A stretch of 64,000 nucleotides of DNA, from the NCBI GenBank assembly GCA_019058365.1, contig JAHPZE010000004.1, positions 128,001 to 192,000 of the forward strand, written 5' to 3'. Of the stretch, positions 1 to 64,000 are shown one piece after another. The stretch comes from Promethearchaeota archaeon. GTDB taxonomy: Archaea; Asgardarchaeota; Lokiarchaeia; Sigyniarchaeales; SOKP01. How positions within the stretch are numbered: the first letter of the stretch is position 1; each line of letters opens with the position of its first letter. The position numbers were made by a program, and so were the translations under genes. The notes under the pieces are model-generated. The model ran no database searches and had not been told where the DNA came from. It saw only the letters and a program-made list of their open reading frames with translations.

Positions 1-218
1 ATTCCCCCATTATTATTTGATAAACTTAAATTTCTTGCTCCTAAAGCTAACCATGTCTTATGATCTATAAGTTCTATACCCGTAGGATCAGGACAACAAC
101 TAAATCCCTCAACATCATTTAATGAAATCCCAAGTTTTTCAAATACTTTCCTTGATGATGCTTCTAAAAATGGTAATCTTGCAGGAATCACACAACCGAG
201 AAAAAGATCATAACTCAT
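1..218 (-). CDS. hdrB: Heterodisulfide reductase subunit B-like (CCG domain), 5' part; runs off window
   Basis: Manual translation MSYDLFLGCVIPARLPFLEASSRKVFEKLGISLNDVEGFSCCPDPTG matches the HdrB N-terminus (FxGC...CCP); directly downstream of hdrC. Confidence 0.85.
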   Translation of the reverse strand, partial: MSYDLFLGCVIPARLPFLEASSRKVFEKLGISLNDVEGFSCCPDPTGIELIDHKTWLALGARNLSLSNNNGG

Positions 219-221
219 TTT

Positions 222-740
222 TTATACCCCCTCCTTAGGAATATGGTTTTCAAAATTAGTAGCTTTTAAAATTTTCTTTATTTCATCAGAGGATGCTGTT
301 TTTATTGAAGGAAGTCCTAATTTTTCTCTTCTCGTTATAATTGCCTTAGAATAGGGAATTGCTACTCCATTTTCTAAAACTGCTCTCCCCTGTGAAATAA
401 ATGCTTCAGGAACATTGCCAGTCTTGAAACACTTATTTTTTATTAATGTAAAAATTTCAGTAAGCTCAACCTTTTGAGGACATAGCTCAACACATGTCTG
501 GCAGGTTGAACAAAGCCAAGGATTAGGATCTTGCTTTTTTATCAACTTATCTTGCAACCCTAAAATCGCTTCTTCTATAATCTTTCTAGGATTATAACCA
601 CCTTGAGTTATCAGAGCTACGGGGCAACCACCACTACACGTACTACACTGATAGCAGTAGCTTAAAGAAGCATTATGTTTCAATACCTCATTTCGAAACT
701 CAAAATTTATTACAGACATGTCGAAAAGTTTTTTTATCAA
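222..740 (-). CDS. hdrC: Heterodisulfide reductase subunit C-like, 2x[4Fe-4S]
   Basis: CYQCSTCSGGCP and WLCSTCQTCVELCPQ motifs; adjacent to hdrB. Confidence 0.85.
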   Translation of the reverse strand: MIKKLFDMSVINFEFRNEVLKHNASLSYCYQCSTCSGGCPVALITQGGYNPRKIIEEAILGLQDKLIKKQDPNPWLCSTCQTCVELCPQKVELTEIFTLIKNKCFKTGNVPEAFISQGRAVLENGVAIPYSKAIITRREKLGLPSIKTASSDEIKKILKATNFENHIPKEGV

Positions 741-935
741 TCTACTAGATGGTTAGAAAAATAATAGAGATTTAATAAATTTTTTAGAAAATTTCAATAA
801 CTAAATGCTTTAAATTTGTTTTATATTATCAAAATCACACTTTAATAATATAATTACAACCATAATAATATGCTTCTCGTGTATTTCTTTTAATGTCAGT
901 AAAATAATCCTCAATATTTTATCGGAAAAATAAAA

Positions 936-1188
936 GATCTATAGATCCAATGATCAAGAGTGATCAAAAACCAATCTAAAATTCTCTCTCTTTAGAATAA
1001 ATTTTTTGCGTTCCATTATAATAATCATTTTGATCGAGATCGTTGTTTTTTATGTACACTTTTCGAAAATGTTAATGATTATCCTAATCACATGATCAAA
1101 ATCTGCATCAATGTGTTAAAAACGGCACTACATGATCTAATTTTTGCGAAACTATCATTATTAAAACATAAAACGACGGAAAACGATC
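936..1188. promoter_or_regulatory. GATC-dense intergenic region (9 GATC sites in 253 bp) between divergent genes
   Basis: GATC at 936, 944, 952, 962, 1032, 1038, 1094, 1134, 1185. Confidence 0.45.
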
Positions 1189-1285
1189 AAGTTTAAATAT
1201 GAAAAGTGATATTATTATTTTAGTAATAAAATATAATTGTTAAAACAAGAAATTTTATAAAAAATTAATAGATTGTTTATAAGAA

Positions 1286-1555
1286 GTGATGCAAAAAATG
1301 TGTAATAATTGTAATTGTGAAGCATATGACCAATGTTCCATTGTTGGTTATATGCCAGTTGGATTCTGCTGTACCAAATGCTATCTTTACAACGAGCAAC
1401 ATACATGTTTAGAATCGAGGTCAAAGGGAAAAGCTTCTAAGGTTGAGCCTGTGAGCGCCAAAATCGAGGATGGTGTTTTGAAAGTTGTCGTTATGAAGGA
1501 TAAAAAAGAAGTTCCTTTAGTGATTGACTTAGATAAACAATTTGGTTCTGAATAG
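1286..1555 (+). CDS. Small Cys-rich putative metal-binding protein
   Basis: CNNCNC..C..CCTKC..HTC N-terminus; C-terminal SAKIEDGVLKVVV. Confidence 0.7.
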   Translation: MMQKMCNNCNCEAYDQCSIVGYMPVGFCCTKCYLYNEQHTCLESRSKGKASKVEPVSAKIEDGVLKVVVMKDKKEVPLVIDLDKQFGSE

Positions 1556-1618
1556 AAATTTTGTAATTCATTTAATTTACTTTTTGTTACATCCTGGCAT
1601 TCTGAGAAATAGGAAAAA

Positions 1619-1699
1619 GGTCAGCTCTCTGATACCTCCTTGAAGAAGGGTTGAACAGTGATTGAGGTGAGTATTCAACGGAAAGGGTCAGGGAACTGG
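1619..1699 (+). ncRNA. Structured ~80-nt repeat element, copy 1 (candidate ncRNA / integration target)
   Basis: About 85% identical to copies 2 and 3; closing stem CAGCTCTCTGAT/GTCAGGGAACTG; internal hairpins CCTT-GAAG-AAGG and GTTGAA..TTCAAC. Confidence 0.6.
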
Positions 1700-2020
1700 T
1701 GGTAGAATTGTGTGTTCAAGTAATTCGGATTTATAAGAGAACCTTTTACCCTCAATAAGAAATTTGGAAATATGTAATTGATTCTATTGAAAAGAAAAAA
1801 AAATGAAAAATTTAGCTTTTTTGATCTGTTTGTGTTGATTTTTACTTGATTGAAAATTATATAGACAATTGCTTAATATTTAGGACAGATTTTTTCAAAA
1901 TTGCTATTATCAAATTATCTTTATCTAAAGATCCTTAGCCCTTTTAGAGATTCTTGTTAATATAAAGATTTTAAAAACTCTTTGAGTGATTAAATTTATA
2001 TATAATAAGGTTATATAAAT

Positions 2021-2490
2021 ATGTTAGAGATCATAGCTAAAAATTCAGAAAAATTTACAAAAGATTATGGGAAAAGGATTTTTGCAAAAGATGAGGGAAT
2101 TGAAGTTGATTTACAAATTAATAATTTAGCTGACTTCAAGTAGCCTTCAAATTTGAAATGGTGGCATCCTCTAGCCCCAATATAAAAAAAATCGAAAATC
2201 TTGAAACTCTAACAAATTTAGAATATTTAAGACTTAATAGGGGAAGAATCTCAAAAATTGAGAATCTGGAAAATCTTACGAACTTGAAGTTCTTGGATCT
2301 TAGCATCAACATTATCTCTGAAATTGGAGGGTCGGAAAGTCTCAAGAACTTAAAAGTTTTACGATTTGGGAACTCATTTGAGTTAAGTGGAGAAAATGTT
2401 ATTAAAGAAATTGAAGGAGCATGATAAAAGATCCTAAGATTTCTTTTTCCTAACAAAGTAAATCTCTCTATCATTAACGTTTTTAATATC
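2021..2490 (+). pseudogene. Degraded leucine-rich-repeat protein (paralog of 5574..6362)
   Basis: ATG at 2021, in-frame TAG near 2140, frameshift into LRR ORF 2158..2424 (IENLETLTNLEYLRLNRGRISKIENLENL), premature stop; 3' boundary approximate. Confidence 0.7.
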
Positions 2491-2512
2491 AACAATGACT
2501 ATTTATATTCGA

Positions 2513-3004
2513 TTATGCCCTCTCTCTGTCTTTTTTTTCTACACTCAATTTAAAAATTTTACCTAATTTATAATCAAGGTAAAGATTCCTTCTTCTCAGT
2601 TCTTCACTGTTAGCGAATATTATCTTATCGAGAGATTCTTGACTTAGATTTAGGAGTTGTTTTAATTTTTCTTCTGTTATTTCTGATACTGTTTTAAAAA
2701 TCTCATACATATTATCAATAGCTTCTTTCTCAAAGTTATTCAGATCTCTTAAAAATTTAACGTCTTTTAATTCAGCAATTAATTGCCTTCTTATCCCCTC
2801 AATATCAATATTTAACTTTTCTTTAATCTTTTCTGAATTTTTATTAATGTACCTCTTAATGATTTTGTTAGCATAATAGCTTAATGAAACATCTTTTCTA
2901 TCACATATTTTTTTCAAAAGAATATATTCAATTTCATCCATTCTCACACTTAATACCTTTTTCTCCCTTACTTTTTCATCGTCATCCTGACTCATATTAC
3001 TCAT
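2513..3004 (-). CDS. Putative ribbon-helix-helix (CopG/Arc-like) DNA-binding protein
   Basis: N-terminal KKVLSVRMDEIEYILLKKICDRKDVSLSYYANKIIKRYI fits the beta-alpha-alpha RHH pattern. Confidence 0.55.
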   Translation of the reverse strand: MSNMSQDDDEKVREKKVLSVRMDEIEYILLKKICDRKDVSLSYYANKIIKRYINKNSEKIKEKLNIDIEGIRRQLIAELKDVKFLRDLNNFEKEAIDNMYEIFKTVSEITEEKLKQLLNLSQESLDKIIFANSEELRRRNLYLDYKLGKIFKLSVEKKDRERA

Positions 3005-3401
3005 TATGGAGATCTTTTAAAATTAGTAATTTAATTTGAAAGTCATAATATTTCATTAATTATATTATAATCATTTTGAATTAATTATTTATATTTAACG
3101 AATCATTTTGCATCAAACTTTTATAATTCTGTTAGCTTTAATTATTTAAATAAAAAAGAAATTAAATTAGTTAATAATTCGTTAAATTACAGGGTATTAA
3201 AACAGAATTTATAAATACTATAGATTTTTATATTAAGCTTTCTCAATTTCAATCGAATATAAAAAAACATATTAGAAATAAAACTGTCGGAACAATAAAG
3301 CTAAAAAATTATGAATAATTTTAAATAATTAGTACATTATTTAGAACTAAAAGAGTCTATGGGTATTTATTATAAATATTACTAAAAAAACGGTTTAGGT
3401 C

Positions 3402-4094
3402 ATGTTAAAAAGAATGAGAATACCTGAAGATGATTTAAAAATATTAGAAAAATTTGTTCAACTACCATCTGAGCAACAAGATTTCATTTTACAAGAACTT
3501 ACGGAAATTTCTCCAACAACTCCATTAAATATTATTGAAAAAAGAATCTCAAATAAATCGGACTACAAATTTGAAGATATCCATGAATTCTTTAAATTTT
3601 TAATCAACTTCTACATAAACTTCTTCTATTTTAAAGACTCAATTGATAATTTTAATGAGGAAGTTATTATACCTTCAATCATTCTACACAAATCAAAATT
3701 GAAATTAGCAGAACAAGATTATGAAAATATTAAATTAGTATCAGCAAAAATTTTAAGTTTAGATAAAAATATAGGGATAATATCAAAAATACCATATTTA
3801 TCTGAGGAAAATCCAAATAACTATATGAAATCTCATATTATTACGGATTTAAGATATATTTTTTATAACGATCCTAGTGAAATTCCAGATTATGCATTGA
3901 TAAAACATACTTTTAAGATTGATTATATTAAATCAAGAAAAATAGAAGAAGCATTTTATACTTTAAATTTAAATGATATAATTGAATTGAAAAAAAATAT
4001 TGAAAGAGCGATTGAAAAAGAAGGCTCGTTAAAAGAATTATGTAAAAAAAATAAAATAAATTTATTAAAAGAGGAGGATGTCAATGGATTATAA
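3402..4094 (+). CDS. Hypothetical protein, possibly prokaryotic COMMD-like (helical N-domain + COMM-like C-domain)
   Basis: C-terminal ITDLRYIF..LIKHTFKIDY..EAFYTLNLNDIIELKKNIERAIEK: three strands followed by a long helix. Confidence 0.45.
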   Translation: MLKRMRIPEDDLKILEKFVQLPSEQQDFILQELTEISPTTPLNIIEKRISNKSDYKFEDIHEFFKFLINFYINFFYFKDSIDNFNEEVIIPSIILHKSKLKLAEQDYENIKLVSAKILSLDKNIGIISKIPYLSEENPNNYMKSHIITDLRYIFYNDPSEIPDYALIKHTFKIDYIKSRKIEEAFYTLNLNDIIELKKNIERAIEKEGSLKELCKKNKINLLKEEDVNGL

Positions 4095-4497
4095 AACTAT
4101 CAATGAATCTATCTATAATTTAAAAGATTTAAGAATAGGAACTTTAGATATTTGGAGATCAATTTCCGAAACTAATAGAAATATCAAACATACAACAAGT
4201 GAAATACTAACATGTAAAAGTTATAAAAATTCAGAATCAATAAACGAAAAAGTAGATGTTAATAAAAAAGAAAATGATGATTCAAACCAAGATTTTCCAA
4301 TTCTGAAACCAGATAATCAAGAGCTCGTTAAAAGATATGCTGGAAAATATATTGGAATCATCGAAAATAAACTTGTTGCTGTCGATACAAATATCCGTAA
4401 ATTAAAAGAAAAGGCAAAAAAGGTAATGAAAAAAGGTCAACGATGTTATATTGAATATATTGATGATGGTGTTTCAATATATGGACTTGGTATTTAG
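4078..4497 (+). CDS. DUF5678-like protein
   Basis: C-terminal NQELVKRYAGKYIGIIENKLVAVDTNIRKL pattern; upstream of a retropepsin, the usual context for this family. Confidence 0.6.
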   Translation: MSMDYKTINESIYNLKDLRIGTLDIWRSISETNRNIKHTTSEILTCKSYKNSESINEKVDVNKKENDDSNQDFPILKPDNQELVKRYAGKYIGIIENKLVAVDTNIRKLKEKAKKVMKKGQRCYIEYIDDGVSIYGLGI

Positions 4498-4957
4498 ACA
4501 AGAAGAAGCAATAATAAAAGAAGATCGTTTTAAAGATGTAACACCCCAAAAAAGGAAAGAATTTGGGAATTCATCTAAGTATAGAATTAATTTAATTTTT
4601 AAGAAAAATTCAGATTGGGAAGAAGAATTTCCTGTTAAATTTAAATTTGACACAGGAGCTTTTCTTTCTTTTGCTCCAAAGAAACTAATGGAAGATTTTA
4701 GTATCCCAACAGAATTTAGTATGGAAGTTACAGGTATACATCCTGAAAAAAAATGTCGTGTTTTAGTTAAAATCGGAAAAATGCTGTTTAAAATATTAGA
4801 TGATAATGAATTAGAATCCGATGAATTTGAAGCATGGTTTGCATTTCACCCTTTTGAAAAAGGAATGCATTTACTTGGAATGAAAAGTATTATTGAAGAA
4901 ATCGAGTTTCATCAAGATCCTAAAAGAAAAATTTTAATCTTAAAAACAGTTCAATGA
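4481..4957 (+). CDS. Retropepsin-like (clan AA) aspartic protease
   Basis: FDTGAFLS catalytic motif and C-terminal LLGM; ATG at 4481 preferred over the TTG at 4451. Confidence 0.75.
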   Translation: MDLVFRQEEAIIKEDRFKDVTPQKRKEFGNSSKYRINLIFKKNSDWEEEFPVKFKFDTGAFLSFAPKKLMEDFSIPTEFSMEVTGIHPEKKCRVLVKIGKMLFKILDDNELESDEFEAWFAFHPFEKGMHLLGMKSIIEEIEFHQDPKRKILILKTVQ

Positions 4958-4972
4958 ATTTTTGAAGATTAA

Positions 4973-5406
4973 ATGATCTAATTAAAGACAAAAGATAAAG
5001 GAAATAACGTAATTTATATTTCAATAAGTCGAGATATTTTTATCTTAAGTATTTCATTTTCAATCATATTTCTCATTTTAGAGTTTGTTAAAGATTTATT
5101 TGATGTCGCTTTTATTAATCTAAATTTCACTCCTTTAATTGTAGGAGGTTCAGTAATCAATTTATCCATAATATTAATTTTTATTCTAATAAAAGGAAAT
5201 AAAATGAATGGTTAAAATCCGAAGAGAGACGATTAGAAACTTGGATATTTTTCTTATTAGCTATTTTGGTTGAATCCATATTAAATATAATTTTAACAAC
5301 TGTTAATATAATATTATCATTTTCTTTCGGGAAATTAATCAAATTTCTTATACTAATTTCAATCATAGTATTATCTGCATTTTATTTTAAAAAAAATGAT
5401 ATTTAA
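4973..5406 (+). pseudogene. Disrupted ~4-TM membrane protein, fourth gene of the protease operon
   Basis: ATG ATC TAA, then an open hydrophobic frame (..DIFILSISFSIIFLILEF..LIVGGSVINLSIILIFILIK), frameshift near 5205, then ..WIFFLLAILVESILNIIL..FLILISIIVLSAFYFKKNDI*. Confidence 0.5.
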
Positions 5407-5573
5407 AGGAAAAAAAAATAAAATCAAGGAATTTTTTCACATTTATTTAATTTTACTAGCTCCTTGGATTATTGAGATTGGAGTAATTTCCGATTTTTCT
5501 CACTTTTAGAAAATCTCTAAGTTTTTGGGGCACTTAAATTTAAATATGAAGGTTTTATATAGATATCTTTGGA

Positions 5574-6362
5574 ATGATGGATGAAAATTCAAAAGAATAT
5601 GTTGTTAATCGAGGAAAGAAATATTATGTTGAGGATAATAGGTTAGACCTAACTAGTAAGACAGATATTGTACTTTCTGAGGTGGAAGGGCTCGAAGATT
5701 TAGTAAATCTGGAGGTGTTATCTCTCAAGGAGAATAGCATTCATGAGATTGAGAATCTTGAAAACCTTACGAGCTTAAAGGCTTTAGATCTCAGCATGAA
5801 CTACATTACTGAGATTGAAGGTCTTGAAAGATTAACGAAATTAACAAGTTTATTATTTGGTGATGGGGATGAAGGTGGCAATCCTATATCAGAGATTAGA
5901 GGACTTGATACGCTAACGAGTTTACGATATCTATACTTCGATTCTAACGAAATATCAGAGATCAAAGGGCTCGAAAATCTTAAGAGTTTGGAGTTCTTAA
6001 GTTTATTTGATAATAAAACTTTAGAGCTTAAAGGTCTTGAAAATTTAACAAACTTAAAGAAATTAATTCTAAGCAATAATAAGATTACGAAGATGCAAGG
6101 GCTAGAGACTCTTGGAAAATTAGAATATTTGGATCTATCATATAATAATATAGTAGAGATTAAAGAACTTGAAAATCTAATGAATCTAAAAGAATTGGAT
6201 TTGAGTTATAATAAAATTTCAGAAATTAAAAGGATAGAGCATCTAGTGAATTTAGAGAGATTTAGCATTTATGATAATCCGATTAGGAGGATCTCAGGGA
6301 TTGATTCTCTAAAAGGGCTAAGAATCTTTGGAATAGATAAGCTTTTACAGGACGACCAATAA
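5574..6362 (+). CDS. Leucine-rich repeat protein (SDS22/internalin-like)
   Basis: About nine 22-aa repeats LxxLxxLxLxxNxIxxIxGL. Confidence 0.9.
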   Translation: MMDENSKEYVVNRGKKYYVEDNRLDLTSKTDIVLSEVEGLEDLVNLEVLSLKENSIHEIENLENLTSLKALDLSMNYITEIEGLERLTKLTSLLFGDGDEGGNPISEIRGLDTLTSLRYLYFDSNEISEIKGLENLKSLEFLSLFDNKTLELKGLENLTNLKKLILSNNKITKMQGLETLGKLEYLDLSYNNIVEIKELENLMNLKELDLSYNKISEIKRIEHLVNLERFSIYDNPIRRISGIDSLKGLRIFGIDKLLQDDQ

Positions 6363-6437
6363 AGATTAACGAATAATTTATTTAAGTGATCGTAAAAACC
6401 ATAATTAAAAGAATTTTATATGAAATTATTTATTATA

Positions 6438-7733
6438 TTAATGGAAAATATGTTCAAGTATCATTCTAAGATTTTCTATCTCTTTTATAAGCAATTCTTC
6501 TTTTGGTATTAATTTATAATTATGTGTTCCAATATCTCCCAAAGAGATCAACCTTTTTGCTTGTTGCATAAAAGTTTTATTAATAAAGTTAAGATCTTGT
6601 GCTATTTTTGGTATCTCTTTGAGACGTTTATATTCACCCTCCTCATTCTTATATTTATCTAATTTGTGTTCCTGTTCTGCCTTAAGATAAAATGCAGCTT
6701 CAATGATTTTTCGCATTAGAATTTGTGTCGCAACCTTACAATCATGATTATATACAGTTTCAAGTTCATAAATTAGGTTTTTTATATCTTTTGGCATCTT
6801 TTTTTTATCTGAATCATCAAAAAAATATATAAAATCTCCGGGATATTTTTGAGGTTTCTTAATTTCTTTATATAAATCAGAATCTAATCTTAAATCTAAC
6901 TCGAAAATAGAGAGATTTAACATTATTTGCAAAAAAATAAATAGCTGTTCAATTGATTTGCGATCATACTTTAACCAACTTCTTAAAAAATTAGAAATTG
7001 CAATTTTCCCGAGTTTATATAATTTATTTTCCTCAATATTAAATCTTTTTAATAAATCTATATTAAATGTGATTACTTCAAGTGTTTCCAAATCATCAAT
7101 CCTTTTTTCGATTAATCTCTCTAAGATTAAAGTTAACCTATTACTTTCATCTTTGAAATACTTGATATCATCATATAAGTCTGATAGAATGAGTTTTATC
7201 AATAAATAATGAAGAGTTTGTATAAATTCAGAATTTGAAAAATTTTCAAGGATATTGGCTTTTTTTAATTCTTTATTACATCGATCATTTAGTTTAAGAA
7301 TCATTAATCTATCCTTCTCAAGCTCCATCTCCTTAATTTGATATACTAAAAAGACGTATTTTAAATAAATAATACTATTAAAATCATGTTCACTAAAAAT
7401 TATATCAATTAAATCCATTAACATTGAAAACAAATCAGAGGAATTAATTGTTTCATATTTGTTTAAATATCTTAAGCAATCTAGTCTATGATTTAAATCA
7501 TCTTCTAGATGCGTTTTAAAAGGTTGTTTCAACGAAGATGTTAAGGATTCAACTAAATCTGTATCTTTAAAGTTCTGACCAATTATGTGATGCTTATCTA
7601 CGTTTTTTATTATAGAATATAGAAATGGATTCTCTAAAAAAATAGAAGTTTCATTAATTTTCGTGACAATATCTATATCATTTAGTAGATCTAACAAAGA
7701 AACATCAATATTATCAATTCTAATTCTGTACAT
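6438..7733 (-). CDS. Argonaute-associated putative effector: helical N-region + C-terminal DUF4145/HEPN-like domain
   Basis: ELETVYNHDCKVATQILMRKIIE...AKRLISLGDIGTH resembles DUF4145; ATG at 7733 overlaps the Ago stop (TAATG). Confidence 0.65.
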   Translation of the reverse strand: MYRIRIDNIDVSLLDLLNDIDIVTKINETSIFLENPFLYSIIKNVDKHHIIGQNFKDTDLVESLTSSLKQPFKTHLEDDLNHRLDCLRYLNKYETINSSDLFSMLMDLIDIIFSEHDFNSIIYLKYVFLVYQIKEMELEKDRLMILKLNDRCNKELKKANILENFSNSEFIQTLHYLLIKLILSDLYDDIKYFKDESNRLTLILERLIEKRIDDLETLEVITFNIDLLKRFNIEENKLYKLGKIAISNFLRSWLKYDRKSIEQLFIFLQIMLNLSIFELDLRLDSDLYKEIKKPQKYPGDFIYFFDDSDKKKMPKDIKNLIYELETVYNHDCKVATQILMRKIIEAAFYLKAEQEHKLDKYKNEEGEYKRLKEIPKIAQDLNFINKTFMQQAKRLISLGDIGTHNYKLIPKEELLIKEIENLRMILEHIFH

Positions 7734-9148
7734 TATAAAAACCAAGGTGTATTTTTCAAATTATCATGAGGTTTTATTTCATACTTACTGAATTTTGCTA
7801 TTTGATGGGCAAATATTAAAGATGCTGGTAACCGAAGTTCATTATGAGTAACTGTTTGATAGTGAAGTCCTGTTAGTGTAAATATATCTTGGCAAGCATC
7901 ATAAAAAGACCTATAACAATCCTTATTTATTCTCATATTTATTAATAAAGGGCGAGGAGTGCCCATTTCATGAGGTTTAGATCTGATTTTTCTTGCTCTT
8001 GCATAATTATAATCTCCAGTTGTACATAGATATCCAAAAACTTCACTTAATTGAGAACAAATACCTCTGTCTATATTTTTATTCATTTTATCTAAATTAA
8101 AAGATCTTAGAATGTTTTTATCGAATATCTCCACTAAACAATAATTCCTTATACTTGTATCTTTAAATTCCTTCTCAAATCCCGCAAGTTCTTCTTTTCC
8201 AAATACTCCTAATTTTTGAATTGTTAATTTTTCTATTGGATTTGAACTCCTTTCTTGATGTGAGAATAATGTCTCATGGATGATTTTGCGAATTATGATA
8301 TTAGGTACAAATAATCCTGAAGTAGTCATTTTAAAATCATCTTTATGGAGTTCTAATTCCATATCAAAATAAGTATTTGAATAATAACCCATAAACCTTC
8401 CAATATTGTTGAATATTGAAACAAAACCAGTGGTATACCCTCTTTCTTCATTTCTAGAAAATCTAATAGCAAGTGTAATATCTACATTGTGAGGGTTTTT
8501 TAGTAACCAGGGAATACCACCTGCTTTAGAATAAATCGAAATGCAAATGTTCCATAAAATATAAGGCAAACCTTTAGAATCACTAATCTTTGTTAAGACA
8601 CCCCCATAAGTATCTCCTTGATAAAGTGAGAGATATTGTATAGGATAACCCATTTTGAGACAAAGTCTTTTTAGTTTATAATAATTATTAGTATTTCTTA
8701 TTGCTCTATAGTCTTTTCCTACTGCTAATACAACATATTTTGTGTTTACAGGCTGTTTTTCTACTGGATAAATACTTGCTAATTCATTAATTATAATATC
8801 TTCTCTACCATTTTCATAGATAATTACATCTTTCTTATCTTTAGGGATATCCAATTCATCTAATTTGAAAAATGTCTTTAATCCATGAAAATATGTTCCA
8901 TATCCATTTTTTATATAATTGAGTAATTTTAGTGAATTATCTATCGCAGATTCATCTTTCAAGCAGATAAGAATTAATTTTAATTTATCAAATAATCTAA
9001 TTTTAGCGTTAAAATCATATGGGCCAAAATTTTGAATTCCTTCCATAGCGTCATTTATTTTTTCTCGTTGACCTGTTTGAAATAAAAGATTTGGTTCAAG
9101 AAATTTAACAATTTTTTTTGATTTTAAATAACTCGTTTGAATTTGCAT
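7733..9148 (-). CDS. ago: Short/pseudo-short prokaryotic Argonaute (MID-PIWI), catalytically inactive
   Basis: EPNLLF..GPYD start, MID pocket YYKLK..GYPIQYL..N..IYSKAGGIPW, GTPRPL, LTGLHY..LPASL, C-terminal PWFL; tetrad positions read LAIRFS and QKLG. Confidence 0.9.
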   Translation of the reverse strand: MQIQTSYLKSKKIVKFLEPNLLFQTGQREKINDAMEGIQNFGPYDFNAKIRLFDKLKLILICLKDESAIDNSLKLLNYIKNGYGTYFHGLKTFFKLDELDIPKDKKDVIIYENGREDIIINELASIYPVEKQPVNTKYVVLAVGKDYRAIRNTNNYYKLKRLCLKMGYPIQYLSLYQGDTYGGVLTKISDSKGLPYILWNICISIYSKAGGIPWLLKNPHNVDITLAIRFSRNEERGYTTGFVSIFNNIGRFMGYYSNTYFDMELELHKDDFKMTTSGLFVPNIIIRKIIHETLFSHQERSSNPIEKLTIQKLGVFGKEELAGFEKEFKDTSIRNYCLVEIFDKNILRSFNLDKMNKNIDRGICSQLSEVFGYLCTTGDYNYARARKIRSKPHEMGTPRPLLINMRINKDCYRSFYDACQDIFTLTGLHYQTVTHNELRLPASLIFAHQIAKFSKYEIKPHDNLKNTPWFL

Positions 9149-9152
9149 TGTA

Positions 9153-9854
9153 TTAGCATTCCCTCTCTTCTATGATTTTTTTAAAAGTCATTATTGTAAA
9201 ATCAAGATGATATTTTTTACCACCACAGAAAAACGAAATTTTAGATATTAAATTTTTAAAAAATACATAATCTTCAATCCTTTTAGACGATCTTGGTAAT
9301 TTTTTATCCTCAATTGAGGAATTAAATTCTACATCATAGATTAGATCTATAAACATATAGACTCCAAATTCTTCATCTACAAAGAATTGAAACTTAAACC
9401 CTACTATTGAATTCCCCAAATTAGGAATAAAAACAGCATTTTCTTTATATTCAACCTCACAATCAATTAAAGGTTCTCTACTTAAAGTACATAAAAATGC
9501 TTCTTTTAATATATTCGGGATAATAAGGTTTTTATAAAAGAAAGTGTTCTGAAAAGTGCAATTGTAATTTATTACTTCTAAATTTTCTAGTTCTGAATAG
9601 TTAATGTGATTAGGATTTAATAATTCCTCTGTTTTCTTAATAAAATTTGTAATAGATAAATCTTGATCAATTCTAAAAAACCATAGATCATCCAAAATTT
9701 GTGTAAATATTATTCCATTCTTACATAATTCCATTTTAACTCTATTATAATTATTAAAATTGCTTCTTGTTAAGCCGTCTATCTTCAAAGATTCTAACTG
9801 ATCAAAAACAGGACCATCTAGTTTAAATAAATCTAAAGCAATTTCTACAACCAT
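9153..9854 (-). CDS. Argonaute partner protein, probable N-lobe equivalent (Aga1/AfAgo-N/APAZ-like)
   Basis: 233 aa, ends 4 bp before ago; IVGFKFQFFVDEEFGVYMFIDLIYDV resembles the Ago L1 hairpin (GF..l.iD). Confidence 0.6.
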   Translation of the reverse strand: MVVEIALDLFKLDGPVFDQLESLKIDGLTRSNFNNYNRVKMELCKNGIIFTQILDDLWFFRIDQDLSITNFIKKTEELLNPNHINYSELENLEVINYNCTFQNTFFYKNLIIPNILKEAFLCTLSREPLIDCEVEYKENAVFIPNLGNSIVGFKFQFFVDEEFGVYMFIDLIYDVEFNSSIEDKKLPRSSKRIEDYVFFKNLISKISFFCGGKKYHLDFTIMTFKKIIEEREC

Positions 9855-10117
9855 ATTATTATTGAACTTTATTAAATTGCGTTAAAATATTTTTATCTTC
9901 TTTTACTTAATAAACAAAATTGTAACGATTTCATTATTTAATAAAACTTATTATTTTCTGGTTATTTGTCATTCCAAAAATGAGGATTTAAAATGGATTA
10001 GTTTAAAATTATAGCGAGGGTAGCAAAATTGGAAGAGTCTAAAATTTTTGACGAAGTTTTTGTTTTGGAATGTCAGTATCTCTTGTATAAAGTCACATCT
10101 TATTGAAAAGTTCTTAA

Positions 10118-10309
10118 ATTTATAAAAGTAAAAATTACAAGTTAGTATCAGGTAATTCTATACTTATTCAAGAAAATTATGGTATTAGCAAAAGCACCGC
10201 ATCGCAATATTTGACTATTTTAGAGCACTATCACCTAATTAAAAGGTAGAGACACGGAGTAAACAAGATTATTAAAATATCTGATTTCGGTAAACTTTTT
10301 ATTGAGTAG
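10118..10309 (+). pseudogene. Decayed winged-HTH transcriptional regulator (ArsR/Csa3-like C-terminus), divergent from the ago operon
   Basis: Manual translation IQENYGISKSTASQYLTILEHYHLIKR*RHGVNKIIKISDFGKLFIE*; TAG at 10247-10249, upstream frameshift/stops. Confidence 0.65.
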
Positions 10310-10344
10310 AGGTTTAAAAAATTCAGTTTAAGAAAAATTAAAAA

Positions 10345-10424
10345 GGTCGGTTCCCTGATATCTCCTTGAAGAAGGGTTGAACAGTAATTGAGGTGAGCAT
10401 TCATCGACGAGATCAGGGAACTGG
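10345..10424 (+). ncRNA. Structured ~80-nt element, copy 2
   Basis: Stem CGGTTCCCTGAT/ATCAGGGAACTG; TATA-like TTTAAAAA at 10313-10320. Confidence 0.6.
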
Positions 10425-10427
10425 AAA

Positions 10428-10448
10428 ATTAATTAAGCGTTAATTAAT
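10428..10448. terminator. AT-rich perfect hairpin ATTAATTAA-GCG-TTAATTAAT (also at 12138..12158)
   Basis: 9-bp inverted repeat right after the element and downstream of a minus-strand gene; terminator role inferred. Confidence 0.35.
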
Positions 10449-10618
10449 GTAAAAAATTTATCAAAATAAAACAAAAATCTATGCGTTTTCTAAATACTTT
10501 TTCTTGAATAGATTTAAAAATATATATTTTTAAAGAAAAAATTAGATTATTTAGAAAAAAAAAAGTTTTTTAAATTTAAATAAGGTATTAACCTAAATTT
10601 ATCAAATATTCAAACTTG

Positions 10619-11872
10619 TTATTTCCATTCCAGAGATTTTATAACAGAATCCATAATATGTACATAACGGCAGTAATCTTGAAATGTACCCTGGAAACCA
10701 AATGTAAACAGAAATTCTATTGGTTTCTTCAATGTTGGATGGATAAGAGTGATGCTATACTTTCTGGTCCAGTAACCCATCCAATATGTCAAGGCTAGTT
10801 GGCTAGCACCACCGTGAAAAATCAGGTGAGCACCCATAACTTCGGCATCCAATCGCGAAATATGCTTCTTTGAATAGTCCAACAGGGCATCATATAATTT
10901 TCTATCATCTGTGGAAACAATATCCATCGATTTGAACTTGGCCAGCTCGGATTCATCGATGCTGAAGTGTATATTCATATAAAACTTCTGTTTGGCCTTT
11001 TTAAATTTAATTTCGAGACCATTTCCGATTTCTCCCAGATAAGAGGTTCCTTTTTGTGTAATCTTCCATCCTGATGCATAGAGGGTAAAAGGGGCTCCTT
11101 TACAGACTCCTTCGAATTTAAATTCAGGTTTTGAGGGTATTATTTCGATTTTAGAAACCGCTGGTGCCACAGTCTTTTTTAAAAAGTTGATTATCTCATT
11201 TACATCGAACGTCTCTACCGATTTACATCCTGCAAGGGCAGGAAACTTTTGGTGAACTTCTGGTTCTGCAGGAATTTTGATTTCAACGATTTTGTCTTGT
11301 CCGTAATTTTGAAGCAACTTCTCAGCTTCATCAGAGCAATAAGGAGATTCTGCGTAAATTTTATTGGTGAATAATATAGCTCGTTCGGAATTAGCTAGTC
11401 CCTCGTCGATAACAGTCTGAAATTGACCGCGATCTTTCAATAAAATCCTATATTCAGCAAACCAGACGTTATAACCACTTGATATTAATTGATCAACGAT
11501 CTACCTAGCGATGTAAACATTCTGGCTTTTGTAACTGATAAAAAAATCGTATTTTTTGCCAGAAACCCCTGAAACTATTTTTTGTGAATTTTTATTAATA
11601 GAGTAATTGAGTTCCAGATTAAGGAGATATTGAACCAAATTCTTTTTCTTCATTCCGCCAGCAACTAGCAAAGGGGTATATCCATTTTTGTCCTTTGCGA
11701 AAATATCCGCACCTGAACCGACCAAAAATTTAGCTATTTCAATATTTCCATAGTATGCAGCTGCATGCAAAAGCGTGGATCCGAAATGGTTTCTTCTATG
11801 AATTATTTCCGGATTTTTGGCAACCATTTCCCTAATGAGTGAATATTGACCATCCCTAACAATGTCCCACAT
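10619..11872 (-). pseudogene. Ankyrin-repeat + TIR domain protein interrupted by a single in-frame TAG (11501-11503)
   Basis: Ankyrin GSTLLHAAAYYGNIEIAKFLVGSGAD; TIR YDFFISYKSQNVYIAR*IVDQLISSGYNVWFAEY..SPYCSDE; the two listed ORFs are in frame and 20 sense codons apart. Confidence 0.85.
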
Positions 11873-12051
11873 AGTATCTATTAATCACCGGTTGATTCAT
11901 ACAATCATGAAATCTGAAACTATGATTATATTGAACATTTCTAAAAATCTAATACATAATAATGACAAAAATGTCTTTATACAAGATGTTCAAATATTTA
12001 AATCTAAATAAATATGATGTATCAATCACTCAAGAAGAAAAATAATAATAT

Positions 12052-12208
12052 AAAGGTCGGTTCCCTGATATCTCCTTGAAGAAGGGTTGAACACTGATTG
12101 AGGTGAGTATTCATGGACGAGATCAGGGAACTGGAAAATTAATTAAGCGTTAATTAATATAAATAATTTATCAAAATAGAAGAAAAATCTATGCGTTCGC
12201 TAAATACT
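12052..12208 (+). repeat. 157-bp direct repeat, right copy
   Basis: Matches 10342..10498. Confidence 0.95.
12055..12134 (+). ncRNA. Structured ~80-nt element, copy 3
   Basis: Same closing stem and invariant core CTCCTTGAAGAAGGGTTGAACA. Confidence 0.6.
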
Positions 12209-12467
12209 CATTTAGCACAATGTTTAAATCTACTTCTGAGTTCTGGACCTTCTTTAAGAGATGTCTGAGCCCATAATCATTCAATAATAACTCAATCAGA
12301 TTCTTATAAATTGCTGTAATATTATCTTTACCAGCTTCATAATAGAAATCATTCTTACTAAGAGTAAGATCCAAAATCTCATATAAGCCTTTTATGGCAT
12401 CCTTTATATTTTCGAAGTTTTTCTCGGCTTTTTCTTTCGATCTAATTTCATATTTTGAACTATTCAT
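12189..12467 (-). CDS. Hypothetical 92-aa helical protein
   Basis: ORF with a strong SD (GAGGTGAG) just upstream. Confidence 0.75.
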   Translation of the reverse strand: MNSSKYEIRSKEKAEKNFENIKDAIKGLYEILDLTLSKNDFYYEAGKDNITAIYKNLIELLLNDYGLRHLLKKVQNSEVDLNIVLNEYLANA

Positions 12468-12474
12468 TCTAACT

Positions 12475-12487
12475 TACTCACCTCAAT
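12475..12487 (-). promoter_or_regulatory. Ribosome-binding region ATTGAGGTGAGTA of the 92-aa gene
   Basis: SD-like GAGGTGA about 10 nt before the ATG; the same 13-mer lies on the + strand at 12097..12109. Confidence 0.7.
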
Positions 12488-12751
12488 TAATATATGTAAA
12501 TGATCATATAAAAATGTGACGCTTTCCGATAATCTGTCCGACTCAAACCGAACACCTCCATCATGAAGATAGTCACTCTTCGGTGCAAATAATTAAATTA
12601 ATTGTTTTAAAGTAGTTACTTATGGATCAATCATTTATTGGTATGCCAAAATACATAAAAATAGATAACGAATATCGATTAAAAGTCGCAAAATCATTCA
12701 ATTAATATTGATTTTTGATCAGAAATACAAAAATAAAAATAAAAAATGTTA

Positions 12752-14248
12752 TTAATGATGAATAGGGTGTCCTTTTTTATGGATGGATTTGCCGACTACT
12801 GCTTCACAACCTTCAAGTACCATTTCAGAAATTGTAGGGTGGCTATGTATGGTTTCTGTAACATCATGAATAGTTAAGCCATGTTGCATTGCTAAAGTAA
12901 TTTCGGCAATTAATTCTGGGGCTTCTGTTCCAATACAGGAGGCACCAAGAATTTTATGAGTTTCTTTATCAGCTAGTATCATAATAAATCCTTCTTCTTC
13001 GCCCATACATTTAGCTTTACCAAGGGATTGGTATGGAAATTGTCCCATTAATACATCGTAACCTAAATTTTTTGCCACATTTCTTCGATATCCCACAGAA
13101 CCTATATTTGGAGAAGTAAATATTGTTGCTGGTACCACTGTATAATTCGTTTTCATTTCATGTACAGGAAATCCACCAATGCTTGCCAAAGCATTCGCTA
13201 CAGCAATATCACCTTCATAACTTGCTACATGGGCAAGCATAATTCCACCGGTTACGTCCCCTATAGCATAGATTCCTCTTACTGCTGTCTCTAATGTATC
13301 AGGATTAGCTTTAATAGCACCTCGATCAGTTTCAATGCCAAGTTGTTCAAGTCCGATATTTTTGGATTCTTTTGCCCGGCCTATAGAAACCAAACAAAGG
13401 TCAGCTTCAAATATATTTTTTTCCGCACTGCTAATTTGGTCTCTAGGGATATCAGCAGAGCAAGTTGTGGCTCTCACACCAGTACTAATATTTTCTACTG
13501 ATAATACATTTTGCGAAGTATGAATCTCTATTCCATTTTCTTCAAATTTTTTCTGAAGTACTTTAACAATCATCGGTTCTTCTGTGGCAATTGGTGAGGA
13601 TAAATATTCTAACATAATAACTTTACTCCCATAAGTTGCGAAGATATTTGCAAATTCACATCCAATTACTCCAGCTCCTATAATCAGTAATTTTTCTGGA
13701 AGAGACTTAAAGTTTGGATCTAAAATATCATCGCTTGTCAGAATTCTTTCATGGTCGATATTAAATGTAGGAATCAAAGCTGGAGATGATCCTGTAGCAA
13801 TAATTACTCTTTTTGCTTTTATTGTAGTATTATCTTTACCTTCAATTGAAATTTCAAAACCTGTATCCATATTTCCTCCAAGAATTGTCCCGAATCCATA
13901 ATAAACATCATTTTTCCATCCTTTTTCTAATGCTTCAATTCCTTCCACTAATTCCTGAACAACCTTGTTTTTTCTTTCTACTGCCTTTGCAAAAGATAAT
14001 TTATAATCTGAGATTTCTATCCCAAATTCATTTGCTTCGTTAATTTTTTCGATTAAATGAGCAGAGGCATATAAGGCTTTTGTAGGAATACATCCCCAAT
14101 TAAGACATGTTCCTCCTAGCTTTTCTTTTTCAATTAGAGCTACTTTTGCTCCATATTGAGCTGCTCTAATAGCTGCATGATAACCCCCAGGTCCTGCTCC
14201 GATAACAGCTAAATCATATAAAATATCACTCATATTTTCATCAATCAT
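12752..14248 (-). CDS. lpdA: Dihydrolipoamide dehydrogenase
   Basis: GAGPGG, GGTCLNWGCIPTK, GAGVIG, HSHPTISE. Confidence 0.95.
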   Translation of the reverse strand: MIDENMSDILYDLAVIGAGPGGYHAAIRAAQYGAKVALIEKEKLGGTCLNWGCIPTKALYASAHLIEKINEANEFGIEISDYKLSFAKAVERKNKVVQELVEGIEALEKGWKNDVYYGFGTILGGNMDTGFEISIEGKDNTTIKAKRVIIATGSSPALIPTFNIDHERILTSDDILDPNFKSLPEKLLIIGAGVIGCEFANIFATYGSKVIMLEYLSSPIATEEPMIVKVLQKKFEENGIEIHTSQNVLSVENISTGVRATTCSADIPRDQISSAEKNIFEADLCLVSIGRAKESKNIGLEQLGIETDRGAIKANPDTLETAVRGIYAIGDVTGGIMLAHVASYEGDIAVANALASIGGFPVHEMKTNYTVVPATIFTSPNIGSVGYRRNVAKNLGYDVLMGQFPYQSLGKAKCMGEEEGFIMILADKETHKILGASCIGTEAPELIAEITLAMQHGLTIHDVTETIHSHPTISEMVLEGCEAVVGKSIHKKGHPIHH

Positions 14249-14792
14249 AAATATAATATTTTGTTCAAATTAAGTTCAGAAATAAAAATTAACAATAATT
14301 TAAGTTTAAAATCTTCTATGAAAATAAAATTAATCAAAATATTAAATTCTTTTTAAAAATAAATAATGAATTTTTGTAAATTAATCACCGTTATTCTAGA
14401 AAAACGTATAATGAATGATCATATTTGATGTATAGTACAAAAAGCCATTTAATTATTTTTTAATAATCTGGAAAAAATAGAATTTAATCTATTATATAAA
14501 AATCAAACCTAGACTCATCGTTTTTTAATAAAGGGATAATTAATTAATTTCTGTAAATATTTGGTAAAATCTGTAAAAAATTTGTAAGGAATATAAAAAT
14601 TTAAAAGTATAATCAATAAGAATTATGATACTTTGGATCAAAACTAAATATTTTTAAAGAAAAAAACAGATAATTAAAAAAAAGAAAAGTTTTTTGCTTT
14701 TAAATAAGGTGTTAATATAAATACAATTTATTTTAATTAATAAACAATAAATTTGAATAAAATACTAACAGGTATAATAATTATACCCTATT

Positions 14793-15374
14793 TTGAAAAA
14801 AATTCAATTTATTACCCCAACCATGTATAAAAAAGAAGAAAATAACAGATCAAAAATTGCTTTTAAACTGTGCATTTTTGGAGCAGGAGGCGTAGGGAAA
14901 ACAACCTTAATAAGAAGATTCCTTACAAAAATATTTGAGAAGGATATAAAAATGACCATAGGTGCAGATTTCAGTATCAAAAACGTAGAAGTAGAAGGAA
15001 AGCAAGTGACATTTCGTATATGGGATTTTGCAGGTGAAGAACGCTTTAGAGTACTTTTACCAAGCTTTGCTAAAGGAGCAGATGGAGGTATCTTTATGTT
15101 TGATATCACTAGATATTCAACTATAAAAGAAATTAATGATTGGCTCTCAATTTTTGAATATTTTGTATCCGAAACAAAAATGAAAATACCCATTATAATG
15201 GTTGGGGGAAAATCAGATCTTGAGGGTAAAAGATCAGTTGAATCTGAAGATGCATTGGAATTATCAAGAAAATTAAATCTACAAGGGTATTTTGAGTGTT
15301 CGGCTAAAACAGGCTATAATGTTGAGGAAATTTTCAATTATATAGCAAAAATAATGTTAACAAATACTGATTAA
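14793..15374 (+). CDS. Rab-like small GTPase
   Basis: GAGGVGKT, TIGADF, WDFAGEERF, GKSD, ECSAK. Confidence 0.92.
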   Translation: MKKIQFITPTMYKKEENNRSKIAFKLCIFGAGGVGKTTLIRRFLTKIFEKDIKMTIGADFSIKNVEVEGKQVTFRIWDFAGEERFRVLLPSFAKGADGGIFMFDITRYSTIKEINDWLSIFEYFVSETKMKIPIIMVGGKSDLEGKRSVESEDALELSRKLNLQGYFECSAKTGYNVEEIFNYIAKIMLTNTD

Positions 15375-15387
15375 AATTAAAACTCGC

Positions 15388-15918
15388 TTATGTTCTTTTA
15401 ATAACTTTTACTAATCCTTTTTTTCTAAGTTGGTCCATCATTTTTTCAATTTCTTTTACACTCATTTCGGCAATACTAGCTACTTGTTCAAGAGTATTCA
15501 TCCCATCGCATATCTTTAAAACTTTAAATTGATCTTTATTAAGCATCCCAAATTGTACGGCCATCGGAGGGATATCTTTTACCACTATCGGAATTCTTAC
15601 CTCTCCTCCTTCTTCAATGACTTTAGCACCAATTTCTTCGGTAGTTGGTGATTCCCCAAAAAAAGCTTTTACTCCAGTAATGTCATAATTATCATTTATA
15701 TAAATATAGATTGTATGCTCTTGTCCGGATAAATCATCTGGATCTTCGACATCCGGATGAGGATTAGAATGTTTATACTCCTTAGTATAGATACTCATCT
15801 TTAACCCGTTTATAATCTCTTGTTTGTCGATATTGAGGGCTACCATATCGTCACATATATCACACCAAGCCCACGCTTCTATTAATGAGAAGTATTTCCT
15901 TACTTTATTTTCTGGCAT
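15388..15918 (-). CDS. Hypothetical protein with C-terminal winged HTH
   Basis: CDGMNTLEQVASIAEMSVKEIEKMMDQLRKKGLVKV. Confidence 0.7.
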   Translation of the reverse strand: MPENKVRKYFSLIEAWAWCDICDDMVALNIDKQEIINGLKMSIYTKEYKHSNPHPDVEDPDDLSGQEHTIYIYINDNYDITGVKAFFGESPTTEEIGAKVIEEGGEVRIPIVVKDIPPMAVQFGMLNKDQFKVLKICDGMNTLEQVASIAEMSVKEIEKMMDQLRKKGLVKVIKRT

Positions 15919-16165
15919 CGTAGTTCTGATTAAAGTTGATTTAATAATTTATTAAATTATATTATATGCAAATTAAGATGTTTTTTAATTTAAAATTTAA
16001 TTTCCTTGTTTTTTCTATAATGAATAAATCAATTTAAATCAACCAGTTAACCATTCAAAACTTCTTAATTTATTTCTATTTAGTTTAAATCAGAAAACCA
16101 AAAATAATTAAAGTTATTATATATTTTAAAATCTAAGTTCTATTAAAGAAATAATTAAATCACTT

Positions 16166-16342
16166 ATGAGCACTTACAAGAAGAATATTTGCTTTGGGTG
16201 TGGGCGCCCAATAGCCCCCTACGAAGCAGCAGTTCACTTTCCTTGCCCTTCGTGCGGAGATGTAACAATCTGGCGATGTGAGCGGTGTAGAGAGATGGGG
16301 AAGGAATATCGTTGTTTGAAATGTGACTTTTTAGGACCTTAA
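16166..16342 (+). CDS. Small zinc-ribbon protein (HVO_2753/DUF1610-like), 58 aa, not in the ORF track
   Basis: MSTYKKNICFGCGRPIAPYEAAVHFPCPSCGDVTIWRCERCREMGKEYRCLKCDFLGP; four CxxC, conserved position upstream of EF-1beta. Confidence 0.9.
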   Translation: MSTYKKNICFGCGRPIAPYEAAVHFPCPSCGDVTIWRCERCREMGKEYRCLKCDFLGP

Positions 16343-16368
16343 GATAATTAATAAATGGTTAATTTAAA

Positions 16369-16635
16369 ATGGGAGAATTTGTTGCATTAATTGATGTTAT
16401 TCCAGAAGATATCGATGTAAACTTCGAGGAATTTGTTAATAAGTTAAAAAAAGTTTTACCTGATACATCTATTATAGAAACTTATGAGATAATGCCTGTA
16501 GCATTTGGTTTGAAAAAAGCGAGAGTACGAGTAAGATACCCCGAAGAATGGGGTGGAACAGATAAACTTGAAGATTTATTTAGACAAGTTGATGGGATAC
16601 AAGGTATTGAAGGTATCGCTTTTTCAAAAGCATAG
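16369..16635 (+). CDS. ef1b: Archaeal elongation factor 1-beta
   Basis: PVAFGLK, GGTDKLE motifs; 88 aa. Confidence 0.93.
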   Translation: MGEFVALIDVIPEDIDVNFEEFVNKLKKVLPDTSIIETYEIMPVAFGLKKARVRVRYPEEWGGTDKLEDLFRQVDGIQGIEGIAFSKA

Positions 16636-16657
16636 GAATGATAATTTCTAATTTCTG

Positions 16658-18523
16658 TTATACTATCCTTTTAAATAATTTATCTAATTCTTTATAAGAG
16701 AAAAATCTTAAAGTAGGTCTTCCATGGGCACAATGATAAGAATCTTTACATTTCGCTAATTCAATCAACAGATTTCTTATATCCTTTAGGGAGAGATCAT
16801 CGCCTCCTCTAATACTTTTATGACAAGATAAATAATTAATTATATCTTCTTTAACTTCTGTAAAGCTTTTTTCTTTTCCAATTTCTGTTATATCGCTAAT
16901 TATATCTTTTATAATATGAATATCTGGAATTTTTCCCATAATAATTGGTATTTCTCTTAAAATGAACGTGTTTCCGCCAAAATGATCAAAATTAAATCCT
17001 AACTTTCTAATTTCAGGTAGATTAGCTTCTAAGAATATCTTCTCACTTGGAGATACATCAATTTTTAGAGCTGATATTAATCTCTGTTTACTCATTTTTG
17101 AAGTTTCGTACGCTTCTGAGAATTTTTCTTTATTTATCCTTTCTGAAGCTGCATGCTGATCTAAAATAAATAATCCCTCTTCATTATTTTCGTTGATTCC
17201 TTCTAAAACAACATATATTTTATTATTTAGCTGACCTGTTTGAGAAATTAAGCGTATTTTGGGAAAGTTCTTTGAAATTATATATTTTTCTCGTAGAAAT
17301 GTCTCAGGTGACATTTTTTTTTGAACTTCATCATCAACCATCTGATCACTTAAAATTAATTGGACACTTGCTTCAGGTATTTTATATTCTTCTGAAGATA
17401 TTTCTTCATTTTTACGTATTTTCTTTTGCGATTCACTTAATTCCTTTGAAATTTGAGTTAATTTTTTCTCTTCTTTGGGTATAAAATCTTCTAAATCCGT
17501 GGATAAATATTTTGCCTCCTTGGTTATAAACTTATCTTCTACAATACTTTGAATAACGTTATATACTTTATTATATATAGATTCCTCTTTTTCAAATCTT
17601 ACATGAAGCTTCTTTGGGTGAACATTGAAGTCAATTACAGAAGGATCAAGCTCAAGAAATATAACAAAGAAAGGATATTTGCTTACCATTAGTGTTCCTT
17701 CATATGCTTCATTAATAGCTCTAAAAAGTACGTCACTAATAATATAGCGGTTGTTAATAAATAAGCTGGAATACGATCTGTTTTTTTTAGCAATTTGCGG
17801 ATGTCCTAATAGACCATAAACCCGTAATTTTATATCATTCTCCGTGTAATCAAATGGTTCCATGAAATTTGCGATTTTTTTTCCATAGATATGAAATACA
17901 GTTGTTTTTAAATCATTTAAAGCAGGACAGTTGAGGATGTCTAAATCATTATGGCGATATATGAAATGAAGTTTTGGGTATGCTAAAGAATATCTCTGGA
18001 CAATATCTGTAATATGACTCAATTCTGTTGCATCTGTTTTAAGAAACTTTTGTCTTGCTGGTAGATTATAAAATAGATTTTTCACTTGAATATTTGTTCC
18101 ACTAGGACAAGAGACTTTTTTATGATCTATGATTTTACTTCCTTCAATATGTAACTCTACACCTTTCTCTTCATACTCAACTCTAGAAATTATATCAACT
18201 TTGCTTACAGCTGCGATGCTGGCAAGTGCTTCTCCTCTAAAACCTAACGTAGAAAGGGTTTGTAAATCATTTATACATCTAATTTTACTACTTGTATGTC
18301 TCTCAAAGGCCATAATAATATCTTCTGATGGGATACCAATACCATTATCTATAACCTGGATTAACGATTTTCCAGCTCTCTTCACAATAATTTTTATTTC
18401 TGATGCTTGTGCGTCGATACTATTTTCAATAAGCTCTTTTACGATATTAACAGGTCTATCAACAACTTCTCCTGCTGCAATTTTATCTGCGTCAATAATT
18501 TTTTCAATTTTACTTACTTTCAC
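16658..18523 (-). CDS. mutL: DNA mismatch repair protein MutL
   Basis: IAAGEV, KELIENSIDA, GFRGEAL, DQHAASERINKE, CAHGRP. Confidence 0.97.
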   Translation of the reverse strand: MKVSKIEKIIDADKIAAGEVVDRPVNIVKELIENSIDAQASEIKIIVKRAGKSLIQVIDNGIGIPSEDIIMAFERHTSSKIRCINDLQTLSTLGFRGEALASIAAVSKVDIISRVEYEEKGVELHIEGSKIIDHKKVSCPSGTNIQVKNLFYNLPARQKFLKTDATELSHITDIVQRYSLAYPKLHFIYRHNDLDILNCPALNDLKTTVFHIYGKKIANFMEPFDYTENDIKLRVYGLLGHPQIAKKNRSYSSLFINNRYIISDVLFRAINEAYEGTLMVSKYPFFVIFLELDPSVIDFNVHPKKLHVRFEKEESIYNKVYNVIQSIVEDKFITKEAKYLSTDLEDFIPKEEKKLTQISKELSESQKKIRKNEEISSEEYKIPEASVQLILSDQMVDDEVQKKMSPETFLREKYIISKNFPKIRLISQTGQLNNKIYVVLEGINENNEEGLFILDQHAASERINKEKFSEAYETSKMSKQRLISALKIDVSPSEKIFLEANLPEIRKLGFNFDHFGGNTFILREIPIIMGKIPDIHIIKDIISDITEIGKEKSFTEVKEDIINYLSCHKSIRGGDDLSLKDIRNLLIELAKCKDSYHCAHGRPTLRFFSYKELDKLFKRIV

Positions 18524-18724
18524 AATTTTCTGACAGTTTTCCTAATTTTTTTAAATGCTATGATAAGATTATTAAACTAATATATTTCTCATTACAATCA
18601 AATTTAAAATATAACACTATTAAAGTTTAAATAAAATTTAGATCTAAGAGTGGTTTTAATTTAACCTTTAAATTGAAGGTAAGTCTTTTAAATTTCTTTT
18701 AATACTTTAATATAATTCGATCTA

Positions 18725-19663
18725 GTGCAAATTATGAGTAGTCAAAATACAATGAACGAAGAGGAAAAATATCCACTTCATTTGTATTTTATAGGTTTTT
18801 TCATTGTTATCACTATTGCTCTTATTTTATTAAGAATATTATTATATTCCTTTGAAATTTCTAAATGGATTCAAAACACGAAGGATATTGATTTTAAAAT
18901 ACTTATAGCAGGTATGGATAATGGTTTGATTAATTTCTATGACCCTGTTGCAATTTCAGATTGGCCTCCTTATTATCTTTATTTTTGGTATTTCATATTT
19001 TATCCAATATATATAATACCTTATAATACAATGATAGGGATTTATATTTGGGATGTTTTTAGATTGTTTTTAACGATTATAGTCATAAAAGAGTCACCAA
19101 AAGTATTTAAGAGTAAAAAAGATTTGCTAATTTTTTATTTAATGTGCATTATCGGCTTCAGTATTGATGCTTATTATAATAATGTTAATTTTTTAATTTT
19201 ATTCTTATTATTTAATTCATATGTGTATTTCGAAAGAGATAAAAAATGGATTGCAGGGATTTTATTTACCCTTGCTACGTTTAAGATTACAGCACTATTA
19301 TTTCTTCCCGTTTTACTTATCGCTAGAAAAATAAAATGGAAGGATCTTCTCTACTACTTAGTCCCTTTTTTTATAATTTGTATTCCTTATATAATATTCC
19401 CTAATTATTTCTTACAAATGTTTCATAATTGGTTTCATAGTGATGAACAAATACAGGGGTTTTTGATCTTGGATTCAATTATGTGGAAAGCTTTACAACC
19501 CTCACATTTAATGTTCATCGGCTTATTATTGATTATATTTTTAGAGAATCTTAAGAATGAGGATCGAAAAAATTTATACAGGGTTATTCTTGTTTCAATA
19601 ATATCAATTTATTATATTTATCTAACAACGATAGTTTTTATTATTCCAATAGTTCTTGGTTAG
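18725..19663 (+). CDS. Polytopic membrane protein, GT-C/GT87 (DUF2029)-like glycosyltransferase
   Basis: Many TM segments; PPYYLY, NNVN, AGILFTLATFK. Confidence 0.6.
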   Translation: MQIMSSQNTMNEEEKYPLHLYFIGFFIVITIALILLRILLYSFEISKWIQNTKDIDFKILIAGMDNGLINFYDPVAISDWPPYYLYFWYFIFYPIYIIPYNTMIGIYIWDVFRLFLTIIVIKESPKVFKSKKDLLIFYLMCIIGFSIDAYYNNVNFLILFLLFNSYVYFERDKKWIAGILFTLATFKITALLFLPVLLIARKIKWKDLLYYLVPFFIICIPYIIFPNYFLQMFHNWFHSDEQIQGFLILDSIMWKALQPSHLMFIGLLLIIFLENLKNEDRKNLYRVILVSIISIYYIYLTTIVFIIPIVLG

Positions 19664-22515
19664 TCAAGTTTTTCTATTTTATTTTTAAGTTCAATTAATT
19701 GGTTCTTTATTTTTTCTGGAACATCTGATTTCAATTCTATTTTATTAATGAAATTGACTAACTCTGTAATTTTATCCTTTTTATCAATAGGTTCAAATAA
19801 ACTTGTCTGTATATATTTTATCTTTTTAGGAATTTTATTCCCCTTAGATTCAATATTAAATGCTAATTCTTTAACATTTTCTTTTTTTTCATCCAGATCC
19901 TTTCTAATTTTGCTTAAATCTTCACTATATTCACTCAGCGATTCTTTAATAGCCTTTAATTCAGTGTTTAATTTATTAAGCTCATTTTTTTTTTCATTAA
20001 TAATTTTATCATAGTGCTTTCCTGTAGAGATATTTTCCCCATTTTCTCTTACTGTTGTTCTAAATGAATCTTTTTCTTCTATTTGTTCAAGGATTTCAAA
20101 TGCTCTTATTATCACATCATCTGGAATCCCTGCTAATTTAGCTACATGAATACCATAGGATTTATCTGTACTTCCCGGTTTTAATGTTCTCACAAAATTT
20201 ATACTGCCGTCGTCATTTTCAATAATATCTAAATGATAATTTTTTACTCCTGGTAAATTTATTTCTGTTAATTGATGATAATGGGTACTAAATAAAGTTT
20301 TAATTTTTAACTCATGGAGTTTTTCAAGAGTAGCCATTGCTATACTCTGACCATCACTAGTGCTTGTTCCCCTTCCTAATTCATCTATTATTATAAGGCT
20401 TTTTGGTGTAGCATAATTTAAAATTTTAGCTGTTTCAGTCATCTCAATCATAAAAGTGCTTAATTTTCGAGCTAGGTCATCTGAAGCCCCTATTCGTGTA
20501 AAAATTTGATCAATAATTCCAATTGTGGCGGATTTTGCTGGAACAAAGCAACCCATCTGCGCTATAATACATATTAAGGCTACCTGTCGTAAATATGTAG
20601 ATTTTCCAGCCATATTAGGGCCAGTAATAATTAATAATTGATCATTTTCATTATCTAAATAACAATCATTAGGAATAAATTGCTCATCCATATTTATTTG
20701 TTCAACTACGGGATGTCTACCATCCTTAATTATGATTTTGTTTTCTTTATAGATAATTGGTCTACAATAATTATAATTTTCTGCAACTTCAGCAAAACAT
20801 GCGAGAACATCAATGATTGCTATATTTTGCGCAGTTTCAAGGATATTTTTAGTTTCTTTTTCAACTTTTTCTCGAATAGTATTGAAAATTTCATATTCTA
20901 AGTCATTGATTTTTTCTTCAGCATTCACAATTTTATCTTCAAGTTCTTTTAATTTTTTAGTTGTATATCTTTTTGCATTTTTGAGCGTTGCTCTTTCAAC
21001 GTATTCTTCGGGAACCTTTCCGATATTGCTCAGAGTTCTCAATGTAATTTCGATATAATAACCAAGGATATTGTTAAATCCAACTTTTAACCCTGTTGTT
21101 AAGTTCCACCGCTTCTTCTGCTCTTGTTCATATTCTAAAACATATTTTTTTCCATTATGAATTATATCCCTAAGCTGATCTACTTCATTGTTAAAACCAT
21201 CTTTTATAAGATTCCCTTCTCTGATTGTGGTTGGGGGATTATCTTTTATTGAGACATTAATTAAGTTTTTTATATCATTAAAAGCTCCAATTTTTGAAAC
21301 AAATTTGAAAATTTCAGGAATCTCTGCTTTTTCCAATAATTCTTTAATTTTTGGAATTATTTCTAATGAATTTTTAATATTAATTAAATCTCGAGCATTT
21401 GTACGGCCAATATAATTAATTCTATTAATGAATCTCTCAAGATCACCAATAACTCTCAAATCCTCTCTTAAATCTGATCTTAAAAAGATATCATCCTTAA
21501 ATTTCTGAACTACATTAAGTCTCTGATTTATTTCATCAACATCTGTTAAAGGTTGGAGAATAAACTTTTTTAATAAACGTGCTCCCATGGGTGTATATGT
21601 GTGGTTGAAGATAGAATATAATGTAGAATCTTTTCCTCTCTCCCATAAAGAATTAATCAATTCTAAATTTCTTTGAGTAATATAGTCTAAGTGTAATATA
21701 TTTTTTTCTTGGATGAGATTAATTTTATAAATATTAGGGATTATGTCTCGTTGGGAGTCCTTTAAAAAAGCTAATAGCCCTCCAATAGCTTGAATTGCCA
21801 TCTCTTTTCCTTCTAGACCAAAGCTATTCAGATTTGTAATTTGAAAATGACGTGTAATTAGCGTATAAGCCTCATCATATAAAAAAACATGATCTTCATA
21901 GGTTTTTATGATTGCTTTTGTTAGATCTGTTAAAAGTATAAAAAGTCTTTCGTCTTTTTTTAGTTCGGGAGGAACAATTAATTCAACTGGATCAAATTGA
22001 GAAAGCAAGCTAAGTAATTTTTCCTGTGGATCTTGTTCTTTACTTAAGAATTCTGTTGCAACGAATTCTCCTGTAGATATATCAGTAAAAGCAACGCCAT
22101 ATCCATTTCTTTCTTTTACCATAGACCCAATATAATTATTTTCATTCGATTTTAACAAATTTGGTTCTATTATTGTACCTGGTGAAAGTATTCGAGTTAC
22201 TCCTCGTTTAACAATTCTTCCCTTCACTGTAGCAGGATCTTCTAATTGATCGACTATGACTAACGTTTCACCAAGATTCATAAGATTGTTAAAATAATTA
22301 TGACCCGAATGGTGCGGAATTCCTGCCAAAGGAACCTCTCCTCTTTTCGTAAGAGTTATTCCTAAAAGTTTTGAAATTCTTTCTGCATCATTATAGAAGA
22401 ATTCATAGAAATCACCCATTCGATATGCAATGAGATCCTCTGGAGGAAACCTTTTACGAATAGAATACCAATGTTTCAACATAGGAGTTAGTTTCTTAGG
22501 GTTTATTTCCTCCAT
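19660..22515 (-). CDS. mutS: DNA mismatch repair protein MutS (MutS1) with C-terminal coiled-coil extension
   Basis: RMGDFYEFF, GRHPVVE, GPNMAGKST, DELGRGT, STHY, SYGIHVA. Confidence 0.97.
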   Translation of the reverse strand: MEEINPKKLTPMLKHWYSIRKRFPPEDLIAYRMGDFYEFFYNDAERISKLLGITLTKRGEVPLAGIPHHSGHNYFNNLMNLGETLVIVDQLEDPATVKGRIVKRGVTRILSPGTIIEPNLLKSNENNYIGSMVKERNGYGVAFTDISTGEFVATEFLSKEQDPQEKLLSLLSQFDPVELIVPPELKKDERLFILLTDLTKAIIKTYEDHVFLYDEAYTLITRHFQITNLNSFGLEGKEMAIQAIGGLLAFLKDSQRDIIPNIYKINLIQEKNILHLDYITQRNLELINSLWERGKDSTLYSIFNHTYTPMGARLLKKFILQPLTDVDEINQRLNVVQKFKDDIFLRSDLREDLRVIGDLERFINRINYIGRTNARDLINIKNSLEIIPKIKELLEKAEIPEIFKFVSKIGAFNDIKNLINVSIKDNPPTTIREGNLIKDGFNNEVDQLRDIIHNGKKYVLEYEQEQKKRWNLTTGLKVGFNNILGYYIEITLRTLSNIGKVPEEYVERATLKNAKRYTTKKLKELEDKIVNAEEKINDLEYEIFNTIREKVEKETKNILETAQNIAIIDVLACFAEVAENYNYCRPIIYKENKIIIKDGRHPVVEQINMDEQFIPNDCYLDNENDQLLIITGPNMAGKSTYLRQVALICIIAQMGCFVPAKSATIGIIDQIFTRIGASDDLARKLSTFMIEMTETAKILNYATPKSLIIIDELGRGTSTSDGQSIAMATLEKLHELKIKTLFSTHYHQLTEINLPGVKNYHLDIIENDDGSINFVRTLKPGSTDKSYGIHVAKLAGIPDDVIIRAFEILEQIEEKDSFRTTVRENGENISTGKHYDKIINEKKNELNKLNTELKAIKESLSEYSEDLSKIRKDLDEKKENVKELAFNIESKGNKIPKKIKYIQTSLFEPIDKKDKITELVNFINKIELKSDVPEKIKNQLIELKNKIEKLD

Positions 22516-23184
22516 AATTTAATCATTAGAAAGTTAAATGAGAATAATCATCAATATAATCTATTATAACAGTAATTTAATAATAAACGCATTTGTTAAA
22601 TTTTTAATAACAATAATAATGAAGATAATTTGATTTTTTATTATTCTTAGGAGACCTCCAAAATAATAAGAAATTACCTAAGATTTTAAACTATAATTTC
22701 AGAATTTAACCAATCTTTTGAAATTACGTGCTTTATAATCAAATCTTGGCATTTTAGGTAGTTTTGTCCTTGTTCTATGTTTTTTAAGTATCATATATCT
22801 AAAATCTGCATTCTTCCTGAGGATTTCCGCCTTATCATTTTAAATCTATGATAATAAAATACAATTACGATTAGCTCAAAGAATATCAATGTATCTAAAA
22901 TGTCTCTGAGTCAAGTGAAAATAGAATTGAATAGAGAGATTCATTGACAAATCTGTAAAAGTTACATTAAAAAAATATGTATAAGAAATCCAGCAATATG
23001 ATTCCTATAAAGAAATCATTAAATAATAAGTTATTCTCTTATTATCCTTTATTATTTTTATTTTAACAAATTTAAAATTTTACCAAATTATTAAATACAA
23101 CTTTTGCTTCCATTATTTGGGATATTAAATTTTACTTATTAGATATAAGATATAGTATAAGATTTATAAAAAAGGTAATTAAAA

Positions 23185-26100
23185 TTGTCAGATTCAGTTG
23201 ATAAATCAATAATTTCAGAGCAAAAGTTTGAAACTCTCTTTAAAGGTATGCCTTTTCCTTTATATGTTTGGAAAATAATTGAGAACGATTTGATTTTGGT
23301 TGAGTATAATTATTCCGCTGAAAAAATAACTAATGGTCAAATTAAAAACTATTTAGGATGTAAAGCGTCAGAATTTTATAAAGACCAATTTGAATTATAT
23401 GAAGGACTTTATCAATGTGTAAATTCTCAATGTGATGTTTTCAAGGAAGTTAAATCTATTTGTATAACTTCAGGAGAAGAAAAGTTTTTATCTGTTTATT
23501 ATAATTATATCCCTCCTGATTTAGTTTTAGTTCAAACAGGAGATATTACGGAACGGAAGAAAACAGAACAAAAATTGAAAGCGTCCGAAGAAAAATATAA
23601 GAGTATAGCTGAATTTTTACCAGATATTATCTATGAGATTGATAAAAGTGGGAAGTTGTCTTATGTTAATCCTGAGGGTTATGAAAAATTTAATTATCAA
23701 AAAGATGAAGTCATAGGAAAGATGAGTATGATTCAATTTGTTCTACCTGAGCAAAGAGAAAAATTAATCAGAAACGTAAATAAATTCTTTTCAGGGGAAT
23801 TAATTGAGCCAGATATATATACTTTTCAAAAAAAAGATGGAACCACTTTTTATGGGAGGGTACATTCACGTCCTATCTATAAAGAAGGAAAGATCGTAGG
23901 GATAAGGGGAGTACTTCATGATATTCATGAATTAGTTGAAATTGAAGAAAGATTAAAAAAATTAAATTTGGAATTAGAAAAAAGAGTTGAAGAAAGGACA
24001 AAGGAATTAAGAGAATCCGAAGAACAATATCGTACTATAATAAATTCTTTAGCTGATCCTCTAGATGTCGTAGATAGAGATTTAAAGATTCTCCTGATTA
24101 ATCCTGCTTTTGAATTATGGCTCGATAATTTAGGTATTGAGAAAAATGTTGTAGGAAAGATTATTTTTGAAGCGTTCCCATTCTTACCAAAAGAAATTCG
24201 CGAGGATTATAAGCAAATTTTCGATACTGGAAAACTTCAATCTAGTGAAGGGAGCACTTTTATAGATGATAAAGTAATCATTACTGAAACACTTAGAATT
24301 CCAATTTTTAAGGAAGGGCATGTTAATCAAGTAATGGTTATTACAAGAGATATAACTGAGCGAAAAAGGGCAGAAATGAAAATAAAAGAGTCAGAAGAAA
24401 AATACCGCCTTCTAACAGAAAATATCAATGATCTAATCGCTGTTATAGATGATAAATTCCAAATCGAATATATTAATGAAGAGGTCCATAAGAAAGTATT
24501 AGGTACAACCATAAATGATCTATTAGGAAAAAATATTTTGGATTTTGTGAATCCTGATGATAGAGTGAAAGGGTTTAATTCGTTACTGAATGGCATTAAA
24601 AATAAAGAAGGAATGATGGATATAAGAGTTTTGAATCGAACAGGTCATTACATTTGGTTTGAAGTAAAAGGAAAGGCTTTTTTAGATAATAAAGGAGAAT
24701 TAAAAGGAATATTGATTGCAAGAGATATTACAGAGCGTAAACAAGCAGAAGAAAAGCTTCGAGAGAGTGAAGAACGTTACCGTACATTGGTTGAGACTAT
24801 GACTGACGGGTTAGCTGCCATAGATGAAAATAATAACTTTACCTACATTAATATAAGTTTCAGCAAGATGATTGGATACTCCAATGATGAACTTCTTGGT
24901 ACCCAGGTCTTCAATTATCTTGATAAAAAGAATCAAAGTATAGTAGAAGAACAGTTAAAGCAGCGAAGGAAAGGAGTAACAAAACCCTATGAGCTTGTAT
25001 GGACTCGGAAAGACAGACATAAAGTTTACACAATTATGGCTCCAAAACCGCTTATTGATGTAGAAGGAAATTATGTAGGGGCCTTTGGGGTGATCACAAA
25101 CATTACTGAACGTATAATAGCAGAACAAAAATTGATGGAATCTGAAGCGAAATATCGCAATTTATTCGAAAGCTCTCCTGCTATGATTGTTTTAATAAAC
25201 CCGAATGGAAAGATAATTGACGTAAATCCAGCAACACTGGCACAATATGGATTTGAAAGAAACGATTTTATAAATAAGGATTTTAATGAGCTAAATAACT
25301 ATCTACCGGAGAATTTGCCTTTTTTGGTAAAGAAATTTAAAGAACTATTAATTGAAGGCATCTTGGAACCTATTGAACTTCCATTTTATACCAAAGACAA
25401 AAATATCATTTGGGTTAATATTCAAGGATCTTCAGTAAAGATTGGTGATGAAACTTATATTCAAACAGTAATACAAGATATTAATGAGCGGAAAATGGCA
25501 GAATTAAAAATAAAGGAATCAGAAGAGAAATTAAAAACATTAAATGATACTTTTCTAAAATTCACAGATGATCCCCTTAAAAATATACAATTACTTGTCG
25601 AAGCAGCAGGAAAACTAATTTCTAGTGAATGTGCTACGTATAATAAACTAATTGATGTAAATGGAAAAGAAATATTAAAAACTATTGCAATATGGCAAGA
25701 ACCAACAGACCTTAAACGCGAAGATAATCCAATTGGGCATATATTTACAGACATAATCAATATGGGTCTCGATGAGATTGTCATATTAAAGGATTTAGAC
25801 AAAACAAAATATGCGAAAACTGATCCAAATGTTCAAAAATATAATTTAAAACAATATTGCGGTATTGCAATAAGACTAAATAATAAACCAATTGCATCCT
25901 TTTGCCTATTGTATACGAAAAATAGAGAAATGAGTGAGGTCGATAAAGATATAATAAGAATTCTAGCTAAATCGGCTTCTATTGAGGAACAACGGTTATA
26001 TTCTTATCAACAAATTAAAGAATCTGAACATAAATTTAAATTAATTTTTGATTCTATCCCAGATCTCTTTTTCTTAATAAATAAAGAGACAAGAATTTTA

Positions 26101-27477
26101 TCATTTAGAGGAAGAGAAGAAGATTTCTATGTACCATCAGAGAAATTAATAAATAGTAAATTAAACGAACTACTTCCGGGAGATCTTGCTGATCGTAATT
26201 ATATTGCTGCTCAGAAAACATTATTAACAAAACAACCTCAGATAATCGAATATGAATTACCAATATATGGAGTAAATAGATATTTTGAGGCACGTCATCT
26301 TTATTTTTCTGAAAATCAAGTGGCTATATTTATACGTGAAATAACAGCTCGTAAAAAAGCAGAACAAGAATTAATTCAATCAGAAGAAAAATATAGACAA
26401 CTATTTGAGAATTCCCCCGAAATAATTGTATTAACAAGCCCAGATGGAGTTATTTTAGACGTTAATTCAGGTATTGAAAAAACTCTCGGTTTTAAAAAAG
26501 AAGAAGTAATAGGACACCCTTATTACAAATTTGGGATATGTGATTCAAATCAAATATCTATAATTAAACACAGATATGAAGATTCATTATTAGGAAAAAG
26601 AAAAAAGTTTGAGGAATTCCAAGTAAAAAGAAAAGATGGCAGTAGTTTATGGGTTTTATATCAGACTACAATTGTCAAATTAGGAAATCAACATTGTATT
26701 CTTACTATGGCACAAGATATCACTGAGATAAAAAAGGCAGAAAAATTAATTGAACAAGAACTTATTAAACTTAAAGAACTTGATGATATAAAAAATGAAT
26801 TGATTACTCGAGCTTCGCATGAATTAAAGACACCATTAACCTCTATTTTAGGTTCTACAGATTTACTCTTAACTTTATATCATGATGCTTACAATAATGA
26901 AATAAAAGAACTTATTAATATGATACATAAAGGAGCAAAAAGATTAGAAAATTTAATCAAAAATACAATAGATATTTCACTTATAGAGTCAAAAACTATC
27001 TCTTTTAGGAGAACAAGGGAGGATATTGGGAAACTTATTAATGAATGTATGGATGATTTGATATATTTAGCTGACAAAAGGGAATTATCATTTGAAATTA
27101 ATATCCAAGAAAATGTTTTTATTCAAATTGATAAAAATAAAGTTATACAAGTAATAAAAAATATAATATCGAATGCTATAAAAAATACACCTCTAAAAGG
27201 AAAAGTTTCAATCAATTTAAAAAGAATGAAAAAATATATAGAGATATCAATAAAGGATACAGGTGTAGGATTTACTGGAACTGAATTACAAAGAATTTTT
27301 CAAAAATTTGGAAAAATTGAAAGATATGGTAAAGATTTCGATGTGGATATAGAAGGTCCAGGACTTGGATTATATCTAGCAAAACAAATCATTGAAATGC
27401 ATAAAGGCAAAATTTGGGCAGAATCTGAAGGATTACATAAGGGAGCAACTTTTATTATCGAATTACCAATTGACTAA
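23185..27477 (+). CDS. Multi-PAS/GAF sensor histidine kinase
   Basis: Repeated DITERK..ESEEKYR linkers, SHELKTPL, NAIK, DTGVG, GLGL. Confidence 0.93.
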   Translation: MSDSVDKSIISEQKFETLFKGMPFPLYVWKIIENDLILVEYNYSAEKITNGQIKNYLGCKASEFYKDQFELYEGLYQCVNSQCDVFKEVKSICITSGEEKFLSVYYNYIPPDLVLVQTGDITERKKTEQKLKASEEKYKSIAEFLPDIIYEIDKSGKLSYVNPEGYEKFNYQKDEVIGKMSMIQFVLPEQREKLIRNVNKFFSGELIEPDIYTFQKKDGTTFYGRVHSRPIYKEGKIVGIRGVLHDIHELVEIEERLKKLNLELEKRVEERTKELRESEEQYRTIINSLADPLDVVDRDLKILLINPAFELWLDNLGIEKNVVGKIIFEAFPFLPKEIREDYKQIFDTGKLQSSEGSTFIDDKVIITETLRIPIFKEGHVNQVMVITRDITERKRAEMKIKESEEKYRLLTENINDLIAVIDDKFQIEYINEEVHKKVLGTTINDLLGKNILDFVNPDDRVKGFNSLLNGIKNKEGMMDIRVLNRTGHYIWFEVKGKAFLDNKGELKGILIARDITERKQAEEKLRESEERYRTLVETMTDGLAAIDENNNFTYINISFSKMIGYSNDELLGTQVFNYLDKKNQSIVEEQLKQRRKGVTKPYELVWTRKDRHKVYTIMAPKPLIDVEGNYVGAFGVITNITERIIAEQKLMESEAKYRNLFESSPAMIVLINPNGKIIDVNPATLAQYGFERNDFINKDFNELNNYLPENLPFLVKKFKELLIEGILEPIELPFYTKDKNIIWVNIQGSSVKIGDETYIQTVIQDINERKMAELKIKESEEKLKTLNDTFLKFTDDPLKNIQLLVEAAGKLISSECATYNKLIDVNGKEILKTIAIWQEPTDLKREDNPIGHIFTDIINMGLDEIVILKDLDKTKYAKTDPNVQKYNLKQYCGIAIRLNNKPIASFCLLYTKNREMSEVDKDIIRILAKSASIEEQRLYSYQQIKESEHKFKLIFDSIPDLFFLINKETRILSFRGREEDFYVPSEKLINSKLNELLPGDLADRNYIAAQKTLLTKQPQIIEYELPIYGVNRYFEARHLYFSENQVAIFIREITARKKAEQELIQSEEKYRQLFENSPEIIVLTSPDGVILDVNSGIEKTLGFKKEEVIGHPYYKFGICDSNQISIIKHRYEDSLLGKRKKFEEFQVKRKDGSSLWVLYQTTIVKLGNQHCILTMAQDITEIKKAEKLIEQELIKLKELDDIKNELITRASHELKTPLTSILGSTDLLLTLYHDAYNNEIKELINMIHKGAKRLENLIKNTIDISLIESKTISFRRTREDIGKLINECMDDLIYLADKRELSFEINIQENVFIQIDKNKVIQVIKNIISNAIKNTPLKGKVSINLKRMKKYIEISIKDTGVGFTGTELQRIFQKFGKIERYGKDFDVDIEGPGLGLYLAKQIIEMHKGKIWAESEGLHKGATFIIELPID

Positions 27478-27690
27478 GTATTCAGTAATATGTTTTTTAC
27501 ATTACTAGTTTGTCCGAAAGAAGGTTTTATTAAAAAAAATACGAGAACATTACTAACTACTAATGCTAATAGACTTATTACTAAAATTTTTAAGATTTTC
27601 TTGTTAGATTTTGACATAATTATCATGTAAAATTAATTGAATTTAGCAATCAATAATAAATAGTTCTAAAAAACATTTTTTATTATTATG

Positions 27691-28536
27691 TTATAAATGT
27701 TTTTCAAGCCATACAAACATATCTTGATATACTTGAGCTCTGCCCTTTTCATTCCATAACTCATGGAGAAATCCATCATATTCTCGATAAGTCTTGTCTT
27801 TACTTCCAATTTGTTCGAAAAATTCTTTTGACTTTTCTTTATCTATAATCTTATCATCACCAGCTTGCATTATTAATACAGGGCATAGTAAATTTGATGC
27901 ATTATCGATCGCCCATTTTGAAAATCTATCAATTTCTGTGGCCGATTTGGCTGAAATTACTTCAATTTTGTGTTTATCTACAATATGTTGTCGTAAGATT
28001 TTTAAATCACTTGTTAATTGATTCTGATCAATAATATTATCTAATATCTTATTAGGAGCTAATTTAACAAGAGTTTTTGATAGTGATTTTATAACTTTTT
28101 TTCCCATTGATAGTTTTAAAAACATACCTAAAAGTGGTGAGGAAACTAATACTCCTGATAATTTCGGGTGATGTATTGCATAAATTAAACCAACTAAACC
28201 TCCAAAAGAATGACCCATCAAAAATATTTTTTTTTCTTTAGCAATTTCGCGGATTAAATCCATAAAAAGAAGTGTATCTTTTTGGATGTGATCCATGCTC
28301 TCTATATGGCCGAGTAAATCACCAGTGTTTCTCCAATGTCCCCGTAAATCAAATGCGTAAACGGCATATCCTTTATTTGTGAAATATTCCGCAAGAATTT
28401 TTAATCTATCAGAATGAGTTCCCCATCCATGAATTGCTATGATATAAGCTTTAATTTCTCCAGAGTCAGGCAACCAATATTGATAGAATAATTTTTTCAA
28501 TTCCCTTCCTTCAAAATATCCAGTTTCATTTTTCAT
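27691..28536 (-). CDS. Alpha/beta hydrolase (lysophospholipase/monoglyceride lipase family)
   Basis: HGWGTH, DLRGH, GHSFGG, HELWNE. Confidence 0.88.
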   Translation of the reverse strand: MKNETGYFEGRELKKLFYQYWLPDSGEIKAYIIAIHGWGTHSDRLKILAEYFTNKGYAVYAFDLRGHWRNTGDLLGHIESMDHIQKDTLLFMDLIREIAKEKKIFLMGHSFGGLVGLIYAIHHPKLSGVLVSSPLLGMFLKLSMGKKVIKSLSKTLVKLAPNKILDNIIDQNQLTSDLKILRQHIVDKHKIEVISAKSATEIDRFSKWAIDNASNLLCPVLIMQAGDDKIIDKEKSKEFFEQIGSKDKTYREYDGFLHELWNEKGRAQVYQDMFVWLEKHL

Positions 28537-28746
28537 ATTTATATCACTTAGACTTTCAAATGAGTATTTTTTGGGTTAATGATAATTTATAATATCCATA
28601 TCTTCTTAATATTATTGCTTTAATGAATTGATAATTAAATTTCCATTTAAAAATAATGCTCATAATAGAAATTTAAAAAAATTTTTATATTATTGGGTAA
28701 ATTTCATAATAAATAATATCTATTCAATTATCTTGGGTTTTATATT

Positions 28747-29334
28747 TTGAGTGAAACAGAAAATATTGAAATCACAATCCATGGTAGAGGGGGAATGGGA
28801 GTTGTTACGTGTGCGGAAATTATTGCAGAAGCTGCTTATTTAAGTGGTAATTTTGTTGATGTACACGCATATCCTTCATTTGGAGCTGAAAGAAGAGGTG
28901 CTCCCGTTCAAGCGTATGCTAAACTCTCTAGAACGGGTACTATATGGGATAGAGCTCAAATAGAAAATCCAAATGTTTTAATAATATTCGATGAGACCGT
29001 TTTAAATCAAGAAATTGCTTTTTCTCTTAGACAAGAGGGATTTTTTATTATAAACTCTGAAAAGGACCCTGAATTTTTTGTTAAGTTATTTGACTTAAGT
29101 AGTGATACCAAAATAGTTGCCGCAGATATTAGTAAACTAGCAATAGAGAAAGATCTAACTATTGAGGGAAATCCAGTAATTAATACTCCTATTCTTGGTT
29201 TACTTTCAAAAGCAATACCTGATTTAAATTTAAACAATTTAAAAACAGTTGTTGTTAAACGTATGGGTGAAAAAATAGGTAAACTCAATTATGAATTAAT
29301 TGAACAAGGCTATAATTTAGCTAAAATTTTATAA
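28747..29334 (+). CDS. porG: 2-oxoacid:ferredoxin oxidoreductase gamma subunit
   Basis: HGRGGMGVVT, FGAERRGAPV. Confidence 0.9.
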   Translation: MSETENIEITIHGRGGMGVVTCAEIIAEAAYLSGNFVDVHAYPSFGAERRGAPVQAYAKLSRTGTIWDRAQIENPNVLIIFDETVLNQEIAFSLRQEGFFIINSEKDPEFFVKLFDLSSDTKIVAADISKLAIEKDLTIEGNPVINTPILGLLSKAIPDLNLNNLKTVVVKRMGEKIGKLNYELIEQGYNLAKIL

Positions 29335-29354
29335 TCTTCTTATCCAGAGTGTTT

Positions 29355-31982
29355 TTAGTTCATTGGTAACTTTACAATAAAAGTACTCCCCTTATTTCTA
29401 CCTTTTGATTCTGCTTTAATAGTCCCTCCATGTAAGTCAACAATTTCCTTTGATATAAAAAGTCCAAGCCCTGAACCCTGAATATTGATATATTCTAGCC
29501 CGTTACCATATCTTTCTATTTTTCCAAATCTAGTAAATAGGATATTCATTTCATCTAAAGTCAATCCTACTCCTGTATCAGCTATAGAAATTACAGCCCA
29601 ATTATCAAGTTTCTCCAGTTTAACATTGATTTTTCCTTTAGGAGGTGTATTTTTTACTGCATTTGATAATAAGTTCATAATAACTTGTTCTATTCTAATT
29701 CTGTCAATCTCTAAATACAACTCGTCTAAAAGAACTACATTGAGAGTAAGGTTCCTTTCTTTTGTAAAATGCATCATTTCCCCAGCTGATTCTCTTATCA
29801 GTTTAGATAAATCGCTCTTCTGTTTATCTAATTTGAATTTATCATATTCAATTCTAGACACATCAATTAAATTATCCACTAAATACTTCAACCTCTCTCC
29901 TCCTTTCTCGATTAATTTGATTAATTCCACTTGCTCATTTTCCAATTTTGTGTTGTAAAGACTTGAAAAAAGTTCAGCACCTCCACAAACTGTAGCAAGA
30001 GGAGTCTTTAATTCATGAGCAACTCTAGAAATTAAGTTTTTTCTAATTTGGTCAAGTTCCTTTAATTTGGAAATTTCTTCATTAATTAGAACTTCAGCTT
30101 GCTTTCGCTGTGTTATATCGGTGAATAATGCTTGAACAAAATATTCATTTTCTAATCGAATCAAGGATGCTTGTAAATTTACCCAAATTATGCTCTGATC
30201 TTTTTTTTGCATTTGTAGATCAATTCGATGAACTCTTTCTCCTTTTACGAATCTTTTAAAGAGTTTCATAATAGTTGGTAAATAATTCGGATGTATTACA
30301 GAGATCTTTTGAAATTTCTTTCCCACTAACTCGTCTTTTGAATATCCAAACATTAATTCTGTTGTAGGATTACATTCAATAATTACTCCTTTAGAATTTA
30401 TAACAACAATAGAGAATGGAGTATTTTCATAAAAAAAACGATACTTTCTTTCAGATTCTAAAAATTTCCTTTCTGCTTCTACTTTATCAGTAATATCAAT
30501 AATCGTAATAAAGTCGGCAGATTTTCCTTCATAATTAATAGTTTTTGAAAAAAGTTCTCCATAAATTAATTCTCCTGTCTTTTTAAAACCTCTAAATTGA
30601 TAATGTGTTATAACATCTTTATCCCCTTTCTGCTTTTTACTTGCCTGTTCCGCAACCATTTGTTTATCTTCAGGATGAACCATATCAAGAAATTCTCCAG
30701 GTCCCCAATCTTTCATTTCTTCTGGAGTTCTTCCTCCAATCGCTGCGAATCTTTGATTAACATATTTAAACTTTCCATCTTGTAAAATTCCTATCCCTAT
30801 TAATGATTGTTCAGCAATATTTCTGAATTTTTCTTCAGATTCTTTTAATTCACGTTCTAAAATGAATTTTTCTGTAATATCAATAAAAGTACCATCAATT
30901 CTAATTGGATTTCCCTTCTTATCTCGAATTAAATGAGAGTTTAATTCAACTATAATTTTTCTTCCATCTTTAGTTAATGCTAAACATTCATAATTTTTCG
31001 TCATATCATTTTTTAATATATGTTTTAAATAAACATCCCGTTGTTCTGGATATTGCCAAAAAACTCTAACATTTTTACCTCTCAAATCCTCTGATGGATC
31101 ATAGCCCATAATTATATTATGTGCTTGATTATGATTGAGCATTTGACCATCTATAGTAACTTGATAAAATCCTACATCCAAATTATTAATTAGATTACGA
31201 TATTTTAACTCAGATTCTTTTAATTTTTCTTCAAATACTTTTCCTTCAGTAACATCTTCAGTTTGAACTAAAACTAAATCTGGTCCAACATAACCATAGT
31301 TTACTAAAAGATATTTTTCCTCATTATTAAATTCAAATCGGTATTTCATCTCTCTCAAGATGCGTGTTTTTTCATTAAAACATTTATGTAAGTCATTTAG
31401 AATATCTGGTCTGTCTTTATATTGCTCAGAAGCCTTATGACCTAGCACACTCACAATATTACCATGAGTAAATTTTTCAGCAACTTTATTAAAATCAATG
31501 AACACAAAATCATTATTTATTTTTTTCCATGTATAAGTAGCAATTGGACTTTCTTTATAGAGCGCTCTAAAAAATTCTTCTGAATCTCTTAATCTTAATT
31601 CTGCTTTCTTACGCTCAGTAATATTCTTGCCAAATCCTAATATTGCATAAACTATATTATTTTTTTTTAATGGAATACCATACGTCTCAATATATATGAA
31701 ATTGCCATTTTTTGCTTTTACTTTATATTCCTCGCGTTTTGATTGTTTTCCTGTTTTTGTTATTTCTTTCACGACTCTATATGCTTTTTTTATATCATCT
31801 TCTTCAAGAATATCTAAAAATTTAATATGTGGTATTTCTTCTCTTTCATAACCTAAGGTTAGTAATGTAAGATCATTAGCATCCAGAAAATTTCCAGTTA
31901 AATCATTTACATAAATTAGATCTAAAGAACGATCAAACAAATCCTTATAGGTTCCTCGTATTTCATCCCTATTATACGTCAT
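29355..31982 (-). CDS. Multi-PAS histidine kinase
   Basis: PAS repeats, AHELKTPL, NAVK, GSGLGL. Confidence 0.93.
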   Translation of the reverse strand: MTYNRDEIRGTYKDLFDRSLDLIYVNDLTGNFLDANDLTLLTLGYEREEIPHIKFLDILEEDDIKKAYRVVKEITKTGKQSKREEYKVKAKNGNFIYIETYGIPLKKNNIVYAILGFGKNITERKKAELRLRDSEEFFRALYKESPIATYTWKKINNDFVFIDFNKVAEKFTHGNIVSVLGHKASEQYKDRPDILNDLHKCFNEKTRILREMKYRFEFNNEEKYLLVNYGYVGPDLVLVQTEDVTEGKVFEEKLKESELKYRNLINNLDVGFYQVTIDGQMLNHNQAHNIIMGYDPSEDLRGKNVRVFWQYPEQRDVYLKHILKNDMTKNYECLALTKDGRKIIVELNSHLIRDKKGNPIRIDGTFIDITEKFILERELKESEEKFRNIAEQSLIGIGILQDGKFKYVNQRFAAIGGRTPEEMKDWGPGEFLDMVHPEDKQMVAEQASKKQKGDKDVITHYQFRGFKKTGELIYGELFSKTINYEGKSADFITIIDITDKVEAERKFLESERKYRFFYENTPFSIVVINSKGVIIECNPTTELMFGYSKDELVGKKFQKISVIHPNYLPTIMKLFKRFVKGERVHRIDLQMQKKDQSIIWVNLQASLIRLENEYFVQALFTDITQRKQAEVLINEEISKLKELDQIRKNLISRVAHELKTPLATVCGGAELFSSLYNTKLENEQVELIKLIEKGGERLKYLVDNLIDVSRIEYDKFKLDKQKSDLSKLIRESAGEMMHFTKERNLTLNVVLLDELYLEIDRIRIEQVIMNLLSNAVKNTPPKGKINVKLEKLDNWAVISIADTGVGLTLDEMNILFTRFGKIERYGNGLEYINIQGSGLGLFISKEIVDLHGGTIKAESKGRNKGSTFIVKLPMN

Positions 31983-32012
31983 TTAATAATCTCCTTTTAA
32001 ATATATTTATTT

Positions 32013-35000
32013 TCATATTTTTATTGGCAATTTTATTGTAAATGTACTACCTTTATCCCTCCCAGCAGATTTTGCCCAAATCTGGCCTTCGTGAAGATCT
32101 ATTATTTCTTTTGATATATATAATCCAAGTCCAGTTCCTTGAATATCAATATGTTCTAAACCATTTCCGTATCTCTCTATCTTACCAAATCTAGTAAATA
32201 ATTTATTTATTTCTTCTTTAGTTAGACCAATTCCATTATCGCTTATTAGTAATTCTGCATAATCATTTTTTTTTAGAGCTTTTACAATAATTTTTCCATT
32301 AGGAGGCGTATTTTTTATTGCATTTGATAAAAGATTTAGTATTACTTGTTCAATTCTTATTTTATCAAATTCTAAAAATAAATCATCCATAAGGTCAAGT
32401 TCCAAATTTAATTCTCGTTTTTTTATGAGATACATTAACTCTTTGGTACAATCTCTTATTATTTGACTGAAGTTATTTGTATCCTTCTTTAATTCTAATT
32501 TTTTGTATTCTATTCTTGTAATATCAACCAAATTATCAACTAAATATTTTAATCTTTTACCTCCTTTTTCGATCATTTCAAGAAGTTCTTTTGTATCACC
32601 TTTAAATTCTTCTACACATAAATCTAAAAGAAGTTCAGAGGCACCACAAACAGATACTAGGGGAGTTTTAAGTTCATGCGAAATTCTTGATATTAAATCC
32701 GTCCTAATCTGATCTAACTCTTTTAATTTTACAAATTCTTCTTCGATAAGAAGATCTGCCTTTCGTTGCTCAGTAATATCATTTATAATTGTTTGCAGTA
32801 AGATATCATCGCCTAATTTTACTAAAGTAGATTGATATCTAATCCAAATTGATTGTCCATCCTTCTTATATAACTCCATCTCCAATGACGATAAAATCTC
32901 ACCTTTTAAGACTTTTTGGAATCGTTTAAGTAATATTGGTACATATTTCGTATTAATTGCGGGAAGATTTTTAAATTCAATGCCAATTAATTCATCCCTC
33001 CTATAATCAATTAACTTCTCAAGGGCGGGATTACAATAAATAAGTGTTCCTTGCTGGTCAATTAGAACAATTGAAAATGGTACAGATTCAATTAAATTCC
33101 GATATCTTTCTTCAGATTCTTTTAACTTTTGCTCCGCAATTTTTCTATTTGTAATATCATTAATGAATGCAAATGAGCCCTTGAATTCTCCATTTTCATT
33201 CAAAATTGGAGCAGCATTTATACTTGTGCTTAATAGAGTTCCATCTTTTTTTATAAAATCAAGTTCATAGGTATCTTTAAAACCCTTCTCCCGTCGTTCT
33301 CGATAACTAGTTATTAAATCGATCATTGAGTCTTCTAAAAAAAAAAATAAATTTTTACCCATTATCTCGTCTCGAGTATATCCAAGCATTTCACATATTT
33401 TTGGATTAACGAAGATTGTATCATCATTTTCATCCACTGCCCACACACCTTCTTGAGCATTCTCTACTAAGTTCCTGTACTCTTCTTCAGATTCTTTCAA
33501 TTTCTGCTGGGCTTCTTTTTGTGCTGAAATATCCATTAATATAATTTGTATAAAAGGTTTTTTTCCAATTATTATTCTTGAGGTTGTAGCATAACACCAT
33601 ATTATTCCACCTATTGTTTGATGGATTGGAAATTCAAAATTTATTGTTTTTCCATTCTTAATAATTTCAGTAAATATATTGTTAAATAAAGCAATTAGAG
33701 GTTTATCTTTCTCATGATAAGACCAAAATTCTCTATAATTTTTTCTAATATAATCTTCCAATGTGTGGGTTGAAAGTAAATTACTTGTAGCACTATTGCA
33801 ATCAATTAAATTGCCTTCTAAATCAAATAGTCCAATGGGGTAAGGAGTTTTATTAAATAATTGATAGTATTTTTGTTCTGATTCCTTTAACATTTTTTCT
33901 GTCAAAATACGAACTGTAATATCACGAACAATACCTTGTATTAAATGTTTCCCACCCACATCAATTAAACTTGATGATACTTCGGCTAGGAATATTTTCC
34001 CATTTTTCTTTTTAAAACTAATTTCAAATCTTATAATTCCTTTTTTTGAAATTTCTTTAAAAGCTCTTTTTGATTTTTCGAGTTCACCTATTGGGTGAAG
34101 ATCGGAAATTTTTAATTTTAATATCTCTGATCTTGTATACCCAAATTGTTCTAAAGCTCTATGATTAACATCTATAATATTCCCCTCTAAATCATGAAGA
34201 AAAATTGCATCATTTGAATAATGGAAGAGAGCACTATATTTTTCTTCAGATTCCATTAATTTTGTTTCCTCTTTTTTACGTTTTGTTATATCTCTTGCTA
34301 TAATTAGAAATTTTGAATTTCTATCTTTGTCTTTATAAATTGATCCATTATTTCCTGTCCAAATATAATACCCCTCTTTATGTCTAATTCTCACCTCTGC
34401 AAAAGCTTCACCCTTTTCTGTAGCCTCTTTAAATGTCTGAAATACTTTCTCACGATCATCTGGATGAATAAAATTAATAGCATTTTTCCCTATTAGTTCT
34501 TCCTTTTTATATCCAATTATTTTATTATGCACTTTTTCGTTAACATATTCAAAATTCATATTCATATTAATGATCGAAATTAAATCCATAGCATTTTCAG
34601 ATATGAAACGATACTTTTCTTCAGATTCTCTTAATTCCTGAGTCCTTAGATTCACTAGCTTTCCTAATTCGTATCTAAATTTTTCTTCCTCTTCTTTTCT
34701 CTTAGTGACGTCACGAAATATCCCATAAAATCCGACCTTATTTCCTTTAGAATCAAATTTTAAATATACAGAAGTTTCACCAATAATTTTTTCTCCAGTT
34801 TTATTCCTAAATTGATATTCAAAATCAGTTAAAGGTTCACCCGTTTTATAAACTGTATTAAAACCTTCAAACACATTTTTTCTATTTGCTTCATCCACAA
34901 TAAATTTATAATTTAAACCAAATAATTCTTCTTTCGAATATCCAGTAATTTTGCATAATGATTCGTTAAAGTACGTAAAATTACCTTTCAAATCAACTTC

Positions 35001-35060
35001 AAAGTAGCATTCTTTAATGCTCTCAATTACTTGTACAAATTTATCTTTAGAAAACTCCAC
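32013..35060 (-). CDS. Multi-PAS histidine kinase
   Basis: PAS repeats, SHELKTPL, NAIK, GTGLGL. Confidence 0.93.
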   Translation of the reverse strand: MEFSKDKFVQVIESIKECYFEVDLKGNFTYFNESLCKITGYSKEELFGLNYKFIVDEANRKNVFEGFNTVYKTGEPLTDFEYQFRNKTGEKIIGETSVYLKFDSKGNKVGFYGIFRDVTKRKEEEEKFRYELGKLVNLRTQELRESEEKYRFISENAMDLISIINMNMNFEYVNEKVHNKIIGYKKEELIGKNAINFIHPDDREKVFQTFKEATEKGEAFAEVRIRHKEGYYIWTGNNGSIYKDKDRNSKFLIIARDITKRKKEETKLMESEEKYSALFHYSNDAIFLHDLEGNIIDVNHRALEQFGYTRSEILKLKISDLHPIGELEKSKRAFKEISKKGIIRFEISFKKKNGKIFLAEVSSSLIDVGGKHLIQGIVRDITVRILTEKMLKESEQKYYQLFNKTPYPIGLFDLEGNLIDCNSATSNLLSTHTLEDYIRKNYREFWSYHEKDKPLIALFNNIFTEIIKNGKTINFEFPIHQTIGGIIWCYATTSRIIIGKKPFIQIILMDISAQKEAQQKLKESEEEYRNLVENAQEGVWAVDENDDTIFVNPKICEMLGYTRDEIMGKNLFFFLEDSMIDLITSYRERREKGFKDTYELDFIKKDGTLLSTSINAAPILNENGEFKGSFAFINDITNRKIAEQKLKESEERYRNLIESVPFSIVLIDQQGTLIYCNPALEKLIDYRRDELIGIEFKNLPAINTKYVPILLKRFQKVLKGEILSSLEMELYKKDGQSIWIRYQSTLVKLGDDILLQTIINDITEQRKADLLIEEEFVKLKELDQIRTDLISRISHELKTPLVSVCGASELLLDLCVEEFKGDTKELLEMIEKGGKRLKYLVDNLVDITRIEYKKLELKKDTNNFSQIIRDCTKELMYLIKKRELNLELDLMDDLFLEFDKIRIEQVILNLLSNAIKNTPPNGKIIVKALKKNDYAELLISDNGIGLTKEEINKLFTRFGKIERYGNGLEHIDIQGTGLGLYISKEIIDLHEGQIWAKSAGRDKGSTFTIKLPIKI

Positions 35061-35369
35061 TTTTGGCTTAACCGGCTATTTTGTTATTATTCCTAAAAAA
35101 CATTAATCTTCAGAAGATATGCTAAAAAGCTTAAAGAGTATTTATTTTTTTTATAAGATTAATGAAATATTAAGTATTTATTTTTTATTTAAAAGTAAAT
35201 ATTATCTTTTATTTAGTATTCCTTACTTGTGTTAATAATTTTAATGTCATTTTTAACGAGCTAAGTGGTATTTGCCTTATAGTTTTATATTTATAAATGA
35301 AAAGAATTAAAAACTTATCTGCGTTTGATTTCATACAGAATCTAACTTATAACTGTTTTTGATGTATAA

Positions 35370-35669
35370 ATGACAGACTCAAAAAAAGATTATCAAAAAA
35401 TATTAAGCTCAGTTCAAAAACCAGTAATTGGGGAAGCTGGTGAAACTGGAACTTGGAGTCCAAAAAAACCTATAATCGATTTAAATAAATGCATTCCAGT
35501 TAAATCTGGAAAACCTAGCTGCTTTAATTGTTGGCTCTATTGCCCAGAGGCTGTTGTAACGAGAACAATTCCCCCTCGAATTGATTTAGTATATTGTAAG
35601 GGATGTGGAATTTGTATGGAAGAATGTCCAGTAAAAGCTATAACAATGGAGGAGGCGAAAACTGAATGA
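35370..35669 (+). CDS. porD: 2-oxoacid:ferredoxin oxidoreductase delta subunit
   Basis: TGTW, CFNCWLYCPE, YCKGCGICMEECP. Confidence 0.9.
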   Translation: MTDSKKDYQKILSSVQKPVIGEAGETGTWSPKKPIIDLNKCIPVKSGKPSCFNCWLYCPEAVVTRTIPPRIDLVYCKGCGICMEECPVKAITMEEAKTE

Positions 35670-36958
35670 CAGTGATTAACGAAAAAAAGAATATTATTGA
35701 TGAGAATATAATACTTTTAACCGGAAATCATGCAGCTGCCCATGCCTTTAGACAAGCTAAAGTTGGGGTTATTTCTGCTTATCCAATTACACCTCAAAGC
35801 CCTGTGGTTGAAAAAATTGCTGAATTTATACATGAAGGAAAATTAAAAGCTAATTTTGTAAAAGTAGAATCTGAACATTCCGCGTTAGCAGTATGTTGTG
35901 CTGCTTCAGCTACAGGCTCGAGAGTTGGGACAGCAACATCTGCTCATGGTTTAGAATTAATGTATGAAATGTTACCTTGGGCAGCAGGAAATAGACTACC
36001 TATCATAATTAATCTCGCAACAAGATCGCTTGGAGCACCATGGTCAGTCTGGACTGACCATTCTGATTTTATAACAATTAGAGATGTTGGGTGGATTCAA
36101 TTTATGTGTGAAAATAATCAAGAAATCTATGATACAAATCTTCAAGCATTTAAAATTGCTGAAGATCCTCGTGTATTTCTACCCGCAATAGTTGCTTATG
36201 ATGGTTATATACTAAGCCATACAATGATGCCTGTTAAATTAGAAAATCAACAAATGATTGATGAATTTTTACCACCTCTTAAACATCATATTAATTTATC
36301 TAACATATCACAAGTAAAAGGAATTGATCCAGTAACCACACCTCACATTATTAAACGAGCAGAAGGAACAGTTCCCGGTTATTATGAATATAGATATGCC
36401 CTTCAAAAATCATTAGAGAATTCAATTGATATCATTAAAGAGGTTCATGATGAATTTGCTAGAAAATTTGGGAGATCTTATGGAAACGGGATATATAAAA
36501 CAGTTCAAACTCAAGATGCTGATACAATCATTTTTGCTATGGGATCAGTTGCATCTCAAGCTCGAGTTGCTATAAAAAAACTAAGAGCAGAAGGATTAAA
36601 GATTGGAATAGTAAGTCTTAGACTATTTAGACCATATCCATGGGAGGAATTGAGAGAGTTTTTCAAAGATAAAGAAAACATCATAGTATTTGATAGAGAT
36701 ATTGGATATGGATATGAGGGAGTCTTATCTTATGAATTAAAATCTGCGCTTTACAGTATTAAAAATCCTCCAAGAATCAAGGGATTCATTGTTGGTTTAG
36801 GTGGTAGAGATGTAAAAACAGAGCATATAATTAATGGTGTTCATAAAGCTTTGGATGAATTCAAAAAAGGGATTTTTACTAATAAAACTGATTTTTTAGG
36901 ATTAAACTTAGAGGAATTAAGAGACTATGACGAATCAACATATTTTAGAGGAGGATGA
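35666..36958 (+). CDS. porA: 2-oxoacid:ferredoxin oxidoreductase alpha subunit
   Basis: AYPITPQS, VESEHSA, GLGGRD. Confidence 0.92.
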   Translation: MTVINEKKNIIDENIILLTGNHAAAHAFRQAKVGVISAYPITPQSPVVEKIAEFIHEGKLKANFVKVESEHSALAVCCAASATGSRVGTATSAHGLELMYEMLPWAAGNRLPIIINLATRSLGAPWSVWTDHSDFITIRDVGWIQFMCENNQEIYDTNLQAFKIAEDPRVFLPAIVAYDGYILSHTMMPVKLENQQMIDEFLPPLKHHINLSNISQVKGIDPVTTPHIIKRAEGTVPGYYEYRYALQKSLENSIDIIKEVHDEFARKFGRSYGNGIYKTVQTQDADTIIFAMGSVASQARVAIKKLRAEGLKIGIVSLRLFRPYPWEELREFFKDKENIIVFDRDIGYGYEGVLSYELKSALYSIKNPPRIKGFIVGLGGRDVKTEHIINGVHKALDEFKKGIFTNKTDFLGLNLEELRDYDESTYFRGG

Positions 36959-36964
36959 GATCAT

Positions 36965-37864
36965 ATGGTGAGTGTTATGGATCTTCCCGAAGAAGAATTT
37001 ATTTTTCCAGGCACTCGTGCTTGTGCGGGTTGCGGGATGGCGTTGATCTATAGAATTGCACTTAAAGCTTTAGGACCTAAAACAATTATAACTGTTCCTG
37101 CATCTTGTTTAACAGTATTACATGGGATGCAAGGATTTTGCTCTACGAAAATTTCTGTTTATCACACACCGTTTGCGACAACAGGAGCTTCAGCATCTGG
37201 AATATTAGCATCATTAGAAGATAAAGGTTTAGCAGATGAAATTACGGTTCTTGCTTTTGCAGGAGATGGAGGTACAACTGATATAGGCATACAAGCTCTA
37301 AGTGGTGCAGCAGAAAGAGAAACTAATTTTATTTATGCATGTTATGATAATGAAGCGTATATGAATACAGGTGTTCAAAGAAGTGGGTCAACTCCACTAG
37401 GAGTTCAAACGACAACGACTCCTGAAGGAAAATTAGGTCATAAAAAAAATATGCCGAAAATATTAGAAGCCCATGGAATTCCCTATGTAGCTACAGGTAA
37501 TGCCGCATACCCACTTGATTTATTTGAGAAATTTAAAAAGGCTAAAGATATAAAGGGATCAAAATATATTCATATTCTATCACCTTGTCCTCCCGGTTGG
37601 GGATATGAACCAAAAGATACTATTTTAATTGGAAGATTAGCAAATGAAACGGGATTTTGGCCTCTCTATGAAGTTGTTAATGGACTATTTGAATTATCAA
37701 AATCAAGTAAAAGATATTTGGACTCATCAAAGCGGAAACCAATATCGGAATATTTGAAAGTTCAAAAAAGATTTAAATCTATTGATGAAAAGACAGTAAA
37801 AATATATGAAACTTATATCTCTAATATGTGGAAAGAAATACAAAAAAGACTTAAAACCACTTAA
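36965..37864 (+). CDS. porB: 2-oxoacid:ferredoxin oxidoreductase beta subunit
   Basis: ACAGCG, GDGGT..DNEAYMNTG TPP motif, SPCPPGW. Confidence 0.92.
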   Translation: MVSVMDLPEEEFIFPGTRACAGCGMALIYRIALKALGPKTIITVPASCLTVLHGMQGFCSTKISVYHTPFATTGASASGILASLEDKGLADEITVLAFAGDGGTTDIGIQALSGAAERETNFIYACYDNEAYMNTGVQRSGSTPLGVQTTTTPEGKLGHKKNMPKILEAHGIPYVATGNAAYPLDLFEKFKKAKDIKGSKYIHILSPCPPGWGYEPKDTILIGRLANETGFWPLYEVVNGLFELSKSSKRYLDSSKRKPISEYLKVQKRFKSIDEKTVKIYETYISNMWKEIQKRLKTT

Positions 37865-37971
37865 AACTAAAAAGAATTTTCAATCCTAAATCTATATTTT
37901 TCTGAGTTTTTGTATAAGCTATTTTTAGAAAAAAATAAAAACTTATTTTAGATAAGATAATAAGATAAATA

Positions 37972-38754
37972 ATGCTGAGAACATTCATATATGATGACTC
38001 TAAATCTCAATGGATTGAAGAAGAAAATCGTTTCTTATCATATGATATCTTTGCAATTTTGGATGAAGAAAAAGAAATCATCTATCTTTGGAGTGGTCCA
38101 AAAAGTAATAAAGCTAAATTTCGGAAAGGATATAGTCAAATTAAAGAATTCATATATAACTTCCCCGCTTTAAAAATCCAGATTGTTATGGCACAAAAGA
38201 ATTTTCCCGATGAGATACAAAATAAGCTTGGAGCGTTATTAGAATCTATAAAATTGGGAAAGGATAGAATTTTGAGATTTAGCAGATTTACAACAATACG
38301 TATATACAGCATTTCAATAATTGCTATCATAATTTTGCCTATTTTATCTTTTTTAAATTTAATTACATCTTTATTTTGGACAGTATATAATGAAAACTAT
38401 CAAGTAACTAATACAATATACAATATTTGGATTAATAATTCGAAAATTTTAACAATTATTTCACTCATTTTCTTTTCTATTAATATAGTATTAGGAGTAG
38501 TTGAAAATGAAAGTCAAGTTATTATATTTTCTTTAATCGGTGTAATTATTTCTGTTGGATTAATATTATATTTAAACCAAGGGATTTTTTTATTTTTATT
38601 TCAAGCAGGATCAACCTTAACTAATTATTTAATCTCACAAAAAGATCTTATCATCTTCTTACTGTTAAATTTAAGTGCAATACTGATTTTTGAAATTCCA
38701 AATATATATAAACTAATATCTTTTTTCAAAACCTATAGAAAATTCATTTTTTAG
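37972..38754 (+). CDS. Gelsolin-like domain fused to a multi-TM C-terminus
   Basis: LSYDIFAILDEEKEIIYLWSGPKS matches the gelsolin repeat consensus; about four hydrophobic helices follow. Confidence 0.6.
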   Translation: MLRTFIYDDSKSQWIEEENRFLSYDIFAILDEEKEIIYLWSGPKSNKAKFRKGYSQIKEFIYNFPALKIQIVMAQKNFPDEIQNKLGALLESIKLGKDRILRFSRFTTIRIYSISIIAIIILPILSFLNLITSLFWTVYNENYQVTNTIYNIWINNSKILTIISLIFFSINIVLGVVENESQVIIFSLIGVIISVGLILYLNQGIFLFLFQAGSTLTNYLISQKDLIIFLLLNLSAILIFEIPNIYKLISFFKTYRKFIF

Positions 38755-38765
38755 CTGAAAAAAGT

Positions 38766-39644
38766 GTGGAAGTAGCAAAGCTTCTTACTAAAATAGATAA
38801 GGAAGATCTCAGAATACTTATGGCAATTGAAATTGGAATGAAGAGATCAGAATTTGTAACAGTAAATAATATTAAATTTTATTCAAGATATAAGATGGAA
38901 GAGACTCTCTTTCGGCTGAAAAAGGTTCATAAACTTGGTTTAATAATTAGAGATTCCTCCAAGCATGAAATTGCTTACACACTTAATTCTAAGGCATATG
39001 ATTTACTTGCTTTACATGCCTTAGTTGAAAAAAATATAATTAGTCAATTAGGGCCTCTAATAGGTAAAGGCAAAGAATCAGATGTATATGGTTGTATGGA
39101 TGATAATGGAAATGTTTATGCTGCTAAATTTTATCGTATGGGGAGAACAAGCTTTAAAAATATCAAACAATTAAGAGACATTATTGGAGAAAGAGGACAC
39201 CTCTCTTGGCTTTATGTAAATAGACTTGCTGCCAAAAGAGAGTATGAAGCTCTTGAAAAAATATATGAACTCAAATTGAGTACTCCAAAACCAATAGGAT
39301 ATAACAGACATATAATCATTATGTCATATTTGAGAGGAAAAGAATTAATTTACATAAAAAATATTAAAAATCCTTTGAAAATTTTCAAAAGAATTATAAA
39401 GCAACTTAAAATAATCTATAAAAAAGGAAAAATGATACATGGAGATTTAGGGGAATTTAATATTGTTGTAGATGAAAAAGGAACCATTCTAATAATTGAT
39501 TGGTTGCAGTGGGTATCAACAGACCATCCTAATGCTAATTTACTTTTAGAAAGAGATATTGAAAACGTCTGTAACTATTTTCAAAAAAAATTTAATATTG
39601 AAAGTAATATAGACGAAATAATTAGTTCTTTTTATAAAAACTGA
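38766..39644 (+). CDS. rio2: RIO2-type Ser/Thr kinase
   Basis: N-terminal wHTH, GKGKESDVY, GRTSF, HGDLGEFN, IIDW. Confidence 0.9.
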   Translation: MEVAKLLTKIDKEDLRILMAIEIGMKRSEFVTVNNIKFYSRYKMEETLFRLKKVHKLGLIIRDSSKHEIAYTLNSKAYDLLALHALVEKNIISQLGPLIGKGKESDVYGCMDDNGNVYAAKFYRMGRTSFKNIKQLRDIIGERGHLSWLYVNRLAAKREYEALEKIYELKLSTPKPIGYNRHIIIMSYLRGKELIYIKNIKNPLKIFKRIIKQLKIIYKKGKMIHGDLGEFNIVVDEKGTILIIDWLQWVSTDHPNANLLLERDIENVCNYFQKKFNIESNIDEIISSFYKN

Positions 39645-39646
39645 AT

Positions 39647-40270
39647 TTAATTTAATTGATCTTTTAATAACTTTCCTTGAATTATAAAATCTTCTAGATT
39701 TTCTTTTTCTATTACTTTTATTTCTTTAATCTCGGGTTTTAATATTTTTAATAACAGTTCCAATTCTAATTTTTTCTTTAATATTGAAAAATTATAATCA
39801 GCATTATTTTTACTTACCCTAAACGATTCTGTGATTCCAATTTGAATATGAGGTAAATTTTGGAAAGAAGTAAGTGAAAAAGTTGAATCAAAGATATTCT
39901 CTCTGAAAGGTAAATGTTCCATATCTGACAAAATCAAATTTAAAGCATACTTCTTACAATTATAATTAATAACCTTGGATTTGAATCTTAATAACATATT
40001 ACAAGAGATATCTACTGCTACGTAGTTAAACTTTATTTCTCCTTGCTTCTTTATTGATTTTGTAATATATTCAAAAAATAAACCAGTACCACACCCCATA
40101 TCTATAATAATTTTACCATTTGCTCTGTAGTTTTTTAATACAATTTCATATTTTTCTTCTTGTATTGCTTTATATCTTTTGTCATAAAAATGTGATGATG
40201 AGTTGTATTTTTCGATTATGCTTTTCTTTTTATTTTGATTTTTAGAGTGTTCTTCCACGATGATAACCAA
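39647..40270 (-). CDS. Class I SAM-dependent methyltransferase
   Basis: IIDMGCGTG, LPFRENIFD. Confidence 0.85.
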   Translation of the reverse strand: MVIIVEEHSKNQNKKKSIIEKYNSSSHFYDKRYKAIQEEKYEIVLKNYRANGKIIIDMGCGTGLFFEYITKSIKKQGEIKFNYVAVDISCNMLLRFKSKVINYNCKKYALNLILSDMEHLPFRENIFDSTFSLTSFQNLPHIQIGITESFRVSKNNADYNFSILKKKLELELLLKILKPEIKEIKVIEKENLEDFIIQGKLLKDQLN

Positions 40271-40382
40271 ATAAATTTTAGCTCTTGTTTTTAATGTCGT
40301 AAGGTTTTAATTCAAAAAATTCTATCTTTAAATTATCTTTTTAATATATATTATAATAATTGTTTTGATATAAGAATTAAAA

Positions 40383-40646
40383 ATGTCAAGTAAAAATAAT
40401 AATCAACAGAGATCTAAAAATCCTTTACAAATATTACAAAATAGTCAAGGTTCTATAATTTTGCTCAGATTAAAAGATGGGACAGAATATAGGGGACTAT
40501 TAAAGGAAATCGACGCTTACATGAACATGATTTTAGAAGACGCAACCGAACTTTTAGAAGGGACGCCTGTGGCTAAATACAATGAGATATTTATTCGGGG
40601 TAATAATCTCTTATTTATTAAACCAGACGCTTCTCAAATTACATAA
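40383..40646 (+). CDS. Sm/Lsm family RNA-binding protein
   Basis: GLLKEIDAYMNMIL, IFIRGNN. Confidence 0.92.
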   Translation: MSSKNNNQQRSKNPLQILQNSQGSIILLRLKDGTEYRGLLKEIDAYMNMILEDATELLEGTPVAKYNEIFIRGNNLLFIKPDASQIT

Positions 40647-40729
40647 CTATTGTAGGGAATTTTTATTAGCTACCCCTTATGTTTAACATTAGATTTCCTA
40701 AATTAGTGAAATCATGATCTAGAATAGCT

Positions 40730-41635
40730 TTATAACCTCAATAATTTTGGAACTACTTCTTTATTTCTAATTATTGCATAAGATGCCGAATTTGGGGTAT
40801 AAGATCCTAGATAATTTGCTGATGAAAATATAGATAGCAATCTATTATTAAAAAACCATCGATATCCCTCAGGAAAGCATTCATGTGCTCTAATTAGGTA
40901 TTTAAGATTGTTATATCTCATAAAATTCTCAAAAACATCATCTCCGAAAAATTTAATCCCTGGACCTCTAAAATTGTCGGAAAAACCTTCTAATCCAGAT
41001 TTAGGATCATTCCACATGATTTGATAAATCCCTTGTTCATTTGAATTGTATATTTCTCTAAAATTCTTGCATTTTTGACCTTGTAGTTTCTTTAAAATAT
41101 CATTGTCTTCTGGAATCCCTCCATGTAGACATAACACTTCTCTATTAATTAATGCACATATCGGTAATACATTATAAATACTTAAAATTTCACTGAATTT
41201 GCTGTGATCATCGAATCTTGAAATAAAATCTTGAAAGAAACCGTAGTATTTATTTATTTCTAAAGTTTCATGATTTCCTCTTAATAAATAATATTTTAAA
41301 GGGTAAAGAATCTTCAACGCTAAAACGATTAATAAACATTCAAATTGCTTTGGTCCACGATCGACAATATCTCCTAAAAAGATGACTATTTTCGGGTTAT
41401 TATGATTAATAATTTCAATTATTCTCTTTAATGTCGCCAAATTTCCATGAATATCCCCTATTACATAAACTTCTTCATTAATTTCTTTAAAACTAAACTC
41501 TAAGAGTAAATTTTCTTGTTCTAAAATATTTTTAACTGTTTTTAAGATATTCGAAATAACATCAAATTTTAGAGAAGAGATTTTCTGCGGTTGGTTTATT
41601 AAATCATATAAAACTGAATTTTCAATTAAATTCAA
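40730..41635 (-). CDS. PPP-family Ser/Thr protein phosphatase
   Basis: GDIHG, GDIVDRG, RGNHE, HGG, WNDP, RAHE, SANY. Confidence 0.92.
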   Translation of the reverse strand: MNLIENSVLYDLINQPQKISSLKFDVISNILKTVKNILEQENLLLEFSFKEINEEVYVIGDIHGNLATLKRIIEIINHNNPKIVIFLGDIVDRGPKQFECLLIVLALKILYPLKYYLLRGNHETLEINKYYGFFQDFISRFDDHSKFSEILSIYNVLPICALINREVLCLHGGIPEDNDILKKLQGQKCKNFREIYNSNEQGIYQIMWNDPKSGLEGFSDNFRGPGIKFFGDDVFENFMRYNNLKYLIRAHECFPEGYRWFFNNRLLSIFSSANYLGSYTPNSASYAIIRNKEVVPKLLRL

Positions 41636-41746
41636 AATTGATCTAATTGTTTTCCTTTAATTATCTTTTTAATAACTCTATTATTTTTATTATAGTTTCT
41701 TTTATTTTTATAAATAAAGGAATTTAAAATATATAGTTAAATTTCA

Positions 41747-43846
41747 ATGAAAGATTCTTTAATTAAAAAGTTTGTAAATCATATTGAGAGACACATTGAG
41801 AGTTTTGAAAATGAAAAATTTCTCCAAAAAAATGAGAGTCGGAATATTGGAATAATCTATACTCCGAACCAAGTTGTAGATTACATAGTATCTAATATCT
41901 TTAGAATCTATTTTGAAAGATATATATCTTTTAATAAAGATGCTAAAGATGAACCAAATTTAAAAGAAATTGTTCTTTCAGTAATTAAAGATCAGAAAAC
42001 AAAAGAGAATTTAACTAAAATAATTAGAAATATAAGGATACTAGACCCTTCTTGTGGCTCTGGGAGATTTTTAATATCAGTAGCTGAAAAATTATATCAA
42101 TTGTATAGAATATTAGAGCCAAATTTCTCTGATTTTGATATAAAAAAAGCAATAATAGAAAAAAATCTCTATGGTATTGAAATTGAATATTCTGCTATTC
42201 TTATCTCAAAACTAAGGTTAATTAAATGGGTTCTATCTTTTAATGAAAACAATGTCATATTTAAGACTCTTAACTCAGAGATTTTAAATCTCAAAAATGT
42301 AGACCAAATCGTTGAGAAATTAGATTTACATTTCAACTTTTTTAACTTAGATTATCTTTTAGAATTTAGCTCTGATAAATTTGATATAATAACTGGTAAT
42401 CCCCCTTACATAGAAAATAAAAAGATAAAAGATATTGAATTTAAGAAAAAATTAACTAAAAGATTTAATACGGCTTATAGATTATTCGATCTGTCTGTAG
42501 TTTTTATAGAAAAATCATTTGAATTATTGAAATCAAATTCTGGATGCCTCTCTATGCTAACAACGAATAAGTTTTTATCAGCAGATTACGGTATTCGAAT
42601 TAGAAAATTACTTATCAATAATACTACGCTTAAAGAAATCATTAATATCTCGTCAATACCGATCTTTAGGAAAACAGCTGCGTATCCAATAATAATATCT
42701 TTTAAAAAAGTACAACCAAATGAAGGTAATTTTATCAGAATAAAACATTTTGTAAAACTAAATGACTTTTTAGAAAATCGTAAAGTTAAGTCTAAATTTA
42801 TACCTCAAAACTTAATAAATATAATTCCTACGCTTGTATTTCCCATTTTTGGCAACTTCGATTTAATAAATTATTTGTATACAAATTTTTTACCTTTTTC
42901 ACAGACCTTTAAGGATTTAAAATTATATTATCGACCATTTGGGTTCTTAAATTGGGCTAAACATCTTAATAATATAAAAAGTTTTAGGAATTCTGATAAA
43001 GATTTACTGTTAGTAGGAACAGGTAATGTTGGGAGGTATTACATAAAGTTTGAAAAACCAATTAAAATTGCAGGAAAGAACTTAAATGTTTCATATTTTC
43101 AATTTAACAAAGAATACGAAAAAGTTTGGGCTGTATTGAAGAGTGAGAAATTAATTTTTAGAGAAATTGATAAACATTTAACATGGGTTTATGATCCCGG
43201 CTTATTTGCGAATGTAACAGGCTTATATCTTGTTCATTTACCCTCAATAAATAGAGATACACTGTTTTGTATTCTAACAATAATGAATTCAGAATTGATG
43301 GATTTAACCTTTAGATCTTTATTTGGAACTCTTCACATGTCTGGTGGTTATTTAAGATATAATGGTAGTTTTATTAAAAGATTACCAATGCCAAATAAAT
43401 TTCCTGCGTTTCTATCGCAACTCGGGAAAATGTTACAACTGATCTCTCAATTAAAATATGATTTTGACTCATATAGACCTGAAATCGTTAATAATCCAGA
43501 ATTAGATAGAATTAAAAAAAAGTATTATAAGGGCCTAAATAGTTATTTTAACTTTTTCAACAGATTAAGCAATTCTTTAGTGAAATTATTATATTTTGAT
43601 GACTTCTATTTAAAGTCTAATTTAGATTATAATATTCTAAGAGAAATGTTAGATTTAAAAATAGAACCGCAAAAGGTTCCATATAAATTTTTAATTCCTC
43701 GATTTAATATAAATAATTATGAGTTATATCAATTAAATGAATTAGATGACATTTTAGCTGAAATAAACAAATTATATAACCAACTTTATAATAACATGGA
43801 TATATTAAATCAAATAGATGATATAATAAAAAACAATTTTAGCTAA
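41747..43846 (+). CDS. Gamma-class N6-adenine DNA methyltransferase (Eco57I/TaqI-like) with TRD
   Basis: YTP, LDPSCGSGRFL, GNPPY, C-terminal TaqI_C-like region. Confidence 0.88.
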   Translation: MKDSLIKKFVNHIERHIESFENEKFLQKNESRNIGIIYTPNQVVDYIVSNIFRIYFERYISFNKDAKDEPNLKEIVLSVIKDQKTKENLTKIIRNIRILDPSCGSGRFLISVAEKLYQLYRILEPNFSDFDIKKAIIEKNLYGIEIEYSAILISKLRLIKWVLSFNENNVIFKTLNSEILNLKNVDQIVEKLDLHFNFFNLDYLLEFSSDKFDIITGNPPYIENKKIKDIEFKKKLTKRFNTAYRLFDLSVVFIEKSFELLKSNSGCLSMLTTNKFLSADYGIRIRKLLINNTTLKEIINISSIPIFRKTAAYPIIISFKKVQPNEGNFIRIKHFVKLNDFLENRKVKSKFIPQNLINIIPTLVFPIFGNFDLINYLYTNFLPFSQTFKDLKLYYRPFGFLNWAKHLNNIKSFRNSDKDLLLVGTGNVGRYYIKFEKPIKIAGKNLNVSYFQFNKEYEKVWAVLKSEKLIFREIDKHLTWVYDPGLFANVTGLYLVHLPSINRDTLFCILTIMNSELMDLTFRSLFGTLHMSGGYLRYNGSFIKRLPMPNKFPAFLSQLGKMLQLISQLKYDFDSYRPEIVNNPELDRIKKKYYKGLNSYFNFFNRLSNSLVKLLYFDDFYLKSNLDYNILREMLDLKIEPQKVPYKFLIPRFNINNYELYQLNELDDILAEINKLYNQLYNNMDILNQIDDIIKNNFS

Positions 43847-43955
43847 AATGTAAGCCTTAACTAATTTTTCTTTAACTAAAATCGAATTAAAATTATATTT
43901 TAAGAAAGATTATATATTTAAAATATCAATAAGTAAAAAACAATTAAAATTGTGA

Positions 43956-44285
43956 TTGAATATTATGGCTAAAAAAAAAAAAATTGTTCCGAGTGAAGAA
44001 GAGGAACTTGAAATTCCAAATGGAAAAACTGATGAAGATGGAGATGAAGTTTTAGATTTATCTGATTGGAATGACGATTTAGAAAATGATGTTGAGTATG
44101 ATCTCAGCAAAATTAAAGATGATATGTTAGCAGATGAAACAGAAGATGAAGAACTCGGTATGGAAGTTGATGATGTTGTTAAGTTGTTAAGAGATGTAAA
44201 ATGTAAACCTTGCCCAGGTTTAAGAAGCAAGCCAGATTGTAAGGTTGCTCATGATTATGGGTGCCCAAAACCAAAGAAGCCATAA
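43956..44285 (+). CDS. Acidic low-complexity protein with C-terminal Cys motif
   Basis: D/E-rich; CKPCPG..C..H..CP. Confidence 0.7.
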   Translation: MNIMAKKKKIVPSEEEELEIPNGKTDEDGDEVLDLSDWNDDLENDVEYDLSKIKDDMLADETEDEELGMEVDDVVKLLRDVKCKPCPGLRSKPDCKVAHDYGCPKPKKP

Positions 44286-44348
44286 AAATTAATTTTTTAT
44301 TTTTTTATTAATTATTTACGAAATTTACTTTTAACTATATTTTTTTAG

Positions 44349-45356
44349 TTGAGCAGATTGCCTTCAAATACAATTAAACGCATAATATTAATAATTATTG
44401 ATGTTTTATTTAGCTGGTATATTTGGGAAGTAAATATTTGGTTAGGAAATCCTTGCTATACCACAGCCTTCTCGAGCTGTTTTATATTATCCGTAACAAC
44501 ATTTTTAATTGTGTATACTCCCTTCGAGATTTATTGGTCTTTTAGAGATCTCTGGTTTGATCGGTGGAGAAAACTTTTTCTCAAGGATTTAGAGGTTTCA
44601 AATATAAAAATTAATATTTCTGATGGATTTTTATCTGCAAATTTGGTAAAAAATCGAGAACAAGCCAAAATTGATTCAAAAAAGGCTATTATTATAGTTT
44701 GTCATGGTTTTTCTGACACAAAGGAAACACTTCAGTATTATTATTTTCCATTGGCGTATCAAGGTTATAATATATTAGCGTACGATGCTAGAGGTACAGG
44801 AAAATCTAAAAAATCCGGTAAAAGAAGTGAATTTTTAAAAAGAATTGAAGACTTTAAAAAAATTATCGAATGGGTTAAAAATCAAGAAGAATTTTCCAGT
44901 ATGAAAATTTTTTGTATCGGTTTTAGCATAGGAGCTATTACAGTCTTAAGTGGAGGGATTTTAGATAAAAAAATTGAAAAAATTATCGCAATTTCTTCAG
45001 TGTCTTATTATAAACAAAATATTTCTAAATATAATCCTATAATTATGTTAAGTTATTTATTAAAAGGAGTAAAATTATTTCCAAATGAAGAAGAAAACAA
45101 TCGTTTATCACCTTTTCTAATGATAAAAAATGCAAAAAAAGAGTTGACAATCGAAGAATGGAAAAAACTTTCTAATAAGGTTATGCTTATTCATTGTAAA
45201 AATGATAGAGTAATTAAATTCAAAAATTTTAAAGAAAATAAGAGGATCTTGGAATCTCAGGAGAAGAATATACTTATATTAAAGAAAGGGGGACACTCAC
45301 TGAAGAAAAACGAATGTATCTTGGTTGGAGCAACTCTTAATTTCTTAAAATTATAA
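44349..45356 (+). CDS. Membrane-anchored alpha/beta hydrolase
   Basis: Two N-terminal TM segments; CHGF, YDARGTG, GFSIG, GGH. Confidence 0.85.
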   Translation: MSRLPSNTIKRIILIIIDVLFSWYIWEVNIWLGNPCYTTAFSSCFILSVTTFLIVYTPFEIYWSFRDLWFDRWRKLFLKDLEVSNIKINISDGFLSANLVKNREQAKIDSKKAIIIVCHGFSDTKETLQYYYFPLAYQGYNILAYDARGTGKSKKSGKRSEFLKRIEDFKKIIEWVKNQEEFSSMKIFCIGFSIGAITVLSGGILDKKIEKIIAISSVSYYKQNISKYNPIIMLSYLLKGVKLFPNEEENNRLSPFLMIKNAKKELTIEEWKKLSNKVMLIHCKNDRVIKFKNFKENKRILESQEKNILILKKGGHSLKKNECILVGATLNFLKL

Positions 45357-45448
45357 TCTTTACTTTTTCTAGTTCATTTAGGATATTATTATACAAAAGC
45401 TTTCGATTAGAAATATCTAATAAGACCTTTAATGTATTATTTTTCATT

Positions 45449-46894
45449 TTAGTCAATAATTTTATTCCAATCTGAAAAATTGATGATTTTATTATAATTT
45501 TTAACTATACATGTAAATAATACACAACCTATGCAAAACATATTTACAAAATCCTCTATAGTTAAATTTAATAGCTTACAATTTTTTTCTGAGAATCCTA
45601 TTCCGCGCTCTACTTCAATTTGACCATCATAACCAGACAAATTAACTACAAAATCTTGTTTATTCAGTTTTTTTCTATTAATAAATTCTTCTCGGGCAAT
45701 TCTAGCTAAACCTCCAATAGGGATAACTTCACCATCTCTTTGAGCTAAATATATCCGTAAATCAAATGTATGTTTTCCTCCTCGCCAATCTATTAATGAG
45801 AAATCAGCCATCTCTTGAATTGTGTATGGGAAAGGATCACGGTTTTTCATAAATTTAGCAAAAAATTCCTTTTTACTTTCTTCAACAATATTTTTAATAT
45901 CAAGAGGATCTTCATCCTTAGAGATGGGAATGACTCCCGCTCCACCAGAACCCCCACTAGGTTTAATAATAAAAGGTTTCTTATATTCCTTTATGAGATA
46001 TATGAGCTTTTTTATTAAATCCTTCTCAGTATAAGCTTTCGTAAATAAAAGATATCTAAGATTATACTTTTTGAGAATATCTTTACTCAAAAAGCTTGCT
46101 AAATATGTTAAAGATTTATCATCAGTAACCTTGAATATAGGATTCACCAAAATTGAATTTATTTTATGGAAATCTTTTTTAATTAATTTTGAGAAATTTT
46201 TACTCTTGAAACGTCTTGTTATACCATCTCCTATTAAAACACCGACCTCTTCCCCCCTATATTTAATCCAATTATTAAAAAATGAAAGAGATGTGGATAA
46301 ATGTCTATAGTCAGCAATTAAAAAAACGACTTCGGCTTTAAAGTTTTTATCGTAATTATCTGTATTAAAAATTTTTACAGAATGTCCATTAGCTTTAAGT
46401 TTTTTTCTAAAATATTCTATCATTATTACTTTTTCATGAATCAATCCATCATCAACAGTTACTCCAACAAGTACAAGCATTTTATTGATATTTCTCTTAT
46501 TTCTTTTTAATGCCTGATTAATAGCTTCTAAATATCCATCATATAAAAAAGCTTGTTGTTTTTCGGTAATAATTGAAAGACCTCGGTGAGATCCTCCATT
46601 GGTTTCTAAAAGAAAAAATTTTTTCCCTTCAGGTTCATCTGATACCATGAAATCAATACTCCCTGCATAAAATGAGTCAGTACAATTCAAAATATTATCC
46701 TTGCTTTTTTTCATCTTTTCTAAAGCTCTATTCCTTACTTCATCAGTAAAGCTATCTTCTTGAGAAGTCCTTAAATCGACAAAAGATACTAAATCTAATC
46801 CTAAAGATTTTCCTAAATTGATTAATTCTAAGTCTGAATCTGATATTTCTGAGGACATAAATTTTAGAAACTTAGTGAGAAGATCTTCCTCCAT
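45449..46894 (-). CDS. Circularly permuted ATP-grasp ligase
   Basis: D..ETN metal motif near the N-terminus; IKPSGGSGGAGV, IQE, FDLR..GGLARI..VVNLS near the C-terminus. Confidence 0.7.
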   Translation of the reverse strand: MEEDLLTKFLKFMSSEISDSDLELINLGKSLGLDLVSFVDLRTSQEDSFTDEVRNRALEKMKKSKDNILNCTDSFYAGSIDFMVSDEPEGKKFFLLETNGGSHRGLSIITEKQQAFLYDGYLEAINQALKRNKRNINKMLVLVGVTVDDGLIHEKVIMIEYFRKKLKANGHSVKIFNTDNYDKNFKAEVVFLIADYRHLSTSLSFFNNWIKYRGEEVGVLIGDGITRRFKSKNFSKLIKKDFHKINSILVNPIFKVTDDKSLTYLASFLSKDILKKYNLRYLLFTKAYTEKDLIKKLIYLIKEYKKPFIIKPSGGSGGAGVIPISKDEDPLDIKNIVEESKKEFFAKFMKNRDPFPYTIQEMADFSLIDWRGGKHTFDLRIYLAQRDGEVIPIGGLARIAREEFINRKKLNKQDFVVNLSGYDGQIEVERGIGFSEKNCKLLNLTIEDFVNMFCIGCVLFTCIVKNYNKIINFSDWNKIID

Positions 46895-46988
46895 AAATTA
46901 AAATAATTATATCACAATTTAAAAAAATTAGTCTTTGTATAATTTAAAAAAACTGAAAATAATTAACTAAATATTCATAAAATTAAAA

Positions 46989-48212
46989 TTAGAGATATAA
47001 ATATCCTTGATGGTTTCCTTTGGTTGATAATCGTAGACTCCCAAGCAAGATCTTCTTGACTTTGAGTTGTTCTTTGTAGTTAAAGTTTGAAAATAATAAA
47101 ATATAGTTTTTTTCAATATTTACTGTAAATAGAAGTCCTACTTCTATCAACTCTGATTTTTCAGTCATTAAACCTATTATTACATAATGGTAAGGTAGAT
47201 TAACTAGATCCTCAATATTTATTTCCTTTTCAATAATTTGAGCTTTTTCTTTATCATATTCTGTTTTTATAAATTTCATATTGTCTAAGGGAATTGATAT
47301 TTTCCTAAACTCTTCAAATTTTTTAGAAAATTGACTTTGACGTAAAAATCGTCTCTCATCTTTGTCTTTTTCATAGAAGTATTTATTCTCCTCTTTAATT
47401 AAATACATTTTTCTATTTTTTCTTGAACTCGAGGATGTCTTTTCGATGATTTCTAATTCTTCAATTGTATCATCATGAAATACTATTAAAACATCTGGAT
47501 CTAGAGTATTAATAAAAAAATTTTTATAGAGAATCCCTGCTTCGGTTTTTATCCAACCATCTGTATCAATTAATATAAAGTCGACGTCTTTATATTTCGC
47601 TACATAATCAGAAATTAAATTCTTACAGGAAAGAGAAACAATATATTTATTATCTCCTTTAGGGAAAGTGGCACCAATAAAAATAGTTTTCTCGGAATTA
47701 ATATTTTCACTTGAAATGATGTAATCATCAATTGTGCCAATATTAATTGTTGTGGGAATATATATAATTTGCTGTCCTAAATCAGAATCAAGATATCCTC
47801 CTTTTAATTCTTCTTTAAGGAAATTATTTGCTAAATATTTGATAAACGTTGTCTTCCCACTACTAGTTCCTAAAACCATTATTTTTAAAGGTTTATTAAC
47901 ATTCTGCTTCATTTCTTTTATTATCAAATCTTTAATTTCAATCCACTTTTGAGAGATCGAATTTTCTTCGATTTCTTTAAGATGATCTTCAAAATTAGTA
48001 TATATTTCTAATTTTGAAGTATCTATTGCATATAGGGGATAAATTTGAGCACTAGGGATAATTAAAGCATTTTCATCTGTAGAATCTGATGGTGAATTCT
48101 TCTTATCTGGAAGAAATATCTTGCCAAACACATCAATTTTTCCTTCTATTAACGTTATTCTTGCTGGACCTTTAATTAATAAAGTATGACCTTTATTTAT
48201 ATTCTTAATCAT
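46989..48212 (-). CDS. Clp1/Grc3/Nol9-family polynucleotide 5'-kinase
   Basis: GTSSGKTT, DSDLGQ, IDTDGW, RRFLR lid. Confidence 0.85.
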   Translation of the reverse strand: MIKNINKGHTLLIKGPARITLIEGKIDVFGKIFLPDKKNSPSDSTDENALIIPSAQIYPLYAIDTSKLEIYTNFEDHLKEIEENSISQKWIEIKDLIIKEMKQNVNKPLKIMVLGTSSGKTTFIKYLANNFLKEELKGGYLDSDLGQQIIYIPTTINIGTIDDYIISSENINSEKTIFIGATFPKGDNKYIVSLSCKNLISDYVAKYKDVDFILIDTDGWIKTEAGILYKNFFINTLDPDVLIVFHDDTIEELEIIEKTSSSSRKNRKMYLIKEENKYFYEKDKDERRFLRQSQFSKKFEEFRKISIPLDNMKFIKTEYDKEKAQIIEKEINIEDLVNLPYHYVIIGLMTEKSELIEVGLLFTVNIEKNYILLFSNFNYKEQLKVKKILLGSLRLSTKGNHQGYLYL

Positions 48213-48418
48213 AGAATATTCCTCTTTTATCTAAAAGTATTATAAAATCACAATTTCCTTCAATTTCTCTAATAGAATTTCTTGTGCATTCATAAAAATA
48301 AAGAAATGATGTCCCAACATTCTATCTAGTAAATATATGTCATTCATAAATTTAATTTTTTAAAATTGGTAAAGTCTACTTCTCGATATTTTTAGTAATT
48401 TATTTATAAATATATAAT

Positions 48419-49198
48419 TTAAGGACAAATATCTTGAATAAAATTAAAAAGTTCTGAAACGATTTCGTTATGATCTGGGCTGTCTAATATTGGATGATCA
48501 TTATGCACTAACCAAATTTTCTTCTTATTTTTTGCACTAATTTTGCTAAAAATATAATCCATACTATTTTTTTTAATAACAGAATCTAAACGGCCTTGAA
48601 ATAGTAATGCTGGACAATTTACTTGGGGTAATAATTTTTTCATCTCTTTCAATATATTTTTTATTTTGATCGCAATATTTACAGGAATCTTATCGTAACC
48701 AACCCATTTTCCATCTGTATCTTTTCTGAATTGTTCTGAAGTAACGCTGTGATATTTCACAAAAATTTTAAATATTGGAACTAAATTGAAGAGAAATGAT
48801 TGAATTCCTATTGGGGTGCTAATTGTAAAAATTCCATCTAAATTATGATTTGCTGCTAGTATCAAAGTTAAAATACCCCCCATAGAATGGCCTCCTACAA
48901 TAATCTTATCACATTTATCTTTCATAATCTTGATTTCTTTTTCTAATGCAGATTTCCATTCATCAATATGAGTGGTTTTTAAATCTTCAGGGGTAGTTCC
49001 AAATCCAGGAAGTAAGGGAACTTTAACAGTATAACCTCCTTTTGTATGCACATCTTCTGCTAGAGGCTTTAAATCTGCACATGTTCCACCACCACCACCA
49101 TGTATCATTAGGATTCCAATTTTATTTCCTTCAAAAAGAAAAGGACCGGCACCATTCATTATTTTCGGATTTTGATTATCCATCTTGTCACACATCAT
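48419..49198 (-). CDS. Carboxylesterase (alpha/beta hydrolase)
   Basis: PLLPGFGT, GHSMGG, catalytic D and H. Confidence 0.88.
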   Translation of the reverse strand: MMCDKMDNQNPKIMNGAGPFLFEGNKIGILMIHGGGGGTCADLKPLAEDVHTKGGYTVKVPLLPGFGTTPEDLKTTHIDEWKSALEKEIKIMKDKCDKIIVGGHSMGGILTLILAANHNLDGIFTISTPIGIQSFLFNLVPIFKIFVKYHSVTSEQFRKDTDGKWVGYDKIPVNIAIKIKNILKEMKKLLPQVNCPALLFQGRLDSVIKKNSMDYIFSKISAKNKKKIWLVHNDHPILDSPDHNEIVSELFNFIQDICP

Positions 49199-49302
49199 TA
49201 TTATATATTAATAACAAATAACTAATAAGAATCTCCATATTTTAGAAGACCATTTGAGAAATAAACTATAGAATTTAAAACTTAAAAATATTTTATTTTT
49301 AT

Positions 49303-49830
49303 CTATCCTCTTAATTTTTTATAACAAGGAATGCACATATCAGAATTATTATATGTCATAAGTCGACTACTCATGGTGGGTTCTCCACATATCTCACATG
49401 GAACAGACTCCTCAATTTGAGCTAACTCTGGAGGATTAAATTCAATTTCATCAATATTAAATATATCTTCTGGTTTTGAGTTCAGCAACAACTGAATTTT
49501 CTCATTTCTTGTTAACTTTTTCTCACCAAATTCCCTGTTTTTTATTGCTAATTTTATACCTTTTTGGGTTCTTCGATCATAGAAGTAATAATTATTCTTC
49601 CCATAATCTTGATGGACAAGATTCCCCTTCCCATATGTTGTACCCAAAATCACTTGAAGTGCATCAACGCTACAATTATCATTCTCGACGACAGCAACTA
49701 ACTCTTCATTTGGAGAATAATGATATCCATGCTCTAAAACATGTTTAGCAGCTAAAACACCAATCGCTAAACCCGGACAAATATGTCCATGAAATCTAGC
49801 AGCTTTTTCCATTAACGCCTTAGCTTCCAT
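49303..49830 (-). CDS. FmdE family protein with C-terminal zinc finger
   Basis: FHGHICPG, CSVDALQ, GTTYGKGN, CEICGE..CIPC. Confidence 0.9.
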   Translation of the reverse strand: MEAKALMEKAARFHGHICPGLAIGVLAAKHVLEHGYHYSPNEELVAVVENDNCSVDALQVILGTTYGKGNLVHQDYGKNNYYFYDRRTQKGIKLAIKNREFGEKKLTRNEKIQLLLNSKPEDIFNIDEIEFNPPELAQIEESVPCEICGEPTMSSRLMTYNNSDMCIPCYKKLRG

Positions 49831-49938
49831 GTAAAACCATATAGTTTTTATTTTGATTAAATCTCAGTTATATAATTTATTAGATACTTTAAATATATCT
49901 ATCATAGCATTTCATAATAAAAGCTTACCATTATAAAT

Positions 49939-50433
49939 ATGAAATTTTTAGCCGATGCAATGCTAGGCAAGTTAACACGATTCCTAAGAATATTTGGTTT
50001 TGATACAATTTATGCCAATGATTTAATAGACTATTTTCAACTTGATCCAGTTCCAGATGAAAAGTTAATAGAGTATGCAAAAAGAAATGGAAGGATTATT
50101 ATTACAAAAGACTATGATTTATATAAGCATTACACAGAGAAGAGTTTTTTTCTCAACGGAGAAGGTATATATAACTACTTAAAGCAACTCAATAAACAGT
50201 GTGGTTTAAAATTTAAATTTAATCTTAAACGGGCGAGATGTTCAATCTGTAATTCACAGCTACAAAGAGTGGAAAATAAGAATTCAATAAAAAAGCTTGT
50301 TTTAGAAGAAACATACAACAATTATGATGAATTTTATCAATGTTTAAATCTTCAATGTAAAAAAATATATTGGCAAGGTTCTCATATTGAAGATATTGAG
50401 TATAAACTAAGTAATACTTTAGATTTTGATTAG
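49939..50433 (+). CDS. Mut7-C RNase (PIN-like + Zn ribbon)
   Basis: FLADAMLGKLTRFLRIFGFDT, RCSICN, KIYWQGSH. Confidence 0.9.
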   Translation: MKFLADAMLGKLTRFLRIFGFDTIYANDLIDYFQLDPVPDEKLIEYAKRNGRIIITKDYDLYKHYTEKSFFLNGEGIYNYLKQLNKQCGLKFKFNLKRARCSICNSQLQRVENKNSIKKLVLEETYNNYDEFYQCLNLQCKKIYWQGSHIEDIEYKLSNTLDFD

Positions 50434-50438
50434 TAGTT

Positions 50439-50666
50439 TTATTTTTTAAAGTATTTTCCTTTGATTTCTAAGAATCTTTGTTTTGTTTTTTCAGCAAGTT
50501 CTGTGTAATTTCCCTTCATGTACATACCATAAGCTTGATTTAATAATTCAAGGCATTTACGATATTCTACGTTTTTAAAATGATTTTCTGAAAGAGATAC
50601 TAAATAATCCCCCTTTTTTTTATAGAATTCGATAAATTGTTGAGAAGTGTCTATTTTTTTATCCAT
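50439..50666 (-). CDS. Small helical (TPR-like) hypothetical protein
   Basis: 75-aa ORF with a helical-hairpin pattern. Confidence 0.6.
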   Translation of the reverse strand: MDKKIDTSQQFIEFYKKKGDYLVSLSENHFKNVEYRKCLELLNQAYGMYMKGNYTELAEKTKQRFLEIKGKYFKK

Positions 50667-50780
50667 TCTATTTTAACTATCCAAAATTTGGTTTTAATTA
50701 TAAGATATTTTATGAAATTAATAATAATAAATTATCTATATTCTTATTCACTTTTTTATCATCTATTTTTAGTACTTTAT

Positions 50781-52205
50781 TCAAAGATTGTTTGATTTCT
50801 TGCGAAATTCATCCATATCAATCACAGTTCCTTTTATTCGAGATTCATTAGCAGCAAAAGCCATTAAATGACTTTCAAGGCATTCTCTTGCATTTGTTAA
50901 TGGTTGAGTTTTTTCTTTACTGATGAGGGAATCAATGTAAGCGTTTAGTAATTCAAAATCTCCTACACCATACTCTCCGGATTCACGTGTTAATTTTTTT
51001 TTATATACAAGTTTTTCTTTTCCAGAAAAATGATCATAATAAAAGATTTTCTCACCACTTATATGAAATTCTCCTTTTAATGTTGCTTTTGTTCCGTCAA
51101 TTCTTAAAGTGCGACCCTCTTGTTCACTGAAACCATTCATTGTCAAATTAGCTGTAACTCCATTTTCGAATTCAATATTTACTACTTGATGATCAACTAC
51201 GTTATTATCGCATTTATATACACATCTGCCGTAGGGACTTTTTTTCAGAATTCTAACTTTTACTTCATCTGAATAATCTTCTTTTTGATCTGTATATAGA
51301 TAATAAATCGGAAAATCTCCATAGTACCTTAATTCTTTAAATAGAGGTATTATCTTTGAAATATATGTTAAAAAATTCACATGATTCTTTCTCAACCTTC
51401 CTAATATCTTTAGAAATTTGTTATCACTTTTTTCAATCATCTGAATTTGTGGTATAATGTCAATATATGTTCTAGGGGCATAATATAAACATTTATCTTT
51501 AATAGGACAACCATCTAAACAAAATTCTGGAGCTCCTTTCGGTGCGTTTTCTGATTTGAAATGGATTAAATTTCCAAAAGAACTTATCTTTTTAGGAAGT
51601 GAGCCCACCATATAATAAAGTAAATCAAGATCATGGCAACATTTTGTTAAAATCATTGGAGATGATTTATCTGCATTCGCCCAAGGGCCTCTGACATAAC
51701 TATGAGCATAGTGGTACCACATCACGTTTTCTCTATGAGTAATATTTATGATATCTCCCAAGAGCCCTTTTTGAATTATTTCATATATTGTCGAGAAAAA
51801 CCCAGTATATCTTAATACATGGCTCACACCTAAAATCTTTCCAGTCTCTTCTACTTTTTTCACGATTTTTATACAATCTTCTAATCTATGAGCCATGGGT
51901 TTTTCTAAAAGCACGTGATAACCTTTTTCTAATGCTAGTAGGCATGGGTCAGTATGCATTTGATCTTGTGTACAAATAAATGCAACATCTGCTAATTTAT
52001 CCTCTGAAAATAAATCTTCCCAGCTTTTATAGCATCGATTTGAGGGAATTCCGTGTAAATAAGCAAATTTTACACGTCGAGTTTTTATTGGTTCTGCAAT
52101 AGCTACAAAATTTAATTTATTTTTAAATCTTAGAGCGTAGTTTCCATAAATTTGAAGACCTCTTCTCCCTGCTCCTATTAAAACAGCACTAATCGGTAAT
52201 TCCAT
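50781..52205 (-). CDS. Gfo/Idh/MocA oxidoreductase
   Basis: GAGRRG, LLEKPMA, CCHDLD. Confidence 0.9.
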   Translation of the reverse strand: MELPISAVLIGAGRRGLQIYGNYALRFKNKLNFVAIAEPIKTRRVKFAYLHGIPSNRCYKSWEDLFSEDKLADVAFICTQDQMHTDPCLLALEKGYHVLLEKPMAHRLEDCIKIVKKVEETGKILGVSHVLRYTGFFSTIYEIIQKGLLGDIINITHRENVMWYHYAHSYVRGPWANADKSSPMILTKCCHDLDLLYYMVGSLPKKISSFGNLIHFKSENAPKGAPEFCLDGCPIKDKCLYYAPRTYIDIIPQIQMIEKSDNKFLKILGRLRKNHVNFLTYISKIIPLFKELRYYGDFPIYYLYTDQKEDYSDEVKVRILKKSPYGRCVYKCDNNVVDHQVVNIEFENGVTANLTMNGFSEQEGRTLRIDGTKATLKGEFHISGEKIFYYDHFSGKEKLVYKKKLTRESGEYGVGDFELLNAYIDSLISKEKTQPLTNARECLESHLMAFAANESRIKGTVIDMDEFRKKSNNL

Positions 52206-52289
52206 TTTAAATACCTAAGAATTTCTCATAATAATTGAAGAATTGAGTTTGATAATATTTAATACCTAACTTAATTAATTATTTCCTAA

Positions 52290-52547
52290 TTATGGAAGTG
52301 ATTTTTCAATCTCATTATCTACATTGAGATTTGGGTTTTGTTCCCTAAAATTATAAACTATTTTAGCAATTTGTCCTAAATATTTAAGAGGATTCATGGT
52401 GCTTCCGCATTTACTGCATTTAAAGTCAACCATTCCTTCAATTGATACCATTATCCCATCTTCACAAAAAGCACATTGATCAAAAGACCATCTATCTATT
52501 ATTTTAATTATATCATTAATAAATTTTTCTTGTACAGGTGCTTTCAT
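52290..52547 (-). CDS. Small zinc-ribbon hypothetical protein
   Basis: CAFC..CSKCG. Confidence 0.65.
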   Translation of the reverse strand: MKAPVQEKFINDIIKIIDRWSFDQCAFCEDGIMVSIEGMVDFKCSKCGSTMNPLKYLGQIAKIVYNFREQNPNLNVDNEIEKSLP

Positions 52548-52653
52548 ACTAATTCACTTCTTATTATACTCTAATTATTATTAATACTTTTTAATATTTA
52601 TTTTAGATTTTCACATGGTTCACAAAAACTATGATAGAACTTTTCTTTTTGTT

Positions 52654-53793
52654 TTAGGAATCTATAATCCGGGGAATATATCCTTCAATTAATAAACAAT
52701 CAAGTAAAACGTTCGCAGTCATAGCTTCTATTACTGTAACGATCCTAGGCACTATACATGGATCATGACGACCAGAAAATTCTACTTCTACATTCTCCAT
52801 TTTTTCAATGTTAACTGTTTTCTGAGGAATCCCTATCGAAGCAGTTGGTTTAACTGCAACCGTAAATTCAATCGGCATTCCTGTTGAGATTCCCCCGATT
52901 ATTCCACCAGCATCATTTTTACTTGTTTGGATTCTTCCATCCTTAAGAATCCATGGGTCATTATGTTCAGAACCTTTCATTCTACTTGCTTTAAAACCAG
53001 CACCAAATTCTATACCCTTTATTGCGGGAATTGCAAAAATAGCTTTACTTATATTTGACTCGAGATTATTAAAAATTGGGCCGCCTTTTCCTTCAGGAAA
53101 ATTAGATACAATACATTTTATAGTTCCTCCAATAGAATCCTTTTGATTTTTTACCTTCTCAATTAATTCTTCCATTAATTTTGCTTTCTCTGGGTTAATA
53201 GATCTTACAAGAGATTTCTCCCTAATTTCAGCTAAATCTTTAAACTCCCCTAAAAGATATTTTTCTTCATCCCTTATATTTCCAATACTCTTGGTATAAG
53301 CGAATACAAATATATCATATTTTTCTAAAATTTGTTTTGCTACTGCACCTGCCATTACAAATCCTGCTGTGATTCTTCCAGAAAATCGTCCAGATCCTCG
53401 AAAATCGGAAAATCCACCATATTTCGTTAATGCAGTATAATCTATATGTGATGGTCTTAAGTAATTTTTATATTTTGTATATAATGATGAATCTACGTCT
53501 TTATTTTCAATTAATAAGCAAATTGGTGCTCCAGTGGTTTTATTATTGAATATACCAGATAAAGCTCTAACTCGATCCTGCTCTAGACGGTTAGTAGTTA
53601 CGGGTGATTGACCGGGTTTTCTTCTATTAAGTTCATTTTGTATAAAATCTAAATCAAAATTTAATCCCGCTGGTACACCATCTAAAATAATTCCCACTAT
53701 TTCTCCATGACTTTCACCAAAGGATGTTATTCTAAATATAGTACCAAAAGAATTATCCATAATTTTCTCATTTTCTAAGGATTTATTATACAA
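52654..53793 (-). CDS. aroC: Chorismate synthase
   Basis: FGESHG, RPSHID, GGIIGGIS, GRHDPCI. Confidence 0.96.
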   Translation of the reverse strand: MYNKSLENEKIMDNSFGTIFRITSFGESHGEIVGIILDGVPAGLNFDLDFIQNELNRRKPGQSPVTTNRLEQDRVRALSGIFNNKTTGAPICLLIENKDVDSSLYTKYKNYLRPSHIDYTALTKYGGFSDFRGSGRFSGRITAGFVMAGAVAKQILEKYDIFVFAYTKSIGNIRDEEKYLLGEFKDLAEIREKSLVRSINPEKAKLMEELIEKVKNQKDSIGGTIKCIVSNFPEGKGGPIFNNLESNISKAIFAIPAIKGIEFGAGFKASRMKGSEHNDPWILKDGRIQTSKNDAGGIIGGISTGMPIEFTVAVKPTASIGIPQKTVNIEKMENVEVEFSGRHDPCIVPRIVTVIEAMTANVLLDCLLIEGYIPRIIDS

Positions 53794-53850
53794 TAGTCTT
53801 ACATGATTATTTAATTAATATTATATCTATAAGTTTCTATTTATTATGTA

Positions 53851-55167
53851 ATGAATCTTAAAATTAATCCAATCGCAAATGGCTTAAATGGTGAAATCAC
53901 AGCACCCGGATCTAAAAGCTATTCGCATAGAGCTTTTATTTCCGCAAGTCTAGCTGATAGTATTTCAATAATCAAAAATCCCTTAGTGTCTGGAGATGTG
54001 GCAGTTACCATTAATTTATTACAATTATTAGGCGTTAAAACTTTTAAAAAAAGTGATAATACTTATATTGTTAAGCGCGATAAAGACGCCTACAGATCTC
54101 CTAAAAAACCTATAGATTGCAGAAACTCTGGAACAACCATTAGAATTTTCAGCGCTTTAGCTTTACTATTCGAGAAAGGTTTAACCTTAAAGGGAGAATT
54201 TTTTAAGCTTAAACGACCAATTCTTCCTCTTCTCAATGCGCTTGAACAACTAGGAGGAACATTCAAATTAACAGACGATAAACTTAAAATTGCACGTAAA
54301 AAAGTTTTATGTAATAAAATTAAGATTCCGGGGGATATTAGTTCGCAATTTATTACTGCTTTACTAATGTTATGTCCTTTATTAAAATGCAAAGATAAAG
54401 ACTTTATTGAAATTGAATTAATCACCTCATTATCCTCTAAATCATATATAGATATGACTATAGATATATTACAATTGTTTGGAATTAATATTCAAGCTAA
54501 TTTCGAAACAGGAAAGTTTTATATAACAAATGAACAAACTTATAGATCACAATCATATACTGTTCCAGGAGATTTTTCTTCGGCAGCATTTATTTTAGCA
54601 GCTGCGGTTTTATCTCGGAAATCTTCATCTATAATTGTTAATAACTTAAACCTTAAGAATTACCAACCAGATAAAAAAATTCTTGAGATCCTAAAGGAAA
54701 TGGGAGCAAATATTATTTTTGACGAAGAAAAAGATCGGGTTGTCGTGAATGGAGATATAAATACTTACCCTTTAAAAGGTATTGAAATTAACTGCATTGA
54801 TATTCCTGATTTATTTCCAATCTTATCTGTTATAGGTGCTTTTGCAGAAGGAAAAACAATTTTATATAATGCTTCTAATTTGCGATTAAAAGAAACTGAT
54901 AGAATATCCGTTATGGCTCGAGAATTAAGGAATATGGGTGTTGAAGTTATTGAAGAAGAGGATAAGTTAACTATTTTTCATAGTGATGAATTATTTGGAA
55001 CAGAGATCAATCACAATAATGATCACAGAATTGCGATGGCTTGCAGCATTGCAGCATTATATGCTGGGTCTAGTTCTTCTATTCAAAATAGTAATATTGT
55101 GAAAGATTCATATCCTTCCTTTTATGAAGACTTAAAAGAATTAGGAGCGCAAATTGAGATACTTTAA
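53851..55167 (+). CDS. aroA: EPSP synthase
   Basis: PGSKSYSHR, NSGTT, SSQF, KETDRI, DHRIAM. Confidence 0.96.
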   Translation: MNLKINPIANGLNGEITAPGSKSYSHRAFISASLADSISIIKNPLVSGDVAVTINLLQLLGVKTFKKSDNTYIVKRDKDAYRSPKKPIDCRNSGTTIRIFSALALLFEKGLTLKGEFFKLKRPILPLLNALEQLGGTFKLTDDKLKIARKKVLCNKIKIPGDISSQFITALLMLCPLLKCKDKDFIEIELITSLSSKSYIDMTIDILQLFGINIQANFETGKFYITNEQTYRSQSYTVPGDFSSAAFILAAAVLSRKSSSIIVNNLNLKNYQPDKKILEILKEMGANIIFDEEKDRVVVNGDINTYPLKGIEINCIDIPDLFPILSVIGAFAEGKTILYNASNLRLKETDRISVMARELRNMGVEVIEEEDKLTIFHSDELFGTEINHNNDHRIAMACSIAALYAGSSSSIQNSNIVKDSYPSFYEDLKELGAQIEIL

Positions 55168-55181
55168 AATTTTTTAAAAAT

Positions 55182-55592
55182 CTATCTGAAACTTTTCTGT
55201 CGTCGTGATCTAGCTTTCTTCCCTCCGAATTTCTTCGGCTCTGTTCTTCTCGAATCTCCACTCAATAAGGAATCATCATATTCTCTGAAGGTTCTTTCAA
55301 TCGTTTTTGTGCCAATTAATTTATATATTGATTTAGCAATTGCCATACGTACGGCATCAGTTTGACCACTCTTTCCGCCACCCTTCACATTAATTGTAAT
55401 ATCGCATTTTTCAACTTTTGGATGATTTATTATTTCAAGAACTTCTTGAATCCTTAATCGAGCTATTTCTGGTTCATATAAATTTAAAGGTATATTATTA
55501 ATCTTTATTTGACCTTTTGCAGGATGCCTTAAAACAGCTCTAGCAATAGCAGCTTTTCTTTTTCCTGATGACTGAACTACTTTCATCGACAT
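55182..55592 (-). CDS. rps9: 30S ribosomal protein S9 (uS9)
   Basis: GKRKAAIARA, GGGKSGQ, EPKKFGGKKAR..QKSFR. Confidence 0.96.
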   Translation of the reverse strand: MSMKVVQSSGKRKAAIARAVLRHPAKGQIKINNIPLNLYEPEIARLRIQEVLEIINHPKVEKCDITINVKGGGKSGQTDAVRMAIAKSIYKLIGTKTIERTFREYDDSLLSGDSRRTEPKKFGGKKARSRRQKSFR

Positions 55593-55595
55593 TTA

Positions 55596-56087
55596 TTAAA
55601 CCTCAGCTTCATTTTTTTTCCAACCAATTCGTTGGCATAAATTTTCTAAGGTAATATACTTGTTATAATATGAAAGTCTCTGTTTACTCACATTATTTAT
55701 ATTATTTAGCACCAATTTTTGATACCTACTTTTAAATCGTTCTGGAATATCCGATATATAAACATGAACTCTTTTAAGAGCTTCCTTTCCTCGTAATTTC
55801 TTTCTCGGTAGCATTTGCTTTATAACTCTTCTCATAAAAGTATCTGGTCTTCTTTCATGAAATGGTCCTTTACGTGGATTGGTTGCTGTTGAAATATTAA
55901 GTTTTGCTAAATACTTTTCATGAATATCCCTTTTTGTTCCACTAATAATAGCATCTTTTGCGTTAATAATTACTATATACTCCCCCAATAGAGCTTTTTT
56001 AGCAATATGACTACAGAAACGCCCTAATATGTTGTTTGATGCATCAAATAATTGATATTCAATAACCATAAGATTTTCATTACTCAT
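55596..56087 (-). CDS. rpl13: 50S ribosomal protein L13 (uL13)
   Basis: DASNNILGR, GPFHERRP, MLP. Confidence 0.95.
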   Translation of the reverse strand: MSNENLMVIEYQLFDASNNILGRFCSHIAKKALLGEYIVIINAKDAIISGTKRDIHEKYLAKLNISTATNPRKGPFHERRPDTFMRRVIKQMLPRKKLRGKEALKRVHVYISDIPERFKSRYQKLVLNNINNVSKQRLSYYNKYITLENLCQRIGWKKNEAEV

Positions 56088-56102
56088 AAGATCTTAATTA
56101 TT

Positions 56103-56459
56103 TTAATAAAAAACTTTAACTCCACTACCTTTAGGGTTTTGTTCTAATAATTCTTCAATCGATACTAATGTGCTTCCAGATGATTCTATTTTTTTTTTGG
56201 CTGACTTTGAATATTCTAAGCATGCAATAGTAAGAGTATGCTCTAATTCTCCCATACCTAAAACTTTTCCAGGAATAACAATGATATCATCTTTATTTGT
56301 CTTCTTATTAATACGATATAAATTTGCTTTAATTCTATTTTTTCTTGGACTGCTTAACTTACGGGAAATCTTTCTCCATATTTTTATCTTGGATTTCCAC
56401 AAATCTCTTATGAGTTTTCTAATATAATAGTTGCTTGGTCCAGTTACTTTATGAGACAT
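56103..56459 (-). CDS. rpl18e: 50S ribosomal protein L18e
   Basis: VIPGKVLG, NPKGSGV; synteny with rpoD and rpl13. Confidence 0.95.
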   Translation of the reverse strand: MSHKVTGPSNYYIRKLIRDLWKSKIKIWRKISRKLSSPRKNRIKANLYRINKKTNKDDIIVIPGKVLGMGELEHTLTIACLEYSKSAKKKIESSGSTLVSIEELLEQNPKGSGVKVFY

Positions 56460-56532
56460 TAAAAAGCTACTACTCTTATTTTATTTTATCTGATAACTTA
56501 AATTTATAATATTTTAATAATTTTTTGATAAA

Positions 56533-57375
56533 TTACGATTCTATCTCTGCTCCTTCAAGTTTTTCAACAAATTCATCAATTTTCTCTAAGAAGATCTCAA
56601 ATGTTTTCTTGATAATTGTCTCAAATGGAAGAACTCCATCACTTTCAATTGAGAAGATATAAGTATTATCTTTCCAGCTTACTTTTATAGCTTGTTCTGG
56701 ACATTCATTCTGACATGAATTGCATAATGTGCATGTTTTCCAATAATCTTCTACTAACACGGGCATTTTTTTATTTGAGAAATTATATAATTTTTCAGGA
56801 CATAATCTCGATACTAAACATTTATCTGGGCATTTAGTACATTTGCTATTATCAAAATCTATTTCAGGATAAAATCTGTAAAAAATATTTGAAACAGCTT
56901 GCCATTTAACATGATCTTTAGCTATTCCTAATATAGAATACGCCTCGATTATTACTCTATCATTTTTATCTATTTTTACTAGCGGAATCTTTGGATTAAC
57001 GGGAATAATTTTGGGATCGTTTGAATTCAAATTTCCTGAATATATTTGTAAGGGTGTATTGGTTGTGTTAGTAACTTCACAAGTTAAAGAAACCTGACAA
57101 AGGGGACACCCATATCCCCCGCATTCGCACTCTCGTGGAAGTTTATATGTTTCTAAATCGGTAGTTAAAGGCATCATTGAAAGCCTATGTGCTATTATTT
57201 CATCGTATAAAGGCGAATCATTTTTTAAAATAATAACCTCATCTACAGCCATAACGGGTATCTCAGAAATTATAATTCTGCGAATTGCATTGGCCATTTC
57301 AACAGAGATCCCATCTACCACGAATATGAGTTTCCTTTGGTTTTTTTCGAGAACTTCAAGACTCATGACTTTCAT
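56533..57375 (-). CDS. rpoD: RNA polymerase subunit D (Rpo3) with Fe-S domain
   Basis: ANAIRR, NDSPLYDEIIAHRL, HVKWQ, ferredoxin-like Cys motifs. Confidence 0.95.
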   Translation of the reverse strand: MKVMSLEVLEKNQRKLIFVVDGISVEMANAIRRIIISEIPVMAVDEVIILKNDSPLYDEIIAHRLSMMPLTTDLETYKLPRECECGGYGCPLCQVSLTCEVTNTTNTPLQIYSGNLNSNDPKIIPVNPKIPLVKIDKNDRVIIEAYSILGIAKDHVKWQAVSNIFYRFYPEIDFDNSKCTKCPDKCLVSRLCPEKLYNFSNKKMPVLVEDYWKTCTLCNSCQNECPEQAIKVSWKDNTYIFSIESDGVLPFETIIKKTFEIFLEKIDEFVEKLEGAEIES

Positions 57376-57457
57376 TAATTCTAAATTATAATAAGTCTTA
57401 AATGAATCGTATAAGATAAGTTTTATTATTCCAATGATAAAATAAGAATAAATAATA

Positions 57458-58786
57458 TTAGTAAAACTTCAAATATTCATATGCTTTGTTTGGAGCCTGA
57501 AAACAATATTTTATTTCTTGGAAACCCTGTCTAAATTCAGCCACGTCATTTCTTATCTTTTTAGGGTCCTTTTTTTCAATTAGTAGTTTTTTAAAGAAAT
57601 CAGCAATATCAACCATTTCATTTTTTTTCATACCAAGTCGAGTTATTTCAGAGGTCCCGATTCTCAAACCGCCTGGATTTTGGTAATGTCTACCTTCAGC
57701 GATGTCATTAGGCAAAAGATTACGATTGAGGATTATGTTAGCATCTTCTAGAATTTTCTCAATGTCTCCACCCAATCCAATAGTTTTTTCAAATGCAGTA
57801 ATATCAACCACAATCTGATGAGATTCAGTAAATCCTTTATGTTCCATTAATACTTTCAAACCAATATCAGATAAAGCTTGTCCAAGAGCTTTGGCATTTT
57901 TAATAACATTTTTATGGTATTCCTTTCCAAATTCTAGCATTTCTGCTAAAGCAATACCCAATCCAGCAACATTGTGTAGATGATGATTAGATAATAAAGC
58001 CGGAAACGCACAAGATCTCAATGTTTCAACTAAATCTTCTCTATTCGATACTAATATACCATGTTGAGGTCCTGGAAGTGTTTTATGTGTACTCATCGTC
58101 ATAGCGTCTGCTCCTTCTCTTAAAGGATCTTGAAAATACCCAGAACCAATCAATCCAGCAACATGGGCAGCATCATAACCAATATATGCCCCCACTTCTT
58201 TCGCAACTTCACCAAGTTCTTTAACGGGGTGTGGGAATAAAAATACTGAACCACCAAATAAAACTAATTCAGGCTCGAATTCTCTTATAATTTTTGCAGA
58301 AGCATCAATATCTAAGTTCATTTCATCATTATCAAAAGCTAAATATTCTACATTTATTCCTCTAGTTGTACCAGCTGTACCAAAAATTTCTCTACCACTT
58401 TTTGCGAATCTTGGTCCATGTGAAATATGACCACCACGAACAATAGACATACAACACATCTTACCATTATTATCTGAAGTAAATGCATTATACATAACTA
58501 AGTTTGCTACAACTCCAGATACTGGTCGTACATCAGCATGTAAGCAATCAAAATATTCTTTTGTAAGTTCCATGCAAATATCTTCTATTTGATCTATATA
58601 AGTGCACCCAGCATAAACTCTCTGGCCGCTCCAGCCTTCTGCATATCGATGTGAAAAATCAGAAACACAGGCTTCATCCACAGCGGGACTGGTAATATTT
58701 TCAGAAGCGATTAGAGGAATGGATTTTTGGAACCAATCATGATGCTCTTGTAAAAGAGTTCTGATTTCAGCTACTTTTTTCTTCAA
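57458..58786 (-). CDS. glyA: Serine hydroxymethyltransferase
   Basis: LIASEN, YAEG, GGHISH, DAAH, STHKTLPGPQ. Confidence 0.96.
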   Translation of the reverse strand: MKKKVAEIRTLLQEHHDWFQKSIPLIASENITSPAVDEACVSDFSHRYAEGWSGQRVYAGCTYIDQIEDICMELTKEYFDCLHADVRPVSGVVANLVMYNAFTSDNNGKMCCMSIVRGGHISHGPRFAKSGREIFGTAGTTRGINVEYLAFDNDEMNLDIDASAKIIREFEPELVLFGGSVFLFPHPVKELGEVAKEVGAYIGYDAAHVAGLIGSGYFQDPLREGADAMTMSTHKTLPGPQHGILVSNREDLVETLRSCAFPALLSNHHLHNVAGLGIALAEMLEFGKEYHKNVIKNAKALGQALSDIGLKVLMEHKGFTESHQIVVDITAFEKTIGLGGDIEKILEDANIILNRNLLPNDIAEGRHYQNPGGLRIGTSEITRLGMKKNEMVDIADFFKKLLIEKKDPKKIRNDVAEFRQGFQEIKYCFQAPNKAYEYLKFY

Positions 58787-58960
58787 ATTTAATCTTCTTT
58801 TCCATTAATTTTAAATATTAATAAAGTAATAAATCTACAATTTTTTTAAAACCTTATTCAGATTTCTTAATTTTTTAATAAAATTTCTTTAAATATATTA
58901 TTACTCCTAAAGACTACTTCAGGTTGACACAAAATTTCATTATAGTTTTAAAAGGAGTTC

Positions 58961-59878
58961 TTACTCTTTAGATTGTTCCAGAATTAATCTAGCTTCAAAT
59001 AAGTTTAACTTTTTCCCTGCTTTTTGCTTTTCTAGTGCTGTAGCTAATTTATCCTGTTTAATCTTTTCAATCATTTCATTTTTTTTTGATACTTGGGTGA
59101 ATTTTGGAGCTGGTTTTTGGTTATGTCTATATGGTTTCTTCCCCTTGTATGATTTCTTTCTTTGGTTCATTACTTTTAAGTATTGTTCATGATATCGATC
59201 AGCTGTTTTTTTGTTTTCAATTAATTCTTCTTCGAGTTTTTTCTTATCTTCCTTTAATTTATCGACGTTTTGAAACTCTTGTAGCATTTTAGCATGATTT
59301 TCTTGAGATTTATCAGACCATTTATTTAATTGTTCATAGATCTTATTCAAATTAATCTTAACAATTTCAATTTTCCTCTCAATTTTAAAAATATCACTAT
59401 TTTTGTGTTCAGATAAAAATTCTTGTTTCGCTTCTGCTAATTCTCTTATTTTATCAATTATGGTATTTTCCTCAGTAATATCAAGTTTTTCCGTTTCAAT
59501 TCTTCTCTCCAAATTATCAATTTTTCGCTCAATTTGTTTCATTGAAAGAATTTGTTTCTTATCTTTATTTTTTGCTTCAGGTTTTTGTAAAGTGTTTTTT
59601 TCTTCTATTAAGTTATCTAATAATGTCTTATACTCAATTTTTTTTTCTTTTAATTGTTTTACCTTATTATTCCAGTAATCTCTTTTCTTTTTGTATTGTT
59701 CCTTTGCGATTTTTAGAGAATTTGCAATTTCTACCTCAATATCTTGGAGATCATTTATAAATTGTTTTGTTTTTTGATTTAATTCATCTCTCTTTTGCCG
59801 TAAATCCTCTATTTGGGACTGAAGGTCTCTAAAAGAAGTTCGAGATGTTTGAGCGTTATGGGGTCTCTCTCTACTCAT
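58961..59878 (-). CDS. Archaeal coiled-coil protein (COG1340-like)
   Basis: Long heptad pattern, KRDELN start, GKKLNLFE end. Confidence 0.75.
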   Translation of the reverse strand: MSRERPHNAQTSRTSFRDLQSQIEDLRQKRDELNQKTKQFINDLQDIEVEIANSLKIAKEQYKKKRDYWNNKVKQLKEKKIEYKTLLDNLIEEKNTLQKPEAKNKDKKQILSMKQIERKIDNLERRIETEKLDITEENTIIDKIRELAEAKQEFLSEHKNSDIFKIERKIEIVKINLNKIYEQLNKWSDKSQENHAKMLQEFQNVDKLKEDKKKLEEELIENKKTADRYHEQYLKVMNQRKKSYKGKKPYRHNQKPAPKFTQVSKKNEMIEKIKQDKLATALEKQKAGKKLNLFEARLILEQSKE

Positions 59879-60050
59879 AAATTAATTCATTAAAGAGTAT
59901 TTATAAAAAAGATTTTTTATAAGTTTAATATAAATGAGAGTTGTAGATTTTTTATATATTTTTTGTAAATAAATTAATAATAAAAGAAAGTCTTCTTATA
60001 ACCAACTAAAGATTTAGATACTTTAGAAATAAAAAGAGATTGCATTTAAA

Positions 60051-60917
60051 ATGAGCTCCGAAATTATTAAAGAAAACGATTTAATCTTTTTGATTCTTGA
60101 CGAAAAACGACGATGGCTTATTCAAGTGAAATCTGGTGAAAAATTCCATTCACATAAAGGAATCATTGAGTTTGATGATGTAATCGGAAAAGTATTTGGT
60201 TCCGCAATTTTTTCGAAACCTCTTGAAACACAAGGCTATAAATTTTTTGTATTAAAACCCTTGCCCTCTGATTATGTTCTTCATATGGCTCGAAAGACTC
60301 AAATTATTTATCCTGAAGATGCTGGAATGATTCTACTATATTCAGGAATCGGACCGGGAAGTATAATTGTTGAAGCAGGATGCGGTTCTGGAGCTCTTAC
60401 ATGCATTCTAGGTAATTATGTTCGCCCAAATGGGCACATTTACTCTTATGATATTAGTGAAAAATCACTTAAAAGAGCAACGGCAAATATCCTTAAAGCA
60501 AAGTTAAAAGATATCGTAACAATTAAATATGGAGATCTGATAAGGGAAGATTTAAAGCACAAGAATGTTGATGCAATTGTTTTAGATCTAGCTACTCCTT
60601 GGGATGCTATCGAAAGAGTTAAGAATTATTTAAGATTTAGTGGCACTTTAGTATCTTTTTCTCCAACTATTGAGCAAGTTAAAAAAACAGTGTCAATGAT
60701 GAATAAGAATGATTTTATTGAGGTAAATACATATGAATTAATAAAAAGAAAAATCCAAGTAAAAGAAAATGCTACACGTCCAGAAGTGAGAATGGTTGGT
60801 CACACTGGATATTTAACCTTTGGGCGAAAAATAAAAAATATTAAAAATCCTTATCGAGAGATAAAAAAGAAAACTAATGAATATGTAAATCTAAATGGAA
60901 TGCCGTTAAGAGGTTGA
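60051..60917 (+). CDS. trmI: tRNA (adenine-57/58-N1)-methyltransferase
   Basis: TQIIYPED, EAGCGSG, LDLATPW, FSPTIEQV, HTGYL. Confidence 0.93.
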   Translation: MSSEIIKENDLIFLILDEKRRWLIQVKSGEKFHSHKGIIEFDDVIGKVFGSAIFSKPLETQGYKFFVLKPLPSDYVLHMARKTQIIYPEDAGMILLYSGIGPGSIIVEAGCGSGALTCILGNYVRPNGHIYSYDISEKSLKRATANILKAKLKDIVTIKYGDLIREDLKHKNVDAIVLDLATPWDAIERVKNYLRFSGTLVSFSPTIEQVKKTVSMMNKNDFIEVNTYELIKRKIQVKENATRPEVRMVGHTGYLTFGRKIKNIKNPYREIKKKTNEYVNLNGMPLRG

Positions 60918-60924
60918 AGATTTT

Positions 60925-61257
60925 ATGGAAATTACCTATGAAGATTTCTCAAAACTCGATATTAGAGTAGGATTAGTTAAAAATTGCACAAAAGTACCCA
61001 AATCAAAAAACCTCTATAAATTAATGGTAGATTGCGGAGGGAAAGATCTAAAACAAATTGTGACTGGGATCGCTCCGTTTTACTCGACAGAGGAGTTAAT
61101 TAATGAAAAAATAGTGATTTTAACAAATTTAAAACCTCGAAATATTATGGGTATTCAAAGCCAGGGAATGCTACTCGCTGCTGATCTCAATAATGAACCT
61201 TTTCTATTAAAAATTGATGAAAGAAAACCGGTTCCTCCGGGATCCAAAATAAAATAG
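60925..61257 (+). CDS. Stand-alone tRNA-binding OB-fold (MetRS C-terminal/Trbp111/CsaA-like)
   Basis: DFSKLDIRVG, NLKPRNIMGIQSQGMLL. Confidence 0.9.
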   Translation: MEITYEDFSKLDIRVGLVKNCTKVPKSKNLYKLMVDCGGKDLKQIVTGIAPFYSTEELINEKIVILTNLKPRNIMGIQSQGMLLAADLNNEPFLLKIDERKPVPPGSKIK

Positions 61258-61680
61258 TCAAAAACCTTTCAATTGAGCGCCAGTTCTAAATTCTTTCTTT
61301 TTCTTAAATCTTTCAGTTCTGAAAAAATGTTTCTTCTTTTCTGGTAAAATATCTAAATATTTTCTTAAAATATCTTCAATATATTCTTTAGTTGGTCTAC
61401 TACTTGTGATTTTATTTGGATCAGATAGATATTCTAATATTTCTTTATCTTTGGACTCATAGGATAAACCTAAATTTTTAAGAGGAATATGCACAGAATG
61501 TAAAAACCATCCAGTTTTTTTCTCTTCATGGGCAATTACTTTTAAGATATTGGCTTCTTCTTTTTTAATTTTAAAGTCTAAGAGCTTTTTCCCAGGTTTT
61601 ATTATTATCGTTGCATAAACAGGAATTTTAGATTTTGGATCGTGTATCTTTTTAAGGAATTCTTCTAATTTCTTACTCAT
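61258..61680 (-). CDS. Hypothetical protein
   Basis: 140-aa ORF filling the intergenic space. Confidence 0.7.
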   Translation of the reverse strand: MSKKLEEFLKKIHDPKSKIPVYATIIIKPGKKLLDFKIKKEEANILKVIAHEEKKTGWFLHSVHIPLKNLGLSYESKDKEILEYLSDPNKITSSRPTKEYIEDILRKYLDILPEKKKHFFRTERFKKKKEFRTGAQLKGF

Positions 61681-61783
61681 AATTGATTCAAAAAGTTCGA
61701 ATAGTTGAAATCTAGATAGATAAATTAAAATTCATAAATAAATTTATTATTTAATAGATTTAGCCTAAATTCATTATTATTTA

Positions 61784-62827
61784 GTGGATAATAAAATGAA
61801 CTCTTTAGAAACGCCACTCTTAAGAAATCCCCTAATTAAAAAGAAAATTTGTATTTTAGGAGGGACTGAAAATTATAAAGATGAGTTTCAAAAAAAATTG
61901 AGTTCAAATTCCTTACCTTTAGAAAATAAACAAAATATAGGCGTAAATATTAGCAAAATTGATTTTTCATTTAAAAAATATGAAAAATTTGAATTTCTTT
62001 TATGGAATATTGATTGTAGACAACAGAGAGCTTATTTACGAACTATTTTTTATAATGGGGCAGAAGCTATAATAATTTTCATTTCTGAAACAAAAGTGGA
62101 TCAAATTTTATATTATTTTAATGAAATCCAAGCACGAATACCATCAATTAATATAATTTTTTGCATAATCCTTGAACATTTTACTAGAGAAGAAATTATT
62201 AACAGGCATTTAAAGAATGAAGATTTTAATTCAATTATAAAATCAAATAATGTTTATATTGATGAAATATCTGAGCCTTTAGAGATTCTGGATCAAATAT
62301 GTTCAATTTTTTTAAAGAGAAATAAATATAAAGAAATGGAAAATGTTTATATCATAGACTTTATTCCTTTAAATCTCCTTTTCGATCATTCTGACGTCAC
62401 TGATGAATGTAATGACTATTATGAACCTGAAAGACATAATACAAATATTATTCGAGCAATAAATACAGAACAATTAATAAAATATATTTTAAACTTAAAC
62501 TTGAAAGTTCAAATTGAGTCTGATAATTGGATTCGAGTTAAAAATAAGGAACTTGGCAACTTTTCAATTTATCTTAAAAATGGTAATGTATATTATTATC
62601 CTAAAATATGTGAAAAATGCCGGGATAATAGATGCTTAAAATTCAAAAAAGCTCCTTTTTTTATTTGTATTGAAGCGGGAGAATCAGCGGGTTGGACAAA
62701 TATCGATGGATTTGAACAAAGTGAACTTCTCATCATAACTAAAATACTTGCATTAAAAGAAGGAAATGAAAATAATTTGCCTAAATCAGTGCTAAAACAA
62801 ATTAAAAATTTGAATAGATGTGAATGA
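61784..62827 (+). CDS. Degenerate Ras-like GTPase domain + Cys-containing C-terminal domain
   Basis: KKICILGG, IGVNI, FLLWNID, FYNGAEAIII pattern, but no GKS/T or DxxG. Confidence 0.6.
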   Translation: MDNKMNSLETPLLRNPLIKKKICILGGTENYKDEFQKKLSSNSLPLENKQNIGVNISKIDFSFKKYEKFEFLLWNIDCRQQRAYLRTIFYNGAEAIIIFISETKVDQILYYFNEIQARIPSINIIFCIILEHFTREEIINRHLKNEDFNSIIKSNNVYIDEISEPLEILDQICSIFLKRNKYKEMENVYIIDFIPLNLLFDHSDVTDECNDYYEPERHNTNIIRAINTEQLIKYILNLNLKVQIESDNWIRVKNKELGNFSIYLKNGNVYYYPKICEKCRDNRCLKFKKAPFFICIEAGESAGWTNIDGFEQSELLIITKILALKEGNENNLPKSVLKQIKNLNRCE

Positions 62828-62842
62828 TTAAAGTAGTGAAAA

Positions 62843-63265
62843 ATGACTGCAATTTTAAAAACATTTGATTTAAAGACAAAAGCATATTATGATGTAATTA
62901 ATATTACCGAGCAAGTTGAACATTGTATTAACAATAGTAATATCAATAACGGAATTGTAAATGTTCATGTAGCAGGATCCACAGGAGCAATTTCTACTGT
63001 AGAGTATGAACCAGGTCTGGTAAAATATGATATCAAAAATCTCTTAGAAAAGCTAATTCCATATGATGAACATTATAGTCATCACGAAACTTGGCATGAT
63101 TATAATGGAGCAGGACATTTAAGAAGTTTCTTAATAAAAACTTCTCAGGTATTTCCATTTAAAAATCAAAAGTTAATATTAGGAACGTGGCAACAGATAA
63201 TTTTCATCGAATGTGATGAAAAAGCGAGATCAAGAAAAATATATTGTATGATTGTTGGTGACTAA
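62843..63265 (+). CDS. YjbQ/UPF0047 family protein
   Basis: GSTGA..E, NGAGHLRS, LGTWQQI. Confidence 0.9.
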   Translation: MTAILKTFDLKTKAYYDVINITEQVEHCINNSNINNGIVNVHVAGSTGAISTVEYEPGLVKYDIKNLLEKLIPYDEHYSHHETWHDYNGAGHLRSFLIKTSQVFPFKNQKLILGTWQQIIFIECDEKARSRKIYCMIVGD

Positions 63266-63304
63266 GTATTCTTATAGAATTTAAAAAAATAAATAAAATT
63301 ATTT

Positions 63305-63535
63305 TTATTTAGATTTTGTGTTTTTTATTAAATTATCCAATTCTGATATTATTAATTGGTATTTGTCACGTATTCGAATTTTCTGGAATTTCTCTGTAAG
63401 ATCCATAACAGAGTTATCAAATTCCTTTACTTTTTCAGTAAAAACAGGGATTTTTTTCATTGTTTTATAAGTATTTGCTTTTAAACTTATCTGATACTCT
63501 AAATTTTCTAAAAATTTGTTTTCTTCTTTTATCAA
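63305..63535 (-). CDS. Hypothetical protein (possibly a fragment)
   Basis: Short ORF with TTG start only. Confidence 0.3.
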   Translation of the reverse strand: MIKEENKFLENLEYQISLKANTYKTMKKIPVFTEKVKEFDNSVMDLTEKFQKIRIRDKYQLIISELDNLIKNTKSK

Positions 63536-63852
63536 TCACATCATCTCTTTTATGAATTAAATCTTTGAGTAAAATCAGTTTGTTCGCTTTAAAAAATATA
63601 AATATCATTTATGTGTCATCGAAATTTCTCTGTAATCGGTATTCTTTTAAGAAATTCTCCCAAGAAATTGAAATTATAAGCATAGGAGTAACATTTAGAT
63701 ACGATCTCGATATTATAGCAAGCAATATAGCTAATAATTCCAAGATTAAAATTGAAAAACTCATTTTCGCATTCGCAGAAATTTAAATTTAAATGAATCT
63801 ATTATTTTATTAACTTCGATAAATTGCTTTAACGAATATGAGCTGAAAATTT

Positions 63853-64000
63853 TTGGAAGGTTTATTTTTAAAAATTGTAGTAAGTGGGCTTGATAATGCA
63901 GGTAAAACCTCAATCTTAACTGCACTTGATAAAAAGTATGATTTTGAAAAAGATATTGTACAACTTAAACCCACCATTAGAATAGAGTATCATAAGATGA
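63853..64000 (+). CDS. Arf/Arl-like small GTPase, 5' part (runs off window)
   Basis: Manual translation MEGLFLKIVVSGLDNAGKTSILTAL..LKPTIRIEY. Confidence 0.85.
   Translation, partial: MEGLFLKIVVSGLDNAGKTSILTALDKKYDFEKDIVQLKPTIRIEYHKM

Follow-up and report, generated by a model that had tools for sequence, protein, structure and literature searches.

The window analysed here is a 64-kb stretch of a 4.7 Mb genome from the Promethearchaeota (Loki-type Asgard). Near one end of it, a Cys-rich gene encoding 89 aa (cys89) and a gene encoding 92 aa (p92) bound two blocks of cargo genes, which are separated from their neighbours and from each other by three copies of a structured element, all in + orientation, with hairpins at 1619-1699, 10345-10424 and 12055-12134. 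The features of the locus are as follows.

1286..1555, + strand: cys89, the Cys-rich 89-aa gene and conserved left flank marker
1598..1741, no strand: element copy 1, adjoining cys89 and consisting of an A-rich tail at 1598-1618, the hairpin at 1619-1699 and G003-type spacer (42 nt)
1742..10323, no strand: cargo block 1, with an LRR fragment, an RHH-like gene, a DUF5678/protease operon, an LRR gene and an operon of HEPN-like, PIWI and Ago-N genes
10324..10498, no strand: element copy 2, in the order tail, hairpin (10345-10424) and spacer, ending with 20 nt left over from the 3' end of p92
10499..12033, no strand: cargo block 2, in which the Ank-TIR gene is divided between two ORFs, together with the flanks of that gene
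12034..12188, - strand: element copy 3, in the order of a p92 3' UTR on the - strand, namely spacer, hairpin (12055-12134) and U-rich tail
12097..12109, - strand: apical-loop core, ATTGAGGTGAGTA on the + strand and UACUCACCUCAAU on the - strand, complementary to the p92 ribosome-binding region
12189..12467, - strand: p92, the 92-aa gene, encoding a three-helix protein with no function assigned
12475..12487, - strand: Shine-Dalgarno region of p92 (AUUGAGGUGAGUA in the mRNA), located 7 nt before the ATG
12506..12514, - strand: putative TATA-like box of p92, recognised from its sequence

The three copies were the only ones recovered from the genome by BLAST and a covariance model. Their pairwise identities were 85%, 86% and 95%, the G+C content of the element was 49% relative to 13-33% in the flanks, and the window copies had a 22-nt invariant core (CTCCTTGAAGAAGGGTTGAACA) and a closing stem of 12-13 bp, so that the positions, orientation, core, stem and composition given in a preliminary description of this DNA were all borne out. 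The size of about 80 nt given there holds for the copies as delimited but the repeat is larger, as copies 2 and 3 have 165 nt in common (10334-10498 and 12044-12208, 92% identical), reaching 20 nt into the 3' end of p92 and an A-rich flank of about 22 nt lies 5' of the stem in all copies. No Rfam family matched in the 64-kb window at gathering scores, and none at E<=1 over 1400-12600, which supports the view of the element as novel and unannotated. ARAGORN predicted no tRNA or tmRNA genes in the window, in agreement with the earlier statement that the element does not fold as a tRNA, and a tRNA identity was also rejected on the closing stem, the length of which does not fit an acceptor stem.

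The fold conserved among the copies is a single long irregular hairpin of about 85 nt, in which the stem P1 pairs GGTCAGTTCCCTGA with TCAGGGAACTG, the stem P2 pairs CCTTGAA with TTCAA(C)GG and the apical loop contains TGAGGTGAGTATTCAACGGA. RNAalifold returned a weak consensus only. The CCTT-GAAG-AAGG hairpin and three-way junction that had been ascribed to each copy were the minimum-energy fold in copy 1 only, and the stretch that forms the junction there is a variable region in relatives.

The element was present in 22 of 52 genomes of the same genus and in 3 of 42 genomes of one sister genus, and nowhere else in the 151 genomes of the order. All mapped copies, from genomes and metagenome contigs, had the same synteny between cys89 and p92. 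An exact-pattern scan of genome contigs also matched four non-Promethearchaeota records, which were taken for chance, while a viral collection had no matches and no copy was found on viral or plasmid-like contigs. The empty site predicted in the preliminary description, with cys89 converging on p92 and the element between them, exists in at least nine cases, including four genomes (G034, G083, G101 and G119) and five metagenome contigs (L177, L186, L187, L193 and L197), each with exactly one copy. Occupied sites had two to six copies around unrelated cargo, and a copy was found on both sides of the cargo at each one examined; genome G003 featured five direct copies and one inverted.

Cargo block 1 was missing from the closest relative, G005. 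The Ank-TIR block was the sole cargo in G031 and on contig L199, with remnants in G005 and G061. Between genomes the cargo was unrelated, with 74 ORFs falling into 54 clusters. The earlier term defence island was too narrow for the locus, since the cargo of relatives mixes these with ordinary metabolic genes. Cassettes of 1.2-2.5 kb were found in G003, G009, G025, G027 and G031, several cassettes were multi-gene and some reached 11 kb. In G003 all cargo genes were co-oriented and each was followed by a copy. Some cargo edges were located off the element, such as the left edge of the Ank-TIR block, which coincides with the TIR stop codon. Recombinase and transposase families had no match among 10 window proteins or 40 cargo proteins from 20 relatives. 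A search with the PF00589 profile identified two tyrosine recombinases in the genome, on contigs C7 and C46 and neither near the window, and the C46-type (non-Xer-like) enzyme was sporadic, being found in 10 of 54 genomes and missing from most element-bearing ones.

Traces of recombination were found within the element itself. Copy 1 is a chimera with a 5' half nearest to the cys89-proximal copies of G005 and G027 and a 3' half and flank nearest to the copies of G003. The first copy of G062 is also a chimera, and both recombined in the invariant core. Chimeras between lineage-specific flavours show that crossovers occur inside the element. A DUF5680 cassette, bounded by element pieces, was located at different array positions in G001 and G062. 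The duplicated unit was polar, with one end fixed about 22 nt outside P1, towards the U-run, and a variable end that included 42 nt of spacer, or the spacer and 20, 63 or 84 nt of p92. Direct repeats of the 3' part of the target flank the insert and the site is empty in relatives, as in att duplication. The recurrent insertion or recombination site suggested in the preliminary description is therefore supported by the empty sites, the variable cargo and the chimeric copies. In the cys89-proximal copies the 5' half and core were kept while the 3' arm decays.

The gene p92 was found only in Promethearchaeota and always adjoined a full element copy. On the - strand the hairpin is located 3' of p92 and is followed by an oligo-U run in 39 of 49 copies, and p92 and the element remained together in fixed position and orientation even where the unit was inverted (G029 and G011). 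The TATA-like motif TTTATATA was conserved in relatives. The 13-mer of the apical loop had only three occurrences genome-wide, two within element copies and one at the p92 ribosome-binding site, and GAGGTGA had only 244. Complementarity of 11-13 nt between the loop and the p92 Shine-Dalgarno region was found in 24 of 24 genome loci and in 15 metagenome loci. Predicted duplex energies were -16 to -25 kcal/mol in 22 of the 24 genome loci, relative to about -9 to -11 for shuffled sequences, and -12 to -15 relative to about -7 in G024 and G064, for which the extracted UTR window ended at GAGGTGA. Two compensatory changes were identified in the pairing, from U-A to C-G in G034 and from G-C to A-U in G083, G101, L179, L186 and L188. 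At the latter position G001 and L187 had G.U pairs as intermediates and no A.C pair was seen among the loci compared. The two events fall in related genomes. In more distant p92 paralogues the element is missing and the genes end at plain T-runs, so that it is not essential to the p92 family.

We propose that the element is the hairpin of a module of 110-165 nt that would close the p92 transcription unit on the - strand, in the order stop codon, spacer of 55-80 nt, long irregular hairpin and oligo-U run. The U-run beyond the hairpin on the p92 strand lends indirect support to p92 and the hairpin sharing one transcript. The apical loop of the - strand transcript would expose UACUCACCUCA, which may form a duplex of 11-13 nt with the 5' Shine-Dalgarno region of that mRNA and act as a 5'-3' lock that masks the ribosome-binding site, as in the Staphylococcus aureus icaR mRNA. 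The ancestral state would be one module between the convergent cys89 and p92, and foreign DNA would have entered repeatedly via recombination inside the module, with crossovers in or near the invariant core of about 20 nt, the longest stretch kept identical between diverged lineages. The simplest route would be a single crossover with a circular DNA bearing its own copy of the module, probably catalysed by host homologous recombination, which would leave the module duplicated on both sides of the insert. In the window, copies 2 and 1 would mark two insertions, those of Ank-TIR and of the LRR/protease/Ago block, respectively. Copy 3 is proposed to be the working 3' module of p92, and in our reading copy 2 is a displaced copy to the left of the Ank-TIR insert while copy 1 is a displaced copy as well as a chimera. 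Neither a circular intermediate nor a source for the first cargo was found. A core of 20 nt is short for homologous recombination and, like the cargo edges located off the element, counts against this explanation, as do the weak RNAalifold consensus, the stem wobble counts that favour neither strand, the distant p92 paralogues that lack the element and a covariation based on two events in related genomes; the decay of the 3' arm in cys89-proximal copies is explained only loosely by it. Taken whole, the explanation is about evenly balanced between right and wrong.

Three known systems share features with the proposed p92 module. In the icaR mRNA of S. aureus, a 3' UTR motif pairs with the Shine-Dalgarno region of its own transcript and blocks translation initiation (PMC3868564). 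The p92 mRNA is likewise predicted to have a 3' UTR motif that resembles an anti-Shine-Dalgarno sequence, complementary to the Shine-Dalgarno region of the same mRNA, conserved and co-varying with it. The differences are that the host is an archaeon and the lock is predicted from sequence, that the motif forms part of the apical loop in a conserved hairpin of 85 nt placed just before the U-run, that the complementarity is longer (11-13 nt) with no RNase III step expected, and that the module is also duplicated at island junctions. The G+C-rich stem followed directly by U4-5 on the p92 strand resembles an intrinsic terminator, although the hairpin is far longer than needed and has an invariant loop of 20 nt. 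Archaeal termination is known to depend on a U-run alone, with no need for a hairpin. Duplicated att sites are known from integrative elements that insert at the 3' ends of genes for tRNA, tmRNA or proteins, including in tandem islands. The p92 locus resembles these in having a full target at one end with displaced partial copies at the inner and far ends, a repeated block with one variable boundary and the other at the target's functional 3' end, and successive insertions that pile up. It differs in that the target is the 3' UTR hairpin of a protein gene and not a tRNA, no integrase was found in any island examined, and no extrachromosomal element bearing the site was found.

The locus might instead be an integron-like cassette array, in which the element would be a folded site analogous to attC, a site-specific recombinase encoded elsewhere or in trans would recognise it, and cassettes would be excised as circles and re-inserted at copies. 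Integrons, mostly in the form of attC clusters lacking an integrase, have been reported in Archaea and described as enriched in Asgard genomes (PMC9668308). The element and attC sites alike are imperfect palindromes (60-140 nt) in direct repeat, set between small cassettes of unrelated genes that are often co-oriented, and both kinds of array can lack a neighbouring integrase. The two to six direct copies separating unrelated cassettes, with direct arrays of up to five or six, the cassettes of 1.2-2.5 kb, the ordered cargo of G003, the shared cassette at different array positions in two genomes and the junctions of chimeric sites in the conserved core would all be accommodated, as would some compensatory changes in the arms (pair 26-75 is C-G, A-U or G-U across copies, and two copies lack one base pair from both arms together) and the lack of RNA strand bias in stem departures, which is expected of a DNA site. 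However, the core motifs R'' (RYYYAAC) and R' (GTTRRRY) were absent from the arms, which read GTTCCCT and AGGGAAC, the opposite arrangement to R''/R', and the sole GTTGAAC was located in the variable middle of G000-clade copies. No integron integrase (IntI) was recognised in the array or among the PF00589 matches of the genome, the two tyrosine recombinases are on other contigs with the non-Xer-like one not tracking the element, and the 40 cargo proteins scanned had no recombinase or transposase match. The element is also strongly conserved in sequence beyond its structure, including the 20-nt loop, is confined to one fixed chromosomal locus with one to six copies, and has a duplicated unit of variable length that extends into the neighbouring gene, while some cargo edges lie away from it and several cassettes are multi-gene and some reach 11 kb. 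An array of this type is therefore considered unlikely.

A related and quite unlikely possibility is that Loki-type Asgards have a gene-cassette platform of their own, with a fixed landing pad at which the folded element would be both a recombination site and a translational-lock RNA, served by an as yet unrecognised recombinase or a host pathway directed by hairpins, so that immune genes (Ago, TIR and SIR2 among them) and other genes would be shuffled between lineages.

Another view would make the element a passive passenger at a permissive intergenic spot, where extra copies arise by local segmental duplication and have no causal part in the gain of cargo. The locus is indeed full of local duplications, including 3' fragments of p92 and lpd, an 83-nt stretch at 10516-10598 that copies part of the lpd-rab spacer and a tandem LRR-element unit in G003, and internally deleted copies occur, such as the one at 1792 in G062. 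This view is improbable to a marked degree, given the copies on both sides of cargo at occupied sites examined and the single copy at empty ones, the crossovers that chimeras place inside the element and the fixed end of the duplicated unit.

The preliminary description had favoured a small RNA with a three-way junction that doubles as an integration or recombination site, which would amount to a free-standing + strand gene used by integrative elements for attachment in the way of tRNA genes, and had argued that closing-stem differences were mostly G-U changes on that strand. Within the window this was the case for two of the three differences, the third being C.A, and the terminal pair 11-90 is either U.G or U-A when read on the + strand, the alternative 3' arm of G031 and G008 also changes to G-U on it, and the direct repeats that flank cargo are att-like. 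The G-U argument for selection on a + strand RNA structure did not hold family-wide, as stem departures in 34 copies comprised 48 G-U cells and 41 A-C cells on the + strand, the latter being G-U on the - strand, and these wobble counts thus show no bias and favour neither strand. The three-way junction was not conserved, a T-run followed the element on the + strand in only 4 of 34 copies and a T5 run separates the cys89 stop from the element, the cargo scanned yielded no integrase and no viral or plasmid-like contig carried the element. The fixed position and orientation 3' of p92 and the covariation of the loop with the p92 ribosome-binding site also point to the - strand, which fits better, and a + strand small RNA is highly improbable. 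A MITE or REP-type mobile repeat, suggested by a short, G+C-richer repeat with inverted-repeat arms, is next to impossible, being contradicted by a copy number of one to six per genome, always at one locus and not dispersed, with no target-site duplication.

Little is known of the ways in which accessory and immune genes are acquired and traded among Asgard archaea. The locus described here ranges naturally and cleanly from empty sites up to arrays of six copies, with an 85-nt element at every junction and no mobility gene found, and it makes gene flow that is anchored on a conserved patch of RNA-coding sequence open to testing. In genome annotation, the element can serve as a reliable border marker of a hypervariable island in these genomes. 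As judged from its sequence, p92 may be the first archaeal mRNA with a 3' hairpin that pairs to its own ribosome-binding site.

The element, a hairpin of approximately 85 nt, was confirmed in three copies at the plus-strand positions given in the preliminary description, in the interval between the Cys-rich gene cys89 and p92, which encodes 92 amino acids.

Features of the window
1286-1555, plus strand, cys89 (Cys-rich 89-aa gene)
1619-1699, plus strand, element copy 1
10345-10424, plus strand, element copy 2
12055-12134, plus strand, element copy 3
12189-12467, minus strand, p92 (92-aa gene)
10334-10498 and 12044-12208, 165-nt repeat holding copies 2 and 3, 92% identical

Pairwise identities among the copies were 85%, 86% and 95%, and the 22-nt invariant core and elevated G+C content reported earlier (49% in the element vs. 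13-33% in the flanks) were both present. An A-rich stretch of approximately 22 nt 5' of the stem was common to all copies, and the 165-nt repeat spans the spacer and then 20 nt of the p92 3' end. BLAST and a covariance model built in this analysis located only these three copies in the whole 4.74-Mb genome, and a MITE was rejected on this copy number. The view that the element is unannotated and not a tRNA held, as searches against Rfam gave no family match, whether at gathering scores or with E<=1, and no tRNA was found by ARAGORN; tRNA, tmRNA and Rfam family identities were rejected with zero matches. C/D-box, H/ACA and hammerhead-like readings were rejected by eye on unfit box motifs and spacing, and a mini-ORF conserved downstream of the SD-like core was rejected because its start codon varies.

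In the 34 full copies, 87% of cells paired as one long irregular hairpin compared with at most 52% in slid controls. Seven pairs were changed on both sides, the best being pair 26-75 (C-G, A-U or G-U), and one base pair was lost jointly from both arms in two diverged copies. The consensus from RNAalifold was weak, with no improvement in a separate alifold run in Python, and the two inner hairpins originally proposed lay in the variable region and were not conserved. The occurrence of G-U pairs had also been taken to favour selection on the plus-strand RNA. Departures from pairing leaned to neither strand: 48 cells were plus-strand G-U and 41 were plus-strand A-C, equivalent to minus-strand G-U. 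Minimum folding energies were also alike for both strands; the stem therefore says nothing on strand. Each arm (1624-1635 and 1688-1699, and likewise in copies 2 and 3) is an interrupted palindrome, TCAG-N4-CTGA, and a single arm alone could form a 4-bp stem capped by a GGAA loop of the GNRA type, which suggests a possible alternative structure or a site of symmetric protein binding.

Three lines of sequence evidence, namely a U run, linkage to p92 and complementarity of the loop to the p92 RBS, point to the p92 strand. Read on the minus strand, 39 of 49 copies had a run of at least four U directly after the hairpin, compared with 4 of 34 on the plus strand. The element always lay 55-80 nt past the p92 stop codon, and in two genomes (G029 and G011) the p92-element unit was flipped relative to cys89 with the orientation of element to p92 kept. 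The loop core and the p92 Shine-Dalgarno (SD) region are reverse complements of each other, and a 13-mer of the loop and RBS occurred three times in the genome, in two element copies and the RBS; GAGGTGA had only 244 occurrences. Predicted loop-RBS duplexes at 22 of 24 genome loci ranged from -16 to -25 kcal/mol vs. approximately -9 to -11 for shuffled sequence; at the other two (G024 and G064) the UTR as extracted was truncated. Compensatory changes were present from U-A to C-G in G034 and from G-C to A-U in G083, G101, L179, L186 and L188, the latter with a G.U intermediate in G001 and L187 and no A.C state seen at that position. The 16S 3' end is GAUCACCUCCU, and the element loop thus imitates the anti-SD sequence.

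In the window's genus the covariance model detected the element in 22 of the 52 genomes searched, in one sister genus in 3 of 42, and in none of the remaining 57 searched genomes of the order. The SSU rRNA of the window's genome is archaeal and the element-bearing relatives are Promethearchaeota/Lokiarchaeota MAGs. All mapped copies, in genomes and metagenome contigs, shared one synteny of hdrC-like gene, cys89, element(s), p92, lpd and rab. Species with a more distant cys89 (~50% identity or less) had neither element nor p92 at this location, and there cys89 adjoins lpd or rab. An exact-pattern scan gave zero matches in the viral collection and four matching records from other taxa among genome contigs, which we took for chance. 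Carriage on viruses or plasmids was rejected since metagenome matches with recognisable flanking genes were all chromosomal and syntenic; nothing could be recognised on three contigs (L183, L196 and L198), and on L184 the element was the sole feature.

The predicted empty site of cys89, one element and p92 exists in G034, G083, G101, G119 and five metagenome contigs, and is probably the ancestral state because it is present in both genera. Copy number in other genomes was 2-6, with five direct copies and one inverted copy beside lpd in G003. The expected variation in cargo among relatives was borne out, as 74 ORFs formed 54 clusters unrelated between genomes. Cargo proteins included SIR2-TPR, TIR, LRR, Ras/Roc, lectin and DprA-like proteins as well as enoyl-CoA hydratase, hydrolases, GNATs, ferredoxins and regulators. 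Immune-like cargo is thus present as proposed, but with metabolic and regulatory genes alongside it the label of defence island is too narrow. In the closest relative, G005, the flanking DNA is 97% identical; the 8.7-kb block and copy 2 are missing, and its ankyrin gene is reduced to a stub. Ank-TIR was the sole cargo in G031 and on contig L199. Its Ank and TIR parts are two neighbouring minus-strand ORFs in the window (10619-11440 and 11501-11872), and the same two pieces are present in G031 and L199. Cassette 2 of G003 (L078 5276-7409) has two genes, a DprA/SLOG-like protein (PF02481, E 4e-54) and a partner with a weak phosphoribosyltransferase match, a pairing that looks defence-like. Inverted repeats of 30 nt were located at 1924-1953 and 6303-6332 (90% complementary), the left arm of which resembles a 3' remnant of a minus-strand LRR gene, one that is related to the LRR gene at 5574-6362.

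The earlier proposal of a recombination site was supported by chimeric copies with crossovers within the element. The 5' half of window copy 1 matched the copies nearest cys89 in G005 and G027, and its 3' half with 42 nt of flank matched G003-type copies of another lineage. The first copy in G062 was a similar chimera with a rare TGAGGG arm in its 3' half; this arm accompanies a DUF5680 cassette, which takes the last position in the array of G001 and the first in that of G062. Chimera junctions sat in the invariant core, the longest identical stretch between lineage flavours. A tandem duplication of an LRR-element unit was present in G003, and the G062 copy at 1792 was a microhomology deletion. 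A HUH-type nick site after TATT was considered since several cys89-proximal copies seemed broken there, and was dropped because these copies proved to be full-length but diverged, with decay of the 3' arm.

The repeated unit had one end fixed just past the U-rich tail. Its other end varied, including 42 nt of spacer in copy 1, the spacer and 20 nt of p92 in copy 2, and 63 nt and 84 nt of p92 in G008 and G061, respectively. The polarity fits a unit ending at the U run, and the pattern of fixed and variable ends is that of att sites duplicated at the 3' ends of functional units. Fragments of the lpd 3' end were duplicated likewise in G003, G024, G064 and L185, and this end is a second point of insertion, of like polarity. 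The inverted p92-element units fit an inversion between element copies of opposite orientation.

Duplicated and inverted units in relatives
L078+L118 (G003:C7, ~91.2-93.2 kb), lpd 3'-terminal fragment (~aa 420-498) beside the full gene
L042 9016-9216, the same
L093 7608-7778, the same
L185, the same
L079 (G029) 8568-8996, intact p92-element unit inverted relative to cys89
L082 (G011) 6789-7206, intact p92-element unit inverted relative to cys89

In G003 the inverted element copy lies between the lpd fragment and the full lpd gene. An 83-nt direct repeat (83% identical) in the window shows local scrambling at the locus, 10516-10598 being a copied piece of the lpd-rab intergenic region (14640-14722) in cargo directly left of the Ank-TIR gene. 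Periodic repeats of ~375 nt (families D1 and D2) on both strands at 23500-34700 have the appearance of PAS-type domain repeats within large sensor genes.

An integron-like site-specific system, in which the element would be the recombination site of the cassettes, is unlikely. Integron attC core motifs were absent from the element arms, and a canonical attC was rejected on its unfit motif arrangement. Both tyrosine recombinases in the genome were off the window's contig, and the non-Xer-like one was sporadic (10 of 54 genomes) and missing from most element carriers; a dedicated tyrosine recombinase was rejected as this sole candidate does not track the element. No recombinase or transposase family matched the 10 window and 40 cargo proteins scanned, and these genomes were not found under searchable names in the supplement of the archaeal integron paper.

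Matches of p92 in Pfam and NCBIfam were all sub-threshold, and its confident three-helix structure model (pLDDT 89.5) had no fold match in the PDB. It is predicted to be a three-helix protein without known relative. Many genomes of the family have 2-5 p92 paralogues; one outside the window (G000:C39:219196-219387, in the window's genome) is 31% identical, with an ATTGAGG-like RBS and no downstream hairpin. An equivalent hairpin was not found after the more distant paralogues, and the element is therefore a lineage-specific addition. These patterns are best fitted by a 3' module of p92 whose loop would be self-pairing and which would also anchor recombination in a cassette-like island, in which copy 3 would be the working copy and copies 1 and 2 displaced ones.

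Follow-up and report, generated by a model that had tools for sequence, protein, structure and literature searches.

A compact trio of minus-strand genes, found in the 64,000-nucleotide stretch of Asgard archaeal DNA analyzed here (the window), encodes a two-piece Argonaute (Ago) with a predicted dead slicer site and a soluble partner ending in a predicted HEPN-like domain. On balance, we lean toward the reading that the trio is one guide-triggered anti-virus module, in which the split, inactive Ago would act with the soluble HEPN partner. Membership in one module is supported by the gene packing, by strict co-occurrence and by concordant divergence of the three proteins. The defence reading is supported by defence genes beside some of the loci, by a parallel case that bears an Mrr nuclease domain, and by the precedents of SiAga2 and RAZR.

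Gene 1 (9153-9854) encodes 233 aa, gene 2 (7733-9148) encodes 471 aa and gene 3 (6438-7733) encodes 431 aa if translation starts at ATG and 435 aa if it starts at a TTG further upstream; all three are on the minus strand. The close spacing described in an earlier, sequence-only reading of this DNA was confirmed by reading the junctions directly: genes 1 and 2 are separated by a 4-bp gap ('TAA taca ATG') and genes 2 and 3 overlap by one base ('TAATG'). Upstream lies an AT-rich non-coding stretch (9855-10323, minus strand) that has no open reading frame of 80 aa or more and presumably contains the promoter of the trio. A repeat search of the window found three copies of an 83-nt repeat with 78-84% mutual identity (1598-1680, 10324-10406 and 12034-12116; context only, no strand assigned), and these enclose the trio-bearing segment. 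PADLOC returned no match in the flanks of the trio within the window.

As proposed earlier, the gene 2 product comprises only MID-PIWI. The PADLOC pAgo model PDLC02436 matches it from end to end (residues 10-456, E 5.6e-63), and it corresponds only to the MID-PIWI part of long Agos; its Pfam Piwi score is sub-threshold. The MID motifs that had been quoted are present and the pocket for the guide 5' end is intact, with Y156, K160, Q171, N200 and K208 invariant in all 13 clade members. Profile alignment to CbAgo (PDB 6qzk, a D541A/D611A mutant) places the invariant R229 (LAIRFS) at D541, L313 (QKLG) at D611 and H448 at D727. Both catalytic Asp positions are therefore replaced, in the motifs already suspected, and the PIWI domain does not carry the DEDX tetrad. 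Judged by this alignment, the slicer site is dead.

The gene 2 clade profile matches 19 PDB Argonautes. The best is the SPARSA protein GsAgo (62 bits), closely followed by the long-A CbAgo (55 bits); the long-B RsAgo scores 32 bits and AfAgo is not among the matches listed. Gene 2 is also 47% identical, over its full length, to the Ago encoded at JAIZWK010000001.1:1587074-1588477 in Ca. Harpocratesius repetitus FW102, which is HrAgo2. The published phylogeny, as given in main-text passages of PMC11217426, has the HrAgo2 clade branching as the sister group of short pAgos, outside the SiAgo-like clade.

The gene 1 product had been proposed to be an N-lobe without an effector, and structural modelling agrees. 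Its AF2 model (pLDDT 83.5, pTM 0.83) has as its top Foldseek match SiAga1 (8znj_B, E 3.3e-6). In structure comparison, the best match is again SiAga1 (9lgw_B, Z 12.0, 175 of 190 residues aligned, rmsd 3.8), and the SIR2-APAZ protein 8in8_B (Z 11.3) and AfAgo-N 8pvv_C (Z 9.9) also score well. All of the best 24 structural matches are Ago N-lobes, APAZ or the Ago-like Med13, and the APAZ parts of short pAgo systems match at Z 8-11. Residues 1-233 of the model align solely to the N-L1-L2/APAZ part, leaving no room for PAZ, a fused effector or any additional domain. The protein is thus predicted to fold as a standalone, effector-less Ago N-L1-L2/APAZ lobe, analogous to Aga1 and AfAgo-N. Sequence comparison detected no similarity to SiAga1, Pfam, NCBIfam and PADLOC gave no match, and a PDB sequence search gave nothing usable. 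The family profile of gene 1 found only 11 representatives among 1.84 billion.

The trio was sought in other genomes, as had been suggested, and it is complete in all 11 distinct Asgard loci that carry this Ago clade (43-86% Ago identity, unrelated flanks); a twelfth contig has gene sizes that match the trio. Because every related locus has it, the recurrence is far beyond chance. The three proteins (Ago-N, Ago and helical-HEPN) form the invariant core and diverge in step, with identities of, for example, 86/81/78%, 71/61/60% and 47/29/20%. Scans of metagenomes and species genomes with the Ago alignment yielded only one extra locus, and a scan of viral contigs yielded none. A more distant candidate (L009; Ago of 526 aa, 24% identity) was rejected as a seventh trio, as its neighbours could not be aligned and its downstream gene resembles a type I specificity subunit.

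Defence genes adjoin some of the loci, namely a type IIG restriction-modification gene and a PLD-SNF2 protein gene in L007 and an HNH gene in L005. The Ago clade itself is present in only 3 of 400 Asgard species genomes, and the flanks of the trio differ even at 86% Ago identity. This patchiness, the differing flanks and the bracketing repeats fit a mobile accessory module. The same three observations stand against a role in host gene regulation or chromosome maintenance, in which the dead Ago would act on the cell's own transcripts or DNA and have nothing to do with invaders. Nothing specific speaks for such a role beyond the replication-linked functions of some pAgos cited in passages of PMC11217426, and we consider it very improbable.

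The operon description in the same paper underlies another reading, in which the module serves transposition or replication and the Ago provides guide-directed targeting for a mobile element. In its main-text passages, the HrAgo2 operon is described through InsG, TniQ, PCNA and TOPRIM and is stated to be distinct from short pAgos with immune effectors. Similar genes do occur beside the trio: PCNA lies upstream in both L015 (Ca. H. repetitus) and L002, a TniQ-family gene (Pfam annotation) lies downstream in L002, and L015 has downstream a 140-aa open reading frame without a Pfam match and a weak, sub-threshold match to an OLD-like TOPRIM. However, they accompany the trio in one lineage only (2 of 11 loci), and PCNA, TniQ and TOPRIM genes are absent from the window and from L001, L003, L005, L007, L016, L020 and L022. 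We therefore regard a transposition or replication module as improbable and retain the defence module as the preferred reading.

Gene 3 had been described as a separate soluble protein with a helical region and a DUF4145/HEPN-like domain, and its AF2 model (pLDDT 83.7) indeed shows two soluble helical domains. No transmembrane segment was found in it (highest 19-residue Kyte-Doolittle mean, 1.53). The C-terminal domain (6438-6821, minus strand; residues 305-431 plus the stop codon) aligns to the HEPN protein 2hsb_A with Z 13.4 over 112 of 126 residues (rmsd 2.5). Further structural matches include the HEPN toxins 5yep_B and 7ae2_A, Csm6 (6tug_A) and many other HEPN chains, and the first row of an ESM Atlas search was a DUF4145 cluster. 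Comparison with bona fide DUF4145 by hhalign gave Prob 92.7% and E 4.3e-7. The Pfam DUF4145 model (PF13643) found 6 of the 13 family members at E <0.05, all sub-threshold (best score 20.0 bits against a curated cut-off of 23.1). Together, these model-based and profile comparisons support a HEPN fold homologous to DUF4145. Searches of Pfam, NCBIfam and PDB sequences with gene 3 gave nothing usable, and the whole gene 3 model had no Foldseek match at E <=0.001.

In this domain, three residues (R341, H404 and N405) do not vary among the 13 family members and E345 hardly does, and these residues are retained across 20-80% sequence divergence. The motif RLISLGDIGTH is present with its Arg displaced, as had been pointed out: it occupies position His-10, and the Arg of bona fide DUF4145 occupies His-8. 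In all 13 members, position His-8 is Ile, Val or Lys, and positions His-4 to His-6 show no conserved Arg. The domain thus has neither the R-x7-H arrangement of DUF4145 nor the R-x4-6-H of canonical HEPN, and the missing Arg at both places makes canonical HEPN RNase chemistry doubtful. The nearest tested comparison is RAZR (PD-T7-4), a zinc-finger and DUF4145 HEPN RNase that causes abortive infection via RNA cleavage (PMC13017515). RAZR requires both R146 (His-8) and H154, and the R146A mutation abolished defence (PMC13017515); of this pair, the Asgard protein retains the His alone. The two share a DUF4145-type HEPN domain, which in RAZR is activated by assembly on its trigger. They differ in the sensor, as the zinc finger of RAZR senses phage ring proteins and the Asgard sensor is presumably the Ago pair.

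These observations give some weight to an alternative in which the Ago sensor is unchanged and the 431-aa protein lacks RNase activity, with a HEPN-like domain that serves as a non-catalytic binding or dimerization module in an adaptor, regulator or scaffold. Such a complex might enlist either a host factor or a variable fourth gene, or might merely bind and block its target. The Arg required by the only tested DUF4145 RNase is missing family-wide, and a HEPN survey describes DUF4145-like families as 'conserved H but lacks R' (PMC3710099). In some loci (L005, L007 and L016) a further gene, 378-410 aa long, lies downstream, and in one case it has weak P-loop matches. However, these fourth genes were rejected as a single family, as their mutual identity of 16-24% makes homology unconvincing, and the window does not have one. 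The retained H404, N405, R341 and nearly invariant E345 suggest a functional site. In addition, a related, unsplit 766-aa Asgard Ago is followed by an overlapping 418-aa gene with a clear nuclease domain (Mrr) at the same C-terminal place. Weighing these points, we consider a non-RNase partner unlikely, although it is the alternative to which we give the most credence. No similarity was detectable by hhalign between gene 3 and the downstream genes of the long Ago relatives, or between gene 1 and the N-terminus of the long Ago.

The N-terminal part of gene 3 (6879-7733, minus strand) is an all-helical domain of ~285 aa that resembles an alpha/alpha toroid and is predicted to be the Ago-docking part. 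Its matches to alpha/alpha toroids (GH76, transcobalamin and C3d; Z 10-12, rmsd ~4.8) are within the chance range for helical models, so the domain was not assigned to a family. An ESM Atlas feature search with this domain gave nothing usable.

A complex model of gene 3 on the Ago, in which only the partner chain (gene 3) was scored, gave ipSAE values of 0.71, 0.67 and 0.00 in three runs (median 0.67), against 0.00 for the best of three controls. Of 80 solved complexes, 58 attain the mark used for such models, as do 2 of 110 mismatched pairs. The partner had a pLDDT of at least 70, and the run agreement is given as at least 0% because one of the three runs scored 0.00. Predicted contacts on the Ago are residues 22-54, 86-97, 134-135, 218-223, 248-249 and 301-304. 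On the partner, the predicted interface residues slightly exceed the remaining residues in conservation (p 0.023); those of the Ago showed no extra conservation (p 0.87). The model supports docking of the gene 3 helical domain on the Ago.

Our preferred reading, the guide-triggered defence module, would work as follows. The 233-aa and 471-aa Ago pieces would pair as a heterodimer, whose intact MID pocket would hold a small 5'-phosphorylated guide, the type of guide being our inference. The heterodimer would then bind invader nucleic acid complementary to the guide but leave it uncut, while the helical domain of gene 3 rests on the MID side of the Ago. Target binding would alter the complex, probably through an oligomerization that pairs HEPN domains. 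The DUF4145-type HEPN domain could then become active and damage RNA, so that the infected cell stops growing, as in abortive infection.

A close known parallel is SiAgo-SiAga1-SiAga2 of Sulfolobus islandicus (PMC11788926), which likewise has a standalone ~235-aa N-L1-L2-like protein, an inactive Ago of MID-PIWI type and an effector encoded by a gene of its own. In its working model, too, a sensor switches on the effector bound to it, and SiAgo-Aga1 has to carry both guide and target before it binds SiAga2 (PMC11788926). However, SiAga2 is a membrane protein that depolarizes the cell, whereas the Asgard partner is soluble and has a HEPN/DUF4145-like end. The SPARTA, SPARSA, SPARDA and SPARHA short pAgos share the dead MID-PIWI and the APAZ lobe but have their effector (TIR, SIR2, DREN or HNH) fused to APAZ; in the Asgard system APAZ stands alone and the effector would be the third protein.

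The sequence-only reading did not recognize the combination as described, which overstates its novelty. HrAgo2, an orthologue of the Ago, has the same two flanking genes, and keyword-retrieved main-text passages of PMC11217426 make no mention of these Aga1-like and HEPN-like neighbours. The layout, too, had been noted computationally for long-B pAgos: a split Ago-N and MID-PIWI followed by a downstream alpha-helical domain fused to TM, TIR, HEPN or PD-(D/E)XK (PMC10954474). By description, the split long-B pair AfAgo-N/AfAgo resembles the Asgard trio in the split Ago and in the helical and effector-domain gene immediately downstream; it differs in that the Asgard clade scores best against short pAgos. 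The HEPN partner of long-B pAgos appears there as a figure-legend listing (PMC10954474), and our literature search found no experimental test of a pAgo-HEPN pairing. Most likely, the Asgard trio is a new variation on a layout that was known before and not a new kind of system.

Known recipients of signals from inactive Argonautes are NADases, DNases and membrane toxins. If a guide-loaded, target-bound, two-piece, dead Asgard Ago were to switch on an Arg-less DUF4145-type HEPN nuclease carried on its docking protein, the trio would be the first case of a collateral RNase coupled to an Argonaute, with a Cas13/Csm6-like logic on an Argonaute sensor; we put this forward tentatively, at less than even confidence. 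The published HrAgo2 locus can now be re-read as containing a strictly conserved three-protein core. Being small and clean, the trio lends itself to studying how target binding by a split Ago is relayed to an effector that is a soluble protein of its own, and it poses the chemical question of whether a DUF4145 domain can cut RNA without its Arg. Asgard archaea are the archaeal lineage closest to eukaryotes. The Mrr-bearing gene beside unsplit relatives suggests that the docking domain is modular and that its effectors can be exchanged. If true, this would help to trace how pAgos evolved in Asgard archaea and to build programmable sensors.

We located the three minus-strand genes of the trio at 9153-9854 (gene 1, 233 aa), 7733-9148 (gene 2, 471 aa) and 6438-7733 (gene 3, 431 aa from its ATG, or 435 aa if started at an upstream TTG). 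Read directly from the sequence, the gene 1/gene 2 junction is 'TAA taca ATG' and the gene 2/gene 3 junction is 'TAATG'. These coordinates and junctions match exactly the gene packing described in the sequence-only reading. Convergent with the end of the trio is a 262-aa leucine-rich-repeat protein (5574-6362, plus strand; LRR_4 E 8e-34) with no PADLOC match. On the minus strand at 10619-11872, two ORFs adjoin each other; one encodes an ankyrin-repeat protein of 123 aa, the other a protein of 273 aa that weakly matches TIR_2 (E 4.8e-4). Three copies of an 83-nt element (1598-1680, 10324-10406 and 12034-12116; 78-84% identical) flank an 8.6-kb segment with the trio and a 1.6-kb segment with the ankyrin/TIR-like ORFs. 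A 165-nt repeat (10334-10498 / 12044-12208) and a second 83-nt pair (10516-10598 / 14640-14722) overlap the same junctions.

The PADLOC pAgo model matched the gene 2 protein along its entire length (E 5.6e-63), and this protein is the counterpart of the MID-PIWI half alone of long Argonautes. Alignment of 13 clade members showed no variation at the residues of the guide 5'-end pocket (Y156, K160, Q171, N200 and K208). When profile-aligned to CbAgo (6qzk, the D541A/D611A mutant), the protein has an invariant arginine, R229, in place of the first catalytic Asp, L313 in place of the second, and H448 at tetrad position four. Given the intact pocket and the replaced catalytic Asp, the protein should hold a guide without slicing.

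For the 233-aa gene 1 protein, no family was found at the sequence level, and of 1.84 billion proteins its 11-member profile retrieved just 11 representatives. AlphaFold modelled it with confidence (pLDDT 83.5, pTM 0.83), and the structural matches were almost exclusively Argonaute N-lobes. These include SiAga1 (Foldseek E 3.3e-6; VIA Z 12.0 over 175 residues, rmsd 3.8), AfAgo-N (Z 9.9), the APAZ parts of SPARSA, SPARHA, SPARTA and SPARDA (Z 8-11), and the N-L1-L2 regions of TtAgo, KmAgo and RsAgo. The N-lobe fold takes up all 233 residues, leaving neither a PAZ domain nor a fused effector. Genes 1 and 2 thus encode the two parts of an Argonaute split in the manner of Aga1 and AfAgo-N.

In the model of the gene 3 protein (pLDDT 83.7), residues 1-285 form a helical domain, which a disordered linker joins to a four-helix domain at the C-terminal end; no transmembrane segment was found. 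The C-terminal domain matched the HEPN protein AF_0298 (Z 13.4, rmsd 2.5, 112 of 126 residues), the HEPN toxins 5yep and 7ae2, and Csm6, and its closest ESM Atlas cluster was DUF4145. Six of the 13 family members gave Pfam DUF4145 matches, all of them below threshold; compared profile to profile with a bona fide DUF4145 protein from the same genome, the domain gave 92.7% probability (E 4.3e-7). The structure matches, cluster and profile-profile score thus bear out the earlier assignment of this protein to DUF4145/HEPN. The same genome also encodes, on contig 46 outside the window (L023:1204-1857), a 217-aa protein that shares its architecture with the antiphage RNase RAZR (PD-T7-4): a Cys4 zinc ribbon (CPHC...CHNC) at the N terminus, followed by a full-score DUF4145 domain in which R-x7-H is retained.

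RAZR is the sole characterised DUF4145 RNase, and both its R146 and H154 are needed, the Arg lying at His-8 (PMC13017515). Across the 13 sequences of the gene 3 family, His404, Asn405 and Arg341 of helix 1 do not vary and Glu345 is almost constant, but the His-8 position is Ile, Val or Lys in every one. The Arg at His-10 to which the sequence-only reading had pointed is not conserved. Judged from this alignment, the catalytic site is incomplete; speculatively, the mostly conserved Lys/Arg at His+3 would be the sole other basic candidate. We favour, with modest confidence, guide-triggered abortive infection via the HEPN-like partner as the most likely function of the trio. Its main rival, a partner that acts as a non-catalytic adaptor, we consider rather unlikely.

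The gene 3 N-domain resembled alpha/alpha toroids, but with scores of a size that does not settle the matter for a helical fold. We modelled a three-chain complex and scored this N-domain as the partner chain. The model scored 0.71, 0.67 and 0.00 (median 0.67) against 0.00 in all three controls; partner pLDDT was 70 or more, and the runs agreed to at least 0%. Of 80 solved complexes, 58 attain the 0.67 mark, as do 2 of 110 mismatched pairs. In the model the helical domain makes contact through loops on a single face, which meet the N-terminal MID region of the Argonaute, where conservation of the interface residues was not above average. The model supports predicted binding of the helical N-domain to the Argonaute.

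Relatives of the gene 2 Argonaute are Asgard sequences throughout, and the clade is rare (3 of 400 Asgard species genomes). A species-genome scan recovered a full-length orthologue, 47% identical, in Ca. Harpocratesius repetitus FW102 (JAIZWK010000001.1:1587074-1588477), namely the short, inactive HrAgo2 published by Bastiaanssen et al. 2024 (PMC11217426). In that paper the short pAgos are the sister group of the HrAgo2 clade, and the operon is presented via InsG, TniQ, PCNA and TOPRIM. All 11 loci with DNA around this clade (the window and the Asgard loci L003, L022, L005, L007, L016, L020, L021, L001, L002 and L015) carry the three genes in the same order with unrelated flanks, and gene sizes on a twelfth contig, without DNA, match the trio. 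Divergence is concordant among the three proteins, the accessory proteins evolving faster than the Argonaute. Restriction or other defence genes adjoin the trio at some loci.

Only two loci, both of the Ca. H. repetitus lineage (L015:7478-15500, from FW102, and L002:4414-9114), have a PCNA gene upstream of the trio. Downstream, L002 has a TniQ-family gene, and L015 has a 140-aa ORF without a Pfam match, an unknown of 584 aa and a protein of 456 aa that weakly matches an OLD-like TOPRIM. Since PCNA, TniQ and TOPRIM are restricted to these two loci, the conserved core is the trio and not the published 'transposition/replication' set. In one sub-clade, a fourth same-strand gene of 378-410 aa follows the trio (L005:7789-8925, L007:7818-9050 and L016:4040-5254); its products are just 16-24% identical, with weak P-loop matches in one, and the window has no such gene. 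A distant 526-aa MID-PIWI Argonaute (L009:719-2299, 24% identity) has different neighbours, including a downstream gene with a repeated 'LPPLxEQxxI' pattern, as in type I restriction specificity subunits.

The trio shares the layout of SiAgo-Aga1-Aga2 (PMC11788926), in which the effector is a membrane protein, whereas that of the trio is soluble and HEPN-like. Two unsplit 766-aa Asgard Argonautes, 29-30% identical in PIWI, each overlap a downstream gene of 418-434 aa. At one locus (L025:2042-5576, minus strand; SMC/AAA_23 ATPase upstream) the last part of that gene encodes an Mrr_cat nuclease domain, in the place taken by HEPN in gene 3; at the other (L024:403-3940, plus strand) a 1078-aa AAA protein with a weak Swt1-like HEPN match lies downstream. 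The N-terminal parts of these downstream genes have no detectable sequence similarity to gene 3. Their common layout is in keeping with a docking region to which different effector domains can be attached.

Downstream of long-B pAgos, whether split or unsplit, a gene has been noted that encodes a conserved alpha-helical domain fused to TM, TIR, HEPN or PD-(D/E)XK domains (Manakova et al. 2024, PMC10954474), so the design as such is not new. For the proposal of a new split, nuclease-dead pAgo system with a HEPN-like effector, we confirm the observation and find support for the anatomy; the claimed novelty comes down to one more variant within a known kind of system. In the literature searched, we found no experimental study of an Ago-HEPN pair. 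Relative to that literature, what is new is a DUF4145-type HEPN domain without the usual Arg, a different reading of the published HrAgo2 operon, and the occurrence of the split Argonaute and helical-effector design in the HrAgo2 clade of Asgard archaea, whose sister group is the short pAgos and not long-B.
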